Source: Candidatus Marinacidobacterales bacterium (GTDB lineage: Bacteria > Acidobacteriota > Vicinamibacteria > Marinacidobacterales > DATDRI01). From it: a DNA stretch of 64,000 nt. The stretch spans positions 3,616,001-3,680,000 of the forward strand of contig CBDCNP010000002.1 in NCBI GenBank assembly GCA_965219415.1, read 5' to 3'. Under the pieces are notes generated by a model. That model saw nothing but the letters and a program-made list of their open reading frames with translations, was not told where the DNA came from and made no database searches. Below are positions 1 to 64,000 of this stretch, piece after piece. The translations under genes and the position numbers were made by a program. How positions within the stretch are numbered: the first letter of the stretch is position 1; each line of letters opens with the position of its first letter.

Positions 1-494
1 CAACGTAGGAACTCGTATCTTTCGCGGTTCCTTTGGAACTCGATCTCCGCGTTCCTCTGGTAAGCCGCGGTGGTGCCGAAGACATCAACTTGAACGGAAT
101 GGTCGATGACGAGATCCACCGGCACGTCGGGATTGATCCTCTCGGGATCGCCACCCAAACGATTCACGGCCGAACGCATCGCCGCCAAGTCGACCACCGC
201 CGGGACCCCAGTGAAGTCCTGCAAAACGACTCGCGCGGGCTGGAAAGGGATTTCGCGGTCGCCGGGATTCTTCGCTTCCCACCCGGCAAGAGCCGACACG
301 TCGTCTTCGGTTACGAGCTTCCCGTCGCAGTTTCGGAGGGCCGTTTCCAGCAAGATCTTTACCGAGAAGGCAAGCCGTGACACGGCCCCCAGACCGGCCT
401 TTTCCAGCTGATCGAGGCGGTAGATCGTGGCGCTTCCGCTGCTGGTGTCGATGCTCGATCGAGCCCCGAAGTAGTCTTTGTTTTCTTGAGTCAT
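1..494 (-). CDS. acnA: Aconitate hydratase AcnA, N-terminal part (runs off window start)
   Basis: Manual minus-strand translation from ATG 494: [12 protein letters not shown]...[22 protein letters not shown]...[18 protein letters not shown], the aconitase A motifs. Confidence 0.95.
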
Positions 495-509
495 GACTTA
501 ATGCTCGCT

Positions 510-579
510 CCCGCCTACGCCCTTCGGGCTACGGGCGGGTCCGCCGAAGTCCACTAGCACGACACTGACGGAGGCGGAC
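510..579. repeat. REP-like palindromic extragenic element
   Basis: Imperfect hairpins CCCGCCTACGCCCTTCGGGCTACGGGCGGG and TCCGCCGAAGTC...GACGGAGGCGGA; similar units at 27783-27819 and 54866-54891. Confidence 0.45.
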
Positions 580-784
580 GCTCTTCAATCACTGGCGCGG
601 GGCCCCGCCGCCTGGCCACGCTGGGCTTCAGCAACAACCTAGTTTGGCGGCCCCCACTCGCCTTCGCTCATAGCACGGCGACCGCACGCTCTTCATTCTG
701 ACTGTTCTTGGTTGGACTTTCCAGCTCGTTTGTCTTCGTACGCTTCATTGAAAGTGAGAGGGTTTGCTGCTATACACTGCTGCC

Positions 785-1540
785 ATGGCCGACAAGCAGG
801 CTCCTCTCGATTTCGGCAGGGCGCTCCGTTTCTTTTTCGAAGATCCCAAATGGGTGACCAAGATCATCCTTGGTGGCTTGTTTTCCGTTCTTTCCATCTT
901 TCTCGTGGGGACGGTATTCGTCGCCGGCTACGTCGTGGGCATCACCCGCCGAGCCGCACGTGGTGAAACAAAACCTCTTCCGGAGTGGGACGATTTGGGG
1001 ACTCTCTTCGTCGACGGGGTAAGGGCCCTGGCCGTCTACTTGGGCCACCTCCTCCCCCTCGGGATTCTCGCCACCGTACTTGCCCTCGCGGTGGGCGGCG
1101 TCTTTCAATCAGATAGTGCTCCGGATTCGCTTCGCGTCATGGCCATGTTCATCGTATTCGCCGGCTACGTCCTCGTCACCGTCGCTAGCATTGCCGTTCT
1201 CCTGTATCTCCCGGCCGCCTTCACTCGATTCGTCGTCCAAGACAAAGTGGCGGCGGCGTTCGATGTCCGGGAGAACTTCCTTTTCATCAAACGCAACCTT
1301 GCAAACTACAGCTTGGCCCTTCTGGCCATCCTCGCCGCGAGCTTTCTATCGCAGTTCGGTATCATTCTCTTTTGCATTGGGATCTTCCCCGCCAGTTTCT
1401 GGTCGAGTTCGGTGGCGGGATTCGTCCTCGGCGAAGTCGCTCTGAAGGATTCTGGGACCACTTCGCGAACAGCGAAGGCACCGACTACTCCACCGACGAC
1501 GAACTCAGGAGAGGCTAGCTACACAGAGTTCCTGCCCTAA
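785..1540 (+). CDS. DUF4013-like membrane protein
   Basis: FFFEDPKWVTKIILGG...GY...LPEWDD pattern with multiple TM helices; ATG at 785. Confidence 0.75.
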   Translation: MADKQAPLDFGRALRFFFEDPKWVTKIILGGLFSVLSIFLVGTVFVAGYVVGITRRAARGETKPLPEWDDLGTLFVDGVRALAVYLGHLLPLGILATVLALAVGGVFQSDSAPDSLRVMAMFIVFAGYVLVTVASIAVLLYLPAAFTRFVVQDKVAAAFDVRENFLFIKRNLANYSLALLAILAASFLSQFGIILFCIGIFPASFWSSSVAGFVLGEVALKDSGTTSRTAKAPTTPPTTNSGEASYTEFLP

Positions 1541-1746
1541 CCGGCGCCTGGCCACCTTGCTGTCGAGCACCTCGTTAGTTCGGCGCCCATCACGAACCGA
1601 GAGGCGCCTGGCCACCGCCGTCTGGCTACCTTCTTCTTGGCACAGCGTATTTTGACGGCCAGCCAATAGCCGGCCGCCTTGCGATCGCCGGTTCGCGCTC
1701 GCTACACTTCCAATAAACCCCCAGCGTGCCCATTTAGGATTAAGGA

Positions 1747-2448
1747 ATGTTTGCGATGCGTAGCCACATCGTTTTCACCGGCATCGTTCTATTGTCGTCC
1801 GCCGTTTCCTCGGCCGACAAGTTCGACGAGCGACTTCGACAGAGCGGTACGGTCATGAAGGAGATTCTCGACATGCCTGACTCCGTCCCCTTGGATCTGC
1901 TTCACAAGGCGGAGTGTGTCGTGGTGATGCCTTCGGTCAAGAAGTTCGCGTTCGGCATTGGCGGCAGCTACGGTGCGGGCGCGATGGTGTGCCGGAGCGG
2001 GAAGGGCTTCAACGGACCTTGGGGACCTCCATCCATGTACCGTATCGATGGAGGCAATATCGGATTCCAGATCGGAGGCCAGGCCACCGACTTCATCCTG
2101 CTCATCATAAATCCAAAGGGAGCGAATGCTCTGTTGAAGAGCAAGGTAAAACTAGGAGCCGATGCTTCCGCCGCCGCCGCCGGCCCCAAGGGCCGAGCCA
2201 CCGGCGCCGCGACCGATGCGACGATGCATGCGGAAATCTTGACTTACTCTCGGAACCGCGGTTTGTTCGCCGGCGTTTCCTTGGAAGGCTCAAGCCTGCG
2301 ATCGGACAATAATGCGAACGAAGAGATCTATGGTTACGAGATCTCGGCTCGCGACATCGTTTTGGGAAGTGAGGTCGCAACTCCCGCAGCGGCGAGCAAG
2401 CTCGTACGCCTGCTCCAAGAGGCATCTCCCAAGAACCTATCCGAGTAA
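1747..2448 (+). CDS. Lipid-binding SYLF (Ysc84) domain protein
   Basis: Signal peptide; GGSYGAG, GFQIGGQATD, YSRNRGLFAGVSLEG motifs. Confidence 0.9.
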   Translation: MFAMRSHIVFTGIVLLSSAVSSADKFDERLRQSGTVMKEILDMPDSVPLDLLHKAECVVVMPSVKKFAFGIGGSYGAGAMVCRSGKGFNGPWGPPSMYRIDGGNIGFQIGGQATDFILLIINPKGANALLKSKVKLGADASAAAAGPKGRATGAATDATMHAEILTYSRNRGLFAGVSLEGSSLRSDNNANEEIYGYEISARDIVLGSEVATPAAASKLVRLLQEASPKNLSE

Positions 2449-3360
2449 CTACTTTCGGATTTCTTCCATCTCTTCGAGCGTCCGTGGCCAATCACCCTTG
2501 AGCAATCGGGAAAGCGCTCTATCGGCGAGTAGCTTCCCTCCCGTCTGGCAACGCGCACAATAGTTCGTCTCGTTCTCCGCGTAGACGATGCGCTGCACCG
2601 GCGAGTCGCAAACCGGGCAAGGCTTCCCGTAACGGCCGTGGACTGCCATGGCCGGCCGGAAGGCGGTAACCTTCTTCGGAAACTCTCCGCCGGCTTCGTC
2701 GCGGAGCCGGTCGGTCCACTCCCGAAGCGCGTCGCGGGTTGCGCGATAGAGCCGCTCGATCTCATCGTCGTCGAGTCTTTGGGTCCACTTTATTGGGGAT
2801 AACCCCGCCCGATGGAGGATCTCATCTGAGTAAGCATTACCGATGCCGCTGAAGAGCCTCGAATCGGTCAGGGTCCGCTTCAAAGTGTGGTTCTCACTAA
2901 GGAGAACCCTTCGAAACGCCTCCAGTTCGGCTTCCAGAACTTCGATCCCACCGGGGTTCACCGTCGAGAGCCCCGCCTGCCCGCGCACCAAATGAAGCGA
3001 GGCCCGTTTCTTGGTGCCGGCCTCGGTGAGGATCAGCGTGCCTGAGCTGAAATCGAAGGCGGCCAGCCCCCTTCTTCCGGGGACCTTGGGTCTCGTCTCG
3101 TCGCCCACGCTCGGCTTCCATTGGAATCGCCCCGCAATCATCAGGTGAATCACCAGGAAGAGGTCTCCCTCGAGACCGATGACGATTCTCTTACCGATCC
3201 GTCGCAACCCGACTACCTTTCTCCCGGCGGCATCGGCAATCGGAGGGTCCACTGAACGCAGAAGGAACGGGCTGGCAATGCGGATCCTCTCGAGAACCTG
3301 AGCGAGAATCCTGGCCTCGAGGGCCTCGACATACACCGTGACATCGGGCAGCTCTGGCAT
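2449..3360 (-). CDS. Fpg/Nei family DNA glycosylase (paralog 1)
   Basis: N-terminal MPELPD, HLMIAG, H2TH motif [12 protein letters not shown]-terminal Zn finger CPVC...CARCQ. Confidence 0.92.
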
Positions 3361-3529
3361 AGTGTGGCCGTCATCCTCCCATAAAGATGCAAGCTCGAAA
3401 AGCTCTAGGGCCGTCTGTCCACGTGGCTCGTTGGCACGACCTATTTTGACGGCCGAACGGGGAGCGGGTATCGTCTAAACACACTTATCCGTCGCACAAG
3501 GTTTTTGACGGCACCGCGGCGAGGAGGAG

Positions 3530-4309
3530 TTGATGACCGAACGACGCTTCGAGGGGAAAATCGCGCTGGTCACCGGAGCTACCAGTGGGATCGGCAAGGC
3601 CACCGCGGAGGCCTTTGCCCGCGAAGGGGCAAAGGTGGCACTGGTGGCCCGTCGAAAAGACGCCCTCGCCAAGCTGGCTCGCAGCATAGAGTCCGACGGA
3701 GGTACCGCACTCCCCCTCGCGGGTGATGTCACACGCGAAGGAGATCGGACCCGCATCGTTGACCAACTGACCTCCGAGTGGGGCGCTCTCGACGTTTTGG
3801 TCAATGCCGCGGGAATCATCGCTTTCGGCACCATAGAGAACACGAGCCTCGAGGCCTGGCAGGAGATGTTCGATATCAACGTCGTCGCGGTGTACCGACT
3901 GACTCAACTCGCCCTACCTCTCTTAACCCCTCGTAAGGGTAACGTGGTCATCGTTTCCAGCGTGACCGGCTTGCGATCTTTTCCTGGCGTCCTCGCCTAT
4001 TGTTCTAGCAAGGCTGCGGTGGATCAGCTCGCGCGGTGCGCTGCCTTGGAGCTTGCTGACAAGGGTGTGCGCGTGAATGCAGTGAACCCGGGGGTAGTCG
4101 TCACCAACTTGCACCGGGAGGGTGGGCTCGAAGAGGAGGCGTACCAGGCGTTCCTGGAGAAAAGCAAAACCACCCATCCGCTGGGTCGAGTGGGGACGCC
4201 TAAAGAGCTCGCCGACCTCATACTATTCCTCTCGTCTGACAACGCGGGTTGGATCACCGGCGCCACCGTACCCATCGACGGCGGACGCGCTCTCACCTGC
4301 GCGCGCTAG
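3530..4309 (+). CDS. SDR family oxidoreductase
   Basis: TGATSGIG, VNAAG, YCSSK catalytic motif, VNAVNPG. Confidence 0.95.
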   Translation: MMTERRFEGKIALVTGATSGIGKATAEAFAREGAKVALVARRKDALAKLARSIESDGGTALPLAGDVTREGDRTRIVDQLTSEWGALDVLVNAAGIIAFGTIENTSLEAWQEMFDINVVAVYRLTQLALPLLTPRKGNVVIVSSVTGLRSFPGVLAYCSSKAAVDQLARCAALELADKGVRVNAVNPGVVVTNLHREGGLEEEAYQAFLEKSKTTHPLGRVGTPKELADLILFLSSDNAGWITGATVPIDGGRALTCAR

Positions 4310-4442
4310 GGCACTGACGCGCCACGTGCTCGACGAAGGTGCGTCGGTGGTGTATCCTATTTTTATCACCTGAAAAAACTGAGTCGAGCCATCCTCGGGG
4401 AGCTCTCACCCGAGATGTCGTTTCTTCCCTTGGGAGGGATCC

Positions 4443-6756
4443 ATGTGCGCTACGCCAGCCGCCGCGGCCGTGACGATTCAAAGTGCCGCCTACAAAGACC
4501 AACTTCTCGAGATCGCCAATCGGGTCAACGCCGCCTCCGGAGTGCGGCAGATCCTTGCCACGCTTAAGGATCGGATTCCGGCTCTCCTCGGCTGCGAAAA
4601 TGTCACCGTGTACGCCCTAGACGTCAAGGTTCAGCAACTCTACACTTTGATGAAAGCAGGTGAGGGCATCAAGGAGATTCGGATTCCCAAGAACTTCACA
4701 TCCCTCGCTGGCTTCGCCGCACTCTCCAAGAAATTGGTCAACATTCAAGATGCGTACAACACCGCGGAGCTGCAACGAATTCATTCCAACCTCCGGTTCG
4801 ACCGCAGTTGGGACGAAAAGGCGGGGTTTCGCACCAAGGAGGTGCTAGCTGCTCCCATCTTGTTCGAAAAGTACCTGATGGGTGTCCTCCAAGCAATCAA
4901 CAAGAAGGACGGGAACACGTTCACCGGAGATGACGAGGCGGCCATTCACGAGATCACCCGGATTCTGGGAGTGGCCCTCTACAATCAACGGCGGGTTACC
5001 AGACAAACCCAACCCAACAAGTTCGGCTGCTACCTTATCGACAAGGGGATCATTTCAGAAAAACAACTCAACGATGCCGTAGCAAATGTTCGAGTCAACG
5101 CGCCGGACATCGGGTCTGTCCTCATCACTAAACTCAACGTTCCGAAAGCGGAGTTAGGTCAATCGCTGGCCACCTTCTACAACACCGAGTTCTTCAACTG
5201 GGACGGAAGCCAGGGCGTTCCCGCCGACGTCAAGGATCGGGTTCCTTCGGACTTCTTGCTCAAGAACGTGTGTGTTCCGATCCGAAAGGAAGCAGGGACG
5301 ACGACCTTCGTGGTAGAAGATCCCTTCGACCTCGCTCGGCTGGATGTCATCAAAGTTCTCGGCATTTCACCCAACTACGAGTTCTGGATCGGTCTCCGCG
5401 AAGACATCCTGGAGTGCATCAAGGGGAACTATGGAATCGAGGGTAAGACTAAAGACTCCATGGACAACATTCTTTCCGAACTGAGCGAGCTTGGTTCGGG
5501 AGAAGTACTGGTCGAGGAGGAAGATACTCCAGACCCGTAAGCCGAGGAGTTAGACGAGAAAGACAACGTCATCGTACGCTTGGCGAATCAGGTCATTCTC
5601 GAGGCACACCGTAGGGGCGCGTCCGACATCCATGTGGAGCCGTACGGCTCCAAGAACCCCTGCATGGTTCGGTTCCGGATCGACGGCCAATGCCAGGTGT
5701 TCATGGAGGTCCCGGGTAGCTACCGCAACGCCTTGGTCTCGCGGCTCAAGATCATGGCCCGGTTGGATATTTCCGAGAGACAGAAACCGCAGGACGGCAA
5801 AATTCGCTTCAAGGGTCCTATGGGGCAAATCGAGCTACGCGTGGCCACCCTCCCCACGACCAACAACAACGAAGACGTGGTGATGCGCCTACTCGCAGTC
5901 TAAACCGCTACCACTCGACAAGCTGGGCATGAGCGACAGAAACTTGGCGGAGCTTCGGGGCATTGCCGCCAAACCGTATGGAATCTTTCTCTGCGTCGGT
6001 CCTACCGGTTCCGGAAAAACGACGGCCCTTCATTCCTGCGTCGGCTCCATCAACACGCCGGACCGCAAGATTTGGACTGTCGAGGATCCAGTGGAGATCA
6101 CGCAACGCGGCCTCCGCCAGGTGCAGATCAATCTCAAGAAGGAACTGAACTTCGCTAAGGCGATGCGAGCCTTCTTGCGTGCCGACCCCGACGTCATCAT
6201 GGTGGGAGAGATGCGTGATCACGAGACCGCGGCCATTGGCGTGGAGGCCTCGTTGACGGGGCACATGGTCTTATCCACCCTTCACACCAACTCGGCGCCC
6301 AAAACCATCACTCGGCTCCTGGACATGGACCTCGATCCGTTCAACTTCGCGGATGCCCTCCTCGGCATTCTCGCCCAGCGCCTAACGCGTACCCTGTGCA
6401 AGAGCTGCAAGGAAACCTACCATCCAGCGGCTGGCGAGTTCGAGGAGCTGCTGTAGCTCTACGGAGAAGAATACGCCGACCGGCTGGGCGTCAAGTACTC
6501 GAAAAATCTTCGGCTCTTCCGCCCCAAGGGATGCAAGGAATGTAACGAAACGGGATACAAAGCGCGGATGGGCCTCCACGAGCTTCTGGTTGCCACCGAC
6601 GTCACCAAGTCACTCATCGCGAAACGGGCTTCGATCGAAGAGATCCGAAATCAAGCCATGAAAGAAGGCATGACCACACTCCTCCAAGATGGGATCTGGA
6701 AAGTTCTGGGTGGGCACATCGACCTGAAGTCGGTGAAGGCAGTTTGCATCAAGTAG
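4443..6756 (+). pseudogene. GAF-domain GspE/PilB family secretion ATPase, disrupted
   Basis: GAF N-terminus, ASDIHVEP, Walker A GPTGSGKTT, LRADPDVIMVGEMRD; in-frame TAA 5538-5540, frameshift ~5900, in-frame TAG 6454-6456. Confidence 0.85.
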
Positions 6757-6759
6757 AGA

Positions 6760-8415
6760 TCATCGGGCGGCGGCTCTCGTCTGTTTGAAGCGGAGAACGC
6801 CTTCCACGGTCAGCCAGACCGCCAACACCAGTAGGATCAGGCCCACCGCGAGCAGCAAATAGTTCTCGTCGTTGTAGAAATTTCTCACGTTCAACACCAT
6901 CGCCACCATCGTGGTGACCAACATGAAGATCATCGGAATCAGCGTGAAGAGATAGTTCGCTCGTCGCTGGATGAGATAGAGAGTGACCGTGAGCAGGGTG
7001 AGTCCCCCAAGAATCTGATTCGTCGTTCCAAAGAGCGCCCAAAGAGCCAAACCAGCCGGCTGACCGTTCACTTTGAAGAAGGCGAAGAAACCGATGGCCG
7101 CAACGGCGAGCAGAGACGACACGTAACGATTGCCCAGCGCGGGAAGCTTTACCGTCGCGGATACTTCCTGGATGTTGAAGCGGAGGAGACGGGTCCCCGA
7201 ATCGAGAGTGGTCAAGGCAAAAGAAACCGCGACCAAAGCCACGAAGGCCCGGCCGGCCGACTCGGGGAGTCCGAGCTGGCTCAGAAAGAGTCCGGAGCCG
7301 TTGATAAAGGCCGACATGCTCTGACCCAGCCCGCGCGCTACGTCCCAGCTTGCGTAGTGCTCGCGCCATGCCGTCGAGCTGGCGAAGCCCGCTGTCGTCG
7401 CCAACACCGCGGCTAGCCCAAGCAGGCTCTCTCCGATCATCCCTCCGTAACCGATAAAGGTCGCGTCCGTCTCCTTGTCAATCTGCTTGGCGGTGGTTCC
7501 CGAGGAAACGAGACCGTGGAAACCGGAGATGGCTCCGCAAGCGATCACGATGAAAACGAACGGAAAGAGCGGCGGGGCTCCCTCGGGATGAGTTTGCACG
7601 GCGGGTGCCACGAAGTCGGGTCTAAGTATCAGAAACCCGATAAAAATAGATCCGAGACCCAGATAGAGCAGCAAGGAATTTAGAAAATCGCGAGGCTGAA
7701 GCAGCAACCAAACCGGGAGCACCGAGGCCAGAAAAGCATAGACGAGGAGAATGCCGTTCCAGCCGTCGACGGATAAACCCGGCCTGGGCAATCGGAGACC
7801 TAGGTAAACGGCGATTAGCGTAAGAGCGAACCCTGCTGCGGTGAGGGGGCCCAACGACACGCCCTTCTTGTAAATCAGGACTCCCATCGCAACCGCGAGC
7901 GTCATGAGTGCGAAGCTAGGGAAGACCGCCTCCGGATAGAAGGCGGGAGTGAACAGCTGCGCCACGACCTGAACAAAGACGCCCATCGCGAGGGCAATCA
8001 GAAAAAAGATGATGGCGTGAAAAAGGCTCTTGGCGCGGGGCCCGATGATGGACTCCGCGACTTTGCCGATCGACTTCCCCTTCGCTCTCATGCTTACCAC
8101 CAGGGCACTGAAGTCGTGGACCGCTCCTATGAGCAGCGTCCCGAAAACCACCCAAATCATGGCTGGCAGCCAACCCCAGATCACCGCGATCGCGGGACCC
8201 AGCATCGGGGATAGGCCGGCGATGGAAGCATAGTGGTGCCCGAACAACACGGTCTTTCGACTGGGAACGTAGTCGAACCCGTCCTCCAGCTCGTGCGCTG
8301 GGGTAATCGCCTTCGGATCCAGCTCGAAGACCTTCCTGGCCAAATGCCTGGCGTACAAACGGTACCCAAGCAGGTAAGCAGCAAAGCACACCAGAGTTGC
8401 CGCGGCCGCACTCAT
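6760..8415 (-). CDS. cstA: Carbon starvation protein A (peptide/pyruvate transporter family)
   Basis: TPAHELEDGFDYVP, FGHHYASIAG, IACGAISGFHGLVSSGTT. Confidence 0.93.
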   Translation of the reverse strand: MSAAAATLVCFAAYLLGYRLYARHLARKVFELDPKAITPAHELEDGFDYVPSRKTVLFGHHYASIAGLSPMLGPAIAVIWGWLPAMIWVVFGTLLIGAVHDFSALVVSMRAKGKSIGKVAESIIGPRAKSLFHAIIFFLIALAMGVFVQVVAQLFTPAFYPEAVFPSFALMTLAVAMGVLIYKKGVSLGPLTAAGFALTLIAVYLGLRLPRPGLSVDGWNGILLVYAFLASVLPVWLLLQPRDFLNSLLLYLGLGSIFIGFLILRPDFVAPAVQTHPEGAPPLFPFVFIVIACGAISGFHGLVSSGTTAKQIDKETDATFIGYGGMIGESLLGLAAVLATTAGFASSTAWREHYASWDVARGLGQSMSAFINGSGLFLSQLGLPESAGRAFVALVAVSFALTTLDSGTRLLRFNIQEVSATVKLPALGNRYVSSLLAVAAIGFFAFFKVNGQPAGLALWALFGTTNQILGGLTLLTVTLYLIQRRANYLFTLIPMIFMLVTTMVAMVLNVRNFYNDENYLLLAVGLILLVLAVWLTVEGVLRFKQTRAAAR

Positions 8416-8511
8416 ATCTCTCCCCCTTTGGAGTCGTTGCCTACCGACGGTAGCGGATTATAGGAGAACGCATTGCGCGGGGCCACCCCATCGGATAGGC
8501 TTTTCGGAAAC

Positions 8512-9807
8512 ATGAGACCTCTGCAAGGATTCCGGGATTTTTATCCGGAGGAGCTCGCACTAAGGAACTATCTCTTCGATACCTGGCGAAGGGTCGCGCG
8601 GAACTACGGCTTTTCCGAGTACGACGGGCCTCCCCTGGAGGAACTGGAGCTGTATAAGAGGAAGTCCGGAGACGAGATCGTCGGCCAGCTCTACCACTTC
8701 GTCGACAAGGGTGGGCGGGACGTCGCGCTCCGGCCCGAAATGACGCCGACCCTCGGTCGCATGATGGCGGCCCGAGCGACTCAACTACCGAAACCCATCA
8801 AGTGGTTCTCCGTCCCCCAACTTTTTCGCTACGAACGAAAGCAAAGGGGGAGACTACGAGAGCACTTCCAGCTGAACATGGACATCATCGGTGCCCCCGA
8901 GGTCGAAGCGGACGCCGAGCTACTGGCGGCGGTGTTGGATATCCAACGGGCCCTCGGGCTTACCGAAAAGGACGTCGTGGCCCGCGTCAACGATCGTCGG
9001 ATTGTAGCGGGCGCTTTGACGCTTCTCGAAGTGACGGAAGAACAAATACCCGCGGTGTACAACGCCATCGACAAGTTTCGCAAGGTACCCGACCTGACTT
9101 TTCGGGAGCTACTCGGCGAGGCTGGCGTGCCTCCGAACCACGTCGACAGCCTAGCGAGTCTTTGCTCCGGTGACGCGTCACTCTTCGAGTGGTTCGCGCC
9201 ACAAGTCGATCGAGCCGGGCTAGAAGAGACCGCCGAAGCGCTCGCCGCGCTCGAACGCTATTTGGACTTGCTGGGAAAACAAGGACTCGGCGGTTTCGTT
9301 AGCGTGGATTTTTCCGTCGTGCGGGGTCTTGCCTACTACACCGGCATCGTTTTCGAGCTCTATGACCGGCAAGGGGAGCTACGCGCAATTTGCGGCGGGG
9401 GTCGTTACGACAACCTGATCGCAGTCTTGGGTGGGCCGGATATCCCCGCCCTGGGCTTCGGGATGGGGGACGTCGTCCAGACGGAACTTCTCAAAGATCA
9501 CGGGCTCCTGCCAAAGACTCCCTCGCGTGTCGCGGTGGCGGTGATCCCGGTGGGAGAGACGCTTGCCGATGCGGCCCGCTCGGTGACCCGACAGCTGCGG
9601 GAAGCGGGGATATCCGCTGAAACTCCCTTTTCGCCAGCCGGCGTGGCCAAAGATCTCAAGGCGGCCGATCGCTCTCACGCTCGCTTCGCCGTCATCGTCG
9701 GACCCGACGAGTGGTCGGCGGGGGAAGCGAAGTTGAAGGATCTTCGTTCCGGAACGGAAGAGCGGCTCTCCATAGAGGGCATCGTCGAGATCATTGGCCG
9801 GAGCTGA
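8512..9807 (+). CDS. hisS: Histidine--tRNA ligase
   Basis: GFRDFYP, LRPEMTPT, RYERKQRGRLREHFQ, RGLAYYTG, GGGRYD. Confidence 0.96.
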   Translation: MRPLQGFRDFYPEELALRNYLFDTWRRVARNYGFSEYDGPPLEELELYKRKSGDEIVGQLYHFVDKGGRDVALRPEMTPTLGRMMAARATQLPKPIKWFSVPQLFRYERKQRGRLREHFQLNMDIIGAPEVEADAELLAAVLDIQRALGLTEKDVVARVNDRRIVAGALTLLEVTEEQIPAVYNAIDKFRKVPDLTFRELLGEAGVPPNHVDSLASLCSGDASLFEWFAPQVDRAGLEETAEALAALERYLDLLGKQGLGGFVSVDFSVVRGLAYYTGIVFELYDRQGELRAICGGGRYDNLIAVLGGPDIPALGFGMGDVVQTELLKDHGLLPKTPSRVAVAVIPVGETLADAARSVTRQLREAGISAETPFSPAGVAKDLKAADRSHARFAVIVGPDEWSAGEAKLKDLRSGTEERLSIEGIVEIIGRS

Positions 9808-9848
9808 CACCAGTCGCACTCGTCTCGCCGACTCGTCCCGCCGTCGCT

Positions 9849-10103
9849 TTAGCGAATGCGGACTTTCTCTATGTGGACGTGCTCACCTTCCTCGGTCACT
9901 CTGAATCGGGCACCGATCGGAAAAAGGTCGAGAATGCGAAAGGCCGGCAACGGCCGCGAGGAGTCGCGCATGTACTCCTCACCGTCCGCGACCAGCGCTC
10001 CCACGAAGAGGAGCTCCCTCCACTTGCGGCGCGGGATCTTGAACGAATCCGTCCCCCCTTCGATGTCTAGGAACGGCTTGTTGGGATCGGGGCGGCGTGC
10101 CAT
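9849..10103 (-). CDS. Small hypothetical protein
   Basis: 84-aa ORF from MARRPDPNKPF with protein-like composition, filling the gap between hisS and the methyltransferase. Confidence 0.55.
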   Translation of the reverse strand: MARRPDPNKPFLDIEGGTDSFKIPRRKWRELLFVGALVADGEEYMRDSSRPLPAFRILDLFPIGARFRVTEEGEHVHIEKVRIR

Positions 10104-10121
10104 CGGGGCTATAGTGTACCA

Positions 10122-10850
10122 GTGGCTGCCGTCCGCATCGTCCTCGTTCGTCCCGAGCACTCGGCCAACATAGGTGCGGCTGCCCGGGCCATCGCCAATA
10201 TGGGACTGGCGGGGCTGGACCTCGTATCCCCAGGCGATTGGCGCACCGTCGAGGCTTGGCGAATGGCCTGGCGTTCCGAGGACACGCTAGAACAGGCGCG
10301 GGTCTTCGATTCTCTCGACGGAGCTCTCGCGGGGTCCGTATGCACCGCCGGGTTGACTGGGAGATCGGGTGGCCGCGTCGAACCGATCACAGTACGGACC
10401 ATGGCTGAGCAAATCGCGTCTCTCCCGGACGAAGCGCAAGTGTCGCTGGTCTTCGGACCAGAATCCAAGGGGCTGCCCGAGCAAGACCTGCTCCGTTGCC
10501 AGAGACGAGTGCGCATCCCCTCTCATCCCGACCAACCTTCGCTAAACCTCGCGCAAGCGGTAATGGTCATGGCCTACGAAGTGTTCGTGAGCGGCCTCGT
10601 ATGCGGAGCCTCGGCATCACAGCACACTGAACGCGCGGAGCAGGGCGACGTCGAACGCGCTCTTAGCTTTTTGCGGGATGCGATGCTCGAAATCGGGTTC
10701 CTCACAATTGAAAACCCCGAAGCGCGCTTCGTCGAGTGGCGTGAGCTTTTCGGCCGTGCCGGGCTTAGCGAACGTGACGTGAAGCTCATCCTTGCATTGG
10801 CACGCCGCATCCGCGGAGCACGCCGAGCCACTGGCGACTCCGACTCTTGA
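10122..10850 (+). CDS. TrmJ/TrmH-family SPOUT RNA methyltransferase
   Basis: VLVRPEHSANIGAAARAIANMG, VFGPESKGL, SLNLAQAV. Confidence 0.9.
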   Translation: MAAVRIVLVRPEHSANIGAAARAIANMGLAGLDLVSPGDWRTVEAWRMAWRSEDTLEQARVFDSLDGALAGSVCTAGLTGRSGGRVEPITVRTMAEQIASLPDEAQVSLVFGPESKGLPEQDLLRCQRRVRIPSHPDQPSLNLAQAVMVMAYEVFVSGLVCGASASQHTERAEQGDVERALSFLRDAMLEIGFLTIENPEARFVEWRELFGRAGLSERDVKLILALARRIRGARRATGDSDS

Positions 10851-10860
10851 ACTGTTGGTG

Positions 10861-11145
10861 CTACACGCAGAGGAGAGTGGTCGTGTGGGTGACGCCCTTC
10901 AACCCCCCGATGGTACCGGCAACGACACCCGAAATGTCCTTGAGCTCCCCGACCTCGAGGGAGACGACGATGTCGAAGGGGCCGGTGACGGGATCGACGC
11001 CCTTGACCGCAGCCATCTTTTCGAGCGCCCGGATCACCGCAGCCACTCGCCCCGGAAGGGTCTGGACCAAAACGAAGGCCCGCACCAGCTTCGCGGAACC
11101 CCGGGAGCGGGCTCTCGAGGATGGTCGTTTCTGCAAACCGCCCAT
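10861..11145 (-). CDS. Lrp/AsnC ligand-binding (RAM) domain protein, no HTH
   Basis: AFVLVQTLPG...VTGPFDIVV...GVTHTTTL; AGGAGG RBS before ATG 11145. Confidence 0.8.
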   Translation of the reverse strand: MGGLQKRPSSRARSRGSAKLVRAFVLVQTLPGRVAAVIRALEKMAAVKGVDPVTGPFDIVVSLEVGELKDISGVVAGTIGGLKGVTHTTTLLCV

Positions 11146-11349
11146 GCTCGACCTCCTAGGGGTGGGGCCTTGACTTTGACCGGAGCACTGGATCTGATAG
11201 TATAGACCTTGCGAGGTCAAACCAAACTCGCTTCCGGCCGTGCTGCCAACCGAGTCGGAATTGCCACCGCTACTGCGGAGGCCAGAAGATCCATTAGTTC
11301 CATTGACCCCTAGTGCCAGAAACTCTCCACGTGTACGTATGGTACAAGT

Positions 11350-12540
11350 ATGAACAGTCAGCGCACCGCTGAATCCAGCACCGCCGGCCTACTCGAGCTG
11401 GGCCCACAGGGTGGCGGTCATTTGAGGGTGGTCCAGCATAACTTCCTGCCTCGGCCCGAGGATGTGCATGTCTCCTCACGCCTGATCCAGCAGTACGAGC
11501 TCCGGGAGGGACAGTTTTTGACCGGACCGACTGCCCGCGGAAGGCCACCTCGTCGAAACAACCGCCGAGGTGGAGGAGGCAGTCGGGGCGGAGGAGGAGG
11601 CTCAGCGTTGGAGCTCACCGACGTCGAGACCATCAACGGTCTCGCGCCGGACGCGCTCCCACCCTATCGGAACTACCCCGATCTCGTAAGTGAGCACCCT
11701 AGCCAGACCTTGAGGCTCTCCGAAGGTGGCAAGGACGAGCCCCTCTCGCTTCGGGTCATCGACTTGATGACTCCGATCGGCAGAGGACAGCGCGGGCTCA
11801 TTGTGGCCGCTCCCAAGACCGGCAAGACCATCTTGCTCGAACAGATCGGAAGCGCGATCGCGGAACGCCATCCAGACGTACATCTCATCGTCCTGCTCAT
11901 CGACGAGAGACCGGAGGAAGTCACCCACATGCGGCGAACCGTCAACGGAGAAGTCGTCGCTTCGTCCGCCGACAGCAACGCCGCTTCCCATATTCGCGTT
12001 GCCAAGCTCGTCTTGGAGCGGGCGCGACGCCTGGTGGAGATGGGTCGGGATGTGGTCATTCTGCTCGACTCGATTACCCGGTTGGGTCGTGCCGCCAATC
12101 GTCAACAGCGGGGCCGGGGCAAGACGATGTCCGGCGGTATCGACTCTCGGGCGCTCGAGTTCCCTAGACAATTCTTCGGAGCGGCGCGTAACATCGAAGA
12201 CGGCGGCAGCCTGACGATCCTCGGAACCGCCCTGGTCGATACCGGAAGCCAAATGGACGAAGTGATTTTTCAGGAGTTCAAGGGCACCGGAAACATGGAG
12301 CTGGTACTCGATCGTAGGCTGGCCGAATCACGCGTCTTTCCAGCGATCGACATTTCGCGCTCCGGTACGCGCCGCGAGGAAATACTTCTCAGTGAAGAGG
12401 AGCTTCCGAAAGTCCACCTGCTGCGGCGGGCGCTGGCGGGTCTGAAACCGCCGGAGGCGATGAATCTACTTCTCACCCGCATGAAGAAGACGCCTTCCAA
12501 CAAGGCGCTGCTCGACGGGATCAAAGTAGGCGCTCAGTAA
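11350..12540 (+). CDS. rho: Transcription termination factor Rho
   Basis: [53 protein letters not shown]. Confidence 0.95.
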
Positions 12541-13232
12541 GACTGAAGCTGCAAAATCGTCTCGGGCGCGACCCCTTCGTCATCGTGCTTGGCGTACAGG
12601 TAGAGGCCTTCCACTTGCCCCAAAATGCCTCTAATCTGCTGCTGCACTAACCCGATTTCCTCGTCCGTGTAGGGTGGCACTTTCCGCAGCCGCACGTAGC
12701 CGTGTGGGGCGGTCGGCTTAAAGTTCGCCTCTTCGCCGATCTCGGCATCGGCCACGCAGAGTGCCACACCGGCATCCCGCAGCAGATCCACCACCGCCGG
12801 CTCGTTCCAAGATTCGTGACGAAACTCGATGGCGTATTTGTACCCGGAAGGAAGCTCTTTCAAGAAGCTCTCCAAGCGATCAATCTTCGCCTTGAAGTAA
12901 GGCGGGAGCTGAAACAAGATGACGCCGAGCCGGGGCCCGAGCGGCGAGGCCGCTGCAAGGAAGTCCTCCACCGAATCCCCTACGCTCTTGAGCCGCGCCC
13001 CGTGCGTCACACTCTGATGCATCTTCAGCGAGAAAATAAACGACTCGGGAGTCTTCTCCGCCCAAGAAGTGAGAAGCTTGGTGGTAGGGAATCGCCGGAA
13101 GGTGTGATTGATCTCGACGCTATTCAAGCGCGAAGCGTAAAAGGCCAGGTATTCGTTGGCCGGCGTCTTGGGCGGATAGAAATTACCCACCCACTCGCGA
13201 AAACTGTATCCGGATGTGCCGGCGTATAGCAT
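12534..13232 (-). CDS. DUF72 family protein
   Basis: GTSGYSFREW..FYP, VEINHTF, FQLPP, EFRHESW. Confidence 0.9.
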   Translation of the reverse strand: MLYAGTSGYSFREWVGNFYPPKTPANEYLAFYASRLNSVEINHTFRRFPTTKLLTSWAEKTPESFIFSLKMHQSVTHGARLKSVGDSVEDFLAAASPLGPRLGVILFQLPPYFKAKIDRLESFLKELPSGYKYAIEFRHESWNEPAVVDLLRDAGVALCVADAEIGEEANFKPTAPHGYVRLRKVPPYTDEEIGLVQQQIRGILGQVEGLYLYAKHDDEGVAPETILQLQSY

Positions 13233-13296
13233 GCTTCCCGCAATCTACTGCAGACTTCGCCCTTGTGTAAATGTCCCGCCGTCGCCCACCGTGTCG

Positions 13297-14071
13297 TCAC
13301 TTGGCTATGGCGGGCCCGCCGAAGCCATTAGTCGAAGTCGAATCGAGCGGAGGCGGGCGAAGCGTGCACACTGCGAGAAAGTAACGCGGCTCTCCGGAAA
13401 CGTCCGCGAGTCGGGTGGGTGTGGGTCCATCCGCCTCGTCGTAGAGTCGGCCCGCCCACCCGCCCCGCAGCACCTTGGCCCAGGCACGAGCCATGGCGTA
13501 GACGGGTAGCCACAGCCAAAGACGAGATACAAACCTCTGGCCCCATAGCTCCTTGATCTCGAACCACTCGGCCAACGCTAGCTCCGAGCTCGGCGAGTCG
13601 ATACTCGTGTGCGTGGTAGGGGTTCGCCGGACGACCGGTGAGCGGCCACCACGGGGAAGACACTTTGCGGTTGGGTGTCGAGACGATGAACGTCCCCCGG
13701 TCGGCGAGCACGCGTGCTACTTCTCGAAGGAGAGCGCGCGGCTCCGTCACGTGCTCGAGGGTCTCGAAGCAAACAACGCTCCCGAAGGCTCCACTCTCGA
13801 AGGGAAGTGACTCGGCGCGGGATCTGACGTAGTTGACCCTGGGGTGAGGGTATCGAGTACGGGCAGTCGATAGCGCGTCGAGAGAGAGATCCACGCCGAC
13901 GATCGATCGGTTTCCCGTCTCGGCCAAAATGGTCGCACCGTAACCGGTCCCGCAGGCAACGTCCAGAACCGGGCTGACTAACGATCGGCTCGACGCCGCG
14001 CGATAGCGAGCCAAGTGCTCGGCTACGATGTGCCCTGGAGTCTCTCCTGGGAGAACCCGGTCACAAGCCAT
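13297..14071 (-). CDS. Class I SAM-dependent methyltransferase (apparent frameshift ~13575)
   Basis: EHLARY, VLDVACGTGYG, FETLEH, STPN; the C-terminus appears to continue in ORF 13297-13575. Confidence 0.8.
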
Positions 14072-14765
14072 CCCGCACCCAGCGAAAGCCGAAGTCCGAA
14101 TAGTGGAGCAGTGGCGGTAGGCTGCTTCGGGCGGCGCACCGCGTCACGACCACTTGGTGTCGCCAGGAACCGCCCCTCGCTGACCGGCGAAGCGTGTCGC
14201 GGGCGGCGCACGGGTTTTCTACCGGAGAGTCCACGTAATAAGTCGCATGGTAGCCATCGAGGCACCACTCGTGCACGTTGTCCGCCATGTTGAAAAGCCC
14301 GTAGCCATTCGGAGGCGTCGTCGCCACGTCGTCAGGGCCCTCGAGCGGACCGCGCAGAGGAGAATGCCCGCCGCCCGCGGGATCATTCCCCCACGGGAAC
14401 CGTAGGCCATCGAGACCACCGCGGGCCGCCTTTTCCCTTTCGGCTTCGGTGGGGAGTCGCATGGCGAGACCGGTTTCTCGCGATATCCACCGACAATAGG
14501 CGACCGCTTGTGGCCAATTCACACCGACCACCGGTTGCCGGGCTCGCGAGAAGGCGGGGTCGTCCCACGACGGCGGCGGCTCGACGCCGGTTGCTTCCAA
14601 GTAGAGCCCGTACTCGGCTCGCGTAACTGGGGTGGGCGCGATCTCGAAGCCGGAGATGAAAACGCGGTGGACCGGCTCTTCGTCTCCTCGCACCCCTTCT
14701 GACCCCATCATGAAGGCTCCCTCGGGAACGAGGATGGCCTGCGCCACGGATTCGATGCGGGTCAC
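14061..14765 (-). CDS. FGE-sulfatase (SUMF1/EgtB-like) domain protein
   Basis: FMMGS, PVVGVNW, RLPTEAEREKAARGG, NGYGLFNM, RGGSW, GFR. Confidence 0.9.
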   Translation of the reverse strand: MTRIESVAQAILVPEGAFMMGSEGVRGDEEPVHRVFISGFEIAPTPVTRAEYGLYLEATGVEPPPSWDDPAFSRARQPVVGVNWPQAVAYCRWISRETGLAMRLPTEAEREKAARGGLDGLRFPWGNDPAGGGHSPLRGPLEGPDDVATTPPNGYGLFNMADNVHEWCLDGYHATYYVDSPVENPCAARDTLRRSARGGSWRHQVVVTRCAARSSLPPLLHYSDFGFRWVRDGL

Positions 14766-14896
14766 GGAAACGAGTTTAGAAGATCCTGGATCCTCTGGTC
14801 GAACCCCAAAAAGCCGGCGGCAGTTCGAGCGACAACAGACACCGGGGCTTTCGGAGGAGGCAATTTTCGCCTCCCCTTATTTTTTGATGTCGGGCT

Positions 14897-15334
14897 CTAG
14901 TTCTTGAAGAGATTATGGAACGCGGCTCGCGCGTCCTGAGTCGTGTCCGCACGCTTCCCGGTTGCGTCCAGTACCTGTGCGGGTTTGTAAAGCGCGCAGT
15001 CGTTGGCGACCCCTTTGTTGGCGATACGCGCCTCGATGGGTTCCCGGCATTCCCACCGTGCCCCGGGATCGAAGTGTTTGCAATGGCGACAAGAACGCAG
15101 CGGCGTTTGGCACTTCGTGCAAACCGTCTCCTTGTTGACGTTCAGCAACTCCGCAGGTACCTGATTACCGCAGCGGCTACACCGAACGACTAGGGTAACG
15201 TTGCGGTCGACGGCGTGACGCAGCGAGCGTACCTGCTCCCGATTGCCCAGGTCGGTTTTGGGCTCTCGGCGACGGGACTGCTTGTGATCCTCTTCGTATT
15301 CGTCGTCCCGGTAACCTCTCTGACGGTACCTCAT
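14897..15334 (-). CDS. Hypothetical Zn-ribbon protein
   Basis: Three CxxC pairs plus further Cys; AGGAG RBS. Confidence 0.7.
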   Translation of the reverse strand: MRYRQRGYRDDEYEEDHKQSRRREPKTDLGNREQVRSLRHAVDRNVTLVVRCSRCGNQVPAELLNVNKETVCTKCQTPLRSCRHCKHFDPGARWECREPIEARIANKGVANDCALYKPAQVLDATGKRADTTQDARAAFHNLFKN

Positions 15335-15571
15335 CTAACTTCTCCTTGACCCCTCGAGAAATTGTTCTCGAATCCACGCGATTAGGCAGGCAATAGGGGA
15401 CAGCTGTCCGCGCTAACCGGGGTACCTTACATCGGCAGGGGAATGCAGGTTCCAAGAATCGGCAACGCAGAAGTGTGAGCCACCTCTTCCTGGAACAACA
15501 GAAGCATATCACGTTCCACAGACGGGATCCAAATGTCCAGGCCTACCCCGAACGTCGGTCCCCGTTCAACC

Positions 15572-16747
15572 CTAGGCAGTAAGCGCTTGCTCGATATCCG
15601 CAACCAAGTCGGCGGTGTCCTCGATACCAAGGGCAAGCCGCACCATACTGTCCTCTATCCCCGACTGCTGGCGCTCCTGCGGGGAGAGCATGGCGTGGGA
15701 GGTCAAGCAGGGAATCGAAACCAGCGACTCCACGCCTCCCAAGCTGGGTGCAATGTGAAAAAGCTTCAGGGCATTCACGAATCGCTTCGCGGCATCGAGA
15801 CTGCCGTTCAGCTCGAGGCTCACGACACCTCCACCCCCGCGCATCTGCCGCCCCGCGAGCTCGTGCTGAGGATGGCTCTCAAGCAGCGGGTAGAATACTC
15901 GTCTCACACGGGCATGGCCCTCGAAGGCCCGGGCCACCGCCATGGCCGATCGGTTGTGCTGCCCCACGCGCACGCCGAGGGTCTTGATACCTCTCAGCAA
16001 GAGATAAGCGGCATGGGGATCCATGATCCCCCCCAAGACCTTCAGAAACGATTTCACGTTTTCTACAACGTCCTTGGACGCGACCAGGGCGCCCCCCAGA
16101 AGATCGGAGTGACCGCCAAAATACTTGGTCGTGGAATGAAGGACTCCGTCTATCCCATAGTCACCGGGTTGGGTATTGAACGGAGTGGCGAATGTGCTGT
16201 CGATGAAGGTCTTCACGCCCCGCGAGCGCGCGATCTCGGCAACGCCCCCGAGATCTACTAGCCTTAACGTCGGATTAGTCGGTGACTCCACGTAGATAAC
16301 GCGCGTGTTGTCGCGAAGAGCACTCCTAAAACCAGCGGTATCGGTGCAATCCACCCAGCTCACCTCGACCCCGGACCGCGGTAACAACTCCCGCGCGAAA
16401 CGAAACGTACCACCGTAGACTTCCCGCTGGAAAATGGCGTGATCACCCTGGCCAAGGAAAGAGAGCAGTGTCGTGGTGATCGCGCTCATACCGGAGCCGA
16501 AAACCAACGCCGCCTCGGCTCCCTCGAGCCCGGCAAGCGCTCGCTCTGCCGCAGACAATGTCGGGTTCCCGTAGCGAGTGTAGAACATGTCCCCATCCGC
16601 CTCGACGGCGATTTGCTGGTCGACATTGGCTGCCTCGAACGTCGCCGAAAGGTAGATGGGCGAAGTCACTGGTCGGTTCGCCTTCTCCGCGTGGAGCTCC
16701 GAGTGAACGGCGCGGGTCGATAGGTCGAGCTCGCTCTTCTTCATCAT
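15572..16747 (-). CDS. PLP-dependent Cys/Met metabolism enzyme (cystathionine gamma-synthase/lyase family)
   Basis: YTRYGNPT, SGMSAI, ESPTNP, DSTFATP, HSTTKYFGGHSD, SLGGVESL. Confidence 0.93.
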   Translation of the reverse strand: MMKKSELDLSTRAVHSELHAEKANRPVTSPIYLSATFEAANVDQQIAVEADGDMFYTRYGNPTLSAAERALAGLEGAEAALVFGSGMSAITTTLLSFLGQGDHAIFQREVYGGTFRFARELLPRSGVEVSWVDCTDTAGFRSALRDNTRVIYVESPTNPTLRLVDLGGVAEIARSRGVKTFIDSTFATPFNTQPGDYGIDGVLHSTTKYFGGHSDLLGGALVASKDVVENVKSFLKVLGGIMDPHAAYLLLRGIKTLGVRVGQHNRSAMAVARAFEGHARVRRVFYPLLESHPQHELAGRQMRGGGGVVSLELNGSLDAAKRFVNALKLFHIAPSLGGVESLVSIPCLTSHAMLSPQERQQSGIEDSMVRLALGIEDTADLVADIEQALTA

Positions 16748-17598
16748 TTCCTCCGCTTGGATGGGCTTCTGGTTTTCGCTCGGCTGGCCGACCTTCTCGG
16801 CTGGCAACGAGCGCAGTAATAAGTTGACCGGCCCGCCTGCACGATTCTCCTGACCGAGGCGCCACACCGGGAGCAAGGTTCCCCGGCGTGGCCATAGATA
16901 AGGAAGTGATTCTCGGAATCCACCTCGGGCAGATACTTCATCTCGTTGGATCTCCCACGCCGCACCGCCTGCTTGAGCGTTGTACGTATGGAACGGTGCA
17001 ATCTGGAGTGCTCTTCGTCAGTCAGCTGACCCGCCATCCGCACCGGGTGGATACCGGCATGAAAGAGGGCCTCGGCTGCTTGAATGTTCCCCAAACCGGC
17101 AATCCGATGCTGATCCATCAGGAACGTCTTGATCGGCAATCGAGCCGCTTCGAGAAGCTCGGAGAACCGGCGCGCCGTGAACCCCCGGTCGAGAGCGTCA
17201 ATTCCGAGCCGGGCGAGGGTCTCGCGGACCCTCCCGTCGACGATCTGAAATCGTCCGAAACGACGGTAATCACTAAAAACCACGCGGCGGCCCAAACCAA
17301 CCTCGAGCACCACACAAGTCGCGGGTGGGTCGGGCTCCCGCCGGGCACGGACAACGAACTTCCCGCTCATGCCCAGGTGAGCGACGGCACCCCCCCTCTC
17401 CCCCAGATCCCAGATCAAGTACTTCCCGCGACGATGGATACCCCGAAGACGCGCGCCTGAGAATACGCGCTCGACCCGCCGGACGCTTTGGCCTCGAAGC
17501 ACGCGACGGTCCTCGACACGTGCCCGGGCGATGATGCGGTTCCCGAGCCACCGCTCCAAGTTCTCTCGCGCGATCTCGACTTCAGGAAGCTCAGGCAT
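16744..17598 (-). CDS. mutM: Formamidopyrimidine-DNA glycosylase
   Basis: MPELPEVE, RRGKYL, HLGMSG, GLGNI, Zn finger CSRC...CARCQ. Confidence 0.9.
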   Translation of the reverse strand: MPELPEVEIARENLERWLGNRIIARARVEDRRVLRGQSVRRVERVFSGARLRGIHRRGKYLIWDLGERGGAVAHLGMSGKFVVRARREPDPPATCVVLEVGLGRRVVFSDYRRFGRFQIVDGRVRETLARLGIDALDRGFTARRFSELLEAARLPIKTFLMDQHRIAGLGNIQAAEALFHAGIHPVRMAGQLTDEEHSRLHRSIRTTLKQAVRRGRSNEMKYLPEVDSENHFLIYGHAGEPCSRCGASVRRIVQAGRSTYYCARCQPRRSASRAKTRSPSKRRK

Positions 17599-18127
17599 GC
17601 TCTCGCTTCAAACGCCGGGCCAGCTTCTGCCAGTGACGTAACATCTCGGGATACGTGTAGTGAGCGTTGCGGCCGCTCGGGTTTGGTAGCACGAAGATAT
17701 CCGCACCCTCGATGCGGTCCTTTTGTAGACCGCAGTGGATCGGGCCTCGTAGGCCTTGGAACTCGCGATAGACGGTCACCCCGACGAACCCCACCGAGGA
17801 GGGTCGAAGACGGCATATCTTCCTCGCCAGTTTGCGGCGCCCTTCTGAGAAATCCTCCTTGTTCAAGTCACCGCTTCCGCGCGTTGGGCGGTCGACGATG
17901 TTCGTCAACCCGACGCCAAAATCGAGCAGAATCACATCCTCTTCACAGGAAAGTCGCCGTGGGGTAATCCCTGAGTCATGGAGCAGTTTCCAGAACTGAT
18001 TCCCTGGCCCTGCGAAATGATGGCCGAGCTCCGCTGAGCGAAGCCCGGGGTTGATTCCCACCAAGAGCACCTTGAGGCCCGGACGGAGATAGTCGGGAAG
18101 TCCCTCGCGCAACATGAAGAATCCCAT
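17591..18127 (-). CDS. mug: Mismatch-specific uracil DNA glycosylase (MUG/TDG)
   Basis: GINPG, HHFAGPGNQFW, LPNPSGRN. Confidence 0.9.
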   Translation of the reverse strand: MGFFMLREGLPDYLRPGLKVLLVGINPGLRSAELGHHFAGPGNQFWKLLHDSGITPRRLSCEEDVILLDFGVGLTNIVDRPTRGSGDLNKEDFSEGRRKLARKICRLRPSSVGFVGVTVYREFQGLRGPIHCGLQKDRIEGADIFVLPNPSGRNAHYTYPEMLRHWQKLARRLKREHA

Positions 18128-18185
18128 TATATTCTCGAAGGGACCGCGCTACGGTCTACCACAACTTTGCAGAGGAGGCGACACG

Positions 18186-18596
18186 ATGGCCAACAAGTGG
18201 CTGTTCAAGGAAGAGCCCACCCACTACAACTTCTCCGAGTTCCGCAAAGACGGAAAGACGGTTTGGGAGGGTGTCAAGAACCCCGTTGCCCAGAAGTACT
18301 TGAGACAAGTCAAGAAGGGGGATCGGGTCTTCTATTACCACACGGGGAAGGAAAAAGCGGTGGTGGGAATAGCGCGAGCCACCTCGAGCGCCTACCTAGA
18401 CCCAAAGAAAAAAGACGGGAAGACCGTGGTGGTCGACCTGGTACCGGTCAAGGCACTCCCCCAGCCGGTCACCTTGGCATCCGTCAAGGCCTTGGCTAAA
18501 TTCAAGGGTTTCGCGCTGGTCAGGCTGCCTCGTCTATCGGTGATGCCGGTGACCGAGGGGCAGTGGAAGGCCATTGAGTCGATGGCCAAGAAATAG
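18186..18596 (+). CDS. EVE domain protein
   Basis: WLFKEEP, WEGVKNPVA, GDRVFYYHTG, RLSVMPV. Confidence 0.92.
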   Translation: MANKWLFKEEPTHYNFSEFRKDGKTVWEGVKNPVAQKYLRQVKKGDRVFYYHTGKEKAVVGIARATSSAYLDPKKKDGKTVVVDLVPVKALPQPVTLASVKALAKFKGFALVRLPRLSVMPVTEGQWKAIESMAKK

Positions 18597-18660
18597 TTCA
18601 TCCATCACGGAACCTTCGGCAACCCGCATCCGTATACTTATTTAAAGAAGGAGGTGTACG

Positions 18661-18795
18661 ATGCGTTGTCCCAGATGTCGTTCTCGTGTGAGGGGCGGCG
18701 GCTACACGGCCGTCGGAAAAACCTATTGCTGCAGAAATTGCGCGCGCAAGGCCTCTTGCCTGTGCCGCAACAAAGAAATAGCGAAAACCGCCTAA
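18661..18795 (+). CDS. Metallothionein-like Cys-rich small protein (44 aa; not in ORF track)
   Basis: AAGGAGGT RBS; MRCPRCRSRVRGGGYTAVGKTYCCRNCARKASCLCRNKEIAKTA; GxxYCCxxCA motif of bacterial metallothioneins. Confidence 0.7.
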   Translation: MRCPRCRSRVRGGGYTAVGKTYCCRNCARKASCLCRNKEIAKTA

Positions 18796-18799
18796 GCTG

Positions 18800-19229
18800 T
18801 CACTTTTCAGAAGGTACGATTCGGGCCACCCGGGAAAGCGGGTGGCCTTTCGCATTTATCTCGAGCGTATTGAAACCAACCGAACGGAATTCTGGAAACG
18901 CTCAGCCCGCCCTGGCCGAGCGCTTCTCCCAAGGACTGCATCGCTCGGACAGCGGTTTTGGGACGAGACAGCTCCCCGAACAGGTGCGCGAAGGGATTGA
19001 GGATAACCCGTTCGACCTTGAGCTGGGAAGCGAGCTTGGCTATCTCCTGACACGCCGCCTGAACCGTACCCTCCAAATCCTCCTCGTCTCGCTTTTCGAC
19101 ACTGGCCAGCACAAGAATCGCCTCGTCGGTTTCGACGACTCTGCTCTCGGGCTCCTCGAATACCGGTGAGCGCCCTCGCTCGGTCATCTCCGAGCGAAAG
19201 GAGTTGACGTGAATCAGCAGGAGTCGCAT
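18800..19229 (-). CDS. Free-standing archaeal-type threonyl-tRNA synthetase editing domain (1-nt frameshift ~18872)
   Basis: MRLLLIH, ILNPFAHL, PFGWF; removing one base restores NTLEINAKGHPLSRVAR. Confidence 0.8.
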
Positions 19230-20016
19230 GCGAGGCAGCATAGGGAGCGCCCGCGCCAAGATGTCAAGATGCCGCTTTCCGGCGTGACCGCGCCTTGAAC
19301 TAGAATAGGGCCCGGTGAGAAGACTCCGGGCGAGAGCCCGACGATAGCCTGACAGAGATAGACCAAGCGAGGAGGAGCTCATGATTCGCTCGGCACTGGT
19401 TTTCGTGTTGTTGTTGGCTGTGATCTTGGGTGGTCTCTACGTCCTCCTTTTTCAACCCCAACAAAAAGCCCTCAAGGGTGCAGAGCGCGATGCCAGCCTA
19501 AGAGCTCAGGAAGGGGCCAACCTGCGAGCCCGGGTCAACGACCTGGAAAACATGTTGAGTGATCTCCGACAGACCAGTACGGAGCTCGAGGCCTCGGTCG
19601 AAGAAAGGGAGCAAGAATTGGCCGCGATGGTCGCTACCCAAGACGAGCTACTCGGCGAGCTCGAACAGGAGAGCGCAGACGGCCAGATTCACATCCAGCG
19701 TCTGCAGGGCATGCTCCGGGTAGATATGGTGGACGAGATCTTGTTCGACTCGGGTGAAGCGACGGTCAAGCGGGCAGGTCAGGAAATTCTGGCTCGCATC
19801 GGGGAAGTTTTGAAGAAGGCAGAGGACCGCCAAGTCGTCGTGCAGGGTCACACCGACAACGTCCAAATCGTCGGGAGGCTCGCGGACCGTTTTCCGACCA
19901 ACTGGGAGTTATCCGCCGCACGGGCGGTCAACGTGGCGCGATTTCTCCAGGAAGCAGTCGGGATGGATCCATCGCGATTGGGCGCCGCCGGCTTTTCCGA
20001 GTACCGTCCCCGCGCC

Positions 20017-21451
20017 GAAAGTGTGCCAATCTTAGTTGGGAATCGAAACGGCTCCAAACCCCGTGGTTTGATGGCGTTGGACAAAACAAAATCAAGCCGC
20101 GAAGAAAGGAGCCGAGATGGGAAGTCTGCTACGTTCGGTCAAGAAACGCAAGAAGTCGCGTCGTTTGGGTGAGGTCGAGATGGTGAGGCACGAGGATTAC
20201 GGGGAACTCGCGCTGGACGCCAAGGTAGAGATGATCCGTTGGTTGGTCCCCCTTGGTCTAATGCACGTTCACGAGTTGCTCGACGACGAAGTGAAGGCGT
20301 TGGCGGGAGAGCGATACTCTCGCAAGGACGAGCTGGAGCGCGGTCGCCGTCCCGGAAGCAACCCGGGCATGGTAGGGCTTGGCGGCCAGCGGGTACCGAT
20401 CCGTGTGCCACGGGTTCGGAGCATCGAGGGAGGAGAGATTCCGCTTCGCTGCTACGAGGCGGTGAGCCACGGCGGTGAGGTGAATGATCTTCTGCTGAAA
20501 CGAGTTCTCTACGGAATCTCTTGTCGCAACTACGAGGCGGCAGCGGAAGCGATTCCGGGCGCCATCGGGCTGTCGAGCTCAACGGTGTCCCGAGGGTTCG
20601 TGCAAGCGAGCGCTGCGAAGCTGCGGGAGATGCAGGAACGGGATCTGACCGGCGAGGATGTGGTGGCGCTGTTTCTGGATGGGAAGACATTCGCCGAGGC
20701 AACGATGGTCGTGGCTCTGGGCATCACGCTTTGCGGGGAAAAACGCTTCTTGGGCTTCGTGGAGACGGACACGGAGAACGCGCAGGTGTTGACGCCGTTC
20801 CTGCGTTCACTGCTCGAGCGGGGACTCGATATCTCCCAGGGTCTGCTGGTGATCATCGACGGCGGCAAGGGTCTCCAAGCGGCAGTCAAGAAGGCATTCC
20901 ATAAGCGGGCCCTGATACAACGCTGCCAGTGGCACAAACGTGAAAACGTAGTGAGCTACCTGTCCAAGGGCGAGCAGGCGTCATGGCGCAAGCGGCTCCA
21001 GTGGGCCTACAACAGGCCGGAGTACGAAGAGGCCCTCACTGCGCTCGAGCAACTCCACGGTGAGTTAGAAGAGCGGAACCAATCCGCAGCTGGCAGCCTG
21101 GAGGAAGGCCTCGAGGAGACGCTGACGTTGCATCGACTCGGCGTGCACGCGGTGCTGGGCCGTTCGTTCAAGACGACGAACTGCCTTGAGTCCGTCAATG
21201 CTCTCGTCGAGGAACGCTGCGCGAAGGTCGACCACTGGAAGAACTCGAGCCAACGCCAGCGCTGGTTGGCAACGGCGCTCGTAGACATCGAACCGCGCTT
21301 GAGGAAGGTGGTGGGCTACCGCCATCTTCCCAAGCTTCGCGAAGCTCTCAAGCGGGAACTGAAGATCGAGGCGAAGACATCAACCGTATCGAAGAAGAAG
21401 GTCGCTTAAACGTGAGCCGTGGAGAGTTTCAACTAAGAATGGGCTTGACTC
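20017..21451 (+). mobile_element. IS256 family element, complete copy 1
   Basis: Imperfect terminal IRs GAAAGTGTGCCAATCTTAGTTG / GAGTCAAGCCCATTCTTAGTTG; 8-bp target duplication CCCGCGCC (20009-20016, 21452-21459). Confidence 0.95.
20117..21409 (+). CDS. IS256 family DDE transposase
   Basis: LFLDG, IIDGGKG, QRCQWHK, TTNCLES. Confidence 0.95.
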   Translation: MGSLLRSVKKRKKSRRLGEVEMVRHEDYGELALDAKVEMIRWLVPLGLMHVHELLDDEVKALAGERYSRKDELERGRRPGSNPGMVGLGGQRVPIRVPRVRSIEGGEIPLRCYEAVSHGGEVNDLLLKRVLYGISCRNYEAAAEAIPGAIGLSSSTVSRGFVQASAAKLREMQERDLTGEDVVALFLDGKTFAEATMVVALGITLCGEKRFLGFVETDTENAQVLTPFLRSLLERGLDISQGLLVIIDGGKGLQAAVKKAFHKRALIQRCQWHKRENVVSYLSKGEQASWRKRLQWAYNRPEYEEALTALEQLHGELEERNQSAAGSLEEGLEETLTLHRLGVHAVLGRSFKTTNCLESVNALVEERCAKVDHWKNSSQRQRWLATALVDIEPRLRKVVGYRHLPKLREALKRELKIEAKTSTVSKKKVA

Positions 21452-21679
21452 CCCGCGCCGACAACGGAACGGAAGATGGTCGTCAGTTGAATCGCCGCAT
21501 CGAGATCCTCCTCGCCCCCGTTTCCGAGGAGCCAGAGAAAGAAGACTAGCAGGGTGCTCGCGAATTCACCTCACCCTGCGCGAGCGGTGCGAGCCCGGCC
21601 GGAGTCGGCCGACGAAAGGTGCGCCGAGCGAGAGCGAGGCGCCAAGCGCGCAAACGAGGAGTGAGCGCGCATTGATGCA

Positions 21680-22606
21680 TTAGATGACAGAGACGAGCGA
21701 AAGCTCGGAAAGCGTCTGGCGCACCTTCTCCACCTCTTCGTCGATCAAAGGTAGGATCGGCGGCCGCGGATACCCACCGGGCAGCTTCCTCAAATTCAAG
21801 GCGGCCTTAAAAATAGCCTGTGGTGAACCGAACTTCATGGAGTAATCCGGATTGATCCAATCCTCGAATAGTTTCCGATCTCGCGTCCCCGAGCGACGCG
21901 CCTTCTCGAGATCACCTGCCCATACGTGGTTGAAGAAATCGGGATGGTCGGCGCCAAGCACGGCACCCGCGCCGATCGTCCCGTCGCCACCATGTCGTTC
22001 GACGAGCGTGATGCCGAGCTCCGACATGGGAATGCCAAAGTAACGGACGCGATCCTTCAAGGCGAAAAATCCGTCGAGAAAGCGTCCGATCTCCCCCGTC
22101 GAGTTTTTGATCGCGACGACGGTATCCAGCTCGGTCAATTGCTCGAGTGTCTCGGTATCCATATCAATGTTGGTCCCCCGCGGCCAGTTGTAGACGCAAA
22201 TGGGTATCGCGACGACTTCGGAAACGGTACGGTAGAAATGCAAGATCTCCCGATTGCTTGGCACGACGTAGGGAGGTGGTGTTAGAAGAATTCCGTCGAG
22301 CCCAACTTCCTTGGCGGCTTGGGCGTAGTCGATCGCCTCTCGAGGTGTGTACGCGTTGCAACCACCCAGGATCGGAATTCGACCGCGAACCTGCTCCGCG
22401 GCTAAACGAAAGAGCTCCTTCCGTTCTTCCGGCAACAGACTGAACCACTCACCGGTGGTCCCGGCGACGGCCACCCCATGCATGCCCTCCGACACCATCC
22501 ATTCCAAGAGATCCCGCCATGCGGCGCGATCCAGCTCGCCGCTGGCGGTAAAGGGAGTGGTCACCGCTGGTAGGTAACCCTTCCATTCAACGGAACTACG
22601 ATCCAC
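21680..22606 (-). CDS. DapA (dihydrodipicolinate synthase) family lyase
   Basis: PAVTTPF, GTTGE, PPPY, YNWP, IKNS. Confidence 0.9.
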   Translation of the reverse strand: MDRSSVEWKGYLPAVTTPFTASGELDRAAWRDLLEWMVSEGMHGVAVAGTTGEWFSLLPEERKELFRLAAEQVRGRIPILGGCNAYTPREAIDYAQAAKEVGLDGILLTPPPYVVPSNREILHFYRTVSEVVAIPICVYNWPRGTNIDMDTETLEQLTELDTVVAIKNSTGEIGRFLDGFFALKDRVRYFGIPMSELGITLVERHGGDGTIGAGAVLGADHPDFFNHVWAGDLEKARRSGTRDRKLFEDWINPDYSMKFGSPQAIFKAALNLRKLPGGYPRPPILPLIDEEVEKVRQTLSELSLVSVI

Positions 22607-22682
22607 CGAATTACCTCCTAAATCGTGTTATAAACGCCGGTACGATGGCCAACCCATGCAGGGAGTCTAACCCAACTCGCTG

Positions 22683-24191
22683 ATGAAGACACCGAAAGCC
22701 TCGAGCGCCGAAGCCCTACCGCCACTGCAATTCTACGGCGGCCTTCCTGGCACCTTGGCGCCGTTCTTTCTTTACTTGTTGGGTGTCGCATGGCTCGCCT
22801 TTTCGGGAGCGCCGGACGAGCGCGGTTTCTGGCCCATCATCCTCGCCGCCATTACACTCGGTCTCCTTCTCGCCACCAACCGCACGACGTATTGCGAGGT
22901 CTTGATCAAGGGGATGAGCCAGCCCATCACCTCTATCATGATCATGGCTTGGTTGTTAGCGGGAGTGCTCGGCTCCTTGATGAACGCCTCTGGCTTTGTC
23001 GAAGCCCTAATCTGGTTGGCACGCCAAGTCGGCCTGTCGGGGGGCGGATTCGTCGGCGCTGCTTTCATCATCAGTGCCATTGTTTCGACATCGACGGGGA
23101 CCAGCTTCGGAACGATTTTTCTCTGTGGCCCTCTGCTCTATCCGGCCGGCGGGGCGCTGGGCGCAAACCCTGCAGTTCTCATCGGAGCGATCATTGGGGG
23201 AGCGACCTTCGGTGACAACATCTCGCCGATCTCCGATACCACCATCGCGTCTGCTCTAAGCCAACTCGCCGATATCGGGGGCGTGGTGAGGAGTCGACTC
23301 AAGTATGCATTGCCCGCAGCCGGGGTTGCTTTGTTGTTGTACATAGCCTTTGGCACCGCAGATGGTGCCTCGGCGGCAGGCGAGGGACTGTCGGAAGGAA
23401 ATCCCCGCGGCTTTCCCATGTTGATCGTCCCGGTGCTAGTGGTCACGCTCTTGCTCACGAAACGTCATCTCATTGAAGGGCTTCTCTTCGGCATATTGGC
23501 CGGCTCGCTCATCGGCCTTGCTTTCGGCCTTCTGAAGCCTTCCCAATTTCTTTACATCGACGCCGAAAATTTTATTGCGCGAGGGATCATTCTAGAAGGC
23601 CTCGAGCGAGGACTCGGTATTTCGATCCTGACCCTTTTGTTGATGGGGTTGGTTACTTCGCTACAAGCGACCGGAGTACTCAATCGCATCGTGGGATTCG
23701 CACAGAAACAGAGCAAGACACCGCGAGCCGCGGAGTGGTGGATCTTCGGAGCGGTGTCGACAGCGGTATTGCTGACGATGCACAGCGTGGTTGCCATTCT
23801 GACGGTGGGTGAGTTCTCCCGCGAGACGGGAGGGCGTTTCGGAATCTCTTCCTATCGCCGGGCCAACATTCTCGATGTCACCACTTCCTCTTTTCCCTTC
23901 ATCCTCCCGTGGTTCATTCCCACCATTCTGGCCGCCGGTACCACGGTCTCGGGTGAGGGGTTTGGAATGCCACGCGTCTCACCCCTCGACACCGGCCTCA
24001 ACAACTTCCATTCCTGGATGCTGTTGATCGTGATCGTGCTCGCAATTTGGACCGGTTACGGAAGGACGTTCCTTCCCGATAAGGCCAGGAAAACGGCGAA
24101 GAGAAGAACTAGCCGCGCTCTCCATTCATTTTCTCCCAGTAGCGGACCAGCTCGGCGAGAGGTACGGGCTTGGTCGGTGGTCTTGCCGTAA
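22683..24191 (+). CDS. NhaC-family Na+/H+ antiporter-like transporter
   Basis: STGTSFGT, GATFGDNISPISDTTI, many TM helices. Confidence 0.88.
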   Translation: MKTPKASSAEALPPLQFYGGLPGTLAPFFLYLLGVAWLAFSGAPDERGFWPIILAAITLGLLLATNRTTYCEVLIKGMSQPITSIMIMAWLLAGVLGSLMNASGFVEALIWLARQVGLSGGGFVGAAFIISAIVSTSTGTSFGTIFLCGPLLYPAGGALGANPAVLIGAIIGGATFGDNISPISDTTIASALSQLADIGGVVRSRLKYALPAAGVALLLYIAFGTADGASAAGEGLSEGNPRGFPMLIVPVLVVTLLLTKRHLIEGLLFGILAGSLIGLAFGLLKPSQFLYIDAENFIARGIILEGLERGLGISILTLLLMGLVTSLQATGVLNRIVGFAQKQSKTPRAAEWWIFGAVSTAVLLTMHSVVAILTVGEFSRETGGRFGISSYRRANILDVTTSSFPFILPWFIPTILAAGTTVSGEGFGMPRVSPLDTGLNNFHSWMLLIVIVLAIWTGYGRTFLPDKARKTAKRRTSRALHSFSPSSGPARREVRAWSVVLP

Positions 24192-25632
24192 ACGGACCAA
24201 TCTTCGAGATGTCTTCTCCGGTCTTGGCCGCGATCAATGTCGCGACGCTGAGCGCGCAGAACCGACCTTGGCATGGCCCCATGCCGGTGCGGGTAAACAG
24301 CTTGACGGCATTCGCGGTCCCGAGATGCGGATTCTCACGAAGCGCTAGATTCACTTGGCCGGCCGAAACCTCCTCGCAGCGGCAGACGGTCGTTTCATCC
24401 GACATGAGTTTCGCCAGCGCTTCGAATCGTGGCGTGGCGAACTCTTGAAGGGCTCGCGCGAACCGTCGCTGCCGGCGGAGTTTCCTCCGGACCGGGGCGG
24501 CCACTTGGCCCGCCGGCCCCGCCCCGATCCGCCCGAGGTCTCTCAGGAGACCGACCGCAGCCAGTCGTCCTTCCGAGATCGCAACATCGGCTCCCGCCAC
24601 CCCGGTGATCTCACCCGCGAGGTAGATGTAGGGCTCCGTCGATCGCATCCACTCGTCGTGTTCTAGAACCCATCCGCCCTGACGCGCACTCCACCGGTGA
24701 CGACAGCCTGCCTGTCGACCCAACTCCGTTGAAGCCAGAAAGCCGTAGTTCAAGCCGACCGTGTCACAAGGGATGGTCTCCTCGGTCCCTGGTACCACGT
24801 TCCAGGTATCATCGACCGAAGCGACGACCGCACTCTCGACTTCATCGTGTCCTTCCGCCCCCACGATGATCTTACCGAACGAGATCGGCACTCCGGCCCG
24901 CTCGAGACGCCTCCACGCCGCGTGCGACTGCCAAAGTTTGTCCCAACTCGTCCAAACATCCGGGAGCTGCTTTATCGTATCAAAGAACGACGGCCTCGAC
25001 TGGGCGAAGAAGACGCCCGCGATCTCCGCCCCCTCATTGAGCAGCTGGTCGGCGATCAAGATCTGAAGGGGGTGCGCCCCTACGAAACAGAACCGCTTAC
25101 CTGGCAAGAAACGCTGGCTCTTGACGAAGGCTTGGATCCCCCCTGCCGCCATCACTCCCGGCAACGTCCATCCGGCGAACGCCACCGGCAAATCGAAGGC
25201 CCCGGGAGCAAGGAGCACTCTCCTCGCACGAATGAGATCGACACCGCCTCCTCCGGATAACGCAAGTCCCAATCCCGGCGCGGGCTGGACGGCAGCACCC
25301 GGACTTTGCGTTACCGATCCGAGCTCGGGTGCCGATCGGATAACGGGGACTCCTTCGACTCCGATGGCGAACAATCCCCACACCGTTGTCTCGAGTTCAT
25401 ATCGAAGCTTCTTCTCGGAGGCGGCTCGCAGAATTTCCCTACCAAGGGCATGCGTCCTGTCGACGCCGCGGTCGTTAACCCTAAAAGTCTTCGGTGGCTG
25501 ACGGTAGATCTGTCCACCGGGTCGGGCCTGCTCGTCGATCAAAACGACATCGACACCATGATCGGCGAGAACCAACGCCGCGGCCAATCCGCCCGGACCG
25601 GCGCCCACGATCGCGACCTCAGCGCGGTCCAT
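24109..25632 (-). CDS. HcnB/opine oxidase subunit A-like FAD/NAD(P) oxidoreductase
   Basis: GAGPGG, PGGQIYR, GWTLPGVM, C-terminal CRCEEV...RTGMGPCQGRFC. Confidence 0.88.
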   Translation of the reverse strand: MDRAEVAIVGAGPGGLAAALVLADHGVDVVLIDEQARPGGQIYRQPPKTFRVNDRGVDRTHALGREILRAASEKKLRYELETTVWGLFAIGVEGVPVIRSAPELGSVTQSPGAAVQPAPGLGLALSGGGGVDLIRARRVLLAPGAFDLPVAFAGWTLPGVMAAGGIQAFVKSQRFLPGKRFCFVGAHPLQILIADQLLNEGAEIAGVFFAQSRPSFFDTIKQLPDVWTSWDKLWQSHAAWRRLERAGVPISFGKIIVGAEGHDEVESAVVASVDDTWNVVPGTEETIPCDTVGLNYGFLASTELGRQAGCRHRWSARQGGWVLEHDEWMRSTEPYIYLAGEITGVAGADVAISEGRLAAVGLLRDLGRIGAGPAGQVAAPVRRKLRRQRRFARALQEFATPRFEALAKLMSDETTVCRCEEVSAGQVNLALRENPHLGTANAVKLFTRTGMGPCQGRFCALSVATLIAAKTGEDISKIGPFTARPPTKPVPLAELVRYWEKMNGERG

Positions 25633-25909
25633 GCACTCCTCCCGTCGCGACTTTCATGGCTGGTCGGACGGCGATCATGCAAGATCTGACCTCGGTAACA
25701 CCGTCCACGGTCACCACACAGTCGAAACAAACGCCCATATTGCAGAAGGGAGCTCGGGGCGAGCCTCCCTGCGTGCTCCGGAAAACACGCCGCCCGGAGG
25801 CGAGGATCGCAGTAGCCAGGGACTCTCCAGGAAAAGCTTCTACCTGCTCGCCGTCGATCTCGATGACGACCGCCGCCGGCCGTTCGGTGTTGTTCACGAG
25901 TCGCCGCAT
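25619..25909 (-). CDS. HcnA-like 2Fe-2S subunit
   Basis: GESLATAIL, FCNMGVCFDC, RSC. Confidence 0.88.
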   Translation of the reverse strand: MRRLVNNTERPAAVVIEIDGEQVEAFPGESLATAILASGRRVFRSTQGGSPRAPFCNMGVCFDCVVTVDGVTEVRSCMIAVRPAMKVATGGVHGPR

Positions 25910-25919
25910 GATCGTGGTC

Positions 25920-27113
25920 CTATACTGGATTCAAATGGTCCAGGCGCTGAGGGCTGTAAAGATCCATGGGCAACGAGGCCTCTCCTTTCAATATTTGCTC
26001 ACTCAGCGAATGGGCATAGGTGAGGCCGATCGTGAAGCCCGAGCCTCCGATGGCGACGAAGAGTCCGGGACGACGGTGAACCTCGCCCAAGACCGGGATC
26101 TGATCGGGGGTGACCCCGACGATCCCCGACCACGTGCGGATGAGTCGCAGAGACCGAACCGCCGGCACGACGTGCGACGCCAGCGCCGCGCTACCCGCGA
26201 GTGAATCGAGCAAGAGGTCCGGAGAGTCATCGATGTTTGCGTAGTTCTCTGTGCGACGAAGCCAGGCCGGCCACCCCCCACCAATCAAGACGTTCCCATC
26301 ACGCATCTGCTTCATCGAGAGGCGACGGCCCACGTGTTGTACGAGGTGAGTCATTGTTGGCGACACCGACTCGGTGGCCATCATGCTGAGCGCCACCGGA
26401 ATCACCGGAAGGTTCACGTTGGCCAAAGCGGCCACCCGCCCCGTCCACGCCCCTGCCGTCACAAGCACCGTCTCTGTTTCGAGCTCGAGCCCCGACTCCG
26501 TCCGCACCGTCCATCGGCCGCGTCGGCGGCCGAGGTAGTTCACTCGTTGGTTCGTCGACAACTCGGCCCCCAGCCGTATCGCCGCCCGTGCCAACGCAGG
26601 CGCTACGAGGCGCGGGTTGGCGTGCCCCTCTTTGGAATAGTACCCGGCAGCCTGGATCGATTTGGATAGATAAGGCGCCATCCTTCGCGCTTCGTCACCG
26701 GTCAAGAGCTCCGTTTCCAGGTTCCACTTGCTCTCGAGAGCTCTTTTCTTTTCCAACAACTGGATCTCGTCGCGGGTCTCGGCGACGATGAAACCGCCAT
26801 CCTGCAAGATCTCGAGATCCTCACCCAGCTCGACCTCCAGGTTGCTCCATCTGGCCACCGCATCCTGCACCAGCGGTATCGAGAGAGCGAACTGCTCCGC
26901 CAGCGCGTCGCCGTGCTCGATCATCCGGTGCTCGAGTTGGAAGTGAAGGCTGCCGGCATTTTGCCCGGAAGCCTGACGATTAAGCTGTTCCCCCTCGAGA
27001 AGAACGACCCGCGCGCCCGCGCGCGCCAAATAGTAGGAGGCGGCGCAACCCAACAGGCCTCCGCCGATCACGACGACATCGGAGCGCGAGCTAACGGACT
27101 CGGGAAGATTCAA
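25920..27113 (-). CDS. HcnC/DadA-like FAD-dependent amino acid oxidoreductase
   Basis: IGGGLLG, ASGQNAG, AGAW, TPDQIPVLG. Confidence 0.88.
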   Translation of the reverse strand: MNLPESVSSRSDVVVIGGGLLGCAASYYLARAGARVVLLEGEQLNRQASGQNAGSLHFQLEHRMIEHGDALAEQFALSIPLVQDAVARWSNLEVELGEDLEILQDGGFIVAETRDEIQLLEKKRALESKWNLETELLTGDEARRMAPYLSKSIQAAGYYSKEGHANPRLVAPALARAAIRLGAELSTNQRVNYLGRRRGRWTVRTESGLELETETVLVTAGAWTGRVAALANVNLPVIPVALSMMATESVSPTMTHLVQHVGRRLSMKQMRDGNVLIGGGWPAWLRRTENYANIDDSPDLLLDSLAGSAALASHVVPAVRSLRLIRTWSGIVGVTPDQIPVLGEVHRRPGLFVAIGGSGFTIGLTYAHSLSEQILKGEASLPMDLYSPQRLDHLNPV

Positions 27114-27165
27114 AGGAAGCCTAGTTTATCTCCCTCAACGACTTGATTAAAGTAGAATCTGCTAC

Positions 27166-27723
27166 ATGCCCCCCCGCCCGAAGCGCCTGACCGGGTATTG
27201 CGCCGTGGCGCCCGACCACCCGTTTCATGGACCGTACCACGACCGGGAGTACGGCTTTCCCATTCGAACGGACAGTGCACTCTTCGAGCGTCTAGCACTC
27301 GAAATCAATCAGGCAGGACTCTCTTGGTTGACCATTCTGAAGAAGAAAGACAACTTCCGAGTCGCTTTCGACAAGTTCGATCTCGATCGCGTGGCAGCCT
27401 ACCGAAGCCGCGACCGGGCACGCCTTCTACGGAATGCTGGCATTATTCGCAATCGCCTGAAGGTGAACGCAGTCATCGAGAACGCTCGGCGACTCGTCGA
27501 CATCCGTAAAAGCCACGGCAGCTTCGCCAAGTGGCTGGACGCCCACCACTCCCTTATTAAGGCGGAGTGGGTGAAGTTGTTCAAGAAGACCTTCCTTTTT
27601 ACGGGAGGGGAGATCACCGGAGAGTTTCTGTTGAGCACGGGTTACTTGAAGGGCGCCCACGTACCGGCGTGCCCAGTGTACAAACGAGTGGCTCGATTGA
27701 AACCACCCTGGATGCTCACCTAA
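27166..27723 (+). CDS. tag: DNA-3-methyladenine glycosylase I
   Basis: YHDREYG, LEINQAGLSWLTILKK, IIRNRLK, HxxxC. Confidence 0.93.
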   Translation: MPPRPKRLTGYCAVAPDHPFHGPYHDREYGFPIRTDSALFERLALEINQAGLSWLTILKKKDNFRVAFDKFDLDRVAAYRSRDRARLLRNAGIIRNRLKVNAVIENARRLVDIRKSHGSFAKWLDAHHSLIKAEWVKLFKKTFLFTGGEITGEFLLSTGYLKGAHVPACPVYKRVARLKPPWMLT

Positions 27724-28051
27724 AGAGAGGAGCCCTCAGCTCGCGCGGCCGCCTTCGTTCGCAGAGTGGGGTCTGGGCGAACTTCGGCGAGGCCTCGCCG
27801 TAGCAATGCGGAGGCGGGCAGTCGGCCGCCGACGAAGCGCGGGAGCAGGAGCAGTCAGCTGCCGCGGAGCACAATGTTGCGAAGCGGCGGCGATGGGGGT
27901 GGGGTCCCCGTCGCCCTTGGCGACGATGTGGGGCTCAGGCGATTGAGAGATTTTCGTAGTAGAAATAGACTAGTCCTGGGGCCGGGCCCTGCCTTATCCG
28001 ATTGATGCGCCTCTCGCCGACGCTCGGCCGGCAAGGCCCGGCCCTCAGGTT

Positions 28052-28438
28052 CTAACGGAAGGTCACGCGGTGGTTATGCCCGTCGTTGTTCGTCGAGGTC
28101 ACCTGCACCCGTTGGCCGTCCCCAATCTGAGTGAGCTCGGCGCCCGTTAAATTCACGGTGTGGGAATGGTCGGCGCTTCCCGTGATGTCGATCGCCACAT
28201 CGTTGCCCCCGTTTATCTGAACGTCGGTCACGGTCGCGATGTGACCGTGATTAGCGGATATGGTTCCGTTGACATCGCCGGCGCCACCACCACCGTTTCC
28301 GCCGCCACCCCCGGTGCTGGGAGCGGTGGGCGAGCTACTGTCCGAGCCGCACCCGGTGATGGTGATGACGACACCACTCAGAAGTGCCATCACGGACTCT
28401 CGCGTGAACTGCCGTCGGCTCAGTAATTGGTCATCCAT
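28052..28438 (-). CDS. Tat-exported His-rich lipoprotein, probable metal binding
   Basis: SRRQF twin-Arg, lipobox ITGC, Gly linker, three HxH motifs (NHGH, DHSH, GHNH). Confidence 0.7.
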   Translation of the reverse strand: MDDQLLSRRQFTRESVMALLSGVVITITGCGSDSSSPTAPSTGGGGGNGGGGAGDVNGTISANHGHIATVTDVQINGGNDVAIDITGSADHSHTVNLTGAELTQIGDGQRVQVTSTNNDGHNHRVTFR

Positions 28439-28505
28439 GTTTCGATCTCCTTTGATGAACATTCTCGTTCGAGCGCTGGCTCCGCGCCAAGGACAATCTC
28501 AGGAG

Positions 28506-28522
28506 TGCAAGCTGGATGCCAA
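28506..28522 (-). promoter_or_regulatory. Sigma-54 (-24/-12) promoter
   Basis: Minus strand TTGGCATCCAGCTTGCA with exact GG-N10-GC spacing, ~70 bp upstream of the lipoprotein start. Confidence 0.7.
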
Positions 28523-28619
28523 GGCTAAATGAAGAAGGTAGGCGGAAGGGGATCGGCGGCGCTTACGATTTACGTAAGCACATTACGTTTCTGGAAACTG
28601 GCAAGTGAGGCACTCCCCA

Positions 28620-29492
28620 TCACTCCGCGCCGTGCCGATGCTTCCCGGTTCGAGACGTAGGGGCTAGGCGCATGTCTTTGTTCTCAATCTCGGCGGGCAT
28701 CAAGAGCAGGTCCGCCACCTTGGTGATGGCCTCGAAGACCTGCACGATGGTCAAGACCTCGAGGATGCCTTCTTCGCCCGCTCCTAAGCGCAGCAGCTCG
28801 CGGCGATGAAAATTGATGCCGTAGGGCGAACGGGTCACGACCGACGCCGCGAATCCGATCATGGTTTTGTAAGGCCGCGAGAGAACGCGATCGGGCAGCG
28901 TGCCGCGGACATAGTCCCAGGTCGCCTTGAGGTGGGTACCCCGACCAACGAGATAGCGGAATGCGTTGGGAAGCTCTCCTCCGTAGAAATCCGTTATTTG
29001 CGTTAGAAGCTTCTGCTGAGCAGCAGGAACCCTCTCCAAGCTGGGTGGGGGATAAAGACGTGCAACGAGCGTCGATCGTTTCTCATCACCATCCAGGGGG
29101 ACTCCGATCGCGTCCGCGAAGGCATTCACGTATTGGGCCGCCGCCATGGCGAAGCCCGCTTCTAGCCATGCCTCGTCGTTATCCATGCCCGCCCGCCGGG
29201 CGGACCACTGATGGATGGATGTTCAGTACTCGCAGGCGTTCATCGCCGATACGCAGGTGGCGATCATCTCCTTGCTGGCGGCATCCAGTTTGCCGGGGGC
29301 CCATGCCACCTTGGAAGCATTCGACTCGCCGCGCCATATTTCCGGGATCGCCGAAATGACGCGGCCCATCGTGCTATCGAAGTCGATGCCGAAACGATCT
29401 CGGACCAAGCGCAGGAAATCTTGGATCTCGGGGCCCTGAGATTCGCTATCTGCAAGCTCGATGCTGGCGCTGTTCGCGTCTGGTCGGCGCAT
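28620..29492 (-). CDS. AhpD/carboxymuconolactone decarboxylase-like probable selenoprotein (CxxU)
   Basis: ORFs 29223-29492 and 28620-29186 are in frame; the TGA at 29225-29223 falls in NACEY(U)TSIH, the AhpD CxxC position; hairpin immediately downstream. Confidence 0.8.
29181..29216 (-). promoter_or_regulatory. Putative bacterial SECIS element
   Basis: AUCCAU-CAGUG-GUCCGCCC-GGC-GGGCGGGC-AUGGAU; G-initiated apical loop 25 nt after the UGA. Confidence 0.65.
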
Positions 29493-29514
29493 GAGACGTT
29501 TCTCCTTCCGCTCT

Positions 29515-30387
29515 TTATGCGGGGTCCGCCGCTTTTTTCTTGTACACGTATACCATTAGGTCTTGAAACCTGCCCGGTTGCACCGGCGTCCGGACGTCTC
29601 CGCGTACCTGGTATCCGAAGCCGCCACGTTCCAAGAGCCCTAGGAAATCCGCCAAGCGGTCCTCTTCCGGATCCATATGGTGATGATACTCAATGGCCAT
29701 TTGACGGATGAAGCTGATCTTTCCAGAGTCGACGAGCTCCCGAATAACTCGGGACTCCGCCCCTTCGACGTCGATCTTGAGGAGGTCGACCGGCTCGTCA
29801 AGGTACTCGGAGAGTCGAGCCGAAGAAACTTTTATCGGCAGCGTCGAGCTTCTCTTGGAAACCACGCTCCCCATTCCCGCGCCCGGCCCTCGTGCGTCGG
29901 AGTAGAACTCGACTGGGCCTTCCACGTTCGACACTGCCTTGTTTACAAGCGTGACGTCTTCAAATCCGTTTGCTTCGACGTTACGCTTCAACAAGGAGAA
30001 GGTGTCGGGGTCAGGCTCGAAGGCAAGGACCCTGCAGTCGGGGTAGAGTCGCTTGAAGAAGAGGATGGACATACCTAGATTCGCGCCACAGTCCACGATG
30101 AAGGGCCGTGTCGTATCGTTCGAGAAAAGATAGTCTCTCGTCAGGAATATTTCGATGAAGATGTATCGCAAATGACGATAGTCGAAGAACTCCATCTCGG
30201 CGCCCAGAATGCGCTTGCGACGTGGCTTGCCATCTGCCGTCGGCTTGAGAAGAGAGCGGAGCTCGATACCCAAGTAGCAGGTCAACGTCCTGAGGCGTCC
30301 GTCAGCGGGATCGTCGCGCAGGATTTTGGGACCTAGGCGCAGAATTCTCGACACCGCTCGTTGGGTATCGTCGAGCCGCTCAGCCAT
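29515..30387 (-). CDS. FkbM family methyltransferase
   Basis: VDCGANLG, AFEPDP, LKIDVEGAE, IEYH. Confidence 0.9.
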   Translation of the reverse strand: MAERLDDTQRAVSRILRLGPKILRDDPADGRLRTLTCYLGIELRSLLKPTADGKPRRKRILGAEMEFFDYRHLRYIFIEIFLTRDYLFSNDTTRPFIVDCGANLGMSILFFKRLYPDCRVLAFEPDPDTFSLLKRNVEANGFEDVTLVNKAVSNVEGPVEFYSDARGPGAGMGSVVSKRSSTLPIKVSSARLSEYLDEPVDLLKIDVEGAESRVIRELVDSGKISFIRQMAIEYHHHMDPEEDRLADFLGLLERGGFGYQVRGDVRTPVQPGRFQDLMVYVYKKKAADPA

Positions 30388-30472
30388 AGGAATTCGGGAA
30401 CAGACCCGAAGAGAATAGATCGGAGGGTAGGGGGGAAGCCAACCGGCACCGGGGCCGAAAGCTGACGTAGGA

Positions 30473-31048
30473 TCAGCCGGTGCGTTTTTCGAATGCAGCG
30501 ATCTCGGATTCCTGATCTAGCAGGAAATCGAGCTCGTCCTTGCCCTGCAGCAGACAAAAACGCGCGAAAGCATCGATGGGAAAGTGCAACCCTTTGCCGT
30601 TCGGCAAGGTCATGGACTGCGCCTCCAGATCGATGACGAGCTCCATGCCGGGTTCTTTCATCACGGTGCGGTGGATCTCCTCATCTACTACGATCGGTAG
30701 GAGTCCATTCTTGAGTGCATTGTTGCGGAAGATGTCGGCGAACCGCGTGCTCACCACGGCTCGGAATCCGAAGTCGACGAGCGCCCAGGGGGCGTGCTCG
30801 CGGGACGAGCCGCATCCGAAGTTGTCGCCCGCAACGAGAATGCGGGCTCCCGTCGTGTCGACTTGGTTCAGGACAAAATCGGGCCTGGGATTTCCCTGAC
30901 CGTCGTATCGCCAATCTGCGAAGAGTCTTTCGCCGAGTCCTTCCTTGTTGGTGACGGTCAGGAATCGTGCTGGGATTATTTGGTCCGTATCGACGTTCGC
31001 CATGGGTAGAACGATGGTGCGTGACTTGATGACTCGAACGACTTCCAT
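30473..31048 (-). CDS. leuD: 3-isopropylmalate dehydratase small subunit
   Basis: [36 protein letters not shown]. Confidence 0.96.
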
Positions 31049-31050
31049 GG

Positions 31051-32502
31051 TCAGCCCAGCATCTCTCGTGCGTCGGCGATGTGCCCGCTGACTGCGGTAG
31101 CCGCCGCTGTGAGCGGGCTGGCCAAAAACGTTCGCGCCCCGGTGCCTTGGCGCCCCTCGAAGTTCCTGTTGCTGGTACTCACCGCGTACTGACCCGGCTC
31201 GACGCGGTCGCCGTTCATGGCAATGCACATCGAGCAGCCTGGCTCGCGCCACTCGGCTCCGGCATCTCGGAAAACTCGATCGAGCCCCTCGGCCTCGGCT
31301 TGCTTCTTGACCTGCTGAGAGCCGGCGACGACCAGGGCACGCACTCCCGCGGCCACCTTCCGCCCATCGAACACCCGTGCCGCCAAGCGCAAATCGGAGA
31401 TTCGTGCGTTGGTGCAGCTACCAATGAAGACCACGTCGACCGGGTGGCCGAGCAACGCCTGCCCGGGATTGAGACCCATATAGCGGAAAGCCTTTTCGGT
31501 TGCGAGATCAGAACCCGGATCGGGCAGCGGCGAGTGCAGCGGCACCGCCATACCGGGATTGGTCCCGTAGGTGATCATCGGCTGCAGTTGCGAAACATCG
31601 AAGCTCATTTCACGATCGAAGTGGGCGTCGTCGTCAGTTGGTAGCTGTTGCCAGCGCGCCACCGCCTCGTCCCACGCCGCCTCCTTGGGAGCAAGCGGAC
31701 GCCCCGCGAGGTATTCGAACGTGGTCTCGTCGGGCGCCATCATGCCCGCCCGCGCTCCAGCTTCGATGGACATGTTGCAAACCGTCATCCGCTCTTCCAT
31801 CGACAAGCTGCGAACACAAGAGCCTCGATACTCGAAGACATGGCCGGTGCCCCCTTGGACGCCGGTCTTGGCAATGATGGCCAGTATCAAATCCTTGGCA
31901 GTCACTCCGCTCGGGAGAGATCCGTCGAGATCAATGGCCAAAGTCTTCGGCCTTCGCTGCAGCAAGCACTGACTCGCCAAAACGTGTCCCACTTCCGTAG
32001 TGCCAATGCCGAATGCCAGTGCTCCGAATGCTCCGTGCGTGCTGGTGTGGCTGTCCCCGCAAACGATCGTCATTCCCGGCTGCGTGGCCCCAAGCTCGGG
32101 ACCAATGACGTGCACGATCCCCTGGCGCTCGTCGCCCAGCGGGAAGAGACGGACACCGAACTCCTCACAGTTGTGCTGTAACTGCCGCACCTGAGCTTCT
32201 GTCTGTGGATTCGAAAAGACGACTTGGCCGCCCTTCTCGAGGGGGGTCGTCGGCGTCGAGTGATCCATCGTCGCCACCGTCCGTTCCGGGCGACGAATGG
32301 GCAAACCCCTTCGGCGGAGTAGCTCGAACGCCTGGGGCGAGGTGACTTCGTGAACTAAATGAAGATCGATATAGAGAAGTGCAGGAGTATCTTCGACTTC
32401 CGAACGAACGAGATGCGAATCCCAGACCTTACCGAAGAGCGTGCGATTGGTGCCTTTCTCCCCTTTGATCTCTCGGTTCTCCCCGTTAGCGGCTAGCGAC
32501 AT
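31051..32502 (-). CDS. leuC: 3-isopropylmalate dehydratase large subunit
   Basis: [43 protein letters not shown]. Confidence 0.97.
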
Positions 32503-34045
32503 TGGCGAGCTCGGTACTCTGGGCGCTCTCGTTGGCCAAGCGGTTGATCACTCTGAGAAACGCGCGCGCACTGGCCTCCATGATGTCCTGGCTGGCCGCA
32601 CGACCCCGATGACGCTGTCCCCGATGCTCGACTTCCACCGTCACCTCGCCCTGAGTGTCGGCTCCTGACCCTACACTGCGAATCTGGTAGTCCTTGAGCT
32701 GGGCCTCGACGCCAGTCACGCGCTCGATAGCTTTGAACACTGCGTCGACTGGACCCGCTCCACAGGCGGCCTCACGGCGTTGCTCGCCGGCCGAGTGCTG
32801 GAGAAAAACCGTCGCGGTGGAAACATCCGCGGTGCCTGTGCTCACGTGCAGATCCTTGATGTCCCAGATAGCGGATACCTCCTCCATCCGGTTGTCGATG
32901 AGGCCCTCGATGTCGGCATCGTGGATATCCTTCTTCCTGTCCGCGAGCTTCTTGAATTCTCGAAAGACGCTGTTGAGCTGCATTTCACCCAGGTGGTAGC
33001 CCATCTCCGCCAAGCGCTCCCGGAACGCGTGTCGCCCACTGTGCTTGCCGAGCACCAGGTTGCTCTTGCTGAAACCAACGTCTTCCGGCTTCATGATCTC
33101 GTAGGTCAGACGATTCTGAAGGACGCCGTGCTGGTGGATACCTGCCTCATGAGCGAACGCGTTTTGGCCGACAATCGCTTTGTTTCGCTGTACGTGGATC
33201 CCGGTAACCTGTGCCACCAAACGGCTGGTCGGATAGAGACCCTTGGTTTGGACCCCGGTGGTGACCTTGAAGTAGTCGTGCCGTGTTCGAATGGCCATGA
33301 CCAGTTCTTCAAGGGAGCAATTACCAGCACGTTCGCCAATTCCGTTGATGGTGCATTCGACTTGCCTCGCCCCCTCGCCCACCGCGGCGAGACTATTGGC
33401 AACCGCGAGGCCCAGGTCGTTGTGACAATGGACGCTGATGATGGCGTCGTCTATGTTGGGCACATTCTGTTTGAGGTGCCGAATGAGGCTGGCGAACTGC
33501 TCGGGCATCGCGTAGCCCACGGTGTCCGGGATATTGACCGTACTCGCCCCAGCTTCGATCGCTTTCTCGACGACTTCCGACAGGAAATCCGGCTCGGTAC
33601 GCGCCGCATCTTCGGGAGAGAACTCAACATCCTCACAATACTCACGAGCCCGCTGGACGCTCTCGACCGCCCGCCGGACGATCTCTTCCTTCGCCATCTG
33701 AAGCTTGAACTCCCGGTGGATGGCACTCGTGGCCAGGAAAACATGGATACGAGCTCGAGGTGCGTCGCGCAATGCGTCCCACGCGCGGTCGATGTCCTCG
33801 TTGTTGCAACGAGCGAGGCCGGCGACGGTCGGACCTTCCACTTCTCGAGCGATCGCTCGCACCGCTTCGAAGTCTCCAGGGGACGCAATCGGGAAGCCGC
33901 CCTCGATGATATCGACGCCGAGGTCGCGAAGCGCGTGCGCAACCTGGAGCTTTTCCTCCAGATTCATGCTGGCGCCGGGGGACTGTTCGCCGTCTCTCAG
34001 GGTGGTGTCGAAAATGATGACGCGATTCGAAGCTTCTTTCTTCAT
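32486..34045 (-). CDS. leuA: 2-isopropylmalate synthase
   Basis: [28 protein letters not shown]-terminal regulatory domain. Confidence 0.97.
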
Positions 34046-34160
34046 CTCGTCGACTCTCTCGTTATCATCGAAGTGACTTATCCCCTTAATTATCAGCGGA
34101 ATAGGAGCGCCCTTCGGTATGATTGTTACTGGCCGTACAGCAAGTTACTGACCGCTCGGT

Positions 34161-34189
34161 AATGTACACCGGCGCGAGGGTATTGTCAA
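34161..34189 (-). promoter_or_regulatory. Sigma-70 promoter for leuACD
   Basis: TTGACA-17 bp-TACATT on minus strand. Confidence 0.55.
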
Positions 34190-34205
34190 GCGGGGGTCGG
34201 GGCCA

Positions 34206-35209
34206 TCAGGGGTTGAAATCTCGCGGGCCGGGCTGCTGATGCCCGAGGATCGCATGCGGCCGGTAGGGGCCTCGAGGCGGGAGATCTCGTCATCCGTGAG
34301 GTCGATGTCCACGGCCGCCGCTAGCTCTTCCAAGTGCGACACGCGGGTCGCACCGATGATGGGAGCAGCGACACCAGGAACCGATAGAAGCCAGGCAAGC
34401 GCGATCTGAGCCGCCTTGAGCTCTCGCGCTTTGGCGACTTCCAGCAGAGCGTCGAGCACGTCGAAGTCTTCCTCTTTGAAGTACATCTCGTCCGCGTACG
34501 AGTCGGACTCGCTTCGGCGGGTCGTCTTGCTCTCCCTGGTCCGGCTTCCGGTCAGGAAACCGCGCGCCAGAGGGCTCCACGGAATCACCCCAACGCCCTG
34601 GTCCAGACAGAGTGGAATCGTCTCTCGCTCTTCCTCCCGGTAGACCAAATTGTAGTGGTTTTGCATGGCTACGAATCGGTGCCACCCGTTTCGATCGGCC
34701 GTAGAGAGCGCTTTCGCGAACTGCCACGCAGACATGCTGCTTGCACCGAGGTAGCGAACCTTGCCGGCACGGACCAGGGAGTCCAAGGCATCGAGGGGTT
34801 CCTCGATGGGAGTCTCCGGGTCCCACCGGTGAATTTGATAGAGATCGATATAATCGAGGCCCAGTCTCTTAAGGGAAGCGTCGCAGGCCGAGATGACACG
34901 CTTACGCGACAGGCCGCCACGGTTCGGTCCCTTGCTAAATGGGAAGAAAAGCTTGGTGGCAAGGACATAATCCTCGCGGGACGCCATCTCTCGAAGATAT
35001 TTTCCGGTAACCTCTTCACTCACACCCTTGGAATACATGTCCGCTGTGTCGAAGAAGTTGATCCCCAGATCGAAGGCTTTCTTGAAGTGCTCGCGCGCTT
35101 CCTCGACCCCAAGGATCCACGGACGCCATTCCGGATCTCCATAGGTCATACAGCCAAGGCTCAAACGGGATACCTGGAGTCCGGTGTTGCCAAGATGAAC
35201 GTATTTCAC
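34206..35209 (-). CDS. Aldo/keto reductase (1-nt frameshift near C-terminus ~34267)
   Basis: LGCMTYG, FDTADMY, DLYQIHRWD, PWSPLARG; shifting frame restores LEAPYRPHAILG. Confidence 0.9.
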
Positions 35210-35216
35210 TTCCGCC

Positions 35217-37154
35217 CTACTCCGCTTCCGATTTCTTGCCGAGAGCAAAAAGAACGCCGGTCATGACTGCCACGCCCACTAGTATCGAGATCCATGGAGA
35301 AAGTCCGTAAGCCGAAGGTATATCGCCCACCAGGATACCGACGGTAGCCGCCAACAACGCGTAGGGAAGCTGGGTGCGAACGTGGTCAACATGATCCGCC
35401 CCCGACGACATGGAGCTGAGGATTGTCGTATCCGAGATGGGTGAACAGTGATCTCCGAAAACGGCTCCTGCCAGGACCGAGCTGACCGACCCCAACAACA
35501 CGGTTTCCGCTTGGGCGGCGCTCAACTGCGCCTCGATGCCGAGCGCGTTGACGAGTGGAATGACCAGGGGCATGAGAATGGCCATTGTGGCCCAGCTCGT
35601 TCCAGTCGCAAAGCTCATCAACGCAGCGATCAAGAACGTCAGAGATGGAACCCAGAAGGGCGAAAGGTTTCCGCGCATTTGCTGGATCAGGTAATCCGCG
35701 GTGTGTAGCTCCTCCGCCAGCGAACCGATAGACCAAGCAAGAATGAGGATGACGATCCCAAGCAGGAGGAACTTCATACCTTGTAACAGGGCATTGATCG
35801 CTTGAGTGATGCTCAAGATGCGCTGAGTCAGCGACATGAAAATCGCAACAACGCAGCCCGAAAGAGACGCCCACAGCAGCGCAACATAAGAGTCCGCACT
35901 GCTAACGATTTGCCCGAGACCGTATTCACTCGTACCGTCGGCTTGCAAGGCTTGTATTCCAGTCCAATAGATCCCGAACATACCCACCAAAATGATGGAA
36001 ATAATTGGGACCAGTCCGTTGTACCACCGTGCCGGCGCGTCGCCGCCGAGCTCCGGAGTGTCTTCGCTAATCTCCATGACCGGCTGGGCACCGTCGCGCA
36101 GCACCTTACCCGTCCGGCGGGCACGGCGCTCCGCGGTGAGCATCGGTCCAAAGTCTCTGCCCGTGGAAGCTATGAGGAGAGCCAAAACGAGCGCGAAAAT
36201 GGGGTAGAAGCGATACGGTATGCTGCGAACGAATACCGCATAGGCGTCGAGCGGTGAATCGATCATCGCTAGCGCCTGCTGAATCAAGCCGACCTCGTAA
36301 CCGATCCATGTGGAAATAAGGAAAAGGCTCGCTACCGTGGCGGCGCCGGTATCCACGTAAAAAGACAGCTTTTCTCTCGAGATTCGAAGTTTGTCGGTAA
36401 TCGGTCGCAACAGGTTGCCGCGAATGAGCACGTTCGAGTAGTCGTCGAAAAACAAGACGATGGCGGTGAGCCAAGCGGCGAGCTCGCCGCCGCGTGCTGT
36501 TTTCGCGTAACGAGTGATGACGTTGGCGATTCCCCTCGCGCCACCGTTGCGGGCAATAAGCCCCATGACGCCACCGAAGAGCATGCTGAAGACCATGATC
36601 TGAACATTGGTCTTGTTGGTCATGGAGTTGACGATGTAGTGGTCCAAGACACGAAAGAACCCACCTATGATGTCGAAATCGAAGACGAATACCGCACCCA
36701 ACCAAATACCGGAATAGAGCGAGATCACCACCTGGCGAAAAATGAGCGCCATAGCGATGGCGAGTAGCGGGGGGAGAATACTGAGGAGACCGGGAATGAC
36801 TCGCAACGACTTTTTCGACGAAACCTCCGCGTCTCGTACCTCGAGCACTAAGGTCCCGCTCTTGCCAACGACCGCATCGGTGATGACGAGCTTACCTTCC
36901 TCGAAATTCGGCTGGATCCGTCCATCGTCACGTTGGATACCAGTCACGGTGGGAGCACCCCGATAGGCAGGAATCACCGCGCCTTCGCCATCCACCGCTC
37001 TGATCTCGACCGGGAATCGCACTCCGGTGAGAACGAGCTCAGGTGCTTCGATCTCGAATCCCTCCACGGCTGTTTCCTGTGCCTCGGAAGCGCCCGCGAA
37101 CCAAGCCATCGCTAGTAGAAACGGGAGCGACCCGCGAAGCATCACTTTCTTCAT
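35217..37154 (-). CDS. NhaC-family transporter with extracytoplasmic N-terminal domain
   Basis: FFDDYSN, SREKLSFYVD, FATGTSWAT, FGDHCSPISDTTILSS. Confidence 0.9.
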   Translation of the reverse strand: MKKVMLRGSLPFLLAMAWFAGASEAQETAVEGFEIEAPELVLTGVRFPVEIRAVDGEGAVIPAYRGAPTVTGIQRDDGRIQPNFEEGKLVITDAVVGKSGTLVLEVRDAEVSSKKSLRVIPGLLSILPPLLAIAMALIFRQVVISLYSGIWLGAVFVFDFDIIGGFFRVLDHYIVNSMTNKTNVQIMVFSMLFGGVMGLIARNGGARGIANVITRYAKTARGGELAAWLTAIVLFFDDYSNVLIRGNLLRPITDKLRISREKLSFYVDTGAATVASLFLISTWIGYEVGLIQQALAMIDSPLDAYAVFVRSIPYRFYPIFALVLALLIASTGRDFGPMLTAERRARRTGKVLRDGAQPVMEISEDTPELGGDAPARWYNGLVPIISIILVGMFGIYWTGIQALQADGTSEYGLGQIVSSADSYVALLWASLSGCVVAIFMSLTQRILSITQAINALLQGMKFLLLGIVILILAWSIGSLAEELHTADYLIQQMRGNLSPFWVPSLTFLIAALMSFATGTSWATMAILMPLVIPLVNALGIEAQLSAAQAETVLLGSVSSVLAGAVFGDHCSPISDTTILSSMSSGADHVDHVRTQLPYALLAATVGILVGDIPSAYGLSPWISILVGVAVMTGVLFALGKKSEAE

Positions 37155-37178
37155 ACCTGCTGGAGTCCTTCCTGCGCG

Positions 37179-37937
37179 CTATGCGCTCATACCGAAGTGG
37201 GTTTGGAGCGCCTCTTCCCATTCAGCCCGCTCGCGAATGGGAATTTCTTGCTTGGTGCTTCCGTGGGTCGTGACGAGTCGATCGGGCAGAAGCGTGACCC
37301 GTCCGTCCGGGAGCGCCTTCGAGCAGATGGTGTTCTGCGTGAAATGGGAATGAGGGGACGTCTGGTGATAACGGCAACCGTCCGTGAAATCTTCGAGCTT
37401 CCGCGGTTCCAGGGTGAAGCGGTATTGGGGCTGGAAGATCGCTGCACCTTCGGGCTGGCGGTCCAAGAACCACCAGTCCTCTTGTTGGCGTAGGCGGTAG
37501 ACGTGGCCGAGCTGCGCTACCTCCGCAACGGCGTCTAAGACCAGCGGATGGCGAAAAGAGTCCCCGAAACCAACGTCGGCAAGAAACGGGCGATCGAGTT
37601 CCACGCGGAGGGTCATATGGTCGAATGGAATCCCCCATGTGCCGTCCGGCTTCGCCACTTCGGCGGCGAGGACACGGACCTCGAAACCGAGATGTCGCAG
37701 GAGCCAGGCAAAGGCAGTGTTGAGCTCGTAGCAAAATCCTCCGCGGCAGTCGGTCACGATCTTTCGCAGGATTCGCTCTTCGTTCATTTCGATGGGTACG
37801 CCTCGGTGAATATCGAGGTTCTCGAAGGGAATCGTTAAGAGATGGCGCTCATGGACCCGCCGAAGCACGTCCAGGTCGGGGTCCCCGGCTCTCTCAAGGT
37901 CGAGCCGGCTCAGGTAGCTTTGAACATCCATCGGCAT
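37179..37937 (-). CDS. Arylamine N-acetyltransferase
   Basis: IPFENLDI, RGGFCYELN, DH, DVGFG (Cys-His-Asp triad). Confidence 0.93.
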   Translation of the reverse strand: MPMDVQSYLSRLDLERAGDPDLDVLRRVHERHLLTIPFENLDIHRGVPIEMNEERILRKIVTDCRGGFCYELNTAFAWLLRHLGFEVRVLAAEVAKPDGTWGIPFDHMTLRVELDRPFLADVGFGDSFRHPLVLDAVAEVAQLGHVYRLRQQEDWWFLDRQPEGAAIFQPQYRFTLEPRKLEDFTDGCRYHQTSPHSHFTQNTICSKALPDGRVTLLPDRLVTTHGSTKQEIPIRERAEWEEALQTHFGMSA

Positions 37938-38074
37938 TCCAGGAGCGCGGGCATCATACCGACCCGCAGGGCCGCATGTCCAGTCCCCTCAGGGGTTTCC
38001 GACGACGGGTCTCGGCGTCCTTGAGCGGGCGAACGTAGGCGAGGGATACTATAGCCGTTGATTGGTTGGGACAC

Positions 38075-39127
38075 ATGAAACGCCGAACCCGACGCTCCAA
38101 GAAACCAAAGACCGGTCCGTCTCAATGGGAACACCTGCCCGAGAAAGATTTGCTTGCGCTGAGGCTTAGAGACCTTGGCCTCACGATCGAAGGTACGGTA
38201 CTCGAGGAACGGATCGAGCAAGTGTGTTGGGAGCTCGACGAACGGGGCATCCGTTTCCGACCCCACTTTTGGCCTTCCGACGACTGGTTTACCCCGGACG
38301 GTGTTCCCGGCATTGCCATCCCGTTCTACCTAGCCCACCCTCGACTGGCTCAGCTCGAACGGGCCAAGATGCTTGAGGTGGAAGGCGGAACCCCACGCTC
38401 CTGCCTTCGTATCCTCCGGCACGAGGCCGGGCACGCCATCGACAACGCTTACGGCTTGAGACGGCGGCGCCATCGCATCGAGCTCTTCGGAAAGTCGTCG
38501 GAGCCCTATCCCGACCATTACTCTCCTCGTCCCTATAGCAAGAGCTACGTGATCCATCTAGACTCGTGGTACGCACAGAGCCATCCCGACGAGGACTTCG
38601 CCGAGACCTTCGCGGTCTGGTTGAACCCTGAATCCGAATGGCGCAAGAGGTATTCGGGTTGGCGCGCGCTGGCAAAACTGGAGTACATGGACGAGCTCAT
38701 GCGGGAGGTCATTGCGAGCAAACCGAAGGTCAAAACGCGTCGCCGGCTGGACCCTCTGTCTCGCCTCCGCAAGACCTTGGGCAAGCACTACGAGGAAAAG
38801 CGAGAGCGCTATCAGGTGGACTATCCGAAATTCTGCGATCGAGACCTCCGGCAACTCTTTTCGGACGCTCCCGAGTACCAGACCAATACACCCGCCGCAA
38901 CTTTCTTGTCCAAGAAGCGCAAGGAAGTACGACGCAGCGTCGCGCGGTGGACGGGCGCTTACCAATATACTATCGACCAAGTACTGGCAGACATGATAAG
39001 ACGCTGTCGGGAGCTGAAGCTGCGGGTTGTGAAACCCGAGGCGGAAACGACTTTCGATTTTACCGTCCTTCTCACCGTGCAAACCATGAACTATCTTCAC
39101 AGCGGCCGACATCGATTGAGTCTATGA
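38075..39127 (+). CDS. Putative zinc-binding metallopeptidase
   Basis: LRHEAGHA (HExxH), YAQSHPDEDFAETFAVW. Confidence 0.85.
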   Translation: MKRRTRRSKKPKTGPSQWEHLPEKDLLALRLRDLGLTIEGTVLEERIEQVCWELDERGIRFRPHFWPSDDWFTPDGVPGIAIPFYLAHPRLAQLERAKMLEVEGGTPRSCLRILRHEAGHAIDNAYGLRRRRHRIELFGKSSEPYPDHYSPRPYSKSYVIHLDSWYAQSHPDEDFAETFAVWLNPESEWRKRYSGWRALAKLEYMDELMREVIASKPKVKTRRRLDPLSRLRKTLGKHYEEKRERYQVDYPKFCDRDLRQLFSDAPEYQTNTPAATFLSKKRKEVRRSVARWTGAYQYTIDQVLADMIRRCRELKLRVVKPEAETTFDFTVLLTVQTMNYLHSGRHRLSL

Positions 39128-40146
39128 AAACGTACCGCATCCTTGCGCTCATGCACGAAGGTTTGGTTCCCCCCGACGATATTAGCGGCCACGACGTCGC
39201 CGCTGTCGAATGGAAGATGGAGTATGACGTCATCAGTACCTTGGAAGAGATCGGGCACGAGGTTCACCGACTGGGCGTGGGCAGTAATCTCGGCGCGATC
39301 CGAAAAGCGATCCACGATTTCAAGCCTCACATCGTCTTCAACCTATTGGAGGACTTCGACGATGTGGCTATCTACGACCAGAACGTGGTGAGCTACCTCG
39401 AGCTCATCAAGACGCCCTACACCGGCTGCAATCCGCGGGGCCTGATGTTGGCCCGGGACAAAGCGATCTCCAAGCAACTCCTTACGTACCACCGCGTCGC
39501 CGTTCCCGACTTCCATGTCTTCCGGCGAGGAAAGGGGGTCCGAAAACCGAAGCGGCTCTCTTTTCCTCTGATCGTCAAGTCTCTTATTTTGGAGGGCTCG
39601 GCGGGCATCTCCCAGGCTTCCGTGGTCGGAGATCAGGAGCGACTCAAAGAGAGGGTTCAGTTTATCCATGAAACCTTCGAAACCGATGCTATTGTGGAGC
39701 ACTACATCGACGGGCGAGAGTTTTACGTGGGCGTGATGGGCAACCAGCGCCTGCAGGTGCTTCCAGTGTGGGAGCTTCGTTTCACGAACCTGGCCGTTGA
39801 CGTGCGCCCCATCGCAACCGGCCGCGTGAAGTGGAACACCCGTTATCAGAAAAAGCATGGGGTGAGGACCGGGGCGGTGAAGGACCTGCCGGATGAGAAG
39901 CGAGCAGCGATACAACATCTGTGCAAACGGGTTTACCGGATACTGGGTCTCAACGGGTACGCGCGGCTCGATCTCAGACTCGACCAGAACGGAAAAGTCC
40001 ACGTCCTAGAGGCGAACCCGAACCCCCAACTAGCTTACGGCGAGGACTTCGCCGAATCGGCGGAAAAAGCCGGGATCAGCTACGAGGAGCTCATGCAGCG
40101 AATCATCACCCTAGGGCGGCGCTGGCAGCCGGAGCGATATCGATGA
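39124..40146 (+). CDS. Ddl-like ATP-grasp ligase
   Basis: VFNLLE, PYTG, DK, EHYIDGREF, YARLDLR, EANPNP; ATGA overlap with upstream gene. Confidence 0.88.
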   Translation: MKTYRILALMHEGLVPPDDISGHDVAAVEWKMEYDVISTLEEIGHEVHRLGVGSNLGAIRKAIHDFKPHIVFNLLEDFDDVAIYDQNVVSYLELIKTPYTGCNPRGLMLARDKAISKQLLTYHRVAVPDFHVFRRGKGVRKPKRLSFPLIVKSLILEGSAGISQASVVGDQERLKERVQFIHETFETDAIVEHYIDGREFYVGVMGNQRLQVLPVWELRFTNLAVDVRPIATGRVKWNTRYQKKHGVRTGAVKDLPDEKRAAIQHLCKRVYRILGLNGYARLDLRLDQNGKVHVLEANPNPQLAYGEDFAESAEKAGISYEELMQRIITLGRRWQPERYR

Positions 40147-42027
40147 CGATCCACATGCGTTCGATCCCATACCGCCTCGCCTTTTTCATTGCATTCACGT
40201 TTTCAACACTATTCTCCTGCGGCCCTTATGGGAGTAGCTGGGAAGATCATGCCGGCTGGGTGCGCTTTCATTACGACAAGCAGGAGTACATGGTGCCCAT
40301 GCGGGACGGCGTGGAGCTCTTCACCATCGTCTATACGCCCAATAACAAAAAGGAGGCGCTCCCGATCCTCCTCTACCGAACACCGTACTCCATTGCGCCG
40401 TACGGCTCGGACGAGTTCCGGGATGTACTCGGACCTTCCCCCGAGTTCGATCGAGATGGCTACATATTCGCCTTCCAGGACGTCCGCGGGAAGTTCAAGT
40501 CGGAGGGAGAGTTCGCGGTTATCCGGCCGCTGGCCCCGAAACCCAAAGGGGCGACCGACGTCGACGAGAGCACCGACAATTTCGACACCATCGAGTGGCT
40601 TTTGGCAAACGAGGCAATAACGGGCGCGTCGGACAATGGGGGATCTCCTACTCCGGTTGGCAGACACTCATGGGCATGGTCGATGCGCATCCGGCGCTCG
40701 CCGCTTCGTCCCGCAGGCTTCGCCCTCCGATATGTTCATCGGCGACGACTGGCACCATAACGGTGCCTTCCGCATCATGTACGCGTTCTCCTGGCTTTCC
40801 CGGAATGCCCGTCGACGGGACGCTCCCACCGAGGAGCGGGCCGGTCCCTTCGACTACGGCACACCATCTGGATACGATTTTTTCCTCGACGCCGGAGCGG
40901 CGGCGCGGATCGACGAGCTCTATTTTCACGGAGACGTGCTCGCATGGAACGACTTCATGGAGCACGGCAACTACGACTACTATTGGCAACGACAGAACGC
41001 TCTCCAGAATCTTCATGGAATCGACCACGCAACACTGAACGTCGCGGGGTGGTTTGATACCGAGGATTTCTACGGCCCGATGTCGATCTACCACACCATC
41101 GAGGAGAAAAACCCAGGAATCGAGAACACGCTGACTGCGGGTCCGTGGCTTCACGGCGGCTGGCGTAGCATGGAAGGGGATCACCTGGGGTGCGTCGAGT
41201 TTGATTCGAAGACCTCTTTGTACTTCCAGCGCGAAGTACAGTTTCCTTTCTTTCAGCACCATCTCAAGGAAAAAGGAGATTGGGAGGCGTTGGAGGCGGT
41301 GGTTTTCGAGACCGGCTCGAACGAGTGGAAGCGCTATGACAGCTGGCCGCCCGAAGACTCGGAGAACACCAAGCTCTATTTGCGGGCCGACGGAAAACTA
41401 TCCTTCGAGGCGCCGACCGGCTCCGACGCCGATTCTTACGTGAGCGATCCAAACAAACCAGTACCCTTCTCCGCCGAGATCCGAACCACGCTGGGCCATT
41501 TGTGGAAGGTGGAGGATCAACGATTCGCGTCAACGCGCCCGGATGTGCTGGTCTACGAGTCAGACGTTCTGGAAAAGGATCTCACCATCGCCGGTCCGAT
41601 CCTCGCGAACATTTTCGTATCGACCACCGGAACGGGATCCGATTGGATCGTCAAATTGATCGACGTCTATCCCGGCGATGCACCTGCCAGCACCTTCTGC
41701 GATATACCGATGGGCGGTTTCCAAATGCACCTCGCCGGGGAGATCATGCGGGGGCGGTTTCGAAACAGTCTCGAGGATCCGCAGCCGATGAAGCCTGGCG
41801 AAGTCACGCCGATTGTCATCGATCTTCGCGACCGCTATCACACCTTCAAGGCCGGGCACAGCATTATGGTCCACATTCAGAGCTCGTGGTTCCCGGCCTA
41901 CGACCGGAACCCTCAAATTTACGTAGACATTTACCGGGCCCAACCGGAGGACTACCAATCCGCGACCCAGACGGTTTATCGCTCGGCCCAGTACCCCTCT
42001 CACCTCGTTTTAGGAGTGCTGCCTTAA
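40143..42027 (+). CDS. CocE/NonD family hydrolase (two frameshifts ~40610 and ~40715)
   Basis: MRDGVELFT, RTPY, QDVRG, WGISYSG nucleophile motif, GDDWHHNGAF, GPWLHG split across three frames. Confidence 0.85.
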
Positions 42028-42032
42028 GGCAT

Positions 42033-42680
42033 TTACCTCCAACTGAGCGTGTCGAAACGTTCGCCGGCTTTCATGACTAGGTGAATCTTGTGCCACGCCC
42101 AGCGCTCTTCGAGCGGATTGGCCTGGAGTGATATCATGTCGGCGAGCTTGCCGGGCTCCAAGGTTCCGAGATCGTCACCTAAACCGATGTTTTGAGCGCC
42201 GACCGCGGTGCCGGCACGGATCGCATCCATCGGTGTGAAGCCGCCCTCGACCAAGAGCTCGATGGCGTTTCCAATGCCGCCGACGTAGAGCGGGTCCATC
42301 CCAAGACTAATAGGAACACCTGCCTCGAAGGCCGCCAGAACTTGGGTCTGTTGTGTCCGGATAGAAGGGGAGAAGTCGCGTCCCCGGCGGTTCTCGTCGA
42401 AGTCATCGTAGGGGCGATCTTCGGTCTCGACCTCCGGGTGAGCCTTTCGGTGCTCGAAATATTGTTTCTTTTCGAAATCGATCCAATCTCCCGGCCCGCG
42501 CGCACCGGTGTCCATGAACTCCCAAGTGGACTCGTCCGGTCGGAAGCCAACGTACACCAGCGGAGTGAAACAGACGGCGGTACCGCGCTCTAGCATCATG
42601 TCGATAATCTCCGGGGTCATGGGCCGGGCATGCTCGATGGTATCGACGCCGGCTAGAATGGCGGTCTTCATCGAACGGCC
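42033..42680 (-). pseudogene. Amidohydrolase family, C-terminal fragment
   Basis: AGVDTIEHA, GFTPMDAI, GTLEPGKLADM; N-terminal metal-binding part absent. Confidence 0.75.
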
Positions 42681-43038
42681 CCATCCCAACCTCACGAATG
42701 GGGACCGGCTGCCAGTGATCGCCGTGATGGGCTGCCACCTGGGCAATTACTGGTTGCCTGGCCATTCTTCACTCGCGGAAGACCTCGTGCTCCATCCCGA
42801 CGGTGGCGCGGCAGCGGTTTGGTCGCCTGCCGGGCTCTCCTACAATCCGCGACGACGGATCCTGGGGGAGGCCTATCTCCGCGCCGTCTATGAAGAGGGG
42901 GTCGATATTCTAGGCGACGCCGTCTTGCATGCCTTGTCCGTTGCCGCTACGAAACATGCAAGCGGACGGCGTGAGGTCCTGGAGACTCAGGTTCTCCTCG
43001 GCGACCCGGCGCTAAGACTGAAGAGCGCCCACCGATAA
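42681..43038 (+). pseudogene. Peptidase C25 (gingipain-like), C-terminal fragment
   Basis: LTNGDRLPVIAVMGCHLG...SLAEDLV...GGAAAV...LLGDPALRL. Confidence 0.75.
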
Positions 43039-43105
43039 CGGAAAGTTATGCGGCCATAATGACTCTTTCCAACAAACCACACATAGCAGCGGGAGAGCAG
43101 ATGGA

Positions 43106-43285
43106 ATGACGAAACCGGATAAGCCTTCCGAACCCCAACCAGAAGAGAATTCCGGCGAGCAGCGAGACAAGAAAAAGCCCTACCAGAGGCCACGGGTGAC
43201 TTTTCGGGAACCTCTCGAGGGTGTAGCCTCCATTTGTAATCCTCCCGGCAAAGGCGCCCCACCTTGCGAGTTCGCTTCTTCCTAA
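43106..43285 (+). CDS. Putative RiPP precursor peptide (59 aa; not in ORF track)
   Basis: GGAG RBS; MTKPDKPSEPQPEENSGEQRDKKKPYQRPRVTFREPLEGVASICNPPGKGAPPCEFASS; YxxP leader motif; 8 bp upstream of maturation genes. Confidence 0.8.
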   Translation: MTKPDKPSEPQPEENSGEQRDKKKPYQRPRVTFREPLEGVASICNPPGKGAPPCEFASS

Positions 43286-43293
43286 GCGAGACT

Positions 43294-43728
43294 ATGAGAG
43301 AGGAAGTCCTGTCCGCCCTCCGGGAATTGGGAATCGAGCAGCCTCTGCGCATCAGAGTTCGAGGTTTCTCGATGGCTCCCGATCTTCCGGACGGTGCGAC
43401 CGTCGAGATCTCACCTCGAATGATCTACTTGCCCGGGGACGTTATCGCTTTCGTGGCGCCTAATGGAGAGCTGAGGGTCCACCGCGTCCTCGGCTATCGA
43501 TGGCAGCTCTCCCACTGGCGCGTAGTTACCAAGGGGGATAACGCGAGCTGGATCGACCCCTCGGTGACGCCGGATCAAGTGCTAGGCCTCGTGCGAGGTG
43601 GCGACTGCGCACGCTCCATCTACGAGGTTCCTATCAGCCACCGTTTTCGAGCCGTCGGCCTCTTGCTCCGGAGGCTCGTCACATGGTGTGCCGCGATCCA
43701 TGGGCGAGAACATCATGAACTTCGGTAA
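43294..43728 (+). CDS. S24/S26 family (signal peptidase I-like) peptidase, soluble
   Basis: VRGFSMAP, GDVI, VHRV, TKGDN. Confidence 0.85.
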   Translation: MREEVLSALRELGIEQPLRIRVRGFSMAPDLPDGATVEISPRMIYLPGDVIAFVAPNGELRVHRVLGYRWQLSHWRVVTKGDNASWIDPSVTPDQVLGLVRGGDCARSIYEVPISHRFRAVGLLLRRLVTWCAAIHGREHHELR

Positions 43729-44656
43729 TCAGTTCCTGAGCTGCCCCGATCTGTTTCCCGCCCGTCTCGCCGGTGAACCTTGGGGGAAGCGGAGCGTGGC
43801 GATCGACTTCTTGGGAAAGCGGTACTTGGTCACGGGGCTCAACAAAGAACAAGCCGACGCAATTCATGCTCACTTCGGTCCCTACTGTCTGCCCGGCGAT
43901 TCCACAGTTTCACCCGAGGTAGAGATTCGGATTTATCGAGCGGACGAAGAAGACTTCAGAAGCTTCGATCTCCGTGGCTGGGACTACACCCTCGACATGG
44001 ACTACCGGGTTGACTCCGTCCGAGTGGCCGGACTCGATTTCATGGGACTTCTCGAGTGCCGCCACGATCTCGTCGCGGCTATTTGGACTTCGGCTCGAGA
44101 CGCGGACGGCTTCTGCGGAGTCTTCGAGAACTTCCTCCGCGTGACCGCCCAGTATCATTTGCTCAGGTCCGGTGGAGTTTTGCTACACAGTGCCGCCTTT
44201 GTCATAGAAGGCACTGCCTATGTCTTCCCCGGCCGCTCCGGGGCGGGCAAGTCGACAGTCTGCCATCTGGCCAAGATACAGGGATGGCGGATCTTGAGCG
44301 ATGAGCTCAACGCTGTCTCGATGCAAGAAGGTCGTGCACTCGTTCGGCAAGTGCCGTTCGCCGGCGACTTCGGGCGGACGAGTTGCTCGAGCAAGTCGTT
44401 TCCCTTAGCCGCCATCTTCAAACTGCGCCAGGCGGAGGACGACACCATCCAGCCGATCTCGCCATCGCAATCGCTCGGCTCGATGTTGTCGTGCGCGCCC
44501 TTCGTGAATCTCGACCCTCACCGATGTGAAACAGCCTCAACCGTGTTGGAGGAGATCGCCTCGGGCCACCCGGGCTTCACACTGAGTTTTTCCCTTGGGG
44601 GGAACTTGAGAGCACTCGAGAGATTCTGTTCTCGCTCGGAGGTACCGGCACTATGA
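43715..44656 (+). CDS. HPr kinase-related P-loop kinase (ScmC-like)
   Basis: LLHSAA, GRSGAGKST, LSDE, PFAG. Confidence 0.8.
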   Translation: MNFGNQFLSCPDLFPARLAGEPWGKRSVAIDFLGKRYLVTGLNKEQADAIHAHFGPYCLPGDSTVSPEVEIRIYRADEEDFRSFDLRGWDYTLDMDYRVDSVRVAGLDFMGLLECRHDLVAAIWTSARDADGFCGVFENFLRVTAQYHLLRSGGVLLHSAAFVIEGTAYVFPGRSGAGKSTVCHLAKIQGWRILSDELNAVSMQEGRALVRQVPFAGDFGRTSCSSKSFPLAAIFKLRQAEDDTIQPISPSQSLGSMLSCAPFVNLDPHRCETASTVLEEIASGHPGFTLSFSLGGNLRALERFCSRSEVPAL

Positions 44657-44934
44657 GCTACGCCTTGTGCAACGACGTCCGCTACCGGCTCCTCCTCAAC
44701 GAGGCTGTTGTCATTCGACAAGATGCAGCCAAAGTCCTCGGATTGAACCTTGTCGGAGCCCGAGTCCTAGAGCTGATCGACCAGGGGCATGGCCAGAGAG
44801 TGATCCTGACGTCACTCGCGGAGGAGTTCGATGTCGCTCCGCGGGAGCTCGAAGCAGATGTGAGTGCTTTCTTGCGAGAGCTCGTGGAGCTCGAGATTGT
44901 CGAGACTGTTCAAACCGCAACCGGAGCCAACTGA
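44653..44934 (+). CDS. PqqD family RiPP recognition element
   Basis: LNLVGARVLELID...LAEEFDV...DVSAFLRELVELEIV. Confidence 0.9.
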   Translation: MSYALCNDVRYRLLLNEAVVIRQDAAKVLGLNLVGARVLELIDQGHGQRVILTSLAEEFDVAPRELEADVSAFLRELVELEIVETVQTATGAN

Positions 44935-44935
44935 C

Positions 44936-45998
44936 ATGGGCTACCACGACGTGATGAAACGCATGGCCGATGAACACGCCCTCATGTCGGTGCTCTTGGA
45001 GCTCACTTACCGCTGCAATCTGGATTGCTTTTTCTGTTACAACGATCTCAACCTCGAGGGCGAACGCCTGTCAACCAACAACTATCTTCAGCTACTCGAA
45101 GACCTGCGCAACTTACAGGTGATGGTCCTCGTCCTATCCGGTGGGGAGCCTCTGACTAGTCCGGCGTTTTGGCCTCTCGGACGCAGGGCTAGAGAGTTGG
45201 GCTTCGTGACCCGCGTCAAATCGAACGGGCACGCCGTCGGAAAGGATGTCGCTCGCCGGCTCAAGAAAGAAGTAGACCCTTATGTCGTCGAGGTCAGCCT
45301 ACACGGCGCTTGCGCCGAGACCCATGACCGCCAGACTCGGGTCGAAGGAAGCTTCGACAAGCTGACCGCTAACCTAGAAGAGATGCGGCGGGCCGGCTTG
45401 CGGGTTAAGCTCAACAGCACGCTCACCCAATGGAACGAGAAACAGATCGCGGAGATGTTCGCCCTCGCGGACGACTTGGATATTCCGCTTTCCATGGACG
45501 CCGTGGTTACCCCGAGAGATGACGGTGATCGCGAGCCCCTCGCAATCGCAGCCTCGGCCGAAGGGGTGGCGCATCTCTATTCATTGCTGCGAGAGCGAAA
45601 AGGGCACCCTCCCCAGGAGATTCTTTCCGGTTGGCACGAGTGGACGGAAAAATTGCGGTACCGGCTCCGCGACGCTCGCGGTCGATCCCTTTGGAAACGT
45701 GTACCCGTGCATTCAGTGGCGCAGGCTGGTTGGGAATCTACACCGACATTCGATCGAGGAGATCTGGGGCGGATCCAAAGCGCTCGATGAGATCCGACGA
45801 TTGAACACAGACGCGGGGCGATTGGTAGACAGCTTGGGTCCCGCGGGCCAAGACATGGGATTCTGTCTCGGGCTGGCGGAAGAGCTGACCGGCGATCCTC
45901 TCGCTCTTTGTCCCCAGGCCGAGCGAAACCTGGGTGTCCTGCGAGAGCTACAGACGAAAACCGAGACGATACGGCTGCCTATTTACGGGCAGGACTGA
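44936..45998 (+). CDS. Radical SAM/SPASM-type peptide maturase (frameshift ~45600-45650)
   Basis: ELTYRCNLDCFFCYN, SGGEP, VSLHG; second frame CGTG...VDPFGNVYPC...VGNL...IW. Confidence 0.88.
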
Positions 45999-47626
45999 TT
46001 GTCTTCGGGTCTCGATCGAGCCCGACAACAACTCCCACAATAACACTGAGAAGGGCGGCGTTCGCGGGCAAATGAAGACTTGAAATCGGTAAAACTATGA
46101 AGCGCGATTGCCAACGCCGCAGAGCAATATCCGGCGTGTAAATAGCGTGCGGCACGGTCACCGAGTAGCCTTTGTCGAGTGCGCCAAGCCGCCTTCCAAA
46201 CGCAGGCTACGAGCCACAAGAAAAGTAGTAGCCCGGGCACACCCAACTCTATGAGGAGCTGCAAATAGTCGTTGTGGGCGTGGGTGTAGGAGACAGCCCC
46301 TCCAAAGCTTCGGTAGATGGGGAAGACCTGGCCGAATGTCCCTAAACCCGATCCGGTAAGCCAAAAATCACTGGTCGCCTGCACGCTGTCCGACCACACT
46401 CGCTGACGCCCCACTTCCTCGTTCCAAAGCTCGGAGACCGCGTCGAAACGCTGAGCCAGGATACCCATTCCAAACCAAATCATGATTCCGGCGACGACGA
46501 AAGAGATTGCTCGAAGGCTTCGCGCCGCGTAGCGCGCCCGTTCGCCAGCACGAACTTCGATCGGCCCTGCTCCTGGTGATCGTGAGCCAACCAGTACGGT
46601 GAAAAGTGCAAGGGCGGCTACCGCAGCGATGATCCCCGACCGGGAGAGCGAAAAGAGGAGTCCCAGGCCAATCACGATAAGTCCGAAGCCTACGATGACG
46701 AACTTGGCTCGCGACTCTTGCCGGACGACATCGGCTAGGCGCGAGAAGCCGGTTCTTTGTGCGTCACTGGTGTCGACACGAGCCATCCTGGCCCCGATCC
46801 AACCGGCGCTGCAGAGCAAGAGCATCTCCATGCTGGCAGCGTAATGGTTGGGGTTGCCGAACGTCCCGCGAGCTCGGAGTCCCACATCCGATGGATCGGC
46901 GCCGAGCAGTTCCTGCAATCCAACAAGCCACTGAGTGATCCCGTACAGGCCAGCCGCGACGCCCACTATCAGGAGCATCGACGAGAGGCGGTCAACGGAG
47001 CGGCGATTCGAAGCCAAGCAAACACCAACGTAGAAAAGAGCGAGGTAGGCCACCCAAAGGCAAAGTCCGCGCTCGATTAGAAAGCTAGACAGTGTTATGG
47101 GTGCTTCGATCGAAGCTTCTTCGTCGAGCATGAGGCCTTGAGCTGCCATCCGGATCTCGCTCGCCCGTGGGGATAGCCGAAGCATCCAACCTTCACGCAG
47201 TGGTAGTAAGGACGCTCCCATCCAAACGGTGAGCAGCAAGAGGGGCATTCCCAAGCCGGCTCGCTTGAATTCGTATCCGGCAAAGAAGAAGGAATCTGGG
47301 CGCCTCTCGGTACGGCCCGGAAGCAGAATCTCGACTCCCGCTACACTTCCTCGCGCAGGAAAGAGGCCTAGACTCAACAGACGGCTGACGGTGGCTAGGT
47401 GCGGATACCGAACGGCGAAAGGCAATTTCCGCGAGGCACGCCGCTGCTCCAAGTTGCGCGCCCTTTCTTCCGGGTTGGTACACCACAAGACACGCAAGAG
47501 AACCCACGACAAGAGACAACCCGCCCCGAGCTCGAGGAGGAGGGTCGCCCACGGCGAGTAGCCTCCCCATCCCAGGGTCACGCAAACCAGCAATAGCACG
47601 ATGGCGTAAGGAAGGTGACGGGGCAT
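45979..47626 (-). CDS. O-antigen ligase family protein (frameshift ~46075)
   Basis: GTFGNPNH, SRSG, GSGLGTF, HAHNDYLQ, HSFTDF continuing as SLHLPANA in another frame. Confidence 0.85.
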
Positions 47627-47633
47627 TTGCTTG

Positions 47634-48833
47634 TTACGAACCTTCTGCGGATGGCTTGTTCAGAAGCAGGAGTTGTCTAAGCTCTCGATCGGCTTGTGAA
47701 TGTCGTGGGTTTAGCCGCAGGACTTCCCGGTAGGACTCAATCGAGGCTCGCCGGTTCCCGGTCTTGCGGTACGCACGGGCCAAGCCAAGCCGTATGTCGG
47801 GATCGTGCGGAGCAGCTTCGGTGGCCTTCAGCAAAAGGCTCTCTGCCATGACCGCCTGCTCCGCCTTCAGATACTGGTAGCCCATGCCTCTCAAAAGCCC
47901 CACGCTAGCCGAAGACGATACGCCGGCATGCCGCTCCACCTTCCTTAGTGCTTCGCTGAAGGCCTCATAAGCTCGCTCCGGCTGACCTAGCTCGAGGTGG
48001 GCCCTCGCGATCACCAAAGCAGCACGAGCAAAATGTGTCCCCACACGCCCCGAGCGATCTTCCTGCTCGAGCCACTCTTGTCCCGTTCGAAGCGCGATAG
48101 CGGGCGCGTTCCACTCGAAGGCCCATCGTGCCGCGTCGAAGAAAAGTTCCCTCTCCGAGGCTGATTCGAGAACCTCGGCGAGAACGTTCAGAGCCTCGGT
48201 TCTGTGCCCCGACCCGGCGAGGGCTAGTGCCAGCTCTTTTCTTGCCGGAACGGTCTCAGGCGTCAAGTCGCGCCACCTGTCCGCTGGCACGCCACTCCAG
48301 GCGACGAGCTTCAACGAGCTGGGGACGAGGTCGGGCTCGAGCTTCATCGCCAACGCCAGGTGACCCAGGCCGCGACGGTGAGCATCGCCGGACTGATCCG
48401 AACTCTGCGACGCAACCTTCCTTATTCGAAGCGGTTCGAGCCTAGGTGTAAGCAACCATTGCGCATACGTGAAACGAAGACGTCCATTCGTGGGAGAAAG
48501 CTCGATGGCCACTTCGAAGGCCCGCTCGCTCAGCTCGCGTTCTTCCAGTCGATTCGCTAGAAAAGCTGCAAGTAGAAATGGCGACTGATAGGAGGCGGGA
48601 GCCTCTTTCAACGATTGGCGAAGATAGGGTCGAATGCGGCTCGAGAAGTCCTTGGACTCGATGGCGTGACGAGTGAGGCCTAACGTTGCTTCTGGATGTC
48701 GCAGCCGCAGGTTCGCCCCGAGATCGATCTCACTGGGAGATCGCGCCCACCTCTCTTGCTCATAGAAGAAAAACGAGGCCCCAGCATAGGCGCCAGCGAC
48801 GACGGCAAGGATGCTAGTCAGCACAAACCGCAT
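47634..48833 (-). CDS. Membrane-anchored TPR protein
   Basis: N-terminal TM followed by TPR-like helical repeats. Confidence 0.7.
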   Translation of the reverse strand: MRFVLTSILAVVAGAYAGASFFFYEQERWARSPSEIDLGANLRLRHPEATLGLTRHAIESKDFSSRIRPYLRQSLKEAPASYQSPFLLAAFLANRLEERELSERAFEVAIELSPTNGRLRFTYAQWLLTPRLEPLRIRKVASQSSDQSGDAHRRGLGHLALAMKLEPDLVPSSLKLVAWSGVPADRWRDLTPETVPARKELALALAGSGHRTEALNVLAEVLESASERELFFDAARWAFEWNAPAIALRTGQEWLEQEDRSGRVGTHFARAALVIARAHLELGQPERAYEAFSEALRKVERHAGVSSSASVGLLRGMGYQYLKAEQAVMAESLLLKATEAAPHDPDIRLGLARAYRKTGNRRASIESYREVLRLNPRHSQADRELRQLLLLNKPSAEGS

Positions 48834-48855
48834 GGTGTTGCAGAAAGAATGGAGT

Positions 48856-49590
48856 CTATTTCCCTACCACCAGCGAACGCCTCACCTTGGACACGGAGTC
48901 GGCCCGCGACTCGCCAAAGGGCGCTGACACGAGGCGGGCTTCGGGGAGCACGTCACTCAACACGAGCCGGATCGCCCCACCCTTCTCCTCGAACGAGTAC
49001 TGCTCCAAGCGGCGAAGGGCGGACTGCACCATGTCTTCGGAGTAAGGCCCCATCTTGCCGATACGGATCTTGGGGTGTCGGGTCATGGAGACCGACTCGC
49101 TGTTGAGCTGCAGTTCTTCGTGGAGTTTCTCCCCCGGGCGAAGGCCGGTAAAAACGATTTCCACATCCTCGAACGGCTTGAGACCCGAAAGCAGGTCATG
49201 TCGCGCGCGAGATCCAGAATGCGCACCGACTCGCCCATGTCGAGAATGTATATTTCACCCCCTTCTCCCATGGCACCCGCCTGGAGAACTAGTTGGGCCG
49301 CTTCCGGAATCGTCATGAAATAGCGCCTCACCTGGGGATGGGTGACGGTCACCGGTTCACCCCGCGCGATCTGTTCTCGAAAAATGGGGATAACGGATCC
49401 GGCCGAGCCCATGACGTTTCCGAACCGAACTGCAACGTAACGAGTCGGAAAGCGACGCCCGAGATCCTGCACGATCAGTTCCGCCATCCTCTTCGAGGCT
49501 CCCATGATGGAAGTCGGTCGGACCGCCTTGTCGGTAGAAACGAGTACAAACGTACTCACCCCGAGCTCACCGGCCAGCACCTCGAGGGAC
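48856..49590 (-). pseudogene. CapD/PglF-like nucleotide-sugar dehydratase, C-terminal fragment
   Basis: [46 protein letters not shown]; frameshift ~49195; N-terminus missing. Confidence 0.85.
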
Positions 49591-50104
49591 GGTACGAACT
49601 TCGTGCCAATCTTCACGCTGTCCGCTGATCGCTTTCAGGCTCGAAACGGTGGAGCTGTTTCCGAAGTTGAAGTGAGAAGCACCTTTCTTCTGACTAACCG
49701 CGAGCGGGTTCAACACGACGTTGCGGAAATGATTGAGCTCGATATTCTCCTTCAGCCTCGTGAGATTATCTGGGTGAAGGCTCAAAGGCGTGCACCCGCC
49801 CTTTTTCTCCCACCAGTTGCGCTAATAGCAACGTGTAAAGCCCATGGTGGGCGCCGACGTCCAGTACAACGTCGCCCGGTGCAACCCACTCTCTGAGGCG
49901 TCTTCTCGCGTCTAACTCGTGGCGGAGCAGGAGCTGAAAGTCTCCGCCCTCTCGAGGATAGAGAGCGAAACGAAAAGGGCATCCGAGCTCGCGGTGGGTC
50001 ACCACCCACCGCCTTGGAAGCAGGTGTAGAGCCTTGCGCATGACGACTTTGGGAACGACTGATTTGATCGCACGATGCACATATGGACCGAGATGGTTGT
50101 TCAT
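49585..50104 (-). pseudogene. FkbM family methyltransferase, truncated
   Basis: VLDVGAHHG, HAFEP, frameshift ~49785, abuts the CapD fragment and lacks the KIDVEG motif. Confidence 0.75.
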
Positions 50105-51329
50105 GGAGTGGGCCCCCAGGCGCGACCGGCTGAGGCGGGCGCTCCATCCTGCATGAGAATGGGAGCGCGTTCTTTCGTGTTGGATCGTCTGGGTGGCGCC
50201 GATACCCGCATCCGCCTCGCGCTCAATGCGATGACCAGGAAGGGCAGGGCTCCGTTCTTGAGAAAGAAGAACACGACGTTGTCTGAATCGGACACGAGAA
50301 GAACGAAACTCAGGTTGATCAGGACGGGGTAGAGGAGAAAACGCGCGTCTTCTGGCCGTAGGGTGGTCAGCATGTGCCGCACCCTCTGAACGAAGCACCC
50401 AAGAATCGCGAAGGCGAGGGCCGCCGCAAGCGGACCGAAGTTGAGCATCGCCTCCCCGGCAAGGCCGTAAACGCGAGATGATTGCAACTTTCCCGGAACG
50501 TACGAGCCGGCCCCGTACTGAGCCTCTGTCCCTTCCTTGACTTTCGTTGGGGGACGGCTCGCCAGAGCGCCCGCGGCACGACCAGTGCCGCCGCCCCTAA
50601 GTAGGTCCGCCCCATTCCGAAACGATAGTCGTCGGGGTATAACAACAACCGATAAAGGAGGAATGCCTGGACATCGCTCCGCGCCAAGTCGCTGAGGATG
50701 GTGGCCTCCAATGTCCGACCCGTCTAACCCGCCAGTGCGGTAACACCTTCGCTCGTTTTGAAGGCCTCCAAGGCTTCTACACCAAGAGCCTTATAGAAGC
50801 CGTAGAGGTACATGAAGGAGATCAGAAAAACGATGCCTACCAGGATCACCTTCTTCGGTACCTGTCTCACCCAGAAGTGAATGATGCCGACTGCCCAGAA
50901 GAGGCCCCATATGGTGTTGCTCCGGCTTCCACGGAGTCCTCCGAAAAACAGCTTGAACGATAGATAGACCAGCAACACCCCAATGATTACGCTCCAGGAA
51001 TACCCGACCCGGCGATGGTGCGCATAGACCGCGAAACCCATGAGCGCGATGATCGGGAAACTTTCGGAGATCATGAACACCCATCCCATTCCCTGGAACC
51101 CCTCGGACTCCGTATAGGCGGTCATGTAACCCAGCACGCCGCACATCCATACCGGAAGGACGAACCAATGGACGAAACGACCGGAAGACGCAATGGTCAA
51201 GATCAGAACAAGACAGCACAAGTAGCAAGCCAAGAAGAAACTACCAGTCGAAATGTGGGTATACGCGTCAGCGGGCAGTCTTCTGGTGGGTTTCCCGAGA
51301 GTAGATGGCCCTGGTGCGTGCTCAGACAC
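50101..51329 (-). pseudogene. Wzy-like polysaccharide polymerase, fragmented
   Basis: Hydrophobic segments, GGLRGSRSN, GEAMLNFG; split in three ORFs with probable internal deletion. Confidence 0.6.
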
Positions 51330-51916
51330 GATAGATCGACTCCATATGTTTGACGCTCTCCTCTATGTTGAACGAACTGTTTTCCACCAGAGCAAGTGCC
51401 TCACGTCCCATCAACTCCGGACGCGTATCACGCGCGGCGAGGATCGCGTCTGCCCACACTGGTGCCGGGGAGGTGAGCGGCAGCCGTCGCAACAGGGGCC
51501 CCACGACATCCGCTTCTGGCGGGACGACATCCGCTATCACACAGGGCAATCCGGCTGCTTGAGCTTCCACGAGCGCCAACCCCAAGCCTTCCCACAACGA
51601 GGGGAAAAAGAACACGTCTGTTGCACCTACCATCAGGCGAGGAACATCGGTTCTGGTTCCCGCGAAGACGAATCTGTCCGCCATCTTGAGTTTGTCCACT
51701 TTTCGTTCGATGATTGGTCGCAGTTTGCCGTCCCCAACGAGCAGGAATCGAGCGTTAACGTCGCGGCGGGCGATTTCGCGAGCAACTTCTATCCATAAGT
51801 GATGGTTCTTCTGTTCCGTAAAGTTCCCCACATGCCCCACCACGAAGGCGTCGGCGGGGATTCCAAGCTCGGCTCGCACAGAGGACTTGTCAATACGCGA
51901 GCGAAAAGGGGACAGG
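51322..51916 (-). pseudogene. GT4 glycosyltransferase, 5'-truncated by IS256
   Basis: GHVGNF..QKNH, FPSLWEGLGLALVEAQAAG; the frame stays open up to the IS end. Confidence 0.85.
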
Positions 51917-52420
51917 GAGTCAAGCCCATTCTTAGTTGAAACTCTCCACGGCTCACGTTTAAGCGACCTTCTTCTTCGATACGGTTGATGTCTTCGCCTC
52001 GATCTTCAGTTCCCGCTTGAGAGCTTCGCGAAGCTTGGGAAGATGGCGGTAGCCCACCACCTTCCTCAAGCGCGGTTCGATGTCTACGAGCGCCGTTGCC
52101 AACCAGCGCCGTTGCCAACCAGCGCTGGCGTTGGCTCGAGTTCTTCCAGTGGTCGACCTTCGCGCAGCGTTCCTCGACGAGAGCATTGACGGACTCAAGG
52201 CAGTTCGTCGTCTTGAACGAACGGCCCAGCACCGCGTGCACGCCGAGTCGATGCAACGTCAGCGTCTCCTCGAGGCCTTCCTCCAGGCTGCCAGCTGCGG
52301 ATTGGTTCCGCTCTTCTAACTCACCGTGGAGTTGCTCGAGCGCAGTGAGGGCCTCTTCGTACTCCTGGACTTGACCCGCTTTCGTGGACACCTAATCCTT
52401 ATGGGAGACAGGAGTCCACG

Positions 52421-52735
52421 ATGTCAAAGCAGGGAAACAGATACGCGGCCGAGTTCCGGCGCCAAATGGTAGAGCTGGTGCGAGCGGGCCGCGGCTCCGA
52501 AGAGCTGGCGCGAGAGTTTGAGCCCTCGGGCCAGACGATCCGGAACTGGGTGAACCAGGCGGATCTCGACGAGGGTCGCAGGCAGGACGGTCTGACGAGT
52601 GAGGAGCGTGCGGAGCTCCGCCGCCTGCGACGGGAGAACCGTCAACTACGGTTGGAGCGGGAGATCCTCTCAAAAGCCGCGGCCTGGTTCGCTCGGGAGA
52701 CCGAGTCGGTACCACCGAAGCCTTCCGATTCGTGA
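52421..52735 (+). CDS. IS3 transposase OrfA
   Basis: HTH, then leucine zipper ELRRLRRENRQLRLEREILSKAAAWF. Confidence 0.9.
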   Translation: MSKQGNRYAAEFRRQMVELVRAGRGSEELAREFEPSGQTIRNWVNQADLDEGRRQDGLTSEERAELRRLRRENRQLRLEREILSKAAAWFARETESVPPKPSDS

Positions 52736-53583
52736 GGGCGAACCAGGATTCACTACCGGTTGCCACGATGTGCCGACTGCTGGACGTCTCCGCCAGCGGC
52801 TACTATGCGTGGCTTGAGCGTGCCCCGTCGGCCCGCGCGGTGTCGGATGCGGAGTTGCTTGAGAAGATCCGGGCGATTCACACCGCGTCGCGGAGCACGT
52901 ACGGCGCGCCGAGGATCCTCCACGAGCTACGAGAGACACACGAGCTCCACGTCTCACGCAAGCGTGTAGCGCGGCTGATGCGCGAGGCTGACATTCAAGG
53001 TGTTCACCGGCGCAAGAGGGCGCACACTACGATTCGCTGTGACGACGCCCGTCCCGCCCCCGATCTCGTCGACAGGAATTTCGAGGTGGACCGGCCCGAC
53101 CGCCTGTGGGTCGCCGATATCACCTACGTGCCTACGTGGTCGGGCTTCTTGTTCCTCGCCGTCGTGCTGGACGCCTTCAGCCGACGCATCGTCGGATGGG
53201 CAATGGCTACCCACCTGCGGACGTCGCTCGTCTTGAGCGCCCTCGACATGGCGCTGTTCCAACGCAAGCCCGGCGACGTCACCCATCACTCGGACCAGGG
53301 CACGCAGTACACGTCACTAGCGTTCGGCCAGCGATGCCGGGAGGCCGGGGTGCGACCGTCGATGGGTTCGGTCGGGGACTGTTACGACAATGCGATGTGC
53401 GAGAGCTTCTTCGCGACGCTCGAGTGCGAGCTGATCGAGCGCCGGTCGTTTCGCTACCACGCTGAGGCGCGCATGGCGACCTTCGATTTCATCGAAGGCT
53501 GGTACAACCCGCGACGACGACACTCCGCCATCGACTATTGCTCGCCTATCCAATTCGAAAGGAGGTACTATCGCGACGCTTGA
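52732..53583 (+). CDS. IS3 transposase OrfB (DDE)
   Basis: WVADITY, HHSDQGTQY, DNAMCESFF; GTGA overlap with OrfA. Confidence 0.93.
   Translation: MRANQDSLPVATMCRLLDVSASGYYAWLERAPSARAVSDAELLEKIRAIHTASRSTYGAPRILHELRETHELHVSRKRVARLMREADIQGVHRRKRAHTTIRCDDARPAPDLVDRNFEVDRPDRLWVADITYVPTWSGFLFLAVVLDAFSRRIVGWAMATHLRTSLVLSALDMALFQRKPGDVTHHSDQGTQYTSLAFGQRCREAGVRPSMGSVGDCYDNAMCESFFATLECELIERRSFRYHAEARMATFDFIEGWYNPRRRHSAIDYCSPIQFERRYYRDA

Positions 53584-64000: not shown

What the first reader, a model, noticed from the sequence alone, without database searches (positions are those of the whole stretch)
43106..45998. Candidate uncharacterised RiPP system: hidden precursor + S26 peptidase + HPrK-like kinase + PqqD + radical SAM/SPASM
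Seen: a tightly packed five-gene plus-strand operon (gaps under 10 bp or overlaps). The first gene is a 59-aa ORF absent from the track, with a charged leader containing KKPYQRPRV and a C-terminal segment SICNPPGKGAPPCEFASS. Known: YxxP(xL) is the RRE/PqqD docking motif of lasso-type leaders; rSAM/SPASM enzymes with an RRE crosslink peptides; HPrK-like kinases in paeninodin-type lasso clusters phosphorylate a C-terminal Ser; the gene set resembles the uncharacterised TIGRFAM SynChlorMet cassette. Inference: a RiPP made without a lasso cyclase, in which the rSAM modifies the core, the kinase phosphorylates it and a soluble signal-peptidase-like enzyme removes the leader. I know of no characterised product with this enzyme set.
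Basis: partly seen in the sequence, partly recalled or inferred. Interest (0 to 1): 0.9.

Follow-up and report, generated by a model that had tools for sequence, protein, structure and literature searches.

The report
Degraded copy of novel RiPP cassette
A small, conserved peptide gene sits beside a peptide-binding chaperone, a radical SAM enzyme, a kinase and a peptidase, a gene set that is widespread in this bacterial phylum and apparently uncharacterised, although the copy in this genome is partly broken.

Summary
A 59-aa ORF (43106-43285) leads a tightly packed plus-strand set: an S24/S26-like peptidase, an HPrK-like kinase, PqqD, and a radical SAM gene split by a +1 frameshift.

The small ORF is a real gene. 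It has 44 representative homologues of 53-79 aa, and dN/dS against a sister species is 0.145. The family shares a Y-x-x-P-x-[ILV] leader motif, two Cys flanking a Lys, and a C-terminal Ser.

Across 32 loci the peptide gene lies beside:
- the rSAM in 29
- the kinase in 27
- PqqD in 27
- the peptidase in 9

Gene order varies between lineages.

- In 17 of 32 loci the peptide gene directly abuts a giant PorU-like Peptidase_C25 surface protein. Here only its last ~118 codons survive.
- The window copy is a 6.9-kb island between rearrangements, and independent contigs carry the same rSAM frameshift.
- The "SPASM" part keeps only three conserved Cys, so it is twitch-like.

No curated family cut-off is met, and no published description was found. 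My verdict is an uncharacterised RRE-dependent rSAM/kinase RiPP family. This copy is probably inactive.

The parts
42684..43038 (+). 3' remnant (about 118 codons; ORF 42508-43038) of a giant PorU/gingipain-like Peptidase_C25 gene. It keeps the catalytic-Cys region but lacks the His region and everything upstream.
   Evidence: Pfam Peptidase_C25 gives E 7.5e-18 over model positions 255-374 of 374. Synteny with the sister species starts exactly at 42684. The own genome holds no orthologue of the missing ~2400 aa, only 30-31% identical paralogues. A Logan contig of run X6 bridges 42000-44657 with no differences.
43106..43285 (+). Precursor peptide gene, 59 aa. It has a variable charged N-terminus, a conserved leader (Y-x-x-P-x-[ILV], then EPLE, then small-x-Ala), and a core with Cys...Gly-Lys...Cys ending in Ser-Ser.
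   Evidence: dN/dS is 0.145 against the sister species. No Pfam or NCBIfam family matches it.
43294..43728 (+). Soluble S24/S26-clan (Sec11/SipW-type) peptidase-like protein of 144 aa (154 aa from the TTG at 43264). The nucleophile Ser lies in G-F-S-M-A-P and an invariant His in H-R-V-L-G.
   Evidence: TIGR02228 gives E 5.1e-08 (32.9 bits, cut-off 51.85). All 8 family members match Peptidase_S24 below its cut-off. The family profile hits SpsB 4wvh at E 1.2e-4 and SEC11A 7p2p at 6.4e-4, with Ser/Cys on the nucleophile and His on the general-base Lys. The AF2 model has pLDDT 84.2 and its best Foldseek hit is 7p2q_A (human signal peptidase complex) at E 1.3e-4, TM 0.50.
43715..44656 (+). HPrK-like (PEPCK-fold P-loop) kinase of 313 aa, with His158, Lys179 (Walker A) and Asp196-Glu197.
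   Evidence: TIGR04352 gives E 1.7e-11 (43.7 bits, cut-off 200) and TIGR04249 ScmC gives 2.7e-10 (40.1 bits, cut-off 125). The AF2 model has pLDDT 85.6. Foldseek hits PEPCK at E 3e-8 and HPrK/P at 1.6e-5 to 6.5e-4.
44653..44934 (+). PqqD-family RiPP recognition element of 93 aa.
   Evidence: Pfam PqqD gives E 1.5e-12, 48.1 bits, above its cut-off. The nearest NCBIfam models are lasso PqqD chaperones, all below cut-off. The complex prediction with the peptide gives weak support.
44936..45790 (+). Radical SAM domain with CxxxCxxC. Homology to the intact gene is followed to 45598, and the frame breaks near 45621. After the break this frame runs on out of register to a stop at 45790.
   Evidence: Pfam Radical_SAM gives E 7.4e-17. 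tblastn against the intact sister gene is. The DNA alignment shows one extra base.
45603..45998 (+). C-terminal auxiliary-cluster domain of the same rSAM, read in the +1 frame (ORF 45519-45998). It is a truncated SPASM (twitch-like) domain with 3 conserved Cys.
   Evidence: Pfam SPASM gives E 2.9e-08 over model positions 1-52 of 67. Among 26 family members the conserved Cys are only CxxxCxxC plus 3 more. The frameshift is present in a 9287-nt contig of run X1 and a 9052-nt contig of run X4, with 0 gaps.
45983..48833 (-). Convergent neighbours inside the syntenic island: a Wzy_C (O-antigen-ligase-like) membrane protein at 45983-47626 and a TPR protein at 47634-48833. Whether they belong to the system is uncertain.
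   Evidence: Pfam results are. They are syntenic with the sister species. A fused Wzy_C-TPR protein lies beside the cassette in one distant genome (L049), but in no other of the 32 loci at a convincing score.

Best explanation
This is a copy of an uncharacterised RiPP pathway that depends on a leader-binding RRE.

Proposed mechanism in intact relatives:
1. The 53-79 aa precursor is bound through its Y-x-x-P-x-[ILV] leader strand by the PqqD-like RRE. This is inferred from homology plus a weak complex prediction.
2. The RRE presents the precursor to a radical SAM enzyme with a truncated, three-Cys auxiliary-cluster domain. That enzyme modifies the short Pro/Gly-rich core, most likely by cross-linking at the near-invariant Cys...Lys...Cys residues, for example through a thioether. 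This step is inferred.
3. The HPrK-like kinase phosphorylates the conserved C-terminal Ser, as its lasso-peptide relatives do. This is inferred by analogy.
4. A soluble Sec11/SipW-type peptidase, where present, cuts after the invariant Ala of a small-x-Ala motif two residues before the first Cys. This is inferred.

Functional partner: in most lineages sampled the peptide gene directly abuts, on the same strand, a giant secreted protein with a PorU-like C25 cysteine-peptidase domain. The product is therefore probably that protein's partner, either as a constrained Lys-loop inhibitor or as a substrate/acceptor, rather than a free-standing antibiotic.

State of the window copy: the rSAM carries a real +1 frameshift, and the C25 gene and the far-side CapD-like gene are truncated by rearrangements next to IS elements. 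This copy is therefore most likely recently inactivated.
For: The precursor is a real, conserved gene:
- 9 close homologues.
- 44 representatives at E<=1e-3, all 53-79 aa.
- In those 44 representatives plus the window's own peptide (45 sequences), the leader motif is in 45 of 45, a C-terminal Ser in 44 of 45, exactly two Cys after the motif in 42 of 45, and a Lys between the Cys in 43 of 44.
- dN/dS is 0.145.

Linkage:
- The peptide was found in 14 of 61 related genomes and 85 of 401 genomes of the phylum sample.
- In 32 loci centred on the peptide, the rSAM is present in 29, the kinase in 27, PqqD in 27, C25 in 17 and the peptidase in 9. Gene order and strand differ between lineages.
- At least 60 of the 85 genomes have a listed kinase hit within 20 kb on the same contig, and 43 of 98 peptide hits have one within 3 kb.

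Enzymes:
- The kinase's His, Lys and Asp-Asp/Glu residues match the His-Lys-Asp-Asp motif. PadeK, ThcoK and PsmK phosphorylate the C-terminal Ser of precursors (PMC9266682, passages read).
- The peptidase has an S24/S26 fold, and its nucleophile varies between Ser (3 of 8) and Cys (5 of 8) beside an invariant His.
- Ala at -3 from the first Cys is invariant, and the residue at -5 is small in 41 of 45.

RRE-peptide complex:
- Score 0.51 against 0.00 for the best of 3 controls.
- That mark was reached by 58 of 80 solved complexes and 2 of 110 mismatched pairs. At 0.60 or under it was reached by only 7 of those 80 and by both passing mismatches.
- The runs agree in at least 93% of contacts, and partner pLDDT is at least 56.
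- My own alignments were used, so these counts hold only roughly.
- RRE-leader complexes are solved, so the pass may only reflect likeness to them.

C25 partner:
- Pfam C25 scores 190-275 bits.
- The best solved match is PorU 6za2 at E 4.9e-17, with the His and Cys aligned.
- NCBIfam T9SS_sortase gives E 1.4e-63.
- N-terminal hydrophobic signal-like segments are present.

Degradation of the window copy.
Against: - No chemistry was measured. The rSAM reaction, the phosphorylation and the cleavage site all rest on analogy.
- The complex prediction is only weak support.
- The peptidase is absent from 23 of 32 loci. Family-f2 genomes carry a homologue elsewhere in the genome rather than in the cassette, so its role as leader peptidase is not secure.
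- C25 is absent from 15 of 32 loci. All 9 family-f2 loci instead sit in an exopolysaccharide locus beside a PF14907 nucleotidyltransferase.
- The peptide has no signal peptide and no transporter is conserved, whereas the C25 proteins look secreted. Where the two would meet is unexplained.
- All curated kinase, PqqD-system and rSAM family cut-offs are missed.
- dN/dS of the window genes (0.14-0.31) is like that of their neighbours (0.21-0.23), so sequence decay beyond the frameshift is not visible.
- Many loci come from related genomes and are not independent.
Confidence: 0.7

Rival explanations
1. The modified peptide is a dedicated inhibitor or safety catch of the adjacent C25 cysteine peptidase. 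A cross-linked loop would present the conserved Lys as a P1 residue, as in co-encoded protease inhibitors. This concerns function and is compatible with the biosynthetic reading.
For: The peptide gene abuts the C25 gene on the same strand in 17 of 17 loci that have one. One genome has two C25-peptide pairs in tandem (L046). A Lys lies between the two Cys in 43 of 44. The C25 His/Cys dyad is kept. From recall, not checked here: staphostatins are encoded directly downstream of staphopains, and some RiPPs (microviridins) are protease inhibitors.
Against: C25 specificity is unknown. 15 of 32 loci lack a C25 gene. The C25 proteins carry signal-like N-termini while the peptide does not. No inhibition data exist.
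Confidence: 0.2
2. The cassette makes a peptide-derived small-molecule redox cofactor in the manner of PQQ or mycofactocin, rather than a peptide product.
For: The rSAM's best NCBIfam matches are NirJ, AhbD, the mycofactocin maturase and PqqE (E 1e-33 to 1e-25, all below cut-off). A PqqD chaperone, a small precursor and a peptidase are all present.
Against: Core length and sequence vary: the Cys-Cys loop is 8-24 residues and the tail 5-8, which is unlike the fixed reacting residues of cofactor precursors. A kinase aimed at a C-terminal Ser has no place in those pathways. No dehydrogenase or oxidase partner recurs among the 32 loci.
Confidence: 0.05
3. It is an atypical lasso-peptide cluster of the phosphorylated paeninodin type.
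For: The leader motif, the PqqD's best matches (lasso B1 chaperones) and the kinase type are all shared with such clusters.
Against: No Transglut_core3 (B2) match above cut-off exists anywhere in the genome. The only Asn_synthase gene is on another contig. No such family recurs in the 32 loci. An rSAM takes the place of the cyclase.
Confidence: 0.02
4. The rSAM break is not a defect: either an assembly error or a programmed +1 frameshift, so the window copy is active.
For: The cassette genes still show purifying selection. The break lies in a variable linker.
Against: Contigs from runs of two studies, one differing from the window by a SNP, carry the same base count over 42655-46500. The sister species and most other loci have one uninterrupted ORF. 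The flanking C25 and CapD-like genes are also truncated. One of those runs may be the window's own source.
Confidence: 0.1

Closest known systems
Phosphorylated lasso peptides (paeninodin PadeK, ThcoK; pseudomycoidin PsmK/PsmN)
   Same: Both have an HPrK-like kinase with the His-Lys-Asp-Asp motif, a separate PqqD-type RRE, a Y-x-x-P-type leader motif and a strictly conserved C-terminal Ser in the precursor. In family-f2 loci a PF14907 nucleotidyltransferase sits beside the kinase, as PsmN does.
   Different: There is no lasso cyclase and no B2 protease. An rSAM is the core-modifying enzyme. The core has two Cys and a Lys rather than a Gly/Asp-Glu ring pair.
Haft's in-silico rSAM systems: SynChlorMet cassette (ScmC/D/E/F), HPr-rel-A system, GeoRSP
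   Same: The same parts list: an HPrK-related protein, a PqqD relative and an rSAM/SPASM.
   Different: All models score far below their cut-offs:
- ScmC 40.1 bits against 125
- ScmD 22.7 against 100
- ScmE 62.6 against 400
- ScmF 66.7 against 400
- HprK_rel_A 43.7 against 200
- PqqD_rel_X 23.4 against 35
- GeoRSP_rSAM 57.8 against 400

There is one rSAM here, not two. What these systems comprise is recalled, since no paper on them was found in the library.
Sactipeptide/ranthipeptide and other RRE-dependent rSAM-SPASM maturases (AlbA, StsB, PapB, SkfB)
   Same: An rSAM with a C-terminal auxiliary-cluster domain acts with an RRE on a Cys-containing core. StsB, PapB, AlbA and SkfB models give E 1e-28 to 1e-12.
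   Different: The RRE is a separate protein. Only 3 auxiliary Cys are conserved instead of 7. A kinase, an S26-like peptidase and a C25 partner are present.
PorU, the C25-family sortase of type IX secretion
   Same: The adjacent giant proteins' C25 domain is closest to PorU (PDB 6za2 at E 4.9e-17; NCBIfam T9SS_sortase at E 1.4e-63), with the His and Cys aligned.
   Different: The score is below the family cut-off (215 bits against 420). The domain is fused to DUF11 or PKD repeat arrays. A search for the T9SS C-terminal sorting domain in this genome found nothing, but its control did not ring either.
Sec11/SipW-type (Ser-His) signal peptidases
   Same: The fold, the nucleophile motif, a His in place of the bacterial general-base Lys, and a substrate with a small-x-Ala site.
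   Different: It has no membrane anchor. The nucleophile is Cys in 5 of 8 relatives. Scores are below the family cut-offs.

Membership tests
RRE-dependent RiPP pathway (generic) | A PqqD-like RRE domain is present | tested here: met
   Pfam PqqD scores 48.1 bits against a cut-off of 23.4.
RRE-dependent RiPP pathway (generic) | A short precursor with a conserved leader and a variable-flank core is encoded beside the enzymes in many genomes | tested here: met
   
RRE-dependent RiPP pathway (generic) | The RRE binds the leader | tested here: inconclusive
   The complex prediction gives weak support only: 0.51 against 0.00 for the best of 3 controls. The mark was reached by 58 of 80 solved complexes and 2 of 110 mismatches, but at 0.60 or under by only 7 of those 80 and by both passing mismatches. 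No binding was measured.
RRE-dependent RiPP pathway (generic) | An intact core-modifying enzyme | tested here: not met
   In the window the rSAM is split by a +1 frameshift. It is intact in the sister species and in most other loci.
SynChlorMet cassette | ScmC, ScmD, ScmE and ScmF models reach their curated cut-offs | tested here: not met
   Scores are 40.1 against 125, 22.7 against 100, 62.6 against 400 and 66.7 against 400.
HPr-rel-A system | TIGR04352 kinase and TIGR04353 PqqD reach their curated cut-offs | tested here: not met
   Scores are 43.7 against 200 and 23.4 against 35.
Lasso peptide cluster | An Asn-synthetase-like cyclase and a transglutaminase-like B2 protease lie nearby | tested here: not met
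   Neither family recurs in the 32 loci.
Lasso-type precursor kinases (PadeK/ThcoK) | A His-Lys-Asp-Asp catalytic motif, and a C-terminal Ser in the substrate | tested here: met
   His158, Lys179 and Asp196 are invariant in 8 of 8. The fourth position is Glu in this genus and Asp elsewhere. A C-terminal Ser is present in 44 of 45. The motif is taken from PMC9266682. Activity was not tested.
SPASM domain | Seven-Cys motif for two auxiliary clusters | tested here: not met
   Only 3 Cys beyond CxxxCxxC are conserved (at least 0.92) in 26 family members. The Pfam SPASM match covers model positions 1-52 of 67. The seven-Cys definition is recalled.
Peptidase S26 (signal peptidase I) | The family HMM cut-off is reached | tested here: not met
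   TIGR02228 scores 32.9 against 51.85, and Peptidase_S24 17.6 against 23.3.
Peptidase S26 (signal peptidase I) | S24/S26 fold with the nucleophile and general base in place | tested here: met
   The best Foldseek hit is 7p2q_A at E 1.3e-4, TM 0.50, followed by LexA and SpsB.
Peptidase S26 (signal peptidase I) | A membrane anchor | tested here: not met
   The sequence and model show no N-terminal hydrophobic helix. There is one long C-terminal amphipathic helix, residues 114-143. This was judged by eye; no TM predictor was run.
Peptidase C25 / PorU | A complete C25 domain with the His/Cys dyad | tested here: not met
   In the window only model positions 255-374 remain. The sister species' protein has the complete domain at 274.7 bits, with the dyad aligned. 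The PorU model scores 215 against a cut-off of 420.

The most novel reading that the evidence does not exclude
The cassette may build a small adaptor for protein sorting.

Proposed sequence of events:
1. The peptide is cross-linked by the rSAM.
2. It is trimmed by the S26-like peptidase to expose a new amine.
3. It is phosphorylated on its C-terminal Ser. In some lineages the phospho-Ser would be extended by the PF14907 enzyme or an O-antigen-ligase-like protein.
4. The PorU-like C25 domain of the adjacent giant surface protein uses the peptide as the acceptor in a sortase-like transpeptidation.

The result would tie surface adhesins to a glycan or envelope anchor in bacteria that lack type IX secretion. 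This would be a RiPP that works as a covalent linker rather than as a toxin, signal or cofactor.
Probability: 0.1. Interest if true: 0.9.

Novelty: new variant of a known kind. Interest (0 to 1): 0.75.

Why it matters
If the reading is right, it has four consequences:
- It defines a RiPP family present in roughly a fifth of the sampled genomes of a whole phylum (85 of 401). No curated model names its precursor, and I could find no published product for it.
- It would be the first case of the lasso-type C-terminal-Ser kinase working with a radical SAM enzyme instead of a lasso cyclase.
- It would be the first case of a soluble Sec11-like peptidase acting as a RiPP leader peptidase.
- It would be the first RiPP tied gene-for-gene to PorU-like C25 proteins.

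The family alignment gives precise residues to mutate: Tyr and Pro of the leader, the Ala cleavage site, two Cys, one Lys and the terminal Ser. The intact sister-species cassette gives a working template.

The window's own copy, together with an IS21-disrupted copy and a third apparently frameshifted copy elsewhere, shows that the rSAM gene is repeatedly lost.

Tried and rejected
Leads that went nowhere or were rejected:
- **Promoter and terminator scan of 42400-46300.** It found 0 promoter-like sites and 4 terminator-like sites against 3.4 expected, which is uninformative.
- **Expression.** No RNA holder was listed for the stretch, so nothing can be said about expression.
- **T9SS C-terminal sorting domain (TIGR04183) in the own genome.** There was no match, but the control genomes did not ring either, so the result is inconclusive.
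- **PF14907 nucleotidyltransferase.** It is present twice in the own genome but far from the cassette. The only other kinase-like hit is weak and on another contig.
- **Exopolysaccharide context.** It holds for the 9 family-f2 loci. tblastn with those Wzc, PF14907 and porin proteins found nothing in the 20 phylum loci, so it is lineage-specific.
- **Wzy_C/TPR neighbours.** They recur only in the own genus and one distant locus, plus one hit at E 1.2e-4, so they were not counted as part of the system.
- **Clusters 3 and 15.** These are antisense shadow ORFs inside the rSAM and C25 genes and were ignored.
- **My first C25-remnant dN/dS row.** It was out of frame and is discarded.
- **The search for related loci on genome contigs with the kinase alignment.** It returned only 16 distant loci because its patterns were generic. 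These were not analysed further, beyond noting Acidobacteriota, Planctomycetota, Nitrospira, Desulfobacterales and Paenibacillus titles.
- **Phylum of the window.** It was not established.
- **Literature.** Six searches and term look-ups in two RRE papers found no description of this enzyme set or precursor. The library lacks most subscription journals, and supplements were closed, so a mention in a genome-mining supplement cannot be excluded.
- **Papers seen.** For PMC9266682 and bioRxiv 10.1101/467670 I read passages. For PMC7470986 and PMC12710340 I made term counts only. All others were seen as search listings or abstract starts. Zhu et al. 2016 (PMC4919450) is not held.

Full report
**1. 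Observation**

- A 59-aa ORF runs 43106-43285 on the plus strand, preceded by a purine-rich GGGAGAG 8 nt upstream.
- Four further genes follow with gaps of 8 and 1 nt and overlaps of 14 and 4 nt.

Family scans give:
- an S24/S26-type peptidase (TIGR02228 E 5.1e-08; Peptidase_S24 E 0.003)
- an HPrK-related kinase (TIGR04352 E 1.7e-11; ScmC E 2.7e-10)
- a PqqD domain above its Pfam cut-off
- a Radical_SAM domain
- a SPASM match, in a separate overlapping ORF

The rSAM is split. Against the intact gene of a same-genus genome (G001, locus L019), the window has one extra base near 45621, in a variable linker.

**2. The small ORF is a gene**

- A word-indexed search found 9 other proteins of 58-59 aa at 64-73% identity.
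- An exhaustive phmmer search of 1.84 billion representatives found 44 at E<=1e-3, all 53-79 aa.

Their alignment shows the following layout:
- a variable, charged N-terminus
- a conserved block with Y/W-x-x-P-x-[ILV] (45 of 45) and an EPLE-like turn
- an invariant Ala three residues before the first Cys, with a small residue two positions earlier (41 of 45)
- a Pro/Gly-rich core with exactly two Cys (42 of 45)
- a Lys between the two Cys (43 of 44), in a loop of 8-24 residues (mode 10)
- a tail of 5-8 residues ending in Ser (44 of 45)

Between the window and G001 the ORF has dN/dS 0.145. Neither Pfam nor NCBIfam has a model for it.

**3. Linkage to the enzymes**

The peptide model matched 14 of 61 related genomes and 85 of 401 genomes sampled across the phylum. 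The kinase model matched 202 of 401.

I fetched 11 loci from relatives and 20 from the phylum sample. The 20 were picked from the better-scoring peptide hits, not at random.

Counts from tblastn, an HMM of the peptide and all-against-all clustering over these 31 loci plus the window:

| Component | Loci of 32 |
|---|---|
| rSAM | 29 |
| Kinase | 27 |
| PqqD | 27 |
| Peptidase_C25 protein | 17 |
| S24/S26-like peptidase | 9 |

- Three of the loci that lack parts end at a contig edge (L021, L064, L065). One (L063) has the peptide alone.
- Gene order differs between lineages. The arrangements seen are peptide first (own genus, f34), peptide last on the same strand (f36), and peptide convergent after the rSAM (f2, f23, f48, f81).
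- The association therefore survives rearrangement.

From the coordinate lists:
- 43 of 98 peptide hits lie within 3 kb of a listed kinase hit.
- 63 of 98 lie within 20 kb.
- 60 of 85 genomes have such a pair.
- This is a lower bound, because only 150 of 370 kinase matches were listed and many assemblies are fragmented.
- These tallies include the unpublished genome G209.
- Related genomes are not independent, so I give counts and no test.

**4. The enzymes**

*Kinase.*
- It keeps His158, the Walker-A Lys179 and Asp196 (invariant in 8 of 8). The next residue is Glu here and Asp elsewhere.
- The lasso-tailoring kinases share a His-Lys-Asp-Asp motif and phosphorylate the C-terminal Ser of the linear precursor. 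PsmN, a nucleotidyltransferase-like protein, then adds hexose (PMC9266682, passages read).
- Its AF2 model (pLDDT 85.6) matches PEP carboxykinases (E about 3e-8) and HPrK/P (E 1.6e-5 and weaker).

*Peptidase.*
- The family profile aligns to S. aureus SpsB (E 1.2e-4) and human SEC11A (6.4e-4).
- The nucleophile is Ser in 3 of 8 and Cys in 5 of 8. An invariant His sits where SpsB has its general-base Lys.
- The model (pLDDT 84.2) is closest to 7p2q_A, a chain of the human signal peptidase complex (E 1.3e-4, TM 0.50), then LexA and lambda repressor.
- This is the Sec11/SipW-type arrangement, without a membrane anchor.
- The small-x-Ala motif before the core is what such an enzyme would cut. That is inference.

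*rSAM.* In 26 family members, only CxxxCxxC and three further Cys are conserved. The auxiliary domain is therefore a truncated SPASM (twitch-like) domain.

*RRE-peptide complex.* The prediction of PqqD with residues 18-59 of the peptide gave weak support:
- The score was 0.51 against 0.00 for the best of 3 controls.
- That mark was reached by 58 of 80 solved complexes and 2 of 110 mismatches. At 0.60 or under it was reached by only 7 of those 80 and by both passing mismatches.
- The runs agree in at least 93% of contacts, and partner pLDDT is at least 56.
- I used my own alignments, and solved RRE-leader complexes exist, so the pass may only reflect likeness to them.

**5.

- In 17 of 32 loci, from nine families, the peptide gene lies directly next to the gene of a 1200-2800 aa protein, on the same strand. 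The peptide gene is either downstream or upstream of it.
- One genome has two such pairs in tandem (L046).
- These proteins carry a Peptidase_C25 domain (190-275 bits) with DUF11 or PKD/FN3 repeats.
- The closest solved relative is PorU (6za2, E 4.9e-17), ahead of gingipain R, with the catalytic His and Cys aligned.
- NCBIfam's T9SS sortase PorU model gives E 1.4e-63 but stays below its cut-off (215 bits against 420).
- Their N-termini have hydrophobic, signal-like segments (by eye).
- In family f2 there is no C25 gene nearby. The cassette instead lies in an exopolysaccharide locus, after a Wzc-like tyrosine autokinase and a PF14907 nucleotidyltransferase, and before a beta-barrel porin and glycosyltransferases.

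**6. State of the window copy**

- DNA similarity to G001 (89.8%) runs only from 42684 to 49586.
- Upstream, only the last ~118 codons of the C25 gene remain, joined to a fragment of an amidohydrolase gene on the other strand.
- The own genome has no orthologue of the missing ~2400 residues.
- Downstream, the CapD-like gene is cut, and transposase and integrase genes follow.

Logan contigs bear on two points:
- One contig of run X1 (study P1) and one of run X4 (study P2, with one SNP) cover 42655-46500 without gaps. The extra base in the rSAM is therefore not peculiar to this assembly.
- A contig of X6 bridges 42000-44657, so the junction is real.
- In X1 and X4 the graph branches at 42655-42684. 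This suggests that the upstream segment also exists in a second context.
- One of these runs may be the window's source.

dN/dS of the cassette genes (0.14-0.31) resembles that of the neighbours (0.21-0.23), so any inactivation is recent.

The rSAM is also interrupted by an IS21-family element in G014 and appears frameshifted in G042. The G042 case is unverified, and that genome is 74% complete.

**7. Comparison and verdict**

- The system works like an RRE-dependent rSAM RiPP pathway with the tailoring kinase of phosphorylated lasso peptides.
- It is not a lasso cluster.
- It meets none of the curated cut-offs of the SynChlorMet, HPr-rel-A or GeoRSP families.
- Six literature searches and two term look-ups found no description. 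Subscription journals and supplements were out of reach.
- I rate it a new variant of a known kind. The family is of real interest; this particular copy is a probably inactive remnant.

Noticed in passing
window 54722-61054 (- strand): This is an rRNA operon (5S, 23S, two tRNAs, 16S). The 23S match spans 3952 nt against a 2925-position model. An ORF inside it (56255-56743, - strand, 162 aa) is a LAGLIDADG endonuclease (E 4.8e-26). The 23S gene therefore seems to carry an intron-like insertion with a homing endonuclease.
   Followed up: partly
window 49586-54530: Just beyond the end of synteny with the sister species lie Mutator-family transposase fragments (51789-52391 and 53622-54530, - strand) and an IS3-type integrase (52732-53583, + strand). 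The CapD-like Polysacc_synt_2 gene (48856-49616, - strand) is cut short. This IS-rich stretch probably caused the rearrangement.
   Followed up: partly
window 39921-42027: An S15 X-Pro dipeptidyl-peptidase gene appears split between two overlapping ORFs (39921-40760 and 40636-42027), suggesting another frameshift. The N-terminal ORF was not scanned.
   Followed up: no
window 42033-42746 (- strand) and 42655-42684: An amidohydrolase C-terminal fragment abuts the C25 remnant. In contigs of runs X1 and X4 the assembly graph branches at this 30-nt stretch. The upstream piece has about twice the depth of the cassette piece, as if that segment exists in two contexts.
   Followed up: partly
L024 (G014) 4189-7172; L028 (G042) about 6827-6831: The rSAM of the homologous cassette is interrupted by an IS21-family element (IstB plus a Mu-transposase-like protein) in G014, and looks frameshifted in G042. 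Counting the window, that makes 3 of 29 rSAM-bearing loci disrupted.
   Followed up: partly
L046 (G065) 3404-14049: Two tandem pairs of a giant C25 protein gene followed by a peptide gene share one rSAM/kinase/PqqD set. The two peptides differ mainly in their N-terminal parts.
   Followed up: no
families f47, f87, f19 and f53 of the phylum sample: A group of weaker peptide hits that match only the leader part of the model lie a regular 10-17 kb from a kinase hit. This may be a larger cluster architecture, or a different RRE-dependent peptide class that shares the leader motif.
   Followed up: no
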